Source of the DNA: Macrostomum lignano
Taxonomy: Eukaryota
Assembly: GCA_002269645.1 (NCBI GenBank)
Contig: NIVC01004009.1
Coordinates: 1 to 64,000 of the forward strand
Length of the DNA stretch: 64,000 nt
Reading direction: 5' to 3'
Below the pieces are notes generated by a model that saw nothing but the letters and a program-made list of their open reading frames with translations, ran no database searches and was not told where the DNA came from. The first letter of the stretch is position 1; every line of letters starts with the position of its first letter. The translations under genes were made by a program, and so were the position numbers. This document shows positions 1 through 64,000 of the stretch, piece by piece.

Positions 1-12046: not shown

Positions 12047-14090
12047 CAATAGACGCTACCAGAATAATACAACAGACGCTACAAGAATAATACAATAGAC
12101 GCTACAAGAATAATACAATAGACGCTACCAGAATAATACAATAGACGCTACCAGAATAATACAATAGACGCTACCAGAATAATACAATAGACGCTACAAG
12201 AATAATACAATAGACGCTACCAGAATAATACAATAGACGCTACCAGAATAATACAATAGACGCTACCAGAATAATACAATAGACGCTACCAGAATAATAC
12301 AATAGACGCTACCAGAATAATACAATAGACGCTACCAGAATAATACAATAGACGCTACCAGAATAATACAATAGACGCTACCAGAATAATACAATAGACG
12401 CTACCAGAATAATACAATAGACGCTACAAGAATAATACAATAGACGCTACCAGAATAATACAATAGACGCTACCAGAATAATACAATAGACGCTACCAGA
12501 ATAATACAATAGACGCTACAAGAATAATACAATAGACGCTACCAGAATAATACAATAGACGCTACCAGAATAATACAATAGACGCTACCAGAATAATACA
12601 ATAGACGCTACCAGAATAATACAATAGACGCTACCAGAATAATACAATAGACGCTACCAGAATAATACAATAGACGCTACCAGAATAATACAATAGACGC
12701 TACTAGAATAATACAATAGACGCTAAAAGAATAATACAATAGACGCTACAAGAATAATACAATAGACGCTACCAGAATAATACAATAGACGCTACAAGAA
12801 TAATACAATAGACGCTACAAGAATAATACAATAGACACTACAAGAATAATACAATAGACGCTACCAGAATAATACAATAGACGCTACCAGAATAATACAA
12901 TAGACGCTACCAGAATAATACAATAGACGCTACCAGAATAATACAATAGACGCTACAAGAATAATACAATAGACACTACAAGAATAATACAATAGACGCT
13001 ACCAGAATAATACAATAGACGCTACCAGAATAATACAATAGACGCTACAAGAATAATACAATAGACGCTACCAGAATAATACAATAGACGCTACAAGAAT
13101 AATACAATAGACGCTACAAGAATAATACAATAGACGCTACCAGAATAATACAATAGACGCTACCAGAATAATACAATAGACGCTACCAGAATAATACAAT
13201 AGACGCTACCAGAATAATACAATAGACGCTACCAGAATAATACAATAGACGCTACCAGAATAATACAATAGACGCTACAAGAATAATACAATAGACGCTA
13301 CAAGAATAATACAATAGACGCTACAAGAATAATACAATAGACGCTACAAGAATAATACAATAGACGCTACAAGAATAATACAATAGACGCTACCAGAATA
13401 ATACAATAGACGCTACCAGAATAATACAATAGACGCTACCAGAATAATACAATAGACGCTACAAGAATAATACAATAGACGCTAAAAGAATAATACAATA
13501 GACACTACAAGAATAATACAATAGACGCTACCAGAATAATACAATAGACGCTACCAGAATAATACAATAGACGCTACAAGAATAATACAATAGACGCTAC
13601 CAGAATAATACAATAGACGCTACAAGAATAATACAATAGACGCTACAAGAATAATACAATAGACGCTACCAGAATAATACAATAGACGTTACCAGAATAA
13701 TACAATAGACGCTACCAGAATAATACAATAGACGCTACCAGAATAATACAATAGACGCTAAAAGAATAATACAATAGACACTACAAGAATAATACAATAG
13801 ACGCTACCAGAATAATACAATAGACGCTGCAAGAATAATACAATAGACACTACCAGAATAATACAATAGACGCTACAAGAATAATACAATAGACACTACA
13901 AGAATAATACAATAGACGCTACCAGAATAATACAACAGACGCTACAAGAATAATACAATAGACGCTACAAGAATAATACAATAGACGCTACAAGAATAAT
14001 ACAATAGACGCTACCAGAATAATACAATAGACGCTACCAGACTTATATAGTGAACGCTACAAGAATATTACAATAGACGCTACCAGATTT
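12047..14090. repeat. 23-bp minisatellite, about 88 copies
   Basis: Unit ACAATAGACGCTAC(C/A)AGAATAAT, head-to-tail. Confidence 0.97.
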
Positions 14091-14108
14091 CGTAGAATAC
14101 TTCCAAAA

Positions 14109-14388
14109 TGTACTATTTTATTTGTTCTAAAGACAAATAACTTTTGCTCAAACTCTCGGCAGGTTTTTGACTATTGCCACAACGCACTCTCACGAACAAA
14201 TTCAAGCCATCGTTCCTTTTATATTTAACTGCTAAATGACACACAAAAGATTGGGGTGGGGCTGAGATTGCATGTACACTAAGCGATAATGGGGGCGGGG
14301 CCCGGAGACGTACATATCTTCGATATACTAAAAATGAGACCTACAACTATAACTAACAACGAAACATAAATACAAAGCCTACGCAACA
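14109..14388 (-). mobile_element. 3' LTR of BEL/Pao element (280 bp)
   Basis: Minus strand: PPT GGAGGGGGGAA, then TGTTGCG...TAGTACA (TG..CA) containing TATAAAA and AATAAA. Confidence 0.85.
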
Positions 14389-17300
14389 TTCCCCCCTCCT
14401 GATAGAACACAATCAGCAATCAAATTCGCGAAGATGCACCGCCTCCGCAGCAAAGACCGTTAATGCACATTCACCAAATATTCGAATGAGGAACCCTCCG
14501 ATGCAATAAAAAAATAATGTCAATAAACCTGAACGGCTACTACAAAACCAAAAAGCGCGTGTTACGATTGAAAAAAAAGAACACATGGGCAAAGGCGTTC
14601 AAAACCGCTTAAATTTAACAGCCTATAGCCAGCACAAAGTGCATAAACCAAAAGGAAAACGAAAAAAACCCTCCACCAAAAAATAACACTAAATGTGAAA
14701 CAAAATTTCAAGCTGCTACACTATCCTGGACCGCAAACGCTATCAGCACCAAAAGGTCACGCAACACTGACAGACCAAAAATAACTGCTGTGCTCCGAAA
14801 AAAAACGTGTCACATCGTCAAGGCCAAAAATCAGTCAGCTGGCTCCGCTTGACTCTCAAGCAGACACAGCTTATTTACCGATCTCACTAGCACTTTCTGG
14901 CCGACTTGCACGTTGACGACTCTGACTCGTCCGTCCCGGCCGGGGAAGACGTTGACAATCCGACCTAGCGGCCAGTGACCTCGCGGAGAGTCGGTTTGCA
15001 CGATCAGCACCACGTCGCCAGCTTGCAAGTCCCGCTGTGACTTGGTCCACTTGGTTCGGCGCTGGAGGCCTGGCAGCCACTCCTGCATCCACCGCCGCCA
15101 CACATGCCGGACCAACTCCTGAACGCGCCGCCAGCGTCGGCGTGGGTCTTTTGCAACATCAGCTGAGATGTCCGGCGCGAACTGACCACCCGCCTGTCCG
15201 TGCAGGAAGTGATTAGGCGTCAGTGGGACTTCGTCCTTAGGATTGGCTGACTGGTATGTGATCGGCCGCGAATTGATCAGTGCCTCGACTCCGACTACCG
15301 CTGACTGAAACTCCTCGTCGTTCACTTCCGCATTGCTGAGCACAACTTGCAGCGCTCGCTTAACAGCTCGCACCATGATCTCGTGCGCTCCTCCAAAGTG
15401 CGGTGCGGCTGGAGGCTGGAAGTTCCATCTGATTCTGTGATTCGAAGCCGCCTGCTGCACCTTTGACCTGCTCAACTCTTCCAAGCTCCGCAGCTCTTCA
15501 GCACCCTTCACGAAATTGCCTCCATTATCTGAATGCATCTGCTTCGGTAGTCCTCGCCGACCGACCATTCGAAAAAATGCATTTAGGAAGGAGTCTGCAT
15601 CAAGACCGAATGTCACCTCCAGGTGTACGGCACGCGTCTCCAGACACGTAAACAATACGATGTATCGCTTCTGTCTCGCCCTGCCTCGTCCTTGGACAGT
15701 CAGAAACGGCCCGCCCATGTCTACGGCTGTATTGGTGAAGGCCTTCAACGACCCTTCGAGACGTACTTCGGGTAATGGCGCCATCAACTGGTCTATCGGC
15801 TTGGCTTTGCTCCTCCTGCAGACTGCGCATTCCTGTTCCCACTCGCGAATGGCCTCTCGAGCGCTGACGATCCAATACCGGGCCGAGATCGCGGCTAGCG
15901 TCTGATTGGTTCCGCCATGCAGCTGCTCCTCGTGATGCTGCTTGATCACCAGCTTCGTAATCCAGTGTCTTCGAGGCAAGATGATGGGGTGCCTAGCATC
16001 GTATGACATCTGCTGGCTGAACTTTAGCCTCCCGTCTACTCGCATCAATCCCGCAGCGTCCATCACGGGTTTCAGGCACGACAACTGTTTATCTCGATCC
16101 TTAACCATCCGGAAACCTTCCTTTTGCGCCAATCGCACGAGCTGCTCTTCGACGTCATTCAGTTCCTCTCCGGTCAACTCACCATCAACCCTGAGCACCT
16201 GCGTCCGCTGGCAGTTTCTAATGAAGCGCAACACCCAGGCCGTAATACGCTGCAGTCTCCGAAAACTCGAGAACCGCGCCGGGTCCAGTCTCCAGTCCGA
16301 CGTCTCTAGCTCGGCTGACGTCAAGAACGACCTCTCCTCCGATGCAACGTCCACTGTTCTTATGTTCCTACACGTCGATTTCGTCTCTGGCTTCGCTGGC
16401 TCAGCTGGAAGTGCTCTCTCTGGCCACACCTGCTCACTTCGCATCAGAAACTCTGGTCCGTGCATCCACAGCTCATTGCGGCTCAGCTCCTCCGCGTTGC
16501 AGCCTCGCGACAGCACATCGGCTGGGTTCAACTTCGTGGGCACGTAGCGCCATTGATTAATTCGGAATTCCTGCTGAATGAACGCGACTCGGTTGGCGAC
16601 AAACGGCTTGAGCACTCGGCTTTGCTTTCTGATCCACCACAATACGTTTTGGCTGTCACTCCACAATACCATCTTGCTCCGTTCCACTTCCAACGCCTCA
16701 GAAACCACTTTGGCCAGCTTTACGCCCAACACCGCTGCCATCAGCTCGAGTCTTGGAACGCTGACCGTCTGCAGAGGGGCTACTCGAGACTTTGCTCCTA
16801 CGAGCCGCACGGTTGATGCTTCCGAATTGACTGCACTCCTTAGGTAAATTACAGCTCCATACGCGTCCTGCGATGCGTCAACGAATGTGTGTAGCTCTAC
16901 ATCCTGCATTTGGTCACTTAGACAGCGTGGCACCGAGATTTCACTGGCCGCCGACAGCTTTCTAGACCATTCAGTTGCTTCTGTCACTAAGTCTGGATCC
17001 AACGCTTCGTCCCAGCCAGCACCTAAGCGCCACACCTTCTGCAACAGAATCTTCCCTTGCGTCACAACTGGAGCCACGAAACCGCAAGGGTCAAACACCC
17101 CCGCGATGCACCGCAACATCTGCCGCTTTGTAGTAATCAAGCTTTTGCTGTTCCCGTCATCGATACTGACTAACAGCGTATCCATCCGTGCGTTCCAGCT
17201 TACGCAAAGTGCCTTCGCGGTCGGTGATTCACCCTGCAGTAGTAGCTCAGCGCGTTCTGCCCTGTCTTCAACTGGAATCGATTGCAGGACTTCCTCAGAG

Positions 17301-19090
17301 TTCGAAAGCCACTTCCGAGCTCGCATACCGGCTCTCTTCCACAGCTCCATCAGCTGCTCATACAACTGCTTTGCTTTCTCAACTGTCTCCATGGAGTCGA
17401 GACTGTCGTCCATGTAGGTGGACCTCAAAACCGTCGTTGCCGCCAAAGGCGGTTGATCCTGATGTTGCCTTGCATTTTCTTGTGCCACTAGTTGAGCCAG
17501 GAACGGGGAGCAGTTGACGCCAAAGACCACGCTGCAGAACTCGTATACTTTTGGCTCACATTCCGTTTGCATTCCGCGCCACAAGAACCGAAAGAAGCGG
17601 CGATCATCTGGAGCCAACCGAATTCGAAGATACATTACCTCAATATCACAAACTAGCGTGACCGGATGCTTGCGAAATCTTAGCAGCACGCTGACGAGAT
17701 TGTTTTGCAGCTTCGGTCCGGTGTGGATGGCATCGTTAAGGCTGAGACCGCCACAGCGAGCAGACGCGTCAAAGACTATGCGAGTCTTTGTTGTCTCCTT
17801 GTCCGCTCTCACTACTGCAAAATGTGGCAGGTACCAACTTCCCTGACCGGCGGCTCCGTCGACTTCTTGAATGTAGCCCTTCTCCAGCTGTCCATCAAAC
17901 ACTCGCTGATACGCCTGCGCCAGCTCCGGGTTCTTCTTAAGCCGTTGCTCCGTATTAACGAGCCGCTGTCGCGCCATATCCTTGTTGTCTGGCAACGTTG
18001 TCGGATCCATCTTCCATGGGATCGCCACCTAGTAACGACCGGCCTCCATCCTCATTGAACTCTTCGTCAATTGAACGGTCTCTTGCTCTCCCATCGACAA
18101 CGTGGCCATCGCTCCACCGTCGGGGACCTCATCCACCTCCCAGAAACGCTTTAAAACGCCATCCAAGTCTCCATCAGCAATCGATAGGAAAGTCCTCTGT
18201 CGTCCAGCTTCCGGTCCGTAGTCCCTTATCGGTCCCCCACACACGTCCAACCGATCGGCGTCAGTCGAGCTGTCGGCTCTCCAGGTTGACCCCAGACCTC
18301 ACGGCAGGCGAAGTGTAGATCAACGTGATCGATGCCGATGAGCATGTCAACCGTCTGATTGCCTTCAACTCTGCTGAACGGAATGCCACGCAAATGATGC
18401 CACCGCGACGCTAGCTGACTCTAATCCACGGCCTTCATATCACCCGTCACTTTCTCCGTGGTGTACGCCAAAACCCTAGCTCGAAACGCTCCATCAAGAC
18501 TCTTCAAGTCCACTTCAACCGGCGCTGTCTGGAAGGTATTTACCTGTCCGTTGAGTACTTTAACGTTCATCTTTTCAAACTTCTCTTCCAGCCCAAGTTC
18601 GGCCGCCACGTCCGAGTTCAAATATGTTCTTGTGCTCGCATCATCCAGAAGCGCGTTGACTTGCACCTGTCGGTCTCCATTGGACAAGATCACCGGGACA
18701 GTTCGCAGCGCAACAGCAGCGGTCTCCCTAACTAGCAAAGTACAGGCTTCTCGCTGCTTGTTCATCGTCTCCTTCGGCCTCTCGCCTGAACTTGGCGCCT
18801 TGAGGACCTTCTGCGTCCCCCCTTCGTGGCGTGCCATCGACTCACTCTTTTGCGCTTGGTGGAGCAGCTGGTGATGCCTGGCCTTGCACCCGTCGATGCC
18901 GCAGCTTCGCAATCGTCTGCACGACAAACTCATGTGGTTGCTTCCCAAGCACCCAAAGCACAGCTTCCACTCGCGTACCGCTGCCCATCGAGCTTCAACA
19001 TCCATACGCGCAAACCTAGGGCACGCCCACACTCCATGCTGCTCTCCACAGAGACGACATGACCTACGGTTGTCTGTTGCTGTCTGTCTG
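14389..19090 (-). mobile_element. BEL/Pao retrotransposon internal region (gag knuckles-PR-RT-RNase H-IN), 5'-truncated
   Basis: Knuckles CRLCGEQHGVWAC, CFGCLGSNHMSLSC and CGIDGCKARHHQLLH; protease ALLDDAST; RT YLPH/VFDAS/YMDD; RH HTFVDAS/PRLEL; IN VDMGGP/SDNGGNF. TAG stops at 18029 and 18421 plus a frameshift near 18230. No 5' LTR. Confidence 0.96.
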
Positions 19091-19094
19091 TTGT

Positions 19095-19722
19095 CTGGCT
19101 TGATCAGCGAAACTAGAGAAATTTGCATCAGGGTGTTCATAGTCACCTGGTGTAATCCGTTGAAGGTGCCGACGGCGTCGGGGTGATGATGGAAGGCTCG
19201 AGAGACTAGCTGAGGATACCTAGCAGTTGAGGTATGCCCACTGTCGAGGCTTGATCAGCGAAACTCGAGAAATTCGTATCAGAGTGACCATAGTCACTTG
19301 GTGCCACCTGTTGAAGGTCCAGAAGCTCCGCCTGGGTGAAGGCTAGTGACCAACGAAGTCAGAGTTGATGCAGACACATGTGGTCGACGTGCTGATGAAA
19401 TTTGGAGGCATTGCAAGGCTGCGCTGAGGCGCAGTGCTGATTGGCGCACAGGGGTGTACTGAATACACTAGCGCTTATGGGAAAAATCCGACCTTCTGGA
19501 AGAATCGTCGAATATCTCGACGGTCCGGAGGGCTGGCGACTTGATTCTTGTTTGAGAAGGTGCGCAACAAAAAGTTAGCCCGTGTTCTTGAATTTTGTGT
19601 GTCTGCGTTGCTCCGTTCCGGCGCAGCAAAAAAAATTGTCCCCTTGGTAGTTTTTTGTCCCCCTGAAATTTCCCCCCCCCTTGGTAGTTCGACGGGCGGA
19701 AAAATGGCTTGGTATTCCTACT
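19095..19722. mobile_element. Non-autonomous TIR element, copy B (right TIR only), fused to truncated BEL gag
   Basis: Homologous to 3290-3775; ends GTTCGACGGGCGGAAAAATGGCTTGGTATTCCTACTG followed by TTA; internal duplication of GGCTTGATCAGCGAAACT. Confidence 0.6.
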
Positions 19723-19795
19723 GTTATGTTATGTTATGTTAATGTTAATGCTAATGTTATGTTATTGTTATAATGTTATGTTAATGTTATAATGA
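19721..19795. repeat. Degenerate (TTATG)n microsatellite
   Basis: ttatgttatgttatgttaatgttaatgctaatgttatg... Confidence 0.7.
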
Positions 19796-21059
19796 ACATA
19801 TAATTTGTAGTCTCCTACTGCAAGCGTATGCCAGCCTTGGGCGTAAAAGAGCCAGTGTATGAAACCTTGTAAAACGTAGCATGTTATAATAAACAATCAG
19901 TCTTTAGCGTACGCATTGAATAATAATAATAACTACTTCTTCTTCACAGTAAATCGTCCATAGCTGCTTAGCCATATACTACTGTTAGTAGCGTACTCTT
20001 AAGCCTCCTTCACTAAGTAAAAAGTAGCTACAATTGCGCCGCTCTCCACAGTTTATCGCTACAACTTTTTGTATTTTCATTACACAGCGTGCTTGCCGGC
20101 TGACAAGTGAATTATTGATAGTTTTCAGAATAAAATCTCTTGTATAAAATTTGTCATTTTGAATCAATAGAATAAATAATTTAATTGTAATTTAAAACAA
20201 TTTATATATTTAAACTGACATTGCTAATGACTCTGTTTCAAATTATCAATGATTCAGAAATTCATGGTCGCACTGCTTCTCAGACCCCATGGGGGTGGGT
20301 AGGTACGTTGGTACATTGAGGAAGAGTTTCCCCACACATTTTGCAAGAACCTCCGAGTAAGAAACATGCTGATACGTCACAGTGCAAGTTCAAAACTTTA
20401 AGCAACAACTTTACTGATTAAAAAATATATAGATCTTATGAAAAGTATACGAAAAATTGTGAGGCCTTAAAAAGTCGATAACTTATAGCTCAAAGTCAAT
20501 GTTGGTTCAGCAGCGTTTTGCGTGACTGCGTGCTTCAATTAAGAACGGCAATGGAATTTTATCACACCTTATATATATTAGGCCATATGAATGAAGCGAG
20601 AATTTGCTCGAACTGAGAAGAAACCAGGACCTGCTAAGAGTAACTTCAATGACCAAATTAATAAAAAATTGGAAAGTGATTTTAAACTTGCAAAAGACAA
20701 AATTAATAAAAGTACATGAAGGCTGCACAACAGTGCACTTCTTGGTCAAAGGGAAAATTACATAATTTGTTAGGTAAGAAAAAATAACGAAACAGGTCGA
20801 AGTTAAAAAGCAAAGCAAATAAACTGTCAACGATAAAAACCCTAAAAATCTACAGCGGGTGCCGAGACTGAGTACGGGAGTACATGTAAATAAAAAAAGC
20901 GCTCGGGCAGCAGCAACTTTATAGTCAGTAGTTAGTCATATTCCAGTCAGTATCCGATCTGAACGCGCCGTTCAAGACACTACATGCAACATTGTCGGTA
21001 CATAATTCAGAAAAGCCTCAAGCGAAAACATAGAAATGGTCAATAGATAAACAAAGCTT

Positions 21060-24000
21060 TCAGTCAGAAAGATGCAAAGCCAAAAACTTCTTAGTGGGTC
21101 TCGACTGGGCTGAATTCAAATCTCCAACTGGTACTCCGGTCCTACCAGTGGCTGCTCGAAGCGCCTCAGTCTCGGCCTCGAATATCAGCCGGGTCTCCTC
21201 AACGAACTCCGCAGCCATGTGCGCGACGCTTCCAGCACAATTTGGGTCGCAGTTCCAGGCCTCCAATAATTCGGGAATCAAAGTCTTCATGGGCTTCTGT
21301 CCGCTCGAGTGCTCCGCTTTATTTCTCAACTCCTGCCAGATCACAAGCCAAGCAAATGGCTGCTGGAACTGAAACGCTTTTGATTCTCGAGCGCTCAGCA
21401 AATCAACGAGCGCATTTACTCTCTGATTCGCTTCATCATTTGCGGATGCCTTCAGCTTGAGCAAATTTGAAAGTTTCTTGTTAATCTCCGTTCTTCGATT
21501 TTCGTGACTTTGTTTCTGTAATCCGCAAATCAACTTTTTTGTCTCATCCTTTTTTACAGTCATATACCTGAAACCGTATGGGAAGTAATCAAGCCTCTTT
21601 TCCATTTCGTAGCCATCCAGTTTTGCAGTTAATCCATCCATTGCACTTTTTGCGAGTTTCAGGGTTTCCATGATGGCATTATAATAATCGTTCTCAGTCT
21701 GTTTCCCGAGCTGCTCTACTCGCTCCAGAGCCAGTCTCGATTTCTGCAGATCCGTCTGGACCAGAGGCGACGTTTCTGTGTAGTTTTCATTGTCCTCCTG
21801 TGACGCGATGCTGATCAGAGCGAGCAGCTCGTACGAGTCCTTGCTGAACAGCCACGGCACGATCTGCACTGGTCTGTCGGGGTGCTCAGGACAGTACTTC
21901 TGCTTGATGGCTTCTAGAGGGAACCGCCGCTGATGATCCCGTCGGTTGTCCAGCAAGAGTCGAGCGGGCTGGCACGCCTCCGGGTTTCCAAGTCGGAGAG
22001 CCTCGACAATCAAGTCTCTCTTTTCAGCCCCATCTCTCGATTCGGCACGTTTGAGCAAAGCGGACGACAGCAGAGAGTTTTTACGAGGATTATCAGACTG
22101 GAGTTTTTGGAAGTTTTCATCTGCAGCTTGGAAGTCTTGAAGGCGAAGGTATAACAGACCAAGATGCTCGTACACCAACTGGTGATCCGAGTTTTCACTT
22201 TGCAGCGCCTTCTGAAAGCGTTCGAAAATAATTTGTGTAGATTGAAGATCCCAGTTCATGATGTGCAGCCTGAACCAAGCCTCCAGTTCGGGTCTTTCTG
22301 TCCGTTCGCATAGAATTTGCAATATTTTTTCTTTTTTCCAAGGAGGAAAGTAAACTCTGACATCAGGACACACTTGAACTGCTTCGACCATCGACTCAAA
22401 GCCGCTGTCAACGAGCTGCCGCCGACACATGTAGGCTCCCTTGGCATACTGAATGGCAGCTTTGTCTCTGTAATTATCCTTGTATTTGGCTATCATCGTA
22501 TCAAACTCGTCCACAATAAACTCGTGCGTGAAGTCATTCAGTCTTTCCTCTCTGTAGTCCTGCAAACACACGTCTACCCAAATGTGTCCAGGCTCAAGGG
22601 CCTCCTGCTGAGCTCGGATGAGCAGCCTCTCATACTCTTCATAGTCAGATTCGTTTTCCATCAGTTTTGCCAATGAAAAAAATAACTGAGAGTTTTTTGT
22701 TACATCTTTTAGGCTGAGTAAGATGCTTCGTGGGGTTTGAGTGTCATTCAATTGCAATTTGAGAATTCGAAACACTTTTTCACATTTAAGAGCGATTCGG
22801 TAGTGGCATTCTAAATCTTCTGCGTTCAGGTTCTTTAATGCCAGAAACGTTTCAGAAGCCAAGCTTTCGCACTTTTCTCTTAGGTCAGCGTTATTCAAAA
22901 GTGCCTCTGAATAGTTAATTAAAAACTGCTGGTAATACAGTCGAATTTCTTTGGGCGCATCGTCCAGGTTCTGCAAGTTAGCGAGCTCCTCGCTTCGCTT
23001 CCACAGGAGCAGCTCTTCTGGACCCGCAGGAGCCCTGTTGTTGCGGTATCTGCGCAAGCGCGCTAAAATGTACGCCAGCAGGTAGACGCACATGAAATTG
23101 TCGGGTCGCAAGCTCAAGCTGGTCCTAACAGCTTCCTCTGCCTGGACGTATTTCTCTATCCCTTGGTTAAACAGTGCCAGTGCCTTGACGTGAAATGCAT
23201 TGGCTCTGACTTCGATTCGCTGTGCATTATCTGGAACGTTCCAAGCCTGACCCAGAGCCTTTACGCGTTCATCGAACTCAGGAGACATTTTCTTTTGTTG
23301 TTGATCAAGATGAAGAGAGATGGCCTCCAGGACAAAGTCGCACCTAACGTGATGTTGATGGGCACTATTGCCAGCTTCTATAGCATCCTTCAGGTGCTTT
23401 CTTGCCTTGCTAAAATCAATCAGTTTGCGGCTTGGAGAAGCAGCAGAATGGTAAGCAGCAAGCAGACCTCCATACGCTGCGGATAGCATCGGCTCCAGCT
23501 TAAGTTTTTCAGACAGTTTGCGAATTACATCCTCTGGAGTTCTTAGTGAGCCTTCGTGAGCATTCCACTTGAAGGGGCTCTCAGCGTCCTTTAGCTGGTG
23601 TGGCTCCGCAGAGATTTCCTGATGTAAAATGGAATTAAATTTGGACAATCGGTAAAATAAAGTTGAATAAAGTACATATAGGTGAATTGATAAATAAAAA
23701 CACGATGCATTTTATACATCGAGTCTCCATGTAATGCATCGAATCGATGCATTTGAGTCTCCTAGTGACAAACCAATGTTACTTGGTACGACGGATAAGG
23801 GAACACAGCATCTGTTTTCTAACTTCCTGTCTGCGCTTAAAAGCGATTGTTTCTGTGTTTCACATAGTGCAATGATGTACGCACTTTGCTGCTTTTGAAT
23901 CATTCTGCAAACCTTTCCCCTGTCAGACAATAGGATTAAATCGATTCGTTCTATAGTTGTAGTTAAAATTCAGCAGATCGAGTTGACTCACAGAGAGAAC

Positions 24001-24385
24001 CGGATTCGGCTTTACGATGTCCTCAAAGCTCATTGACCGGCCATCATTCATAGACCCTTGCTGATTGGCAGACAGCCGAGCGATCTGATCAAGCCTTGCT
24101 CTGGGGCTTGCTTTGTCTGCCAGTCTAGCCGCAAGCCGGTCCGAGCATCCGAACCGATAGCTGAACTCGAGACCGTTTCTGATAAAGAACTTAATTGCCG
24201 CTGCTGCATCGCTCTCTTCTCCGAAGCGAATGAATCCGATTGAGTACTTTGGATTGGCTGGAAGGGCCTTGACGGACTTAATCGGCTGAGTAATCTTTCT
24301 GTTCATGATGAGGCTATTGACAAGGACCTGTCGAATCCAATCATCGCTGCACGACACCGGCAAATTCCACAAGGACGAGACTGCG
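21060..24385 (-). CDS. RRM + IFIT/TTC22-like TPR + putative HEPN-like protein, paralog 2 (exons about 24385-23992 and 23618-21060; 5' part not found)
   Basis: RRM ..LWNLPV/SIGFIRF; EDIVKPNPVLS followed by a phase-0 intron (GTGAGT..CATCAG) at the same position as paralog 1; open 2.5-kb exon; C-terminal 237 aa differ from paralog 1 at two residues. Confidence 0.85.
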
Positions 24386-24409
24386 TGCGCTTGGTAACTA
24401 AAACAGCCG

Positions 24410-24860
24410 GGGAAAGTACAAGCAGAACTGGTTCCAAAAGTTCCGGTACCCGTCAGCAATCGGGGCAATCGATTGCACACATGTACGGATCGAGAAGCCT
24501 GGAGGTGCGGTGGGGAACGAGTATGTCAACCGCAAGGGCTTTGCATCCATCAATGTTCAAGCCACTTGCGACGAGATTTTCAAATTCACGAGCGTAGATG
24601 CATCGTGGCCTGGCTCGGTGCACGACAACCGGATCTTCAAGAATTCTGAAATCTACGGCGATCTCTCCAACCGCCAGGGTGTCGTGTTGCTAGGAGACGA
24701 GGGCTACGGCATAGCCCCTTTCATTATGAAGCCGTTCAAGGAGCCGAACCAGCCGCAGGAGATTCTGTTCAATCGGGTGCACTCAAACGCTAGAGTAGTT
24801 ATCGAAAATTCCTTCGGTCAGTTGAAGCGGCGCTTCCCCATCCTCAAATACATGATCAGA
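24410..24860 (+). mobile_element. PIF/Harbinger (DDE_Tnp_4-type) transposase fragment
   Basis: FRYPSAIGAIDCTHVRI..YVNRKG..SINVQATCD..WPGSVHDNRIF..LLGDEGY..IENSFGQLKRRFPIL; no TIRs recognised. Confidence 0.92.
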
Positions 24861-25489
24861 GTGAGTGCTGCCGCTTCTCTTGCTGCTGCTGCAGCTCTGC
24901 CTGTCTATGGCTTTAAGCAGCCAGGCTGCTGCTCAAGCGGTTGAGCAAATTCTCTGAGTCTGAGTTTTTTGTTTATTCATACTGAATTGTTGCATTTGCT
25001 CTGACTCTGAGTATTTACTCAGCCTCGAGAAAATGCTCCAGCTCAGAGTGCGAGCATTTGCTGATTTTATTCATACGGCCTATTGTACGCACCTGTGCAT
25101 TTTTTGCACACTGTGGCACAAGCGCTCACGCCCCGACCGGCGGAAGCGCGCAGCGAATAATAGCAAGAGGAACCACCGACAGCAGCCAGAGTAAAGCACT
25201 GCTCATCGTCAAAACTAGTCGATTTTATATCTATTAAACGACTAAACAATAATTAAATAAAGTTCCGAAGCTAAAAGCATGACAAAAACGAATCAAAGGT
25301 AAAAGCTAATATATAACATGTGTAAGTGTGGGAAATGACATTCACCCAGAAACTGTTTTTGGAGTGGAAGCCTCAACATGTTGCGGAGTTGTCACGCGCG
25401 CTCGTAATTCGGCCATTATTCAACGGCTAGCTAAAGCTCAGGCCGAAATGAGGCTACGCCATGCGGGTGGCCGGAAAACTTTTTTTACC

Positions 25490-28347
25490 TTGAGGGACAG
25501 ATAAATATTCTAGCTTTTGGCTGCCGGCCAGGTGTGAAAGGAAAGGAGGGAAATAGAGTAGAGATTAGATGAGAAGATACGTGTGACAAGAGGAGATGAG
25601 AGATAGAGGGACAGTTGAGATGAAATGAGATATGAGATGAGAGAATTATAGAGAGGTGATGTAACCACGCTCTGGTCGCGGGATAGGGCATGGGAACTTT
25701 TTCGAAGGTGCCTCCTATCCCGCGTACCCCCCTGCACAGAGCTGTCGAGACTCGGCCAGGTCTCTGACCAGGCCTGGAGACTCCCGCTCTGCTGCACCCC
25801 CCTGCTGCCTTGGTTCCGTCTCCCCTGCCGCCACGCCTGCCTTTCCGGAGCTCCCTGTCCCTCTCTGTACCCTCCCCTCTACCTTATCTCCCCTGCGCCC
25901 CACCCTATTCTTCTTGCACTCTCCCTATTCCCCCCTCTTTTTGTCTCTCTCTGCACTATTTTCCTGCGCTGCCCCCTCTTTCTCTGCGTCTACTTACAGT
26001 ATTTTGTGTGCTCACCGATCTCCCATCCCTTCCCAAACTCCCAAACGGTGACGCAAGTCGTGTGACCCCTTCTTCCCCTCGATGACTCATCGATGACTCA
26101 TCCCCCCTCTTGCGCAACCTTTTCTCATGCCATTGTTCTCCTCCCCAAATTTCTCATGCGACACCCACCCCACCTCCGCTTCTATTGTTCTCGTTTTCGA
26201 TTCTTTTGTTCTTTTTACCCCCACCAATTATCACATTTTCTCCGATTTTCTCTTTCTTTTGTTCTCGTTTTCGCACCTAATTATCACATTTTCTCCAATG
26301 TTTACTTTTCCATTGTCCTCGATTCTCCCCAATTATCCCCGATTTCCAATTCCTTTGTTCTCGACCCCAGCCCTATTGTTCTCAATGTTTGCTTGCGCAA
26401 CACTTTCGCGACCACCCGCTGCGCCAATTCTCCCCCACCCCACCTCCGGATTGCGCAATTTCCCTATTTCTCATGTTGCTATGCCGGTCTCATGTTTCTC
26501 ATCATGACTCATTCTGACGTCATTCGGCCGGCAGCCAATCAGAGAGAGGGAGCCATGGAAACGACCTTGGAGCGGCGGCTGGGAAGGCTATAAAAGGAGG
26601 CGGTTTTCGGCATGAGAAGACTCAACTTTTGCCCACCTTCGGGCTCCTAGTCTTTCTTTAGACTTGCCGTCAGACTGAGTTCTGACCCATTCGTCTATAA
26701 GACGAATCCCTGCCGGTCCGCGGTCTGTTACCGCCAAGTTATCTTCAGCTCCCCGAGTGAGATCGCCTATTGGCCAGCGGTCTGATACCGCCCAGCATCA
26801 TCAGCTTCGCCTGATCTACACCAGCGCCTCGTCGCCTCAGCGCATCGCCGCTTCACTGTCTGCCAGACTGCAGCCTACAGCCGCCCTCGGTCACTCCGCC
26901 TCTCTCTCTCTCTCTGTGCAGCTGCCGGTAAGTTCCTATTACTGATTTGTGCTCTAATTGCCTTTGCTTATCCGGAGTTTGCCTATTTTTCCATTGTCTG
27001 ATTAGAGAGCTGAGCCAGTTGTAATACCGTACCTTTTGCTGTATTTTTACTTAATAGTGAAGCCGCCTAACTGCCTGATTACTTGCCTAAAAGCCTAATT
27101 ATTAGCTATTAACTAACCTCATCATTATTCACTCTTTCACCATCATTTCACTCATGGCTTGCTAAGCCTTTCTCCCGGGGTGGCAAAGCATAAGGAAGTT
27201 GGGTAAGCTAATGGCCTCTCCCCGTGCAAAGCCCGCCTGTGAGTGCGTGCTGCGGGGCCGCGTGTGTGTGCAGTAGAGGGATTAGCGAGTCTTGGCACAG
27301 AATGGCAGTAGGAAGGTTGCAACCCCATGCTGACGCGTCCCTTCGCCCTGAGCAATCTAAACTATAGACAGTATATGTTCGCCTCATACTACTCTTAGTA
27401 ATCAAAGTCGCAAGTCAGCCTCGCTCACAGCCACAAAGGATCCCCTGCTGAGAAATCCTCCAGATTGAGCCCAGAGTTCCCGATCATGCCACAAGCAGAG
27501 TCCCTGTGCTCGGCTGCATGTGTCTCCCCTGTTAGCCTAAATCTCCTGGTAACCATCCCAGGCGGGGCTCTAGCCTCGAGAGGTCTGGTAGAAAGATCCA
27601 GGTGCGCCAGGTCACATAGAGTGGTGGCAGCCACTCGGTCATACTATGACCGAGTGACCAACTATTGCACCTTGGCTACAGGTGGGGTCCATGTGGGTCC
27701 TTGGCCCTCTGGTCACAAAGCGCTACCAAAGCTATCAATCATGTGGGCGGGACAGTCTGGTGCTGGAGGTCCGTCAGGTCATTGCCCGGTCAAAGGCAGC
27801 CTACGGCCATTGCCCCCCTCTAGTCATGCGTTCGTCTCTCTACGGAGCGGACAGGCGACAAGAGCGGTTACATCAGAGGGAAGAAGAGGAAAGGGAGAGA
27901 AAGGGAAAAATCTTCTAACCCCAAAGAGCAGACGCGACAACGCAGATATTTAAGCGAGGAGGAAGTTCCTCAGGGAAAGGGGGGCCGTAGCCCAGCGGTA
28001 GCGCAGCTGCTCTGGTGTGCCAGCCACCCAGGCTCGATTCCAAGTGCAGCCACATTAATTTGGGGCTGAATTGGAATCTCGGCTTGGCTCTGCTCGTGCA
28101 ATTAACGGCCTTGAGAGCCAACCCCCCAAGGCGCAGAGAAGTATACATGCCTAACGATAATATAAAGTTAGGGCCGCTGTACACTCCTGTGTGAGTGTGT
28201 GCCTGCGTACGTATCCGCGCGCTTCTGTTCCTGCTCAGGGGAGTCGTCGGAATGGGCAGTAATGCCTCTCGCCGGTTGTGTGCCTATGTCGCTTAAAGTG
28301 CGCCAGTGTGCACACAACCCCCTGCCTCTAAAAAAAGTTCCTCAGGG
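25490..28347 (+). mobile_element. Unclassified non-coding LTR-like or retroelement-like segment
   Basis: Purine tract then TGTAACC at 25661; promoter cluster at 26500-26600; splice donor GTAAGT near 26928; 13-bp direct repeat AAGTTCCTCAGGG (27962 and 28335) bracketing a segment also found at 1715-2055. No recognisable ORF. Confidence 0.3.
26500..26600 (+). promoter_or_regulatory. Pol II promoter: AP-1, CRE, CCAAT, TATA
   Basis: TGACTCA, TGACGTCA, AGCCAATCAG and GCTATAAAAGG in canonical order within 100 bp; two further TGACTCA at 26083-26100. Confidence 0.55.
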
Positions 28348-28888
28348 CTAATAAGAAAGAAAAGAGAAGATGAGAGAGATGTGAGGGGAGAAGAGAAGAG
28401 AAAAGGAGAAAATAGAACTGAGAAGAGACACAGACCTTGAGCGGGCCGGATTGCTATGGTGAAGTTTCAAAGGACCCGAGGGCCGGATGGAGAGCCTGGA
28501 GTTTGGCGACCGCAGTTCTACGCAAACTACTGCTGACAAGTAGACGGTACCGGCTTGTTTCGCTCGTTTGCAGCAAATTGTTGCATTTGGACAAATGAAA
28601 CTACGAGCGTAATGACATGCATTCAATTGTCAAAAGGATGTAGTTGTTTATTTGTTCTTGAGAGCAAAGCTACATATAATATATATATAAGTAGGCAAAA
28701 TAAGAACGGGAACAGTAATTTTTACGTGAATATATTGTTAGAGTGACACGACACCATGTGCGAAAACTTTCTGTAGCCATTCGAAAATTTTGCAATAATC
28801 AGATTAACGTGATGTAAAATTCTGGCGTTTTAAAATTTATAAACGTTTTGCCGATTAAAACTTATGAAGCTTGGTACAATCTTTAGGG

Positions 28889-29385
28889 CTGTAGCCTACC
28901 TGAGTGTAGCCTACCTGAGTGTAGCCTACCTGAGTGTAGCCTACCTGAGTGTAGCCTACCTGAGTGTAGCCTACTTGAGTGTAGCCTACCTGAGTGTAGC
29001 CTACCTGAGTGTAGCCTACCTGAGTGTAGCCTACCTGAGTGTAGCCTACCTGAGTGTAGCCTACCTGAGTGTAGCCTACCTGAGTGTAGCCTACTTGAGT
29101 GTAGCCTACCTGAGTGTAGCCTACCTGAGTGTAGCCTACCTGAGTGTAGCCTACCTGAGTGTAGCCTACCTGAGTGTAGCCTACTTGAGTGTAGCCTACC
29201 TGAGTGTAGCCTACCTGAGTGTAGCCTACCTGAGTGTAGCCTACCTGAGTGTAGCCTACCTGAGTGTAGCCTACTTGAGTGTAGCCTACCTGAGTGTAGC
29301 CTACCTGAGTGTAGCCTACCTGAGTGTAGCCTACTTGAGTGTAGCCTACCTGAGTGTAGCCTACCTGAGTGTAGCCTACCTGAGT
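28889..29385. repeat. 15-bp minisatellite, about 33 copies
   Basis: Unit GTAGCCTAC(C/T)TGAGT. Confidence 0.97.
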
Positions 29386-30126
29386 ACAGATAAGGCAAAC
29401 ACTCAAAAAACAAAGAACTACAAATATTGACATGGCGATTAAATTCGCTTATCAGTGGTTCAATCAGCGCAACAAAATAACAAAAAATCTCCCAATTCTT
29501 CTAGTGTGGGGTCGGTCAGTCCTGATTCAGAAAGCGATGATTGGACATTTCCAAACGGGTCATTGCAAGAAAATGGCAATATGAGCGGGCTTCTAAATAG
29601 TGAGAAGTTTAGTAGAACTGAAAATATATAGTCCAATTAATGTACCAACTACTTATTCTAGAAGAAAAAAACATGCAATTAAGCATCGCAACAAACAGTT
29701 TACAGTAGTATATAAACATAGAGAGGCGTTATAAATATTGAGTAAGTAGGAGGAAACGGCCATTTCATGCAGGCATGCTACACCACCAACCTAAACCTTA
29801 AGCTGGTAGAGCGTGCACTAAAAATTTGTGGCTGGATAAAATTAGACTTGAGAATTATGGGGATCAGGATGCGATAAATCAGCGAATGCAGCACATCAGC
29901 TGAGCTGCGGGAAAAATAATACCAAATACTCAAACTCTTCATGGAGTACGATTGTAATATTTTGAGTTCATCCCTATTGGCCCAGAACTGATAAATAAGC
30001 AAGATTTAAGCAAGACAGAGCCAAACAGTCTGATATTAGCTCTAAATCAGTAAAATTTCTACTGCAGAAATCTCCCAGAGTGAGTGTCGTACTCCGGAAC
30101 CATCACCATTTTCAGCGTAAAGCAGC

Positions 30127-31042
30127 TCAGTTGAAAATCAGGCACTCAAACTTCTTCATCGAGTACGACAAAACAAGTGCGCTAGCAGATCCAGATGCAT
30201 GAAGAAAGTAATAGATTCCCTGTGTGTTAATATTGGGACACACTTGGTAGACTCCGTTCAGCTCCATGAATGCGCACACGCCGTACCACCACCCAGCGGA
30301 CCGGTGTTGTGCGCAGCTGTCTCCACTCCAGTTGTCATTGTCGGAGTCCGGAGTGCTGAACTGCCAGTTGTTTGGAGAGTAGTTCGTATCAGGAAGCTGT
30401 CCGACACTCGACCTGCTCGCGTCCAGAGGTCCCATCGAACACCTGTACTTGTCGCTCGCTGGGCCAACAGAGAACGGAGCATTCTCAGCCCAGTACCAGG
30501 TGCCGTTCCAGTCGCTGAACTCCCAGCGAACTCTCCACACTCCAGTGGCGGTGAGCTGGTGGAGCTGCTCCAGTCCCATCCAGTAGTTGAGACTCTCGCC
30601 CTGACCGAATCCGCTCGTGTAGTCCGCCCAGTTCCGGTTGAAGCTGTGCTGGAAGGTCGTCCAGCACTTCACCGGCTTCCTTATCTGCAATGGGCGATTT
30701 CATGCACGCATATTGAAGCGGTGCTGAAAAGTGCAGAAGCCGCAAAGCAAAGCCCAGATCACTCACCCACAGCTGAGGCAGGCTGGAGTCGCTGGCGTGG
30801 CGGCACTTCCTGCAGGCGTCCATCGCTCCCCGATCGCAGGCCAGCAGCGAGCAGGAGCCCGAGGCCGCGTCGAAGCGGACGGCATCCGCGTTCTCAGCAA
30901 CCGTTGTACAGTGAATGTCGCTGATGGCCAGCTTCACCGCCAGCACCCGGTACTCGGCGAGGTCGCCTCTGTGGATCTCCCAGCCGGAGTCTGCGGCAAC
31001 AGCAGTTGTCATGACAGCGCAGATGATTAGCAGAGAATGCAT
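30127..31042 (-). CDS. Secreted PAN/apple-like + fibrinogen C-terminal (FReD) protein, 2 exons (31042-30767, 30684-30127)
   Basis: Signal peptide MHSLLIICAVMTTAVAA; phase-0 intron GTGAGT..TTGCAG; FReD motifs FNRNWADYTSGFG, YWMGLEQLHQLT, FSTPDSDNDNWSGDSCA, GWWYGVC. Confidence 0.9.
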
Positions 31043-31383
31043 TGTGCCGTGAGACAGCAGTTGTTTGAGATTCCGCAGTTTTGCTCCGTGTGTTGGCATC
31101 CCCGGAGGCTGCGCTTTGATAACTCGAGTTTGGAGGTGACTGAGTTTTGTTTATTTACAACTGCTTGGCAACAATGAGCGCACAAGCGGATGAGGAAAGA
31201 GAATTGAGACGTCAATTTTTACTACTCAGTGTACAGTTAGCGGAACGGCTGGAGGACAAAAGCAGGAGACACAGCAATTGCAGACGATTATATTCGCTAA
31301 TGTAAGCAATTGGCTAATGAAGCGAGAAAAACTAGAAATTGTGATTACGAGTAATGGAGGCTAAAAGCAGAATAAAAAACGCA

Positions 31384-31724
31384 AGAATCGCCTTCTAATC
31401 GTCCTAAGAATCGCCCCAAATCGTCCTAAGAATCGCCCCTAAACCTTCCTAAGAATCGCCTTCTAATCGTCCTGAGAAGCTCCCTCAAATCGTCCTAAGA
31501 ATCGCCTTCTAATCGTCCTGAGAAGCTCCCTCAAATCGTCTTAAGAATCGCCTTCTAATCGTCCTGAGAAGCTCCCTCAAATCGTCCTAAGAATCGCCTT
31601 CTAATCGTCCTGAGAAGCTCCCTCAAATCGTCTTAAGAATCGCCTTCTAATCGTCCTGAGAAGCTCCCTCAAATCGTCCTAAGAATCGCCTTCTAATCGT
31701 CCTAAGAATCGCCTTTAAATCGTC

Positions 31725-31725
<1 letters not shown>
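31384..31725. repeat. 46-bp higher-order repeat of two alternating 23-mers
   Basis: AAGAATCGCCTTCTAATCGTCCT alternating with GAGAAGCTCCCTCAAATCGTC(C/T)T. Confidence 0.9.
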
Positions 31726-32640
<915 letters not shown>

Positions 32641-32726
32641 GAGAGAGAGGAACGCACATCCAATCCCAGGCGCTGACACGGTGAAAGGACTGATAAAAGT
32701 CAATTTACTTCGAAATAGTTAATGTT

Positions 32727-32762
32727 ACCGATATTTCGAGTAAGGTTACTCTTCGTCAGGGC
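32727..32762 (-). ncRNA. Minimal type I hammerhead ribozyme (Penelope-type)
   Basis: GCC-CUGACGA(A)-GAGUAA/CC/UUACUC-GAAA-UAUC-GGU: core, stem II, palindromic stem III (AUAU), AUC cleavage triplet, stem I GCC:GGU. Confidence 0.7.
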
Positions 32763-32913
32763 AGTACTCATATTCGAGTATAGTTTATTTGCGCGAATTG
32801 CTGTCAAAATATTTAAAGGCGATAACGTTGGGGAGGAAAATCGATAAAGAGAGAGGTAGAGAGAGAGAGAGAAGAGAGGTCACGGCGTGTTTACAAAATA
32901 ATTAATTTAGTAT

Positions 32914-32952
32914 GGGCTAACGGTTTCGAGCCTTTGGGCTCTTCGTCAGGCC
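32914..32952 (-). ncRNA. Minimal type I hammerhead ribozyme, second copy (stem III mismatch)
   Basis: GGC-CUGACGA(A)-GAGCC/CAAA/GGCUC-GAAA-CCGUUA-GCC; one substitution from palindromic CCGGUA. Confidence 0.55.
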
Positions 32953-33380
32953 AAAAATCAGTGTTTCATGCAGTGCAAGTTGGTCTTTTAAGTATTAGTT
33001 TTCTCAGTCTAATAAAATCGCTGAGCTGCTGTACATATGAGGGGTGTACATTTAAACTGGGTTCATTCTAGCTCTAACTTGTCCCAGAGGCTTTCAACCG
33101 GTCAGTTTAAGCGACGGTATATTTAGTATATTAAAAAATTGTTTTTTCGAAGTTACGATTAAATAAAATGCGGTATTGAGGGTGGGAGCATAAAAATCGA
33201 CATTTGTGCGTACAGTCAAGCAGTTTGAATAAAATACACGACAAAGTGAATAAATATTGTAGTTCTATAGGTAAAAAGAGCGCATTGGTTAAAACGATTC
33301 AATGGTTTCCTGGCTGGACGCTGGACGATCCGTTGGAAATAGACCCAGATCTCAACCTTCTTCCATTTCCGATTGAAAAC

Positions 33381-34487
33381 ATGGCGCGAAGGAATCCTGC
33401 CGTCCATCGAGACATTAAAGAGACAGTTGGGTCTTACACTATGGACAAAGATTTTGCGACCTTCATTGACCACTTTGATTTGGTATCAAGAGAATATGGA
33501 TTACAAAATCCAGAAAAGGCGCTACTCCTCCCTCCATTGCTACAAGGCACAGCCCGAGAAATTTATGGAAAATTAGATGCAGCTACACAACGAGATTACC
33601 ATGCCATGATCACCCAACTTCGAACACAGTTCGCACGATGCGGAACCAATCGATCGGTGTTGTTACATAAATTACATAACCGGAAAATGACACCCACGGA
33701 ATCATTCCTCACCTTTGTCGATGATATTCGACAAATCATCAAAGCCTTGCATCAACAGCAACCGCAACCAGCAGCAGCAGCTCAACCCCTTGGACCAGCA
33801 GAAGTGGCTGCTAGAGAAAGACAACGGCTTGCAGATCAAAAGCAAAGTCTAATTCTTAATGTCATTAACAATGCTCAACCTGCCTTGCGAGATAGACTCC
33901 TGCGAGAAACAATTGAGACAGAAGAACAGTTACTCCGCTGTGGAATGCAGTGGGAGGCAAGCGCACCTCTTCTGGCTAACCGCACTAGTGACACCGCACA
34001 ATTAGCAGAACAATTAAGCAAGCTTATGCAACAACACCAAGCCGCAGCAATTGCAATGCGCCCGCCACAAAGCAACCCTCGAAACGTTACTTGTCACAAT
34101 TGTGGAAGAGTAGGTCATTACTACAGAGATTGCCGCCAAAACTTGCGTCAGAATCAACCACGAAATTATTCCGGTGGAAACAGACGAGACAACTGGTCCC
34201 GCTATCCAAACCAACAATATCCATCAAACAGAAATCGGATGAATAATCGACCACCACCATGGCGGGATAACTTACAACCTTACAACTCACGCCGACCCGC
34301 TCCACCAAGGCAGCCAACGCAGGTGCATAGACAGTACACACAGGCCATTGAACCACAGGCCAGTGAACAACAGGCTATCGAACCAAAATTTTCGGTAGAA
34401 GAATTAACACCAGATTTCAGTATCAACGTACGTGATACTCTCTTTGAAGATACCGACTACATGTTACCATCTCCAACGGTGCAATAA
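33381..34487 (+). mobile_element. Ty3/Gypsy gag
   Basis: Retrotransposon-gag-like DFATFIDHFDLVSREY..LLQGTAREIY and CCHC knuckle CHNCGRVGHYYRDC; no 5' LTR recognised upstream. Confidence 0.85.
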
Positions 34488-36480
34488 TCCGAACCGGAAT
34501 ACGAGAATCTTGCTACAATTCTTAATGCTGAAAAACGGAAACGGACAAACAAAGGTGTGAACACTCAACCGTTCCACTTCTCACGTAACCGATTCACTCA
34601 AACAGAAGATAACACCTACGTTACGATGAATGTCGGAGAACTGCATCAACAGACTTCTTCTACGCCGACTCGACCAGAATTCATGGGTACCTTTCGAAGA
34701 CACCCTACAGCGTGTCACCCACCAGCGTATCAGGAACCTTTAACACCTGTACCCCACTCAAGAAAATGGTTCTTCCGTCCACAAGACATCACTCCATCTG
34801 AAGAACCAGAAAACGACTACGAGGAACTGGACGAAACCACGATCACAAGTCACTCCAACAAGAAAGGAGAACAAGAAGAAAGTATGCCGATGCCGAAGAA
34901 GAGCAAGAAGAGACACCCTCTAATGAAATGGCTATTTGCGATGATCCTTTTCGTCCTGCTACCACTGGTAACTTCAACTTCAGTACCAATGATTTGTCCT
35001 ACAGACGCTACCATCCAGCCGGTCATCTACAAAATTCCTACGGAAATCAAATGCAGTTATTTTAAGACGAATCAAACAAAGCCGCTACCGCTTACAATCG
35101 ACATCTACAAAGCGAATACAAAGAAGCATCGACAGATGGGAATTGTGTGCTTTAGAGACAAAGACGAACTCGAAAAGATTTGGTTGGTACAATGGAACCG
35201 AATCAGATATTGGCAAACATCGATGAAGGTATCACATGAAGAATGCCTCCAGTGGAACCAAACCCTGTTTTCCAAAGACGGTGAATTGAAGCTCCACGAC
35301 ACGTCAGCAAACGGAGCGCAACTATTCCGCACCAACAACGTAGCCGAAGGAAGATATGTGCACTACCACGCAGCACGATGGCCTCTGTATACTGTCTACA
35401 ACAGCTATCTGATTCGAAACGTCTTGTTCTACCACAATCCTTTCGAAAACATGGAATCCTTGCAACTACCGCTTGACCAATGCCACTACAGCTCAGGATA
35501 TTGTGCTACTCCTAACTACAACAAAGAGAAAGCTCAAAACTTACCGCTAGCTCCGAATTATTTCCATGACTATCGATACCAAATCGAGTACAGATCGGAT
35601 TCTCGATACAAGGAACCGAGTCGAACTCGCAAATATTTCATCGCATGGGAAGTCAAACTGAAATTGACTGCAAACTACAGAAATACCATACTGTTCAGGG
35701 AAAACTGCTATCTAACATCTTCCTTGCCGATTCTGGAGATCTAGCTCTTACCTTTCCAAAGCAACCAAGCTATACACAACTGAAATGCAAGGAAAACAAT
35801 GAACAACTAATTCTATCTGACCAAGAAATACCAATTGCACTGAAGGACATGGACAAGAATGTATTTTTGAAGGTGATAAATGGTACCTATCCAAGAGAAG
35901 AAACCTTGGAAAGACAAAAGCGAAACTTGCCCAAACCTTCGTTAGTATCAGCACGACTTCTGGCAGCAAAACTAGCCGCCATGGAACACACAAACTGCAC
36001 AAGCAACTGAACTATCTGCATCGCTCCATGGTCAAACTGACATGTCGAATGCACGAGACCAGTCTAAACTACGCGCGACAGAACTACTACGTCAACCCTA
36101 CGACCACCTTCAGGAAAATCACAGGAATTGAAGATGTCCTCGCCGTTCCGGTTTATGGATACTTGCTAATCTACAAGTGTACTCCGATCCATCACTTTAA
36201 CATCTTGTCATCAAACACGTCAACAACTTGCTACGACAAACCGCGGATTGAAGCCTTCTACAATGGAAAGCGAATTCGAGGATTTTTGGATACGGTCCAC
36301 AACATCATTGTCGGAACTGCCATCCCACGACCATGTACCAATTCGGCCAACTATTTCAACGTGAACGATCTACTACATCAAATTTCGCCAACAGGAGACA
36401 TCAAGAACATCTCGAAATCACAAGCCATTGTTGATGAAATTTACGAAATGTCGGATCTTCAACTGAAGTTTAATAGAACA
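34488..36480 (+). mobile_element. env-like glycoprotein, herpes-gB/chuvirus-type class III fusogen-like; C-terminal TM missing; frameshifted
   Basis: Internal signal peptide WLFAMILFVLLPLVTS; cysteine-rich ectodomain (CHYSSGYC); furin-type RQKR; NPTTTFRKITG..VYGYLLIYKCTPI and CYDKPRI..FL..IPRPC match the gB pattern NP..A...G..AV..C.PV / CY.RP.V...EPC. In frame with gag after a single TAA. Confidence 0.7.
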
Positions 36481-36484
36481 ACGA

Positions 36485-38427
36485 AATCCTCATCCCCACA
36501 GCACTGGTACTAATCAGCCGACAAAACGATTCCGGTACAAATCGTCAATCCTAACCAGCACCCAGTGAGAATCTACGCAGGAACCTGCATCGGACATCTC
36601 AGCACACAAGCGTCAGTGATGCTTATTCAATCAACATCGACAACATTGCCAAGGACACAATTCCTAGAACAAATCGATCTGTCACAAAGTCCAATCACCG
36701 AAAAACAAAAGAACCAAGTTAAAGATATTGTATGGAAGTACAACGATGTTTTCTGCCACCACGACTACGACATTGGACGAGCCAAAGACATCAAACAGAA
36801 GATCACACTGCTGCCGCACCAGGAACCGATTCAGTGCAAACCGTGTCCGATTGCAAAACATCTACAACAACACTTCGACGAGATCATCGAGAAAATGCTC
36901 AAAGCCGGTATCATCAAGAAGACAGTTTCAGCCTATTCCTCTCCATGCTTGCTTGTCGAGAAGAAGGACACAAACGAGAGAAGACTTGTCTGCGATTTTC
37001 GAGTCCTAAACAAGTATATCCCGACAGATCAACAAAGCCCACCCAAGATTTCGGAACTAATGGCGAGACTCAACACAGCGACACTCTTCACAGTCTTTGA
37101 TCTACGACATGGATTTTGGCAAATCGAACTAGAAGAAGAGTCTAAGCAATACACAGCCTTTAAGACGTACAATGGAGAAGTCTTCGCTTACCAAAGAAGT
37201 CCTATGGGAATTTCAAACTCACCTGCTACAATGAGCTGACTAACAGCCTACATGCTTGCTGGATGTACCAATCTACTCCACTATGTAGACGATATTCTTG
37301 CCTTCGGAGAAGACTTCGAACAACTACTCCAAACGATGGAACTCGCGTTATTCCTTCTCAGGCGACAAGGTCTCAAACTACAACCCACCAAGTGCAAGTT
37401 TTGCCGAAGCTCGGTACGATACTTGGGACACCACGTATCCGCAAAAGGAATCTCACCAGATCCAAGTAATGTGGAGAAAGTAAAGAAATTACCACGAACA
37501 ACCTCTATAACAAAATTGCAGTCCTTTCTTGGACTAGCACAGTATTTCCGAAAGTTTCTGCCAAACTTTGCCAAAACTGCCAAACCGCTATACGAACTGC
37601 TCAAACAACCAAAGTGGAAGGAAGAAAACTGGAAGGACGAACAACAAGAAAGCTTCGAAAAGATCAAACAGCAACTGACGACCGACGCCTTACTGCAACA
37701 TCCAAACTTCCAAAAACCCTTCATCATTGAAACCGACGCCTCAGGAAGTGGACTAGGCGCAGTTCTACTGCAAGAAACGGAAAGAAAAGTCGAAAAGCCC
37801 ATCGCCTACATCAGTCGAGCTCTACGACCAAACGAAACCAAATGGTCCGCCACAGAAAGAAAATTACTTGGAGTTCTGTTCGCACTACGACAGTTTCACT
37901 ACTACATCTACGGTTCTCCATTACCGACAATTTTCAGAACCGACCATGCACCGCTGACGCACGTTGTCCAGACGAAAGGACAGACTAACAACCGCCTCAT
38001 CCGAATGACACTCAAAATTCAGGATTACAACTTCCAACTAGCCTACAAACCGGGACCACTCAACAAAGCAGCAGACGCACTCTCCAGAGCTTACGAAGTC
38101 AACGCTATCCATCCGATTCCGAAAATGCAAGAACTGATTACAGCACAGCAAGACGACAACTTCTACAAAGCCGCACAAAACACCGACGACACCACGCAAG
38201 CCAAATTAACAGAACAAGAAAGAAAATTCCTTAAAAAACAGCGCGACAACCTAATCTTCAAAGAATCAATCCTTTATTGGATCTGTGACAATATTCCGCG
38301 AATCTATCTGCCATATTTGTTTCGACCCGCTATCTTGCAAGAATTGCACGACATGCCATTAGCCGGACACCTTTCCGCTAAGAAGACAATCGAACGAGTG
38401 ACAAAATTCTACTTTTGGCCGACAATG
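36485..38427 (+). mobile_element. Gypsy pol: RT-RNase H (protease absent)
   Basis: YSSPCLLVEKKD..RLVCDFRVLN, DLRHGFWQI, YVDDIL, FIIETDASGSGLGAVL, FRTDH, NKAADALSR; TGA at 37237. Confidence 0.95.
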
Positions 38428-38725
38428 GTTGGTTATTCGTAAGTGAGACTTTAGGTCGGAATATCTTTATTATGAACAACTGCACTTTCAACTATTGCAA
38501 TCTGTAATGGTCTTCGGCACTATGACAATTGCGCCATATTGATACTGCACAATTAACTTTCCATAGCGCTAATCTTTTGTTGTTGGTGTTTGCTGTTTTG
38601 TTCTAAAAATAGGCGTCCATTATCCCGAGTTTGAAATCATTATCCTGAAGTTTAAGTGAAAAAATAAATAAATGTGCTCATGGTTTAACCATAGACGATT
38701 GCATTATCCTAAAGGCTGATTTTAG
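38428..38725 (+). other. 298-bp insertion in pol with GT..AG ends and duplicated (G)ACAATG target
   Basis: ACAATG at 38422-38427 and 38726-38731; insert begins GTTGGT and ends TTTTAG; pol reads FWPTM / TKDISKYC across it. Confidence 0.75.
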
Positions 38726-39802
38726 ACAATGACCAAAGACATCAGCAAATATTGCCACGAATGCCACTCATGCGCAGCCGCAAAAACGGGACGACGCCAA
38801 AAGCCACAACTACAAACAGTACCGAAAACAACGACATGGGACACAGTCTCCCTCGACATTTCGGGACCACTACCTGCCGCACGACAACACTCGATCAACT
38901 ACACATACATCCTCACCGCTCTCGACGTCTTCTCGAAATTCGCTATAGCAATCCCACTGCCGAACATTACCGCCGAAACAGTAGCTATGGCGTTCTACAA
39001 CGAGATTGTCTGCAAGTATGGAACGCCCAAGACTCTAACCACCGACAACGGAACGCAGTTCACCTCACAACTATTTCAACAGGCTGCAAAACTGCTTAAC
39101 ATACAACAAATATATACGTCTACCTACAACCCCAAAGCAAACTTAGTAGAAAGATTTCACCGCAATCTACACGAAATGCTGACCCACTATGTCTACAAGC
39201 AACCAGAAGATTGGATCATCTACTTGAAAGCGGTAACAATGGCATACAACAGCGCGAGACATCGGTCAACGGATAACACGCCATTCTTCTTGATGTTTGC
39301 TCGAGATTTTCAACCGCCCAGCCTACTCGCAAAACAATTACTACCATCTCAGTACGTGGAAACACCGCCGACACTCCAGACCTTTGCAACGCGACTACAC
39401 CTGGCTTGGCAAATTGCCAAACACACTTTTGACAACCAGACGGCAACATCGACAAAAACCAACAACGCATCTACGCTACAAGTCGGAGATATGGTCTATT
39501 TGCACTATCCAGCACAACAGACGCACAAACACGCACAAAAGTACAAAGGACCATTTCGTGTATCAGCACTGACTTCGGCAACCACAGCCAAACTGGCCAA
39601 TGTCCAAGATCCACATCAGCTGCAGTTCTACGTGCACATTCATCGACTGAAACGCATCAACACAGACTCTACATTTCTGCCAAATTTAAACAATGAAAAT
39701 CACACAAAAAGACCGTCTAAACACATTGCTACTTCTCACGCTGAAACACAAACTACGGACACTCCCATAACTAACCACCCCTATAGCCTTAGACCCCGCT
39801 AG
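38726..39802 (+). mobile_element. Gypsy integrase
   Basis: CHECHSC, VSLDISGP, TTDNGTQF, VERFHRNL, KYKGPF (GPY/F), ends HPYSLRPR. Confidence 0.95.
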
Positions 39803-39907
39803 ATTACTAACACCCGTGTGGAACTCGGGAAAGAATAAGTCCACAGCTTCACTGTGCTTGTCGTAAGAGGCGACTTAACAGAAATCTATAGCAACTGAAA
39901 CACAATA

Positions 39908-41923
39908 ATGGCTAAAAAATTCGAATGCCCTGTCTGTCTAGACAACAACCTTCCGAAGAAACCGCCATGTATATGTGTAAATAATCACCGCACATGCGGC
40001 ACTTGCCTCAGTGACGCTCATTATATCCAGCCCTGGCGAAATTGCCCCATGTGTCGAAGCGCTCTACGCCAATGCATGATTTGTACATCATGGCGCACCT
40101 ACAAGTTCTGTACCAATGAACATTTTCTATGCATGCGTTGCATCAAGAAATTAGCTAGGCGATCAGTGCTTCTGTGCCCTGAATGTGATGCTTTTCCTCT
40201 GGTAAAAATGCGCGACCAACTTTTACGTATACAACCGGTACAAACGGTTCAGTTATCTGCATCCATAGTGCATCAACTCGCTCCAATAGACGTTATTCGC
40301 CGACTAGACAAGTGGCCCCTTCCTAAAAACTCTCGCTCCGCATATGTGCACCTCGTTATGTACGAGGTGTATTCAAAAAGTTCTTTTCGGTGCCCTACAA
40401 AACTGAACACAAAACAACTGGAACTATGAAAACACTGTTAGATTGCTTAACATGATTCTGTCACTCAACATATTCACCGCCAATGTCTTTGCACTTCTGC
40501 CAGCGATTTACCAGGCCTCTGATTTCGGAACTCACACCACTCGCGTCCGTTTGGCGAACAGCTTGATTGCATGCAGCTTCGATGTGCTCGACGCTGTCAA
40601 ATCGAATGCCCCGAAGGTGCTTCTTCACAGATGGAAATAAGAAGAAGTCGCACGGCGACAAATCAGGCGAATAGGGTGGATGTTGGAGCACTTTCCAGCC
40701 CCATTTGCTCAGGAGTTCCACGACGTTGTGCTTGCGATGTGCTGGCGCATTGTCGTGCAGCAGGATCACGCCAGATTCCAGCAGACCAGGGCGCTTCTTT
40801 CGTATTGCTGGGCGCAGCTTCTCCTGCAGAATCCACTTGTAGTAGTCCCCATTGACGGTGGTTCCTTGTGGGACTGCCCAGTTCAGCAGGATTCCTAGGG
40901 AATCAAAAAACATGACGTGCATGATCTTTATCGCGCCCTGCTTCCTGATGGCCTTCTGAGGTCTTGGAGAATGTGCTGGAAGCCATTCGGCAGACTGGGC
41001 CTTTGTCTCAGGATCCCAGCTGTAAACCCACGTCTCGTCTCCAGCAACAATTCTTGATAGAAAATCCTCCCCTTCTCGATGGAACCGACGCAGGTGGCTG
41101 CTTGAAGCCAGAGTTCGCTGCATCTTTTGCTCACCTGTCAGCAGGTGTGGCACCCACTTGCAGAACTTTTTCTGTAGGAGAAGACGCTCAGTCAGAATAG
41201 TGTGGACGCTTCCACTGACACACCAACGTCTTCTGCCAACTCTTCGCAAGTCCGTCGCCGATCATCATCCAAGAGCTCTTGCACTTTCTTCACAACAGTC
41301 TCTTTGGTTGCAGTCATCGGCCTTCCAGAGCGGCCATTGTCCTCAACGCTCTCTCTTCCCTCAGCGAACAGCCGGTACCATTTTCGAACTGTCTGCTCAG
41401 TTGGTGCACAGTTGCCAAGCACTTGCTGAAGCTCCCTAAACATATCCGGTGGCTTTTTTCCTTGCAGAAACTGAAACTTCATCAAGCTTCGAACGTCTTG
41501 CTTTGAAAATGATTCAGCCATGGCCAAGAAATTGAGTGGCAGCTGATAGAAATGTTCGCTGCTCTAACATAGTTGCAAACTGAGACTTAAAACCCTAGGA
41601 ACGTTTAGGCCATAGACATAACTTGGTAAAATCGCTAAAATTCTGCTTACAACGCTTTCTAAAAATAAATGCCAAAGGACCGAAAAGAACTTTTTGAATA
41701 AACCTCGTACACACATCATAATAGACACCGACTAATACTCTTCCCGTTACAACGAAATCAACAACGTTTGTTACAGTATCTATCAATATGCGAACAGCCA
41801 AGTCTTCCATTCCACTGTGCTATAATACCCCTACTTATTAAGAAGCATGCCGATTTAACGATGTTATTAAAGTATAGCGAGCTAATAGCCTGGCAAGGCG
41901 ATACGTACGACGAAGTCGATTAA
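39908..41923 (+). CDS. Double-RING protein A (39908-40362 + 41708-41923), interrupted by mariner
   Basis: CPVC..C.NNH.TC.TC..CPMC followed by a second C..C.NEH..C..C..CPEC; reading frame resumes after the transposon and matches 45046-45276. Confidence 0.8.
40363..41707 (-). mobile_element. Mariner (DD34D) transposon, full length, one frameshift
   Basis: About 29-bp TIRs CGAGGT(G/T)TATTCAAAAAGTTCTTTTCGGT; TA duplication; DETW, HDNAPAH, YSPDLSPCDF; empty site present in the paralogous copy near 45060. Confidence 0.97.
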
Positions 41924-41956
41924 TAAAGTATACCAGTACCTCCCCTTATTCCCCAG

Positions 41957-42559
41957 ATGGAATCATGTCCCGTGTGCTACGAGGAAGAAATCACACCATA
42001 CGTCTACTGCCAGAACGGACACAAGCTGTGTTTCCTCTGCTGCACTACAGAACTGATGGACAAGTGCCCCCTGTGCCGAGCACCACCTACCAACTGCCAA
42101 GTGTGCAACGAAGTCCCACAAAGGCAACTCTGTGGAAACAAGCACTGGGTATGCCACGACTGCGTAATGTCAATACAGTGACGCAACATGACAAGGTGTG
42201 TCACCTGCGCTCAACCAATCTTAATCGACACCCCGGGCAACAATGACCACATAATCACGCTAACGACGAATACCTTAAACAACTTAAGGACAACTGATCT
42301 TGCCCAGATCATCAGAGAGTGGCCTATACCCTACAACCGGCAGCCACAGCTAACCTTCTTGTTCCAACGGGCCCGACATTACGCCATGACGACAAACGCC
42401 CTTCCTGCGGAGGAAATCTACCTCAACCTACTTCACGAGACCAACACTCAGGAGTACACAGCCGTTCAACACCTCATCTGGCCCATAGCATTACTAACGG
42501 CAAGTATCAACAATTACTTCATCACAACGCTCAACGACCACTTTGCTTCTTGCTACTAA
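41957..42559 (+). CDS. Double-RING protein B (internal TGA at 42179)
   Basis: CPVC..CQNGH.LC.LC..CPLC / CQVC..C.NKH..C..C..C..C followed by the shared REWP...EEIY..L...QHL.WP tail. Confidence 0.8.
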
Positions 42560-42686
42560 ACATTCACATAGCTCAATTGACTCTACCTTCCACCAATTAT
42601 GGCCACATAGAAAACAGCATTGTTTCTACGCACCAATCACAAACAATAACCATCGAAACACCCGAGTCCACTACAATTAGTCTACG

Positions 42687-42740
<54 letters not shown>

Positions 42741-42810
42741 ACTACTCGCCTACATACATAGCACACGCCTTACGAAACTACCCTACCACGCTACCATATC
42801 TTGCCTTACA

Positions 42811-43419
42811 ATGCCTGAAGTAGAATGCCCCGTCTGCCTGGAGGAGGCCACCTACCAGCAGGTGATGTGCCAATACGGGCACAAAACCTGCTTCAGGTGC
42901 GTCGACTCCGGCATGATAGCCATTTGCCCACTATGTCGCGACCCCCTAATAGCGTGTAGCCTTTGCGGGGACAATCCCCAGGTGAAGCTGTGCCAGTCTC
43001 GTCACTGGTGCTGCTTCACCTGCCTGCAAAGGCTGGGTACACGTGGTATCACCTATTGCCCTAATTGCCTTGACACTCTCCTTCCCCCGACAGTAGAATT
43101 AAACCAAAATACCGAAATCTGGCCAGAGGTGGGCCTGCATAACCTGGAACAATTCACCGAACGAGAAATCGCCGACAATATCCGAGAGTGGCCGCTGCCG
43201 GTCGAGTTGCACGACGCACGCCAGCGACTGCTAGCTTTCGGCCGGCAACAAGCGGTTACGGAACCGCCTAGATCGGCGGAGGACATCTACAACCAACTAA
43301 CTGATACGATGAACAGCTCCCACTACATCCCACTACAACATCTGTTCTGGCCAGTCGCCAGCTTGGTGACACGAACGCAACGATACATCCGGCGCACCTT
43401 GACGGACATTTTTCAATAA
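42811..43419 (+). CDS. Double-RING protein C (intact)
   Basis: CPVC-x10-C-x3-H-x2-C-x2-C-x8-CPLC, then CSLC..CQSRH..C..C..CPNC, then the shared helical tail. Confidence 0.85.
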   Translation: MPEVECPVCLEEATYQQVMCQYGHKTCFRCVDSGMIAICPLCRDPLIACSLCGDNPQVKLCQSRHWCCFTCLQRLGTRGITYCPNCLDTLLPPTVELNQNTEIWPEVGLHNLEQFTEREIADNIREWPLPVELHDARQRLLAFGRQQAVTEPPRSAEDIYNQLTDTMNSSHYIPLQHLFWPVASLVTRTQRYIRRTLTDIFQ

Positions 43420-43719
43420 ACATTGTGACACTGTCATGTACTCTTGCTTATCTTAACTGATTTACTTACGTAACTGTTTTGCTTGTATGTGTTGCTCCCT
43501 CATGTGTATCTTGTATACTCATATTTTGACTCTCCCCAATAAGTGACAATGACTATGTCTTCACCAACTTACTTAGCATCTGGCATGCAATTGCTTCCTT
43601 GTTCACATACTCAGCTGAAAATTATTATAATAACCATGTAAATAAAACAATATTCACCAGTTCAACCCTTCAGCTTATAAAACAAATTCGAGACGAATTT
43701 TTTGTAAAAAAGGAGATAT

Positions 43720-44690
43720 TGTAGAGATCTCCAAATACGATACAAAGTAAACTACTGTAAGTAGTAACATAAAAAAGCGAAAAACTTGAATGTTATAAAA
43801 ATTGCAAAATTGTCATACTCTATTTTAAGACCGTGAATACAACGTACGACGAAGCATGAGACAAGTTGCTACTATGGTGAAATATGTTGCAACTATGGTG
43901 AAATATGATAAAATATGATGAAATCTGATGAAATATGATGAAATATGAGTCGCGCTACTAAGTATATACCAAAAATTCGTCTATAAATATAAGCGTAAAA
44001 TCCGAGCTGAAACCTCAGACTCGGAGCAGCCTCAAAAGATCTTGTGGTTAGTTAGAGCAACTAATCGACGCTATATCTCTGGGAGAGAAGCGTATCAATT
44101 GTGAAGTGTTGTTCAAGTCTTCGTTATTTTGATTAATTAAGAGCGATTTTATTGCCGGCCGGCCGTTGCTGATCCGTTGAATTTACTGAGACTATTTTAG
44201 GCCTCCCATTTTCCTAAGCGATTGGATAGGATCTGCGGATCGATTCCGATACCCTTAGAGGATTACTGACTGTTGATTTGGATTATCCTAGATTAACAGA
44301 TAGGAGCACACGACTCCCATTCCGTTAGATCTAAAAGAAGACGCCCCTTTTGGAGGACCTCGCGTTAGAATTCGAGTTTATTAGGGCGCTCTGTTGATAC
44401 TGATTTGGCACTCGAGAAACGTACTGAATCCCGCACTCAAGGAGATATTTCGACGTCGACTTCACTGTTCTGCTCTCACTCTCGGCCGACTTTGGACTTC
44501 GAAGACTTCAAGAAGATTCCTCCGGAGAAGAAGATTGGAAGAAGCGAACTCTACAAACGCGCGCATTAAAGAAGAAACAAGGAACAAGCTCGGAGAACCT
44601 GCCCGACACAGAAGAAGAATCCGCCACAGTAAGTGCACACGTTAAATTTGTTCCCAGGCTTAAGTGTCTGGAAGTGGGAGTTTACGGGTG
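43720..44690 (+). mobile_element. 3' LTR of the RING-carrying Gypsy element, about 1 kb (3' end approximate)
   Basis: PPT AAAAAAGGAGATAT directly followed by TGTAGAGATCTCC; TATAAATA near 43983; 3' block CCCAGGCTTA..GTCTGGAAGTGGGAGTT shared with 52012-52040. Confidence 0.7.
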
Positions 44691-44714
44691 ACTGATCACC
44701 TCCCGAATCAACTC

Positions 44715-45276
44715 TTCAACCATATCCAATTTTGGCAAGCCTGCCCCATATGTCGTGGCGCCCTATGACAATCTATGATTTGTACATCATGGTGCACCCA
44801 AAAGTTCTGTAAAAATGAACATTTTCTATGCATGCAGTGTACCAAGAAACTAGCCGCTCGAAAACTGCTTATGTGCTCTGAATGCGATGCCTTTTTCCTT
44901 AGTACAAATGCGCGATCAACTCCTACGCATACAACTGGTACGAACGGTTCAATTGGCTGAAAACATTGCGTACTAACTCGCTCCAATAGACGTTATTTGT
45001 CGACTAGACGATTGTCTATTTCCTAGAAACTCTCGCTCGGCATATGTGCACCTCGTTATGTACGCACATCATAATAGACACCAACTAATACTCTTCCCGT
45101 TACAACGTATTCAGCAACGTCTTTTAAGATACTTATCAACATGCGAATTACCATGCCTCCCATTTCATTGCGCTATATTATCGATACTTATTAAACGAAA
45201 TGCTGATTTAACCATGTTAGTAACGTACAGTGAGTTAACAGCCTGGCAAGGCGATACGTACGACGAAGTAGATTAA
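44715..45276 (+). pseudogene. Double-RING A' (5'-truncated, frameshifted)
   Basis: CPICRGAL..MICTSWCTQKFCKNEHFLC; C-terminus matches A. Confidence 0.8.
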
Positions 45277-45309
45277 TAAAGTATACCAGTACCTTCCCTT
45301 ATCATCCAG

Positions 45310-45912
45310 ATGGAATCATGTCACGTGTGCTACGAGGAAGAAATCACACCATTTGTCTACTGCCAGAACGGACACAGGCTGTGCTTCCTCTGCTGCACTA
45401 CAGAAATGATCGACAAGTGTCCCTTGTGCCGAGCACCACCAACGCACTGCCAAGTGTACAACACCGTCCCACAACTACAACTCTGTGAAAACAAGCACTG
45501 GGTATGCCACGATTGCGTAATGTCAACACAGCGACACAAAATCACAAAGTGTGTCACCTGCGCTCAACCGATCCTGGTCGACACTCCGGACAACAATGAA
45601 CACAAAGTCACACTAACGACAGACAGCTTGAACAACATGACGACAACTGACCTTGCCCAGATCATCCGAGAGTGGCCTATTCCCTACGACCGATAACCAC
45701 AGCTAACCTTTTTGTTCCAACGGGCCCGACATTACGCCATGATGACAAATGCCATTCCTGCGGAGGAGATCTACCTAAGCCTACTGCACGAGACCAACGC
45801 TCAGGAGTACGCAACGGTTCAACACCTAGTCCGGCCCATCGCACTACTAACGGCAAGCATCAATAATTACTTCATCACAACGCTCAATGACCACTTTGCC
45901 TCTTGTTATTAA
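45310..45912 (+). pseudogene. Double-RING B' (internal TAA at 45694)
   Basis: Colinear with B over its full length. Confidence 0.8.
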
Positions 45913-46113
45913 ACAATAACATAGCTCAATTGACTAACACTCAGATAGGGATAAATAGTAAACACCTACCTTCAACCAATTATGGCCACGCAAAAAAACA
46001 TTGTTTCTACGCACCTATCACAAACAATAACCATCGACACTCCCGAGCCAACTGCAATTAGTCTACGATAACATATATAGGCCACGGCTCGCCAACATAC
46101 ACAGCGCAGGTCC

Positions 46114-46420
46114 TGTTGTGACTTTTCATGCAAATAAAGTAGAGAGCGCTAAATAGAAGTTTGTAGTTAACGAGAGAGCGTTCTGGAGCTAGAGAGCCCG
46201 CGCGCGAGCCTAAATAACTTACTAGCCGATTTTATTGATTCGCGTAGATAACAGAACCACAGAAGAGGGGGTGGAACGTACATTTATCGAGAAAGATAAG
46301 CGATGGACGAAGGGGGGTGGCGTACATGGGGGGCCGAGGCGCTGATCAATAAGGTGGATGGTTAGGCAGAGAGGGGAGCAAGTGCAGGCGCACTTATATT
46401 AAAATAACAATTTAGCGACA
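46114..46420. mobile_element. Solo LTR (307 bp) with 5-bp TSD GGTCC
   Basis: GGTCC-TGTTGTGAC...TAGCGACA-GGTCC; absent from the equivalent spacer in the first cassette. Confidence 0.85.
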
Positions 46421-46444
46421 GGTCCTACTAAATCTTCATTTACA

Positions 46445-46737
46445 ATGGCAAACACAGAAGAAGAGTGCCCTGTGTGTTGGAGGCGGCCACCTTCCAGCAA
46501 GTAATGTGCCAATACGGGCACAAAACCTGCTTTAGGTGCGTCGACTCAGGAATGATAGCTACGTGCCCCCTATGCCGCGACCTGTTAATAGCTTGTAGCC
46601 TTTGCGGGGACAATCCCCAGGTGAGGCTGTGCCAGTCCCGTCACTGGTGCTGCTTCACCTGCCTGCAAAGGCTAGGTACACGCGGCATAACTTACTGCCC
46701 CAGCTGCCTCGGCACACTTCTTTCCCCGACGGTCTGA
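46445..46737 (+). pseudogene. Double-RING C' (1-bp deletion, 3'-truncated)
   Basis: Nearly identical RING region to C. Confidence 0.8.
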
Positions 46738-47700
46738 AAAGTACTATAAAAAGCTCATGTTAACCAAGCAAGAAGCTCGCCCCTCCCTGGCCTTGCCTCT
46801 CTTTCGCCTCTCTTCTCCCTTCTCGCTATTCTAACTACTTTTGGTTAAAACAGCTAGGGTCTCAACCCAAACACTAAAACTGATAAATTGACTCACTAAA
46901 ACTAAAACAACAACCAACCCACGTTCCACAATAGACGGAACCTTCGGTTCACCCGAACACTTAGAAACCCATTGGAACTCGAACAAAACGAGCTTCTTAT
47001 TTGGAATTCCATCTTAGACATTATATTTTGTAAGATAACATCTCGAGATTGTGACCATCAAATACAACGGTCTATAAGTTACCATCAAGTGTTTGCATCA
47101 TCAGGAAAAGTCAGTTGAATCCGCCGCCTCAGTTATTTGGCTCTCACATTGATATTTGAAGTAGAACAAGAGCCATAGAAGTGAGAGACCAGAAGAAGAA
47201 CAATAACATATATTTTAAAATATTTCACTCCTCTATGCGACGTAATGTACAGAATATGTGCCACTGCAGCATCTAATATGGCCGATGGCATGTCTAACAC
47301 AAAAGACACGGAACTAACATGGGATACATTCTGATACACATAACTATTCTGAGACTAACAGATACGAGCTACAGTAAGATAGTGCAACGTTGTTCTACTA
47401 TATCGGAATTCTTACACCCATGCCTGACTCAAATATACTCGTACCAATAGATATAACATGGTATCACAGGAAAATACTTTTAATCTATGTCCAGGCCACC
47501 GTAATTCAGAGTGAAACTTGAAACCAATGCATGCCGGCCTAGAAAATATGCGCTACTTTTCACCAATTAAAATTTAATGGTTGCAACAACGAACCAATGA
47601 TAGCCGCCATGCGTACCTACATATATATACTCATTAACAACCATCCATGCCTTGCCAAACACCCTTTGTAAAAATTTAACACAAGACTATACCCTCCGAG

Positions 47701-48324
47701 ATGGAAGATATGTGCCCCGTTTGCCTGGAAGAGAAATCCCAGCAACGACCCCTCTGCCAGAACGGTCATGGAATATGTTTCACCTGTTTCGATATGGGCT
47801 TCAGTCACAACGGTTCATTATGCCGTGATCCGATCATTAGCTGCAGACTTTGTGGGGAAGATCCCAACGTGAAACCATGTAGCTCCAAACACTGGAGCTG
47901 TTTCACATGCCTCCAGAGGCTAGCACGACGGGGCATTAGCTATTGCCCCACCTGCTTCGGGCCGATAGAACCGGCCGCAGCTCATCTAGTACAACAAACG
48001 CCAAGACACAATGAACTCGGTCTCAACAACCTAGAAGCCTTACCAGCACATGAGATTGCTGCCAATGTGCAGGCTTGGCCAATACCAACTAGCCTGCACG
48101 GTGCGCGTCAACATCTTCTGGCCGTTGGACGATACTACACCATGGCCGACAGTTTGCTGATCCCGGAGGAGGAGGTGTACTACCACCTCCTCGAGGCAAC
48201 AGAAGACACGCAGCTAACCACAATTCAACACCTCATGTGGCCCGTGGCGGTGTTGACAGCCAGAGTACAGAGAATATTCCACATATTTTTGACGAACATT
48301 TCGATTAGAAAAAAAACAAGCTAG
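47701..48324 (+). CDS. Double-RING protein D (diverged C-like; first RING partly degenerate)
   Basis: CPVC..CQNGH..C..C..NGSLC / CRLC..CSSKH..C..C..CPTC plus QAWP..EEEVY..QHLMWP. Confidence 0.8.
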   Translation: MEDMCPVCLEEKSQQRPLCQNGHGICFTCFDMGFSHNGSLCRDPIISCRLCGEDPNVKPCSSKHWSCFTCLQRLARRGISYCPTCFGPIEPAAAHLVQQTPRHNELGLNNLEALPAHEIAANVQAWPIPTSLHGARQHLLAVGRYYTMADSLLIPEEEVYYHLLEATEDTQLTTIQHLMWPVAVLTARVQRIFHIFLTNISIRKKTS

Positions 48325-48516
48325 GACTCTCACCTGCATACGAACATATTTAAACTTTTAACGCGACAATCGGTTATTACGGTTTAATATTATGTCAATA
48401 TATTGAATATATCAAATAACGTTTTCCATATCATTAATGAGCCGCTTGCCTACTGTAAATCGCCTTTAAGTCCCAACGTAAATTCGGGAGAAATTTTTCG
48501 TAAAAAAGGGAGATAT

Positions 48517-48640
48517 TGTTGAAGTCTCCAAGCCTCATAACCTACTAGAAGTAGTAAGATAAAACTATGAATACTATTTAAAAATTAACATGCGTCAAAG
48601 TAATAATTTTTAGTAATACATGCAATATCACGTAAACAGA
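48517..48640 (+). mobile_element. PPT and start of a related LTR (truncated)
   Basis: AAAAAAGGGAGATAT followed by TGTTGAAGTCTCC; upstream AAATTCG.GA.AA.TTTT..TAAAAAAG shared with 43685-43719. Confidence 0.7.
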
Positions 48641-49077
48641 GAGTGACCATCAACATAGTCCAAAAAACCGGTTTTCAACCTATATGGTAAATGTCAATTT
48701 AAATGCGATCCAAGCTTCACCCTTTTCTATGTAAAACCCCACCGGTCAAGAGACAAAGTCCATCTTTTGATTCTTATCAGTAGAATTTTCCATCCGTTCC
48801 ACCTCCGAGAGTAATTCAGAAAACTATTGAATAGCATGCTGCGACATAGTGCCCACAAAGACGTAGATAGTTAAGGAGCGAGCAAATCCAGTTTAATCAA
48901 TCCTCGCCAGCGCCGATGAAACTCCCGCGGCAAAGTTTATAGTAGGCCTAGAGAAAAAAACCCCAATAAAATCGATCATCCTACGATCCCCACCCCCAGT
49001 AGGGGTAAGAGCCGTAAATAAAACAGCGGAGGCCCACAACCCTCACCCGCGTACATTTGGCTAGCCACGTATGTACA

Positions 49078-49476
49078 ATGCCAAAACAAGAATTAACTAA
49101 CAGCCGAAATTATTCCCGCACAATGGCCGGTCGTGGGTGGCGCACCTACACAGCCTACGATGCGTATCAAAGAAGGCCGGGCATCCGTTTTAGAGATGTC
49201 ACGGTGCAAGGCCAACCGTGCATGAAGGTGGACGCCCCGACGCAGGTTACAGAGAAAGACCTCGACGGCGGGCGATCCGTGGCTTCCGGAACCACGGATC
49301 CCGAAGGGGGAGTCGTCCGAATCCCAAGAAGGGCATGGCCGGGGGGCGACTATGAACCAACATCAACTAGCCGCTGGCGGTCTCTCCAGACCCACCCCAT
49401 CTTTGCCTGGGGCAACCCCAACGGAGCGCCCCGGAAGCAAAAAATGATCGGCTACATAAGTAGTAGTATGATGTAA
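49078..49476 (+). CDS. Orphan ORF, unknown
   Basis: Open frame of about 130 codons in a GC-rich island; no motif recognised. Confidence 0.2.
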   Translation: MPKQELTNSRNYSRTMAGRGWRTYTAYDAYQRRPGIRFRDVTVQGQPCMKVDAPTQVTEKDLDGGRSVASGTTDPEGGVVRIPRRAWPGGDYEPTSTSRWRSLQTHPIFAWGNPNGAPRKQKMIGYISSSMM

Positions 49477-50200
49477 GGGGTTGGGCCACATTGATCGTTC
49501 GGGCGCAGTTCGCGCCACTCACTAGATGACTCACCCCCTTACACCATTCGACTACAACCAGGAGGTCAGAGTTGCAAGAGGGTGTATAGACATGGCGTGG
49601 GGCAATGAGGGTGAGGGCATGGAGGGGGCATTGGCATGTGGTATATTTCGCTGAACACAGATTTTTAGAATTTTTTACACTTTTAAAAAAGGGGTGCCCT
49701 CATCTCATGCCCTCATTTTTTGTGATTTTTAAATATTTGGCAAAAGTGCCATTTTCGAGATTTTGTGAGTAAAACCATAAGAAATGTGTGGTTTGGGGGT
49801 TAATATAATCTATTTTCAAGAATAAACAATATGAAAGTGTCATCCGATTTGAGATTACTTACTTTTTTCATTATAAAAATGGTTTTCAGTAAACCAATTT
49901 TTCTTTGTAAACCATTCAATGATGCAAGCAAAAACTAGTTAACTGCGTATAAATGCGCAATCCAAAGCTTCTGCAGTGAGTCACTCTTCTCTAAACCTGT
50001 GTGCGTTACAATTATTCGTTTTTAACCCCAGTATGTTGCATGAGGTTTCATTCACTGGCCTCTATTCGTTTTTAACAAAAGACACAATGACCCACTACGA
50101 AATGGATGGCTAACACACAGAACAACTAAACTAAAAAAAGCTTCCATTTAAATACCTGCACAGCGATTCCTCTGAATCTCTGTGTTGAAAGTATTTTACT

Positions 50201-51354
50201 ATGAGTGATATAGAAGTAGCTATAGAGAAATCAAAGCAACTACGAACTAGAACTGATATTGGACTAACTGAAGCTCTTACTAAGTGGGAGGCGCAAGAGG
50301 GACGCAAGTTCAAAACCCGGCTCTCCAATTTGGAGGAAGGGGTTAAGCTAAAAGCTAAAAAGCCTAAAAGAGCTACCAGTAATGATCGTGAAGAGCGCAT
50401 ATTTTTGCGAAATCTTAGAGAGAAGCTTGTAAAACTCAATTCTTGGGGCTTACTAATTGACAGTCGACAGTTTGACAAACTTTTTGACGAATTGGCAAAC
50501 GATCTAGAGTCAAAGGATATAGACGAAGTCAAGAAGCACTTTTGTTTAATTTCCGAAGCTCTTGCTGAAGACTTTAAAGACGTTGAGAGAGTTTGAACTG
50601 GCCAGAACGATATCATTTTCGAGACGAACTCTCACCAAGGAAAATATCGCAGAGGACTTTGGACTAACAAAACGAAAGGTTCTTGATCACACAACTTTTT
50701 ATGACATTTGTCTAAAATTCCCAGCTCTATTTTTTCTGGCTATTGTCTATCAACAATTGTGAAATACAAGAAAACAATAGAGAGATTCAGTAACGAAGAT
50801 GAAGAGTTTGGCGAGTGTTTGAAAATTTCACACGAGACAGTAGAGTATATTTGTAGTGATGGAAAAACCAAGGAGAAGAGTGTTTCCGTTTGGACAGTTG
50901 ACGTACGGACGAAACAACCAGAAGAAGATGACGTACTCTCGGTTTCAACTGTGCGGCTTCTGGTAAGAAGCGATTCAGCTTTTTACAATAAAGTTTCATG
51001 CCATTACTAACTTACCTGTAATACATTTTCTTTAGAGCTCAGCAACTGGAGGTCACGATGAAGACGATGAAGACGATCTCATGAACAGTGTGGACTGAGA
51101 AGGTGTGCCAAGGCGAGACGGAAATAGATGCGTCAAGAGTAAAATGTCAGCAATGTGGAAGCACAATCGTAAAATCGAACCTAGCGAGGCACAGAAAGAC
51201 ATGTAAAGAACAACACCACAATCCACCGGAGATGGAGGAGAACAAGAGAAGAGCAAGAAAATACCGAAGGAAGACAGCAGAATGCGACAAGTGCGGAAGA
51301 ACGTTATCGGCGACAAACATGGCGCGACACAAACGCACTTGCGGTGAAGCCTGA
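50201..51354 (+). CDS. Frameshifted spliced gene: coiled-coil, unknown middle, acidic patch, then two C2HC zinc fingers (possibly a separate ORF)
   Basis: Intron 50963-51035 (GTAAGA, TACTAAC branch point, TTTAG; phase 0); CQQC..NLARHRKTC and CDKC..NMARHKRTC in 51088-51354. Confidence 0.5.
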
Positions 51355-51816
51355 CGCTGTTCACTCCACGCCGCAAGGCGATAAACGGAGAAGAAGAAGA
51401 AGAAGAATAAGTGTGGACTGATTCTTCTCAGGAATGCGCCGCTATACAAAGACTGCGCATTTTAATTGATTGTTTGATGATTGAATTAATAGTGTTCTAC
51501 TGTGAGTAGTAGGAAAAAGTTTTCTTCTTTATTCATCTTAAGCCAAAGTTTTTTTATGAAGATTTCGTAAAAAACGAAGAAATATTGTACAAAATAAGCA
51601 ACACTTCTTTTCTCACTACTCACAGGAAAAAGCGGCAAAATGCATACCATCTCATTGAATAAAAAGCGCGCCACTATTGTGTTCCACGAGCGCATTGTTA
51701 TCTTTGGACAGATACTTATTAGTGTCTTCTCGTCTCATTCATTTTTCACCTACTAAAATAGAAACAAAAATGTGCCACTCAAGTAAGCCACTTTAAATCT
51801 GAGTCATCTGCGCTGC

Positions 51817-52061
51817 TGTGGAGATCTCCAGGTACGGTACAAAGTAAGTCACTATACTGGTAAGTAGTAACGTAAAAACGTGAAAACTCAAAAGCTAAAA
51901 ATTGCAAATTTTAAGACCACGAAAGCAACAAATGATCATATTTTGCAACATTTAAATTTATAACTCTGAATATGGTATTCGAGGCTCAAACCTAATGCAT
52001 TCTATAGGGGTCCCAGGCTTAGGGTCTGGAAGTGGGAGTTCGAGCGTTTAGACACTAGACA
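51817..52061 (+). mobile_element. Internally deleted LTR of the RING-Gypsy family
   Basis: Starts TGTGGAGATCTCC like 43720; joined to the 3' block seen at 44655-44685; ends AGACA. Confidence 0.65.
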
Positions 52062-52062
52062 T

Positions 52063-52065
<3 letters not shown>

Positions 52066-52155
<90 letters not shown>
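52066..52155. repeat. (CT)n microsatellite
   Basis: Direct inspection. Confidence 0.95.
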
Positions 52156-52158
<3 letters not shown>

Positions 52159-52396
52159 CTCTTCTCGTTCTCTCTGTCTTTCCCTGCCTCTCTCTAGTGT
52201 GCTAAAGCGAACTCCTTACTGCTCCATTCTGAAGCTGGGTTTGGAATCTGCAACATGAAATGCTGCTAAAGAGTTATGAGAAGCGGTCACTTTGATGTCA
52301 GGATGGAAAGCGTTTGAAGTCAGTAATGAAAGAATATTGACTAATTTCGAACTCTCTGTACCCCCACAGTACCTTGCCTTTCTGCTAAAAAAGTGT

Positions 52397-53302
52397 CATT
52401 TCAGTTTTAGAATACATCTTAGTGTCAATTTCAGTTTTAGAATACATCTTAGTGTCAATTTCAGTTTTAGAATACATCTTAGTATCAATTTCAGTTTTAG
52501 AATACGTCTTAGTGTCAATTTCAGTTTTAGAATACATCTTAGTGTCAATTTCAGTTTTAGAATACATCTTAGTATCAATTTCAGTTTTAGAATACATCTT
52601 AGTATCAATTTCAGTTTTAGAATACGTCTTAGTGTCAATTTCAGTTTTAGAATACATCTTAGTGTCAATTTCAGTTTTAGAATACATCTTAGTATCAATT
52701 TCAGTTTTAGAATACGTCTTAGTGTCAATTTCAGTTTTAGAATACATCTTAGTGTCAATTTCAGTTTTAGAATACATCTTAGTATCAATTTCAGTTTTAG
52801 AATACATCTTAGTGTCAATTTCAGTTTTAGAATACATCCTGGTGTCAATTTCAGTTTTAGAATACATCTTAGTGTCAATTTCAGTTTTAGAATACATCTT
52901 AGTGTCAATTTCAGTTTTAGAATACATCTTAGTGTCAATTTCAGTTTTAGAATACATCCTGGTGTCAATTTCAGTTTTAGAATACATCTTAGTGTCAATT
53001 TCAGTTTTAGAATACATCTTAGTATCAATTTCAGTTTTAGAATACGTCTTAGTGTCAATTTCAGTTTTAGAATACATCTTAGTGGTCAATTTCAGTTTTA
53101 GAATACATCTTAGTGTCAATTTCAGTTTTAGAATACATCTTGGTGTCAATTTCAGTTTTAGAATACATCTTAGTGTCAATTTCAGTTTTAGAATACATCT
53201 TGGTGTCAATTTCAGTTTTAGAATACATCTTAGTGTCAATTTCAGTTTTAGAATACATCTTAGTGTCAATTTCAGATTTAAAATACATCTTAGTGTCAAT
53301 TT
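52397..53302. repeat. 30-bp minisatellite, about 30 copies
   Basis: Unit TTTCAGTTTTAGAATACATCTTAGTGTCAA. Confidence 0.97.
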
Positions 53303-53780
53303 CAATTTTTGTGTAGACATTGTTTACGTGCCCATTAGCATCGTCAATTAATTGTAACGGCGATATTCATTGCGTCATTATCTTCCTTTGAATAAGAGTC
53401 TGAAACATTTCTATTAGCTAACAATAAATTATACATTTCCTCTCAGTAGAATGCATGAGGCGGCTTTTGAGACAATTTTTTTATTGTCCTCCATAATCCT
53501 ATTAAATCCATTCATATTATACCCGACAGAATCAGAAAAAAGGGGAGTCGCACTTGCTCCGAAAACTTCGAACATAATCCTCCTAAATCCATCCATATTA
53601 TCCCTGACAGAATCAGAGCATAACAGGTGTCCTACATAATCCACTGACATCCACCCATAGCATCTTCGAAACAATCAGAAAATAATCTGTATTCTTCTCC
53701 CCACATTCATTTCGCAACGCTAAACCAGATCCTCAGCGCAGGGTGCTCATCCCCTGAAAAAAATTAAATTCTTAATAAAA

Positions 53781-53972
53781 ATGCTTCCAATCGTCTCTCC
53801 AGGTTCTTATTACAAAGCGCACGAGTCTAATTACAAGAGTAAGTACCGATGCAAACTAGAATGCAGTGATTACATGAGAAAATATTGGCCCGGCGTTGAT
53901 ATCAATGTCCCTAATATTAATCTAGCTCTCCAAAGCCACTGGTTTCTTAAGTATGGAGTAACCTACGTTTAA
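53781..53972 (+). CDS. Small orphan ORF
   Basis: ATG after an A-rich leader; 63 aa, Tyr/Lys-rich; no motif. Confidence 0.25.
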   Translation: MLPIVSPGSYYKAHESNYKSKYRCKLECSDYMRKYWPGVDINVPNINLALQSHWFLKYGVTYV

Positions 53973-54288
53973 GATTACGACAGCTACTATAACTTTTCAG
54001 AAATCATTAAGCAATTGTAGTTTTTTTTCGACAAACGATTGATTCTCTGCGGAGTACTCACAACTCCTAATTTTTGTTTTGGTTGGTGCTCTCGGGAAAG
54101 GAGTTTAGAGTGAACGAGACACGTTTCTCTCCTCTCCTTTCTCGACCCAAGGAAAAAAGAAGTTCCTTGTGGGAATTTTAAGGTCAGCCTTATAGAAGGA
54201 GCATGTTATGTGATTCACGCGCCAGTTAACCTTTACAGAGCATGCAGCAATTTCTTATTTTTGACTTGCTTAATCTTTGCATCTTGCC

Positions 54289-54725
54289 ATGGATGTTGAA
54301 ATGCGAGCAGGCGACAACGTTTACATCGAAAATCTGGAGAACTTCATTAAGGCAGTATTTTCTAGTAAAGATCTTGGCAATTGGAATGTTTGGGCCGATA
54401 AATATAATGCAATTGCTCGGACACCCATCGAGAAGCCAACTATCATCGGTCGAATAGCAAAAACTGCCGACAAGCAATCGCAAATCAACAAGACTCTGGA
54501 CGAGCTGCGCAGGCCTACAAGGCCAACGGCGAGCATGTGCCTGAGAATTCTCTAGAAGAATTTGAGCAGGGAGCATTCACGATCGACGCGGTGCTTGTAC
54601 AGATTGCCAACCTTAATAAACTAGTTGAACGGCGCGGTCAGCAAGGCTTTGCAAACGGCCTACAGCTCGGCAGGATCTTTCGTTTTACAAACGAAGGCTA
54701 TTACAAACTTATCATAGATATTTAA
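54289..54725 (+). CDS. Orphan ORF of about 145 aa with one probable frameshift near 54540
   Basis: Two overlapping ORFs (54277-54555, 54537-54725) join with a single indel. Confidence 0.35.
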
Positions 54726-55119
54726 TGTTAGACCCACCCATTTGCCAGCACTAAAACAGCCACGCAGACCATGCGCGCCCTCTCTGTGTTAATCCATCTA
54801 ACTAGCTAACTATGCAAAAAAGCAAATAAGATGGGTGGGGCGGAAAAATATCACGCCACCACCCCAACACTGCCCCCGAGCACAATGCTGAGTGTTATAA
54901 ATACAATGCAATTGGAAGAGCCGAGGCTCTCCACTGCCGAGTTTAGTAAAGTTTGAGCTCAAACCTAAGAAAGGACTTGTCTCAGTTCTTCGAAGTTTCT
55001 GCCTGTCGTGGCAGAGGGGTAGCAGGCAACACTTAATTTTAACCCCTCTATCACGGAATCATTCACAGGACAGCAGATCACACCCAACAAATAGTGCTTC
55101 CATTCAAGTTTCGCGAAAC

Positions 55120-56173
55120 AATCTGCCACTCGTTACATGCACTACCACTAGCAGCGCACCTAGGATTCGAAAAAAACCTAGAAAGAATTTGGTGACACTA
55201 TTTCTGGATCTCAATGGTTTCCGATATTCGAACCTTTTGTCAAGACTGCATGGATTGCGCTAAGAACAAATTCGGCCAACTACACAAGGGGCTCATCCAA
55301 ATGCCCGAAATCTATCAGTAGATCTCGTAGGGACCCATGGTCCCCACAAAACTCCGGAACGAGACAGTCACCCACATCTTGACTATTCTATGCTGTTTTT
55401 CACAATTCGCCTTTGCATTCCCAATCCAGATCTACCAGCAGAAACCACAGCCGAAACTTTGTTCCAAGTCTTCTGTATGTTTGGAATCCCGATAGAAATT
55501 TTCGCAAGCAATGGAAAAAATTTCACGGCATCACTATTAGCTGAAGTTCTAGAAATTCTGGGAGTCAAGCACATCTTCTCGTCCACCTACCATCCGCAAG
55601 CAAACCATGTAGAGAGACTACACTCTACTCTGCAAAACATGCTTAGACATTACACGGCGGAAAATCCAAATGAATGGCATAAATACTTATCAGCCACAAT
55701 CTATGCCTACAATACAGCCAAGCAATCCTCTTCAAACTATTCTCCCTTCGAATTGGTTTTCGCGAGGAAACCCCTTGATGCCCACAGAGCTCAAAACTCA
55801 GCTGAATCTAGTAAGATATATGGATGAACCGTCCTATGCGGCCCGAATGCAAGAAGCTATTACCCTGGCTAGAGAAATAGCCAGACACCATCTCAAAGTG
55901 GCCCAGGAAAAGAATACCGGCAGAGCTAACAAAAATCGAATGGCCCCTACACTAGCTATTGGAACCAGAGTTATGCTTCAGATCCCAATGAGACAGGGAA
56001 AGCACCAAGCCAAGTTCACGGGCGCATATGAAATCGTGAAAAGAAACAGCGCCACGTCCGTCAGATTAAGGAAAATCGACGATCCGACGCAAGAATCTTT
56101 CCAGGTGCACACGGCCCAAGTGATCCGTGGAGAACGCAACGCCAACACAGGCAACAGTTCAGTAAGGAAGTGA
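55120..56173 (+). mobile_element. Second Gypsy integrase remnant (inactive)
   Basis: FCQDCMDC, LDLVGP-like segment, VERLHSTLQNML, YSPFELVFAR, KFTGAYEIV; second catalytic Asp replaced (FASNGKNF); frameshifts. Confidence 0.9.
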
Positions 56174-57059
56174 GCGTACAAGCTGATGATGAGACGCTCG
56201 CGGACACAGTTCGAAAGAAGTACAATTCCCATACTCCTAGACAAATGATGTCAGGAGATGGGGGGAGAGTAAAAGACTATAGTGACTATTTGATTTACGT
56301 ATTCATTCGTTGGCGTGCTGAGCACACTAGAATTAGAAACTCAAATTTATTATTTACTCAAATATCAACACTTAATTTTAACCCCTCTAAAACGAATTAT
56401 TACGCCAGATGTATGACCAACAACTCGATACCCTTAGTAGTAATAGGAAATTACACACAACCCCGAATTTTACATTATAGAACAAATAGGACACTATCTG
56501 TCAGAAAATTTATTGAACACACAGCCCGATATGTTTTAAATAGAAAACAAGTAGGACGCTATCCGTCTGTTTTCATTACACATAATCTGTTTTGCAGTAG
56601 CCACATTCACTGTATACACACTTGCTGTTTAGAATTCTCGCTCATTCTCTCTAGTTATATCTTACACTCCGTGCTACCCATCTTCTACACACATCCCTCT
56701 CAGTCTAAATTGCCAAGAAAAAATCATATCAACAATTTGTGTGTACAGCCGACTGTACAATGCCCGAGCCCGCGAAGAGTCTTTCAAGGCACACACCCCC
56801 TCTCGCCCAAAAAGAGACCCTATGTACGTTGAAGTTGTACGGTGCTCTCCCCGCACGAAGAGAGGAACGACCCTCCCTCCCCCCAACCCACAGTGGCGCA
56901 TAGGAATCAAAATAACCCACCCTTCGATTCGCGCAATGAGAAGCGTGCGCTAGCCAGCCTTAAAAGCGAAGTCTACTGCAACCGGTTTAGTTTAAGATAG
57001 CGAAGCCAAGTCAGTGCTCCGAATTCAACCCAGTGGCAAGAAATCTACTTGTAAACACT

Positions 57060-57584
57060 ATGTCAAGTCAAATGCAGAAAATAGCCATTATATTAAATCG
57101 ACAGTCTGAAGCACTGCAAAAGAATACTGAAGCTTTCGAAAAACTCCAAGAATCAGTGAGACAATTAGCCCAAGCTTCAAAAAACACACTCGAAACGCTA
57201 GAAGCAGAGCATCGTTCCTCGCAAATCCAAGTCTACAACAGTTCGGCTGCAATCGCCTCAATTAGCGAAGTTTTTCAACGAATCTCGAAAGTTTCCAACG
57301 CGCAAAGCGCCAGCTTTGGTTTTCTCGCGCTAATTCTTGTGCTCCTGTTGGCTAGCACTGCCGTATACTGTCTCTGCAAACGCGGCTACAAGCAAAAGTT
57401 GATGCGCACTATTTCGCGTCCGCATCATGACAATACTCAAGCCACACAAACGATCCCAAGGGCCAACACCGAAATATCCGTTTGGTGCACACCGATTCGC
57501 TCTCCTACTGTTCGATTCTCGACACCCCGCTCGTCGTCTCTACCAACGTTTCCACAGGGCTCTGATGTCGGTCTAATCGTGTAA
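57060..57584 (+). CDS. Coiled-coil + single TM membrane protein
   Basis: Heptad-like N-terminal half, FGFLALILVLLLASTAVYCLC, basic stop-transfer KRGYKQK, S/T/P-rich tail. Confidence 0.55.
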   Translation: MSSQMQKIAIILNRQSEALQKNTEAFEKLQESVRQLAQASKNTLETLEAEHRSSQIQVYNSSAAIASISEVFQRISKVSNAQSASFGFLALILVLLLASTAVYCLCKRGYKQKLMRTISRPHHDNTQATQTIPRANTEISVWCTPIRSPTVRFSTPRSSSLPTFPQGSDVGLIV

Positions 57585-58151
57585 TCGCAGAGCAGTACGA
57601 TGGGCTTATTTTTTTTAACTATAACGACCCGATTTTTACTGTTCTAACAGTGGCTAGCGTAGCAGTTCCAATTATAACAAATATATTTCTCATGTTTTAA
57701 CCGTGGCCAGTTTAATAATCTATAATTTTTATTGACTGCAATGACGCAATACGCTTCAACAGGTGGTAATATTTTGTAATGCTTTCTCTAGCTTTCTCTT
57801 CTTTGATGTACCGCTCGATAAGTTCCTTACGTCTTGATTCCTTGTCCATCGCGACGATTCAACAGCCCGTAGTAAAAGTAAGTTGTCAATGAGCTCGATC
57901 GAATGAAGGACAGACTTGTAGACCTTGGAGTTTTTATTAAAATGCCCCTTGGAGAGGGGCAGCGTGTCGGATCATTCAACCTCACCCAACGCCGAACCTC
58001 GAGACGAAGTCGCCCTGCCTATTTTCGCAGAAGATTTTTGCAAAACTCTGTTCGACCTTTTGAGGTAGATTGCGTTTTTGTTAAATGTCTATGTACTGTA
58101 ATATATACTTTTGCCATTTAAAAAAGTTGCCAAACTATTTTCTGCTGCAGA

Positions 58152-58790
58152 TCGGTGGAGCGCATAATCGAGATTGAGCTGGAGGCCAAGTCAGTCTGCA
58201 AGATACTGTTTCGCGCAACGAAACAGCCATGTCGCCACGCGACGGAAGGGTCTTCTGCAGACTACAACCCGGTGCAGTGGGTACCGCTTAAGGCCGCGTA
58301 CGCTTGCCTCGGCTTTCGAATGAACGACCCTGCGCATCCGGACGGTGTGGAAGCCGCGCCGAGCGAATTTAAGGGGGTCTCAGGCCGTTACCACCTATCC
58401 ATTCAGGCGACGTCCCTGTTTCGACCGCGGATTGCGACCGGCTGGAAGCTCTCCTTCGCTTTACGATCTATCGTACTAATGGACAGGAACCCAAGCAACC
58501 TAAATCTGTTTGCTGGACTCCGCCGACAGCTAGCCAAGAATCCGACCAAGCTAAAGCGCAAACTATCCACTGGGTCGGGAGAAGAGGAAGAGCAACCTGG
58601 GAAGAAGAAGTCCCAGACTTCGTTGGGGAGACAGCAAGCCAAGAAACCAGCTGCACCCCGTCGCTCTTCTGGCACTAAGAAGCAACAACAAAAGAAGGAG
58701 CATGAGCAGCACGACAGGTTGGGCGCGGCTGAGCCGGTCCCTCCGGTCAAGGTTCTGGTGAGCCCTCCGCAAACAGCTATGCGGTTTGTT
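58152..58790 (+). CDS. Putative viral OB-fold ssDNA-binding protein (exon; 3' end fused to the antisense of the ATPase)
   Basis: Acceptor CTGCAG at about 58149; YHLSIQATSLF..GWKLSFALRSIVL resembles the C-terminal strands of viral gp2.5-like SSBs; charged tail. Confidence 0.35.
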
Positions 58791-59360
58791 GTCAGTGGCG
58801 TCCTCGTAGGCACGAACCAAGAATTTACTGCCCCAACTGAGCATTTGCTGACTCAAGTGTTCAACGGCAGATCGGTCTCGCACACTCCCCATGAGACAAA
58901 TATAACTAGCTGATAGACTCCGAGTTCGCGCCTCTGGATCCGACCGATTAAATAGATTTTGGCAATGGTACACACACGTTAAGGGTATATGATGTGCATA
59001 TTTTGTGAACATGCCAGTCAAGGCTGTAGATTTAGCAACTTCGCTTTGTAAATCGTCCACTACCACGAAATCGTGCTCCTGAAGTTGGCTAACCAGCGTG
59101 TCTGGAAATCCTCTAACAAAGTGAATTGGACTGTCGCCTCCGTCTAGCCAAAACGTTCGAATACGTTGCTGTTCCGTCGCTGACAAATCGGTCCCATGAC
59201 ACCAAACTAGACGTTTTGGAGCCTTGTCAAACATCGCATGGCGTTCCTTCAAGAGTCGCAGGGTCCACTCGGTCTTGCCAGACATCGCTGGGCCAGCAAT
59301 AATGAACGAGGAATCGTGTGCCAATTGCAAGTTGAATGTCTCCGGCGTTGCAGCAGTCAT
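58790..59360 (-). CDS. Polinton/adintovirus FtsK/A32-like packaging ATPase (3'-truncated)
   Basis: Walker A GPAMSGKT, Walker B VVVDDL, FTKYAHH, QNLF, ARTRSLSASY, RD.S.V..L..Q. Confidence 0.88.
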
Positions 59361-59361
59361 T

Positions 59362-59781
59362 TTAGGCACTCAGTTTCTGTTTCAAGGACATCATTTTTGA
59401 TACCATCTTGGCAGTAACCTTTTCACCGAAAGGTGTTTTTGGATCTTGTGCAATCTCACGGGCACCGGTTTCTAGAACCCGGTCTGCCTCCAAGCGTTCC
59501 TTTACCCCCTTGTGCTTCGAATAGGCCAAGTCGTGGATCAGACACAAATCATCAAGACGATTAACCCCGCGTTGTCCCTCCGATAAACGCTGGCGTAGGC
59601 GGGTTCCGAAACCACAGAAACGGTAGCCAGGTATTTGGACCTCAACAGGCAAATGGTTGATTAACCAGTTTACTATTCCGGAACCTCGTTTTTGCTTCTG
59701 TTTTGAACTTCTACTTTTGGAATCAATTCGGCCTGATACGAGTTTAGTTTTCTTCTTCTTTTCAACTAACTTTTTACCCAT
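59362..59781 (-). CDS. Parvovirus VP1u-type phospholipase A2 (adintovirus PLA2X-like)
   Basis: PGYRFCGFGT Ca-loop-like motif, NRLDDLCLIHDLAY catalytic HDxxY, ADRVL; basic termini. Confidence 0.88.
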   Translation of the reverse strand: MGKKLVEKKKKTKLVSGRIDSKSRSSKQKQKRGSGIVNWLINHLPVEVQIPGYRFCGFGTRLRQRLSEGQRGVNRLDDLCLIHDLAYSKHKGVKERLEADRVLETGAREIAQDPKTPFGEKVTAKMVSKMMSLKQKLSA

Positions 59782-59931
59782 CCAAAATATCGGTACCAGC
59801 AAAGCAAAAGAAAAAAATCGATAGTAGACAAGACAAAATACCCTTGCATATAGCTTTTAAGCGTGGTTATTGTGTATTTAATCTGAGGTTTCTCAAATTT
59901 TTAAAGTCTTTTTGTTGCTCTTGTTGCTCAT

Positions 59932-60600
59932 TTATCGACCGGTGCTACCAAAGCCCATAGCTCCGCGCTTGCGGGGCTTGGGTTCAACAATCAAGCAGCA
60001 CTCTCCAGGAGCCTCCTCCAGCACGACCGGAACCACCAGTGCCTGTTCCAAGATCAGCTGGGCAATGCGTTCTCCAGCCTTAAAAGTGTAGTCTTCAAAG
60101 CTGTGGTTGTAAAAAATCACAGCAATCTCGCCGGCGAAATCCGGGTCGATGACACCCGCACCAACATCAATGCCACGCATTGCAAGCTCAGATCGCGGTG
60201 CAATCCTTCCGTAGGTCCCGTCCGGAACGCGAATAGAGATTCCGAGCGGTACAGCCGCGCGGCCGTGTGCAGGAATCAACCTGTCTTCGATGACAGACAA
60301 ATCGTAGCCGATGGAACCTTGGGTAAGACGCACCGGAAGCACACCAGTTTCCCGCAATCGTTTCACTTGCAGTACAGCCGGCAGATGATTCGTTGAATCG
60401 TTTTTCTGCGTCGTCATTGTCTCGCCACACAGTTCTGGCTTCTGATCTGTCGAATCCATTGTGGCTGAAATTTGTGAAACAGAGGTCTCTTTGTAGTCAC
60501 CACCTTCTAGCAGAGATGGTTGCTTATACCCAAAATCAAACGCTTCTTCTTCTTCAATATCGACGAATACTAATGGTTTCAATGCGTACGTATTCCACAT
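59932..60600 (-). CDS. dut: Trimeric dUTPase
   Basis: All five motifs: GYDL, PRS(E)LA, GVIDPDFAGEI, GERIAQLI, RGAMGFGSTG. Confidence 0.95.
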   Translation of the reverse strand: MWNTYALKPLVFVDIEEEEAFDFGYKQPSLLEGGDYKETSVSQISATMDSTDQKPELCGETMTTQKNDSTNHLPAVLQVKRLRETGVLPVRLTQGSIGYDLSVIEDRLIPAHGRAAVPLGISIRVPDGTYGRIAPRSELAMRGIDVGAGVIDPDFAGEIAVIFYNHSFEDYTFKAGERIAQLILEQALVVPVVLEEAPGECCLIVEPKPRKRGAMGFGSTGR

Positions 60601-60811
60601 TTTTTGTGCTAAGTACCTAGCAAATATTACTTTGCTTACACCCTAAATTCCCAAATGAGTGAAATCTCAAGTTTGACAACATTTATGCAGATAGAATAAA
60701 ACGATAATTATGCAGATAGAATAAAACGATAATATTTAATCAGAAACGTAGCTCGTATATTAGGATTAGATCATTCTTAGTCTACAAAGTAGCAGCAAGT
60801 CAATAAATTGA

Positions 60812-63800
60812 TTAATCATCAAGACGCCAGTGACCAAAAGGTAGTGAGACCAAATCACTGGTCCAGGCTCGCTTTGTGTCGAAGTAGCCTAGTGCCTGCT
60901 TGTACTGACTCATCGAAAACACAAGCTGCTTGCGCGACGTAATTGTTTGCATGGTTACGTAGTGCAAACGCCGCTCGATTAGTACATGCAAAAAAACATT
61001 ATGCTTCAGACTACGACCAACACTTCTGCACACTCCCTTAGATCGAGACAGCTGCCGAACTGCTCCCTCGTCATTGCAATGCAAAAAAGAGTAGTTCTTT
61101 GGACGGAGAAAAACAAATTCTAACGCCAGTCGACCACCGAACTCGTCTTTCCAGGCCAGCAATCTTCCCTTGTGAGCAAGAGAATAGAGCTCGTGGGTTG
61201 GTGGGTAGTTACTAGTATCCAAGAGCCCCTGTGCGGCCAAGTCCTTGAATAGCGTCTCGTATGGCGTCTCAAAAGCGTTTCGCATTACCAACGCCATCAT
61301 TAGAGAGTCTGTATCACCTCCGAGTACGCGAGCACGTGCAAGCGATCGATGCACCTGGAATATAGATTCAACGAGAAAACGGTGAATATTTAAGGTCATC
61401 ATTTGCTCTCCAACACGAACAGCTGCGGTTTACTCAACTGCACGTGTTGATAATAAAATTCGTACACAATCGTTTTAGCAATATCCAAAATCGTTGCACC
61501 AATAATGATTGCTTTGTTAAGCACTACTCGTTGAGGAGACAGGCTGACACCAGCCAAACTCTCGGTGTATATTGTCACGCCCAAAAATTCTTCTCGGCCT
61601 ATGTAGGCCTCCAACTTTTCCGCTGAAGAACACATTCGATACGACACCCGATCTCGAACGCGTTAAAGGAACTTTCCAAAAAGTGCATTGTTTAAAAGTT
61701 TGAAAAAGTCTTTTTCAAACTCTGTCTTCGCAGCCACCCGGCGCGCAATATTGTGATTAATGTATTGACGCAGAATGGGTTTCTCATCGAAAGCAATGAC
61801 TCGATGTACGCGGGTGACTCGCAACCCCAACTCTAAGTAGAGACGCAAAGCACGATGATGAACCACGTAGTTGCGCTTGTGGTCCACCGAACCGACAAGC
61901 TTTTTTGTCGAGCTCTTGAAAGGTTTAACATCTTCGTAGCTTGTAGCATTGGCATAGCGTTCCGGATTCAGTTGGCGTTGCAGGTAAACCCAATCGTCTT
62001 TCATCTGTTGGGTAAGCTGAGAGCCCGTTAACGTCTCGTGCCCGACAGCTAGTGGAAGATCGGCGGTCGAGTCATGCAAAAATCGTGGATAGTAAAGGTC
62101 TACATTGAACAGAGCTCCACGCTCATTGCAGCAAAAACTAGTCAGCCAGTCAAGCATGCAACTTTTAACATGCAGAGTCTCAAGAAGATCGCTGTCACAT
62201 GGGATTTGAGCAATCTCTTGCCTAGTAAGCCAGCGAAAGTCGCTACACGGCATCGGTTCAATCATGCAAGAAGCATACAGAGAATTAGCGTCCAAATAAA
62301 CCAAATAAGTTTCATCGGGTGCATTGTCCCGCAGCGTGGAATATTGAGGCTCCTCCTGATTCAACTGGTTGCGATACTTTCTTACAAGTTTATTGTTGGC
62401 GGTCGTAATATGTAGGGTTCCAAAACTAAATCCTCCACGAATTGAGGATTCTACTTCTGAATACATTTTAGAATCTGTAAACAAATGAATCGGTGACTCC
62501 AAACGAAGCAAGCAAGCCGCCATACTGTACATGGGCGAGCCAAGAAAATTCGCCGGGTCAATTCCATACTCTTGCATTGCTGTCTTTCGAAAGGTCTCAA
62601 ACACATCACACAAAAGCAACACATCCAACAGCAAATAGGCGGTGGTGTAGTCGCGCAAACTCTTGCAACTGAATTCTAACCAGGCTCGTTGAGCTCGAGC
62701 GTAGTTTTCATCGGAACAGTGCTGCATAGTGACGCTATCGTAGAAAGCCTCTTTTGGTGGGAGCTGCTTAAAAGAATCGAGTAACTCTTCATCGGATAAG
62801 AATTGATATGGATAGACGGCTTTTTGTTGGAGCGTAGCCGGCTGCAGTTGTGGATACACCTCGAGCAACTCGCGCGTGTGAACCAGCTGCTCTGGCAAGA
62901 GACGTTGAGCCAATACCGCCAGACTGGTAGACAGATAGGCAAAAGTGTCCTTGAAGCATACTTCAAACCATACATAATCTCGCTTCTGCTGGCGCCAAGA
63001 AGCACGCAGTGGTATCTTAAACTTTACTGAAAAAGTTTTAAATTTCTCTCTGGTTTCGGGAAGCACGTGAAGCTGTACATCGTTTCCAGAAAAATATTCG
63101 TACAATTCTATAACGAAAAATTTGCCGTCATAGTTGCTCAGGCAGTGCGTATAGACAAGAAGCCGGTATCGTTTCAGAGAAAGTTTCCGATTACACGAAA
63201 AAAATACAATACCTCTAGGTATCCCACTTAAATGGCAATGATCCAAAACCTGGCGCTCATCAGGAGCAAATGCCCGATGACACAACTGACAATATTCTAA
63301 TCTCGTTCGGTTATTTGGTGGTAGAGGTGAGTACTTGCGCAACAAAGGAGTAAACGTGGCTCCAGAAGTTTCGGTCTCGCAACAAATATCCGTAGCCAAC
63401 TGGCGAAGAGCCAACAAAAACTGGCGGATGCAATTAGGACCGCCGTCTGGATTATTGTAGAACACATTGCATGGTCGCTGTTGACCAACTTTGGCTTGCA
63501 ATCGCGCAGCCGAAATTTTGTCAAGTTCTGGGCAAACTACCAATCGATAGGCTACACATAAAGGAACGTGAATATCTCGAATCCGCATATTCGAACTTGC
63601 AACTCGCGGCTTGTTGACTTCAGCAACGGTCTCGGGCGGCGCCAGAACGCTCTCGATATCAGCATAAATGATATACAACGGAGGCAATCGAGCCTCGTGT
63701 GCAGTAAACTCAAGAATTGCATCAGAGGGTTTTGGTAGCGATTCTACTGGCGCGCATCGGCTCACACGAAATTGTTTTTGGTCTGACGAGGCCCACTGGA

Positions 63801-64000
63801 CTGTCGGTTGGTCCATAGTTCCTCCCTGACAATTGTGCTGCTTCAAAATGTAGTCCCACGGAACGGTGTGGGAAAACCCGACCAAGCAGTCGGGGCAGTA
63901 GCGCCTCCGTTTATTTCTCGTGCTCAGCAGCGAATTCACATTTCGGACGGGTATGTAGTGCCCCAAATTGTGCTCACCGTACGGAGGAATGAACAAACAA
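60812..64000 (-). CDS. Protein-primed family B DNA polymerase (Polinton/adintovirus pPolB); 5' end outside window; one in-frame TAA; probable 62-nt intron
   Basis: YADIES (ExoI), DHCHLSG, SNYD (ExoII), KAVYPY, DVLLLCDVFE, IRGG, YLDANSLY (A), KLLNNALFGK (B), DTDSL (C), KDE, RPKNY, KGV. Confidence 0.95.

Follow-up and report, generated by a model that had tools for sequence, protein, structure and literature searches.

Elements with the order GAG-ENV-POL, termed 'ancient errantiviruses' and carrying an ENV of the HSV/gB type, have been reported from Platyhelminthes, Bryozoa and Nematoda in the available text of a recent study (Chary and Hayashi, eLife 2026, PMC13524379), which also cites non-canonical endogenous retroviruses of nematodes in which env and pol are flipped in order (Sacco et al., 2022). 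The locus analysed here, in a stretch of 64,000 nucleotides of the Macrostomum lignano genome (the window), is a dead copy of a gag-env-pol element with intact sisters and a further member of the published type. The first-pass annotation had pointed to an unusual genome order; unusual it is, but since the order has already been published (PMC13524379), the finding as originally posed adds one dead copy. The explanation considered highly probable as a whole is that of a decayed copy of an enveloped family that encodes Gag, Env and Pol in one ORF and has a gB-like Env.

The element had been placed at 33381..39802, with gag, a single TAA, an in-frame env-like ORF and a pol lacking the protease. 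The gag, the TAA and an in-frame ORF behind it are present, as are a signal-like stretch and RQKR; pol begins in the post-protease linker and extends through RT, RNase H and integrase up to 39802, and both the protease and the env TM are absent from this copy. Env, however, does not form one in-frame ORF but is distributed over three frames, with RQKR and the gB-like motifs outside the post-TAA ORF, and the element continues beyond 39802 with three RING ORFs and a 3' LTR (Table 1). No second LTR copy was found upstream in the 64-kb window; nothing of the 5' LTR or the primer-binding site and little of the leader is left. The gag, 93% identical in nucleotides to that of the full-length sister C391, contains a CCHC knuckle (PF00098 zf-CCHC, E 1.4e-4), and Pfam recognises RVT_1, RT_RNaseH and Integrase_H2C2 in pol. 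No Rfam families were detected in 32600-49000 and no tRNA genes in the window.

Table 1. Parts of the window copy and adjoining features (positions in the window)
Feature	Position	Strand	Remark
5' leader remnant	33318..33380	+	C391 similarity starts at 33318
gag: capsid-like region, CCHC zinc knuckle (~34089-34139), start of low-complexity spacer	33381..34484	+	
TAA, lineage-specific nonsense lesion	34485..34487	+	C391: sense codon; C272: stop
Acidic/proline-rich spacer, then basic cluster, then hydrophobic internal signal (~34920-34982)	34488..34985	+	
env ectodomain, predicted gB-like class III, three frames, C-terminal end lost	34986..36475	+	
Furin-like RQKR	35912-35923	+	within env ectodomain
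Junction of 1,063-bp deletion	36475..36483	+	alignment to C391
Linker (post-protease), RT with stop at 37237, RNase H, integrase zinc finger start	36483..38420	+	
AT-rich 304-bp insertion in integrase	38421..38724	.	7-bp direct repeat at ends
Integrase core and C-terminal GPF module	38725..39802	+	Pfam rve E 3e-15
Double-RING ORF 1, accessory, split by mariner	39908..40357	+	6 CxxC; Sina_RING weak (Pfam)
Tc1/mariner insertion, passenger outside the retroelement proper	40359..41711	-	33-bp inverted ends; Pfam Transposase_1
Double-RING ORF 2, accessory, one stop	41963..42544	+	
Double-RING ORF 3, accessory, 201 aa, open	42814..43416	+	Pfam Sina_RING E 1.5e-4
3' LTR (TG...CA), preceded by purine tract	43720..44718	+	96% to C391 LTR, ~1,000 nt
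Second RING-ORF block, diverged, partly broken, beyond LTR	44719..48321	+	~85-87% nt to first block

Gene order and reading frame in the family

A search of the genome with the env query gave 40 scored DNA matches among 93 candidates and 140 protein matches, numbers which, together with one consistent order, rule against a chance arrangement. At the 30 env loci collected with their flanks, gag lies upstream in 27 and pol or integrase downstream in 28, while pol or integrase is found upstream in none; the gag-env-pol order is a property of the family and not of a chimera. Five of the six close full-length sisters contain one ORF of 2,480-2,538 aa with the layout Gag-signal-Env-TM-protease-RT-RNaseH-IN, the arrangement that had been postulated for a gag-env-pro-pol ancestor, and one ORF of 2,458-2,866 aa is found in three of ten distant elements; altogether 16 of the 140 env matches fall inside open frames of more than 2,400 aa. 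A D[ST]G protease motif follows the TM in all 16 elements fetched, and Pfam places the protease after env in each of four long frames. The insertions are young, with LTR pairs 99-100% identical and primer-binding sites present in all six close sisters and 4-bp target duplications readable in five. The deep groups of a quick RT tree, which comprises only copies of the M. lignano genome and four public proteins, agree with those of an env tree made with FastTree.

The order protease-RT-RNase H-integrase in the sisters is that of Ty3/gypsy (Metaviridae), the protease of the window copy having been lost by deletion, and the best PDB matches of the RT are Ty3 RT (E 3e-38), the other ten of twelve matches being at 1e-22 or weaker. 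TG...CA LTRs, a primer-binding site, a purine tract and a short target duplication are likewise found in the sisters, of which the window copy retains the 3' LTR only. A BEL/Pao element with a gB-like env was also considered and is ruled out by the Ty3-like RT and by the position of env before the protease rather than after the integrase.

A design with one ORF implies Gag, Env and Pol in a ratio near 1:1:1, which weighs against this reading, and single-ORF retroelements require some means of Gag excess over Pol. The latter counts for an alternative in which Env and Pol are produced mainly from spliced or internally initiated messages, with no giant membrane-threaded polyprotein, as do several Met codons upstream of the signal sequence. 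Against it, if weakly, contigs of all four public runs, whose RNA status is a guess, none of the listed runs being recorded as RNA, show no splice joints on the gag-env-protease stretch; gag and env are joined in one contig and a second extends from env across the TM to the protease, and both of the skips that resemble splice joints reflect deletions in the genome that carry short direct repeats. Moreover, the five intact ORFs have no Met position in common, nor do they share a -1 slippery site after gag, between NC and the signal. Separate messages for Env and Pol are regarded as improbable.

Env and the accessory RING ORFs

As had been suspected from motifs, env is predicted to be a class III fusogen with a five-domain gB/G/gp64-like fold, the model having been made for the sister locus L006 and not for the broken env of the window, which is 89% identical in amino acids to the modelled sister env over 221 aa. 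Folding from a single sequence reached a pLDDT of 34, compared with 82 when an alignment of 66 rows was supplied; in collecting homologues, word-index searches returned one match each and an HMMER scan 64. All top PDB matches of the L006 model in Foldseek are herpes gB (HSV-1 gB, E 2e-21, prob 1.0) and the top match in a viral library is nyavirus G (E 6e-25), although the pTM of the monomer is 0.58 and its TM-scores against gB reach no more than 0.40-0.44. A profile of the 66 env homologues matches EBV gB (E 7e-16), the 3' piece of the window env gives a weak match to PF24664 Monjiviricetes_fusion (E 2e-5, below the cut-off), and the Atlas neighbours of env are all class III, with scores up to 0.95 and a low recognition value. 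At L006 the gB-like ectodomain is flanked by a signal or TM on one side and a TM on the other, and all six close sisters have a hydrophobic peak at the position that matches the signal of the window copy, preceded by basic residues.

The env ectodomain is under purifying selection, with dN/dS of 0.05-0.09 in three pairs and thus near the integrase and protease values; between C717 and C391, dN/dS is saturated in three of four domains. Truncated derivatives have multiplied (six gag-envN-IN-tail copies and three gag-only copies), and the spread of copies without the TM or without all of env might suggest that env has been domesticated by the host or is an inert relic, borne by a retrotransposon that moves inside cells only. 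That is less probable still than separate messages, as either state is at odds with the low dN/dS, with the place of env within the polyprotein frame of young insertions and with the retention of signal, basic cleavage site, TM and tail motifs among families that are ~25-30% identical. In the env tail, P[ST]AP (PTAP/PSAP) occurs in seven of nine lineages against 0.26 expected, a count reached by 0 of 20,000 shuffles, a figure that is not a true probability because the nine lineages are related; the motif is missing in the other two and in C583. YPx[IL] occurs in the tail of six of the nine against 0.41 expected.

Ahead of the 3' LTR the family carries one to three double-RING ORFs, which probably encode accessory proteins that resemble E3 ligases and are expressed from separate messages. 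ORF 3 has a dN/dS of 0.27 relative to C391 and 150 scored matches among 215 genome candidates, and its Atlas search returned solely RING clusters at scores <0.9, which is to be taken as a lead; among nine RING pairs dN/dS is saturated in five. An orthologue of ORF 1 is present in C391, while C106 and C3126 retain only 70 aa of the ORF and C4296 144 aa. Given this shortening, and given that no RING ORFs were detected in the ten distant gag-env-pol elements, the design does not require them. The second block beyond the LTR, which includes a further RING ORF at 47701-48321, would represent either an old tandem duplication or a related element's 3' end.

Lesions of the window copy

The window copy has two stops, three frameshifts, a deletion of 1,063 bp and two insertions, one of them in pol, besides the missing 5' LTR, and could yield a Gag-sized product at most. 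The frame of env shifts near 35654 and 35986 and that of pol near 36514, upstream of the RT stop and the 304-bp insertion. The deletion, delimited by alignment to C391, removed the membrane-proximal part of env, the TM, the cytoplasmic tail and the aspartic protease, so that one event, as had been proposed, accounts for both missing parts. It is common to C272 and C4067; the three copies, 98% identical and having the RT stop or the deletion in common, thus form one lesion lineage. One contig of run X15 crosses the deletion junction gaplessly, and X15 and X16 both have contigs that cross the junction of gag and env. The three indels are found neither in C272 or C4067 nor in contigs of the public runs and could stem from misassembly or from mutation private to this copy. 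Contigs of all four runs skip the 304-bp insertion, for which depth is high and repeat-like, and the Tc1/mariner insertion is absent from C391 and C272.

The TAA after gag had been taken as a possible site of gag-env readthrough, and a programmed stop that sets the ratio of Gag to Env-Pol, as in gammaretroviruses, would fit the lone in-frame TAA that separates gag from the env-like ORF and recurs in C272, a 98% identical duplicate, and has a counterpart in C4067 in the form of an ORF break at the equal place; a few other copies also have stops elsewhere in the gag-env spacer. However, five full-length sisters whose LTRs are nearly identical keep the frame open at the junction, the codon at this position is a sense codon in C391 and falls in an alignment gap in C717 and C583, and the copies with TAA are one lesion lineage, which makes programmed readthrough very improbable.

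From gag to the LTR, the nearest relative is C272 and the next C391 for each of nine segments, with env being 91-97% identical to C391 in its 5' half and 83-87% in its 3' half (from ~35700). The 3' half, about as distant from C717 and C583 as from C391, is a patch that recombination brought in from another family member, either in the window lineage or in C391. This drop in identity and the small indels might point to an assembly artefact or to two unrelated elements joined as a chimera or by nested insertion. Such an origin is just as hard to credit as programmed readthrough and is refuted as to gene order by the nine concordant segments, the equal order in dozens of loci and the contigs across both junctions, leaving the within-family mosaic.

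A possible assembly route and known systems

If the single ORF is translated as such, Gag and the spacer would remain cytosolic, while the internal signal would target the ectodomain to the lumen of the ER and be cut by signal peptidase. The TM would then halt transfer, and since the chain would re-enter the cytosol behind it, the tail, the protease and Pol would come to lie on the side of Gag. The element's own protease may release Gag and Pol, furin may cleave Env, and the PTAP/PSAP and YPxI/L motifs of the Env tail may recruit ESCRT for budding. A broader reading, tentative and as a whole rather doubtful, is that the Env tail of the single polyprotein took over the budding signals of Gag, that capsid and enzymes are thereby tethered to one membrane, that extra Gag is supplied by the short gag-only satellite copies, and that an expanding set of the element's own double-RING E3 ligases counters host silencing. 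If this combination holds, the assembly route differs from that of retroviruses.

The family shares with the published elements a Ty3/gypsy pol, a gB-type env between gag and pol, LTRs and the presence of several copies, and a flatworm host fits the host range in the available text (PMC13524379), as judged from the UniRef label of P0002, a Macrostomum lignano polyprotein that is the closest named protein and is identical to C4296 over the aligned RT region. Platyhelminthes_Rhabditophora_Mlig_errantivirus_2, as far as that text describes it, has the 12-nt primer-binding site of five of the six full-length sisters and, at 10.6 kb with an LTR of ~864 nt, fits C4296, a likeness by description and not by sequence (PMC13524379). 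The subfamily of the window copy is a sister one, with pol 72-75% identical in nucleotides to that of C4296, and the copy's closest full-length relative, C391, has a different primer-binding site. According to the same text only intact ORFs were included, which leaves out the window copy and admits the sisters, and in the available main text no mention was found of a polyprotein or single fused ORF, of late domains, ESCRT, budding or RING (PMC13524379). The literature searched, with subscription journals outside its coverage, yielded no paper describing polyprotein processing in errantiviruses, PTAP/PSAP motifs in env tails, RING ORFs in LTR elements or the non-canonical nematode elements.

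The family offers a test case for how a lumenal fusogen and a cytosolic Pol would arise from one ORF, and its conserved tail motifs and RING accessory genes lead to concrete hypotheses on budding and counter-silencing in what is probably a laboratory flatworm. With herpesvirus gB and chuvirus or nyamivirus G, its env would share the fold class, a furin-like site, a central helix and conserved cysteines, at an identity of only 12-15%. The nematode elements reportedly have a continuous gag-env-pro-pol ORF with a nyamivirus-like env and extra 3' ORFs, which are said not to be RING proteins. They differ in host; the top viral fold match of the flatworm env is a nyavirus G. Bdelloid rotifer LTR elements with ORF3 likewise place accessory genes downstream of pol and ahead of the 3' LTR, these being env, a GDSL esterase or a DEDDy exonuclease, with RING, zinc finger and ubiquitin not mentioned in the available text (PMC5408684). 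In contrast to the mosquito BEL/Pao elements with a chuvirus-like env, the Env of the flatworm family is not a separate gene and its element is not BEL; it is embedded in a Ty3/gypsy polyprotein.

Gag-env-pol order and the class III envelope protein

The gag-env-pol order and the class III env are real features of this gypsy family. When the env region of the window was used as DNA query, 40 scored matches were obtained among 93 candidates, and the 30 loci returned bear out the order proposed in the first-pass annotation: gag precedes env in 27 of the 30, pol or integrase follows it in 28, and in no locus does pol or integrase come before env. The gaps in these counts trace back to a contig end, one rearranged copy, one interrupted copy and a fragment. 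The close set examined comprised six full-length elements and C272, a duplicate of the window copy. Five of the six consist of one ORF of 2,480–2,538 aa; in C391, the closest full-length sister, gag and integrase are broken and a 1,714-aa env-to-RNase H frame is open. Their LTR pairs are 99–100% identical, start with TG and end with CA, and 4-bp target duplications are readable in five. A protein search of the genome gave 140 env matches, 16 of them within open frames of more than 2,400 aa. Ten distant elements (env about 25–30% identical) are built alike, and three of them consist of one ORF of 2,458–2,866 aa. A TM followed by a D[ST]G protease motif lies after env in all 16 close and distant elements, while a gag match precedes env in 15 (lacking in C368) and RT/integrase follows it in 15 (lacking in C103). 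Among public proteins, for which the domain scan covered 27 of 66 stored records, P0004, P0012 and P0052 (2,741–2,991 aa), among others, carry the env homology within gag- or protease-bearing chains. The 2022 work of Sacco and colleagues reportedly described a continuous gag-env-pro-pol ORF.

Several variations were seen along the way. Public proteins P0015 and P0012 combine env homology with two aspartic-protease matches, in P0015 one on each side of env. Distant gag-env-pol families (G000:C1189, C368, C3269, C1512 and C1884; L081–L098) carry non-RING ORFs of 198–366 aa after integrase, and the C247, C1884 and C1695 groups have an insertion of at least 200 aa in env. Behind the 5' LTR of C391 (L037), the primer-binding site differs from that of the other five close elements and is probably similar to the 3' end of tRNA-Trp, which may mark a primer switch within the family.

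The 5' env piece of the window shares 89% identity over 221 aa with the naturally open env of sister locus L006, and structure work was run on this open frame, not on the broken env of the window. Its AlphaFold2 model (pLDDT 82, pTM 0.58) matched herpes gB in all PDB matches listed (top E 2e-21, prob 1.0, TM 0.40–0.44); in a viral library its matches were glycoproteins of nyavirus, herpes, chu-like and rhabdo-like type. The Atlas neighbours of the env are consistent with these matches. With a profile of 66 env homologues, EBV gB was matched at E 7e-16, as were other herpes gBs; PF24664 was matched by 33 of the homologues and Glycoprotein_B by four. The gB-like character suspected earlier is thereby upheld. 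The ectodomain is under purifying selection (dN/dS 0.05–0.09 in three pairs, versus 0.33–0.40 in the spacer).

Lesions and descent of the window copy

Features of the window
Feature	Position	Strand	Remark
Nested inverted repeats	9777–10863 / 21151–22237 and 8723–9003 / 22996–23276		1,087 nt, 96%; an array of a 23-bp satellite lies between them; may be a large DNA transposon
ORF with Fibrinogen C-domain	30127–31150	-	PF00147, E 2e-29; probably belongs to the host
gag	33381–34484		CCHC knuckle
TAA			directly after gag, then env-like region
RT, RNase H, integrase	up to 39802
Three double-RING ORFs			beyond the coordinates of the first-pass annotation; first one split by a mariner element
3' LTR	43720–44718		after a purine tract; 96% identity to C391 LTR
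Second gypsy-like integrase region	54200–57600	+	pieces, degraded
Short TM-bearing ORF	56991–57584	+	after degraded integrase region
Walker-A-type ATPase-like ORF, phospholipase A2-like ORF (PF08398), dUTPase (PF00692), DNA-polymerase-B-like fragment	58563–61429	-	presumably a Polinton/adintovirus-like remnant

The first description of the element stands as regards gag, the TAA, an env-like region, RT/RNase H/integrase and the absence of protease and env TM, but env is spread over three frames and is not a single ORF. Similarity to the family begins at 33318, and the copy has neither a 5' LTR nor a primer-binding site. Pol is frameshifted once more, interrupted by a stop at 37237 and enlarged by an insertion of 304 bp. 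Compared with C391, 1,063 bp are missing at 36475/36483, covering the ectodomain end, TM, tail and protease, so that one deletion, as had been supposed, accounts for both missing parts. This junction is spanned gap-free by a contig of public run X15, and the gag-env junction by contigs of both X15 and X16. C272 and C4067, duplicates 98% identical to the window copy, have the same deletion and the same gag stop, and C272 has the RT stop as well. Neither the duplicates nor the run contigs show three small indels present in the window; these may be private mutations or assembly errors. The window locus is a dead copy.

Identity of the window env to C391 is 91–97% before about 35700 and only 83–87% from there on, a sign of recombination between family members. 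Assembly from two different elements, the chimera once considered, was rejected: all nine tested segments are nearest to C272 and next to C391, and the window falls into one and the same group of eight rows in the RT and env trees (support 99 and 98). Gag-env readthrough was likewise rejected: opposite the TAA, C391 has a sense codon, and C717 and C583, both with open frames, have a gap, so that readthrough is not needed.

A possible polyprotein route, RING ORFs and derivatives

A single frame encodes, in this order, a basic cluster, a hydrophobic internal signal, a basic site for cleavage, one TM, a 75–113-aa tail and the protease. By what is known of polyproteins, the chain would cross the membrane twice, so that Gag and Pol would remain cytosolic and Env would be lumenal, and it would be cut by signal peptidase, furin and the element's own protease. 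In the env tail, P[ST]AP occurs in seven of nine lineages, where 0.26 would be expected and none of 20,000 shuffles reached this number, and YPx[IL] in six of nine (0.41 expected). As the lineages are related, this amounts to a strong hint, and the shuffle figure is no true probability. Such motifs bind TSG101 and ALIX in retroviruses, and by analogy those of the env tail are putative binders of both. As a mechanism for Gag excess, neither a slippery site common to the five intact ORFs nor a splice joint in contigs of four runs was found.

The C717 subfamily includes three mini-elements with the structure LTR-gag-LTR, each about 3.2 kb long (L113–L115 on G000:C3022, C1130 and C70; 99.5% identical to C717). 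They were formed by deletion between 7-bp direct repeats and have a 291-aa frame running through the zinc knuckle. In six near-identical derivatives (L009–L014) the 5' part of env is joined in frame to the integrase tail and the RING ORFs are retained. Both kinds are about 99% identical to C717, and their joints occur in contigs of runs guessed to be RNA; speculatively, they could supply Gag in trans.

All six close elements carry, between integrase and 3' LTR, one to three ORFs with two RING-like motifs (shortened in C106, C3126 and C4296), which were not detected in the ten distant elements. By motif they are putative E3 ligases; their dN/dS is 0.21–0.27 in the unsaturated pairs (four of nine). 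The ORF family has at least 150 genome matches, several clustered. RING ORFs are densely clustered on G000:C2121, C1130, C87, C272 and C1405, as are env copies on some of these contigs, which suggests tandem arrays or insertion hotspots.

Relation to published elements

Among the open-access papers listed in literature searches, none dealt with RING accessory genes of elements of this kind. In the available text of PMC12801592, env, envelope and RING are absent as whole words, and that of PMC5408684 describes accessory ORFs of other kinds. The main text of PMC13524379 makes no mention of polyprotein, fused, late domain, ESCRT or budding. That paper reports Ty3/gypsy elements of GAG-ENV-POL order whose env is of gB type from Nematoda, Bryozoa and Platyhelminthes, citing Sacco et al. 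2022 for the flipped order, so that the layout is already known; the remaining interest of the family lies in the proposed polyprotein processing route and the RING cassette. Its entry Mlig_errantivirus_2 (16 copies, 10.6 kb) has the primer-binding site of five of our six close full-length elements. Across the RT region, C4296 is identical to P0002, a flatworm protein in UniRef. The subfamily of the window is sister to this Mlig_errantivirus_2/P0002 group.

What the first reader, a model, noticed from the sequence alone, without database searches (positions are those of the whole stretch)
39908..43720. LTR retrotransposon carrying a cassette of three paralogous double-RING (putative E3 ligase) genes
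Seen: between the integrase stop and the PPT/LTR lie three sense ORFs, each with two tandem C3HC4-like RINGs (C-x3-H spacing, as in SINA-type CxNGH). B, C and D also share a C-terminal REWP..EEIY..QHL.WP helical domain. Established: RING E3s are immune-evasion genes of large DNA viruses, and complex accessory genes are typical of retroviruses rather than Gypsy elements. Inference: a 'complex' invertebrate endogenous retrovirus with amplified ubiquitin-ligase accessory genes, possibly countering host silencing or immunity.
Basis: partly seen in the sequence, partly recalled or inferred. Interest (0 to 1): 0.86.

Follow-up and report, generated by a model that had tools for sequence, protein, structure and literature searches.

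The report
Retrovirus-like element carrying RING-finger gene cassette
A degraded retrovirus-like jumping gene in an invertebrate genome really does carry, between its integrase and its terminal repeat, a set of small genes that look like ubiquitin-ligase enzymes; a diverged relative has the same arrangement, and I found no earlier report of this kind of cargo.

Summary
Sense-strand genes A, B and D lie between the integrase stop (39802) and a purine tract plus LTR start (43720). Each has two tandem C3HC4 RINGs and a helical tail.

- **LTR edge:** 43720 is a true LTR edge. The PPT and LTR-start block recurs after a further RING gene (E, 48517). The LTR start recurs at 51817, where similarity begins exactly at the TG.
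- **Second copy:** a partial second cassette (A'-B'-D'-E, 44718-48324) belongs to a second element copy, not to a host array. The two cassettes diverged under purifying selection (dN/dS 0.07-0.43).
- **Independent relative:** Logan contigs from other samples show an integrase 68% identical to the window's, then an A-type RING gene after about 120 nt, then a second RING gene.
- **Rarity:** the protein family has 5 relatives among 1.84 billion cluster representatives.
- **State of this copy:** it is dead. It has no 5' LTR, pol and the env-slot gene are broken, A is split by a mariner-like transposon and B has one stop. Only D and E are intact.

E3-ligase activity and a counter-defence role are inferred, not shown. 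No precedent turned up in the literature I searched. I rate it a new variant of LTR elements that carry additional ORFs.

The parts
33204..34487 (+). gag of element 1 (single ORF, CCHC zinc knuckle)
   Evidence: ORF list. Pfam zf-CCHC E 1.6e-4. Weak similarity to the gag of relative L006.
34557..36513 (+). env-slot gene between gag and pol. It is broken into three ORF pieces in three frames, so at least 2 frame changes if it was once one gene. It has a TM segment, Cys-rich and N-x-T/S-rich sequence, and an R-x-K-R motif.
   Evidence: ORFs. No Pfam, PDB or fold assignment. The same slot in relative L006 holds a PF24664 fusion glycoprotein. The GAG-ENV-POL order is reported in PMC13524379.
36565..39802 (+). 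pol of element 1 (RT, RNase H, integrase). It is broken by one in-frame stop and by one insertion of about 0.3 kb with a frame change. No protease domain was detected.
   Evidence: Pfam RVT_1, RT_RNaseH(_2), Integrase_H2C2 and rve. Protease motif scan. Comparison with the L001 integrase ORF.
39908..41927 (+). RING gene A (A-type double RING with a WP motif). It is broken by one nested DNA-transposon insertion, and stops are present in its 3' part. The 3' bound is approximate, set by homology with copy 2 and with P0124.
   Evidence: The orthologue-like P0124 in L001 is 41% identical.
40461..41527 (-). transposase gene (two ORF pieces) of a mariner/Tc1-like DNA transposon nested in gene A. The transposon is absent from cassette copy 2.
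   Evidence: Pfam Transposase_1, DDE_3 and HTH_48. Terminal inverted repeats, and comparison with the uninterrupted copy.
41957..42559 (+). RING gene B (double RING plus tail, 200 codons). It is broken by one in-frame stop.
   Evidence: It is 86% nucleotide-identical to B'.
42811..43419 (+). RING gene D. It is intact: two RINGs and a helical tail of about 90 aa.
   Evidence: AF2 model pLDDT 84. RING hits only in the fold searches.
43684..43719 (+). conserved 3' internal end of element 1, including the polypurine tract (GTAAAAAAGGAGATAT)
   Evidence: 85% identical to 48480-48516 downstream of gene E. Absent upstream of the third LTR copy.
43720..44690 (+). 3' LTR of element 1 (long form; starts TGTAGAGATCTCC; the end is approximate)
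   Evidence: The start recurs at 48517 and 51817. The end motif at 44666-44682 recurs only at 52024-52040, against 0.14 expected by chance. There is a TATA-like box near 43981.
44718..45279 (+). A' of the element-2 fragment. It is 5'-truncated inside the first RING and broken by at least 1 frameshift and several stops.
45310..45912 (+). B' of the element-2 fragment. It is broken by one in-frame stop.
46457..46737 (+). D' fragment (RING region only, 89% aa identity to D). It has lost its start and its tail.
47701..48324 (+). RING gene E. It is intact (207 aa), of D/E type, 47% identical to D.
48480..48564 (+). PPT and LTR start of element 2 (the LTR begins at 48517)
51817..52045 (+). third, short LTR copy of the same family (shares the start and end segments; the end is approximate)

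Best explanation
The region is the 3' half of a Ty3/gypsy-type, retrovirus-like LTR element with the gene order gag - env-like - pol. Its lineage has acquired a compact cassette of paralogous small proteins between integrase and the polypurine tract, and has kept that cassette under selection. Each protein has two adjacent C3HC4 RING fingers followed by a lineage-specific helical tail.

**Shown**
- The cassette lies inside the element, in the IN...PPT/LTR interval.
- The same layout closes a second, adjoining element copy.
- The integrase / A-type / second-RING order recurs in a relative with 68% integrase identity.
- The cassette genes evolved under purifying selection while the element lineages diverged.

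**Inferred**
- The proteins are E3 ubiquitin ligases. RING1 would bind an E2~ubiquitin: it has C-P-[V/I]-C, C-P-x-C and a near-invariant Arg after the last Cys. The variable helical tail would select the substrate.
- The several diverged paralogues (A, B and D/E types, 24-47% identical) would give the element several targets. These are most likely host factors that restrict or silence it; less likely, its own proteins.
- The genes are probably expressed from spliced or processed subgenomic RNAs. Pyrimidine-rich tracts followed by AG abut several start codons, and in one relative a stop codon abuts the next ATG.

This particular insertion is an inactive relic.
For: **Anatomy:**

**LTR edge**
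- After D and after E the purine tract and the TGT(A/T)GA are conserved.
- In the third copy, similarity starts exactly at the TG.
- The LTR-end motif occurs twice, against 0.14 expected by chance.

**Independent linkage**
- L001 (Logan SRR31628437) carries an intact integrase ORF 68% identical to the window's, with the same ...LRPR C-terminus. A 119-nt spacer follows (105 nt in the window), then the A-type gene P0124.
- The 3' end of L001 overlaps L002, which continues into a second RING gene, P0122. There the stop codon of the first gene abuts the ATG of the second.

**Selection**
- Cassette copy 1 against copy 2: dN/dS is 0.39-0.43 for A, 0.23 for B and 0.07 for D, at dS 0.36-0.62.
- Integrase, window against L001: dN 0.21, dS saturated, both ORFs open.

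**RING identity**
- The family profile hits solved RING E3s with both fingers.
- The AF2 model has pLDDT 84.
- Foldseek finds SIAH1, TRAF6, TRIM and giant-virus RINGs.
- Near-invariant columns include all Zn ligands, the Arg after Cys8 of RING1, and the W-P of the tail.

**Rarity:** 5 relatives at E<=1e-10 among 1.84e9 representatives. A more distant pol relative, L006, has no RING genes.

**Start-codon context:** AG immediately precedes ATG in 5 of 8 distinct genes, against a 7.7% background (p about 1e-4, post hoc).

**Precedent for spliced accessory genes in Ty3/gypsy elements:** Cer1 CERV (PMC10309623).
Against: - No full-length copy with paired LTRs and target-site duplication could be examined. 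Element 1 lacks a 5' LTR and a PBS.
- Apart from the window, the only evidence comes from short contigs of about 1-2 kb from unidentified samples.
- The one named relative is a Macrostomum lignano gene model with no genomic context available.
- No biochemical or expression data exist. Pfam RING hits are below the gathering thresholds. RING2 lacks a basic residue after its last Cys.
- The tail has no recognisable relative, so substrate binding is conjecture.
- The AG|ATG pattern was noticed post hoc, and in one case the AG is part of a stop codon.
- The dN/dS values rest on 50-200 codons each.
Confidence: 0.7

Rival explanations
1. The RING genes are a host tandem gene array, and the retroelement merely landed next to it or captured it locally at this one locus.
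For: RING genes also occur downstream without an adjacent pol (A', B', D', E). Element 1 has no 5' LTR. The only named relative is annotated as an ordinary protein of Macrostomum lignano.
Against: - The downstream set ends with its own PPT and LTR start, so it is a second element copy.
- The integrase / A-type / second-RING order recurs in a relative with 68% integrase identity. Its integrase ORF is intact with dN 0.21 and saturated dS, so it is not a decaying orthologous relic.
- The breakpoints of copy 2 lie inside genes, not between them.
Confidence: 0.07
2. The cassette belongs to the element, but the proteins are not counter-defence ligases. They would serve the element's own cycle as structural, matrix-like or RNA/protein-handling factors. 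The arenavirus RING protein Z in budding and Cer1 CERV in genomic-RNA export are comparable cases. Alternatively they would ubiquitinate Gag or Env for trafficking.
For: The arenavirus Z RING appears among weak profile hits (E 0.07). The element has an env-like gene, so it may need budding functions. CERV shows that invertebrate Ty3/gypsy elements can encode non-enzymatic accessory proteins.
Against: - RING1 keeps the residues typical of E2-binding RINGs, including the near-invariant Arg after the last Cys.
- Retention of several strongly diverged paralogues (24-47% identity) fits diversification of targets better than a single housekeeping role.
- There is no direct evidence either way.
Confidence: 0.2
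3. The intact genes at this locus (D and E) are now host-domesticated genes derived from the element, kept by the host, for example as restriction factors, while the rest of the element decays.
For: D and E are the only intact cassette genes in two otherwise broken element copies. D against D' has the lowest dN/dS, 0.07. A Macrostomum gene model consists only of such units.
Against: - Two short ORFs of about 600 nt can stay open by chance in copies of this age.
- The constraint measured is between two element copies, and D' is itself a fragment. The constraint therefore reflects the period before insertion, not preservation at this locus.
- No population or orthology data are available.
Confidence: 0.1

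Closest known systems
GAG-ENV-POL 'errantivirus'-type Ty3/gypsy elements of Platyhelminthes, Nematoda and Bryozoa (PMC13524379)
   Same: - Ty3/gypsy pol with the RT - RNase H - IN order.
- A glycoprotein-type gene placed between gag and pol. The window has TM/Cys-rich ORFs there, and relative L006 has a PF24664 fusion glycoprotein there.
   Different: - That survey describes no gene between pol and the 3' LTR; the words RING, accessory and ubiquitin do not occur in its text. Here that interval holds 3-4 RING genes.
- Homology of the window's env-slot ORFs to class III fusion proteins could not be shown.
LTR retrotransposons with captured additional ORFs: bdelloid rotifer ORF3 types GDSL, DEDDy and env (PMC5408684); plant aORFs (PMC7264820); an m6A-demethylase domain in orchid Ty3/gypsy elements (PMC9289625)
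   Same: An extra gene of cellular or viral origin sits downstream of pol, inside the LTRs, and is kept within a sub-lineage of elements.
   Different: - The cargo class is a RING-type putative E3. RING is not mentioned in PMC5408684, and none of my four literature searches for RING cargo in LTR elements returned such a case.
- The cargo is a tandem cassette of several diverged paralogues, not a single ORF3.
CERV accessory protein of C. elegans Cer1 (PMC10309623)
   Same: An accessory, non-Gag/Pol protein of an invertebrate Ty3/gypsy element, expressed from a spliced mRNA with acceptors ahead of the initiator ATG. Here, AG-type acceptor-like contexts abut several start codons.
   Different: CERV overlaps gag-pol and is not a RING protein; its function is nuclear export of genomic RNA. 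Splicing is not demonstrated here.
RING E3 ligases encoded by large DNA viruses (herpesvirus ICP0-type, ostreid herpesvirus, giant-virus and baculovirus RING proteins) and the arenavirus Z protein
   Same: A small virus-encoded protein with a C3HC4 RING. The EHV-1 RING (1chc) and arenavirus Z appear among weak sequence hits. Giant-virus, ostreid herpesvirus and adintovirus RINGs appear among fold hits.
   Different: - The similarity is generic to the RING fold: about 50 residues, and no hit at E<=0.001 in Foldseek.
- No homology extends beyond the finger.
- Those viruses are not retroelements.
- The tandem-RING plus helical-tail architecture was not found in any of them.
SINA/SIAH E3 ligases
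   Same: The C-x3-H spacing with a C.NGH..C..C motif. The closest cellular sequence and fold matches are SINA/SIAH: Pfam Sina_RING at sub-threshold E 1.6e-5 to 3e-3; SIAH1 RING-ZnF1 is the top PDB fold hit; the SINA-like P0126 has E 2.6e-9.
   Different: The SIAH zinc fingers and the substrate-binding (TRAF-like) domain are absent. The second module is another RING, and the tail is an unrelated helical bundle.
Accessory proteins of complex retroviruses that redirect ubiquitin ligases (Vif, Vpu, Vpx/Vpr of primate lentiviruses; from general knowledge, not tested here)
   Same: Small accessory genes in the 3' part of a retroelement genome. The proposed outcome is the same: ubiquitin-dependent removal of host restriction factors.
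   Different: Those proteins are adaptors that hijack host cullin-RING ligases and contain no RING. Here the element would encode the RING subunit itself. There is no sequence relationship.

Membership tests
Ty3/gypsy (Metaviridae-type) LTR retroelement | pol domain order RT - RNase H - integrase, and gag with a CCHC knuckle | tested here: met
   Pfam RVT_1, RT_RNaseH(_2), Integrase_H2C2, rve and zf-CCHC, in that order. The closest database pols are Ty3/gypsy-type at 36-46% identity.
Ty3/gypsy (Metaviridae-type) LTR retroelement | polypurine tract abutting a 3' LTR that starts with TG | tested here: met
   A three-way alignment of 43660-, 48456- and 51757- shows a conserved PPT in the two internal copies and similarity starting at the TG in the third.
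Ty3/gypsy (Metaviridae-type) LTR retroelement | two LTRs flanking the internal region, a PBS after the 5' LTR, and a target-site duplication | tested here: not met
   No copy of the LTR start or end motif, and no similarity of any kind, lies upstream of gag. This copy is 5'-truncated or rearranged. The family does have LTRs: three copies of the start and two of the end are in the window. The target-site duplication could not be assessed.
Ty3/gypsy (Metaviridae-type) LTR retroelement | aspartic protease domain upstream of RT | tested here: not met
   No Pfam protease hit, and no convincing D[ST]G motif in an open frame between gag and RT. Relative L006 has only a weak RVP_2 hit.
GAG-ENV-POL errantivirus-like elements (PMC13524379) | a class III (gB-type) fusion glycoprotein gene between gag and pol | tested here: inconclusive
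   ORFs with a TM segment, a Cys-rich ectodomain-like sequence and R-x-K-R occupy the slot, and L006 has PF24664 there. No homology or fold could be shown for the window's ORFs.
RING-type (C3HC4) zinc finger / RING E3 ligase | eight Zn ligands with C-x2-C-x(9-39)-C-x(1-3)-H-x(2-3)-C-x2-C-x(4-48)-C-x2-C spacing | tested here: met
   Both fingers have it in A, B', D, E and the relatives, and the ligand columns are near-invariant. The profile hits solved RING E3s with both fingers. RING fold matches are at 2-3 A over about 50 residues. Pfam hits are below the gathering scores.
RING-type (C3HC4) zinc finger / RING E3 ligase | E2-contact features: an aliphatic residue between Cys1 and Cys2, Pro after Cys7, and a basic 'linchpin' residue after Cys8 | tested here: met
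   RING1 has C-P-[V/I]-C and C-P-x-C-R, and the Arg is at least 90% conserved. RING2 has the first two features but not the basic residue. The assignment of these residues to E2 binding comes from general knowledge of RING E3s.
RING-type (C3HC4) zinc finger / RING E3 ligase | ubiquitin-transfer activity with an E2 | not testable with these tools
   No biochemical data are available.
SINA/SIAH family | RING followed by SIAH-type zinc fingers and a TRAF-like substrate-binding domain | tested here: not met
   Only the RING matches, and below threshold. There is no Sina zinc-finger or TRAF-like domain hit. The tail is a helical bundle with no match.
RBR (RING-between-RING) ligases | RING1 - IBR - RING2(Rcat) architecture | tested here: not met
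   The two fingers are directly adjacent, about 5 residues apart, with no IBR between them. Both have full C3HC4 patterns, and there is no IBR Pfam hit.
Retroelement accessory genes (the position and expression mode of complex retroviruses) | location inside the element, between pol and the 3' LTR, conserved among related elements | tested here: met
Retroelement accessory genes (the position and expression mode of complex retroviruses) | expression from spliced subgenomic RNA | not testable with these tools
   The only evidence is sequence context, Y-rich tract + AG|ATG, in 4-5 of 8 genes. No transcript data are available.

The most novel reading that the evidence does not exclude
A lineage of invertebrate retrovirus-like Ty3/gypsy elements encodes its own diversifying family of RING E3 ubiquitin ligases. 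The genes are arranged as a multi-gene accessory cassette expressed from processed subgenomic RNAs. They would mark host restriction or silencing factors for degradation. On this reading the element supplies the ligase itself, whereas lentiviral accessory proteins hijack host ligases.
Probability: 0.3. Interest if true: 0.85.

Novelty: new variant of a known kind. Interest (0 to 1): 0.72.

Why it matters
LTR retroelements are usually thought of as gag-pol machines, sometimes with an env. Extra genes are rare, and each one reveals a pressure the element faces.

A selected, multi-paralogue cassette of putative ubiquitin ligases would be the first case I could find of a retroelement carrying the RING subunit itself. 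It would extend the accessory-gene logic of complex retroviruses and large DNA viruses to invertebrate Ty3/gypsy elements.

It also gives a concrete handle on unknown host restriction or silencing factors in flatworm-like invertebrates: four diverged tail domains, each potentially specific for a target. In addition, it defines a small, previously unnamed protein family of tandem RINGs with a W-P helical tail.

Tried and rejected
**Searches that added nothing**
- A word-indexed homology search with D found nothing. With the enlarged alignment it returned only two already-known members.
- Exact look-ups of D and of P0121 found no contig, and P0007 was likewise not on record. The source genome is therefore not in the collection.
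- A metagenome scan with a family-specific integrase alignment gave one unrelated 28% hit. The viral-contig scan could not be run because the alignment has no conserved stretch.
- The first repeat finder was swamped by a 23-bp tandem array and was replaced by self-BLAST.
- No tRNA genes were found.
- No paper names the SRA runs.

**Structure**
- Fold searches of the D model found no relative for the tail.
- Pfam at E<=10 and PDB phmmer found nothing for the env-slot ORFs.

**Ideas considered and rejected**
- RBR ligase: there is no IBR.
- SIAH membership: there is no substrate-binding domain.
- A simple local segmental duplication of dead DNA: dN/dS is far below 1, and copy 2 has its own PPT and LTR start.
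- L001 as the orthologous relic locus: its integrase is under constraint and intact.

**The second integrase:** the integrase at 55.1-56.2 kb belongs to a different family (31-39% aa identity) and is unrelated to the cassette.

Full report
**Observation.** The integrase ORF of a plus-strand Ty3/gypsy-type element ends at 39802. Three genes of one family follow on the same strand: A (from 39908), B (41957-42559) and D (42811-43419).
- Each gene has two directly adjacent C-x2-C...C-x3-H-x2-C-x2-C...C-x2-C fingers.
- B and D share a tail with W-P, EE(I/V)Y and QHL.WP motifs.
- A profile of the family matches solved RING E3 ligases with both fingers (RNF2, TRIM21, SIAH1, BRE1, MDM2; E about 1e-5). 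Pfam gives only sub-threshold Sina_RING/zf-C3HC4 hits.
Gene A is interrupted by a nested mariner/Tc1-like DNA transposon (Pfam Transposase_1 and HTH_48, terminal inverted repeats). B carries one in-frame stop. More RING genes follow beyond 43720.

**Is 43720 an LTR start?**
- No LTR pair is visible by self-BLAST, and nothing upstream of gag resembles the sequence after 43720.
- A sensitive search did find the block 43684-43774 again at 48480-48564, 192 nt after the stop of a further RING gene, E. It found the part from 43720 onward a third time at 51817-51929.
- In the three-way alignment, the purine tract (GTAAAAAAGG(G)AGATAT) and the following TGT(A/T)GA are shared by the copies after D and after E. 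The third copy becomes similar exactly at TGTGGAGATCTCC and is unrelated upstream. A PPT/LTR junction and a free LTR edge should behave this way.
- A 17-nt motif near the predicted LTR end (44666-44682) occurs only once more, at 52024-52040, against 0.14 expected by chance.
- The LTR is therefore real. There is a long form (43720 to about 44690) and a short form (51817 to about 52045) that shares its first ~115 nt and last ~30 nt.

**The second cassette.**
- 44718-46737 repeats the cassette from the middle of A to just after the RINGs of D, at 81-88% nucleotide identity and without the mariner.
- About 1 kb of unmatched sequence follows, then the intact gene E (47701-48324, 47% identical to D), then the second PPT and LTR start.
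- This is a fragment of a second copy of the same family abutting the 3' LTR of the first, not a host array.
- The two cassettes differ by dS 0.36-0.62, with dN/dS of 0.39-0.43 (A), 0.23 (B) and 0.07 (D). A duplicate of dead DNA would give values near 1. The copies therefore diverged as functional lineages before ending up here.

**Independent relatives.**
- An exhaustive profile search of 1.84 billion cluster representatives found only five relatives at E<=1e-10. One is a Macrostomum lignano gene model made of several fused units. The other four are on short Logan contigs.
- Contig L001 (SRR31628437) carries an open integrase ORF 68% identical to the window's, ending in the same ...LRPR. A 119-nt spacer follows (105 nt in the window), then the A-type gene P0124, 41% identical to A.
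- The 3' end of L001 overlaps L002 (SRR31628394; 157 nt, 87%). L002 runs straight into a second RING gene, P0122, with the stop codon of the first gene abutting the ATG of the second.
- Between the window and L001, integrase has dN 0.21 with saturated dS, and both ORFs are open. These are constrained element lineages, not a shared decaying relic.
- A more distant pol relative (L006, 37%) has no RING genes. The cassette is therefore a trait of a narrow sub-lineage.

**The element.**
- Between gag (CCHC) and RT lie about 2 kb of ORF pieces with a TM segment, Cys-rich and N-glycosylation-type sequence, and an R-x-K-R motif.
- In L006 the same slot holds a gene with the PF24664 viral fusion glycoprotein domain (E 2e-45).
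- A 2026 survey reports the GAG-ENV-POL order for env-carrying Ty3/gypsy elements of Platyhelminthes, Nematoda and Bryozoa (PMC13524379).
- I could not show homology or fold for the window's env-slot ORFs, so that part rests on position and features only.
- The copy is dead:
  - No 5' LTR or PBS was found.
  - The env-slot gene is in three frames.
  - pol has one in-frame stop and one insertion of about 0.3 kb with a frame change.
  - No protease was detected.
  - A has a transposon insertion and further stops.
  - B has one stop.
  - D is intact.
- In the second copy, A' is 5'-truncated with a frameshift and stops, B' has one stop, D' is a fragment and E is intact.

**The proteins.**
- AlphaFold2 on D with the eight available sequences gives pLDDT 84 and pTM 0.68. 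The model shows two small RING-like modules and a bundle of about five helices.
- Foldseek against the PDB and against BFVD returns only RING domains (SIAH1 RING-ZnF1, TRAF6, TRIMs, giant-virus and herpesvirus RINGs) over about 50 residues. It returns nothing for the tail.
- Across window and foreign members, the near-invariant columns are the Zn ligands, the Arg right after the last Cys of RING1, and the W-P of the tail.
- RING1 has C-P-[V/I]-C and C-P-x-C-R. From general knowledge of RING E3s, these are the E2-contact and 'linchpin' positions. RING2 lacks the basic residue.
- D and E are more alike in the RING half (56%) than in the tail (39%).
- The family is not SIAH (no SIAH zinc fingers or substrate-binding domain) and not RBR (no IBR).

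**Expression signals.** The genes are tightly packed. A pyrimidine-rich tract plus AG directly precedes the ATG in 5 of 8 distinct genes, three of them on foreign contigs. The background is 7.7% (p about 1e-4, noticed post hoc). In one of the five, the AG belongs to the upstream stop codon. This suggests spliced or trans-spliced subgenomic RNAs, and in one case coupled termination-reinitiation. It is inference only. Cer1 CERV is a precedent for a spliced accessory gene in an invertebrate Ty3/gypsy element (PMC10309623).

**Mechanism and rivals.**
- Best reading: an accessory cassette of element-encoded RING E3 ligases. RING1 recruits E2~Ub and the divergent tails choose substrates, most plausibly host factors that restrict the element. 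The element membership of the cassette is shown. The ligase activity and the targets are inferred.
- Rival: a host array with a chance neighbour. This is largely excluded.
- Rival: a structural or RNA-handling role for the element's own cycle. This remains open.
- Rival: host domestication of the intact D and E genes. This is possible but unsupported.

**Novelty.** LTR elements with captured extra ORFs are known in bdelloids (PMC5408684) and in plants (PMC7264820, PMC9289625). None of my searches found RING or E3 cargo in an LTR element, and the metazoan env-element survey does not mention any. I rate this a new variant of a known kind.

**Limits.** The host species is unknown. Apart from this window the evidence comes from contigs of about 1-2 kb. 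No full-length copy with paired LTRs was available, and there are no expression or biochemical data.

Noticed in passing
window 58563-63996 (minus strand): A cluster of virus-like genes running off the window end:
- protein-primed-type DNA polymerase B with an Endonuclease VII domain (61663-63996)
- dUTPase (59932-60600)
- an ORF with a phospholipase-A2-like domain (59362-59802)
- a P-loop-like ORF (58563-59369)

The cluster looks like a Polinton/Maverick- or adintovirus-like element.
   Followed up: partly
window 55076-57584 (+): Fragment of a second, different Ty3/gypsy family. Its RNase H end and integrase are 31-39% aa-identical to element 1. Two unassigned ORFs follow, and one (57033-57584) has a TM segment, so it is possibly env-like. 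No RING genes are next to it.
   Followed up: partly
L006 (ENA ERZ26696514 contig ctg280923), 1-16553: A relative of the element (RNase H region 37% identical), assembled as a 10.66-kb unit repeated in tandem at 98% identity. The gene order is gag-like (1050 aa), then a PF24664 Monjiviricetes-type fusion glycoprotein, then a small ORF with a weak protease hit, then RT-RH and IN. It has no RING genes.
   Followed up: partly
window 14831-19146 (minus strand): A large intact-looking pol ORF (1065 aa, RT - RNase H - integrase by eye) with an upstream gag/protease-like ORF. This is another LTR retroelement, unrelated to the finding.
   Followed up: no
window 8471-10894 (+) and 21060-23648 (-): Two long paralogous ORFs (807 and 862 aa, helical-repeat-like) in inverted orientation. 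Their 3' parts (9815-10856 and 22199-21158) are 97.7% identical at the nucleotide level. Smaller paralogous ORFs lie beside each (7154-7807 and 23923-24480).
   Followed up: no
window 11183-14000; 28890-29385; 31383-32646; 52066-53309: Several long tandem arrays:
- 40-nt and 23-nt repeats (11.2-14 kb)
- a 15-nt repeat (28.9-29.4 kb)
- a 46-nt repeat followed by about 230 copies of CAGA, immediately upstream of element 1
- a (TC)n tract and then a 30-nt repeat, immediately after the short LTR
   Followed up: no
window 30127-30690 (minus strand): An ORF whose sequence looks like a fibrinogen-related (FReD) domain, which would be a host gene typical of invertebrates. It was not checked against Pfam.
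   Followed up: no
window 46738-47700: About 1 kb between the D' fragment and gene E. It matches nothing else in the window and has no long ORF. Its origin is unknown.
   Followed up: partly
P0121 (UniRef A0A1I8G201, Macrostomum lignano): A 660-aa gene model that strings together at least two and a half D/E-type double-RING units, separated by a repeated acidic linker. It is probably a fused tandem array or a polycistronic transcript. No genomic context was retrievable.
   Followed up: partly
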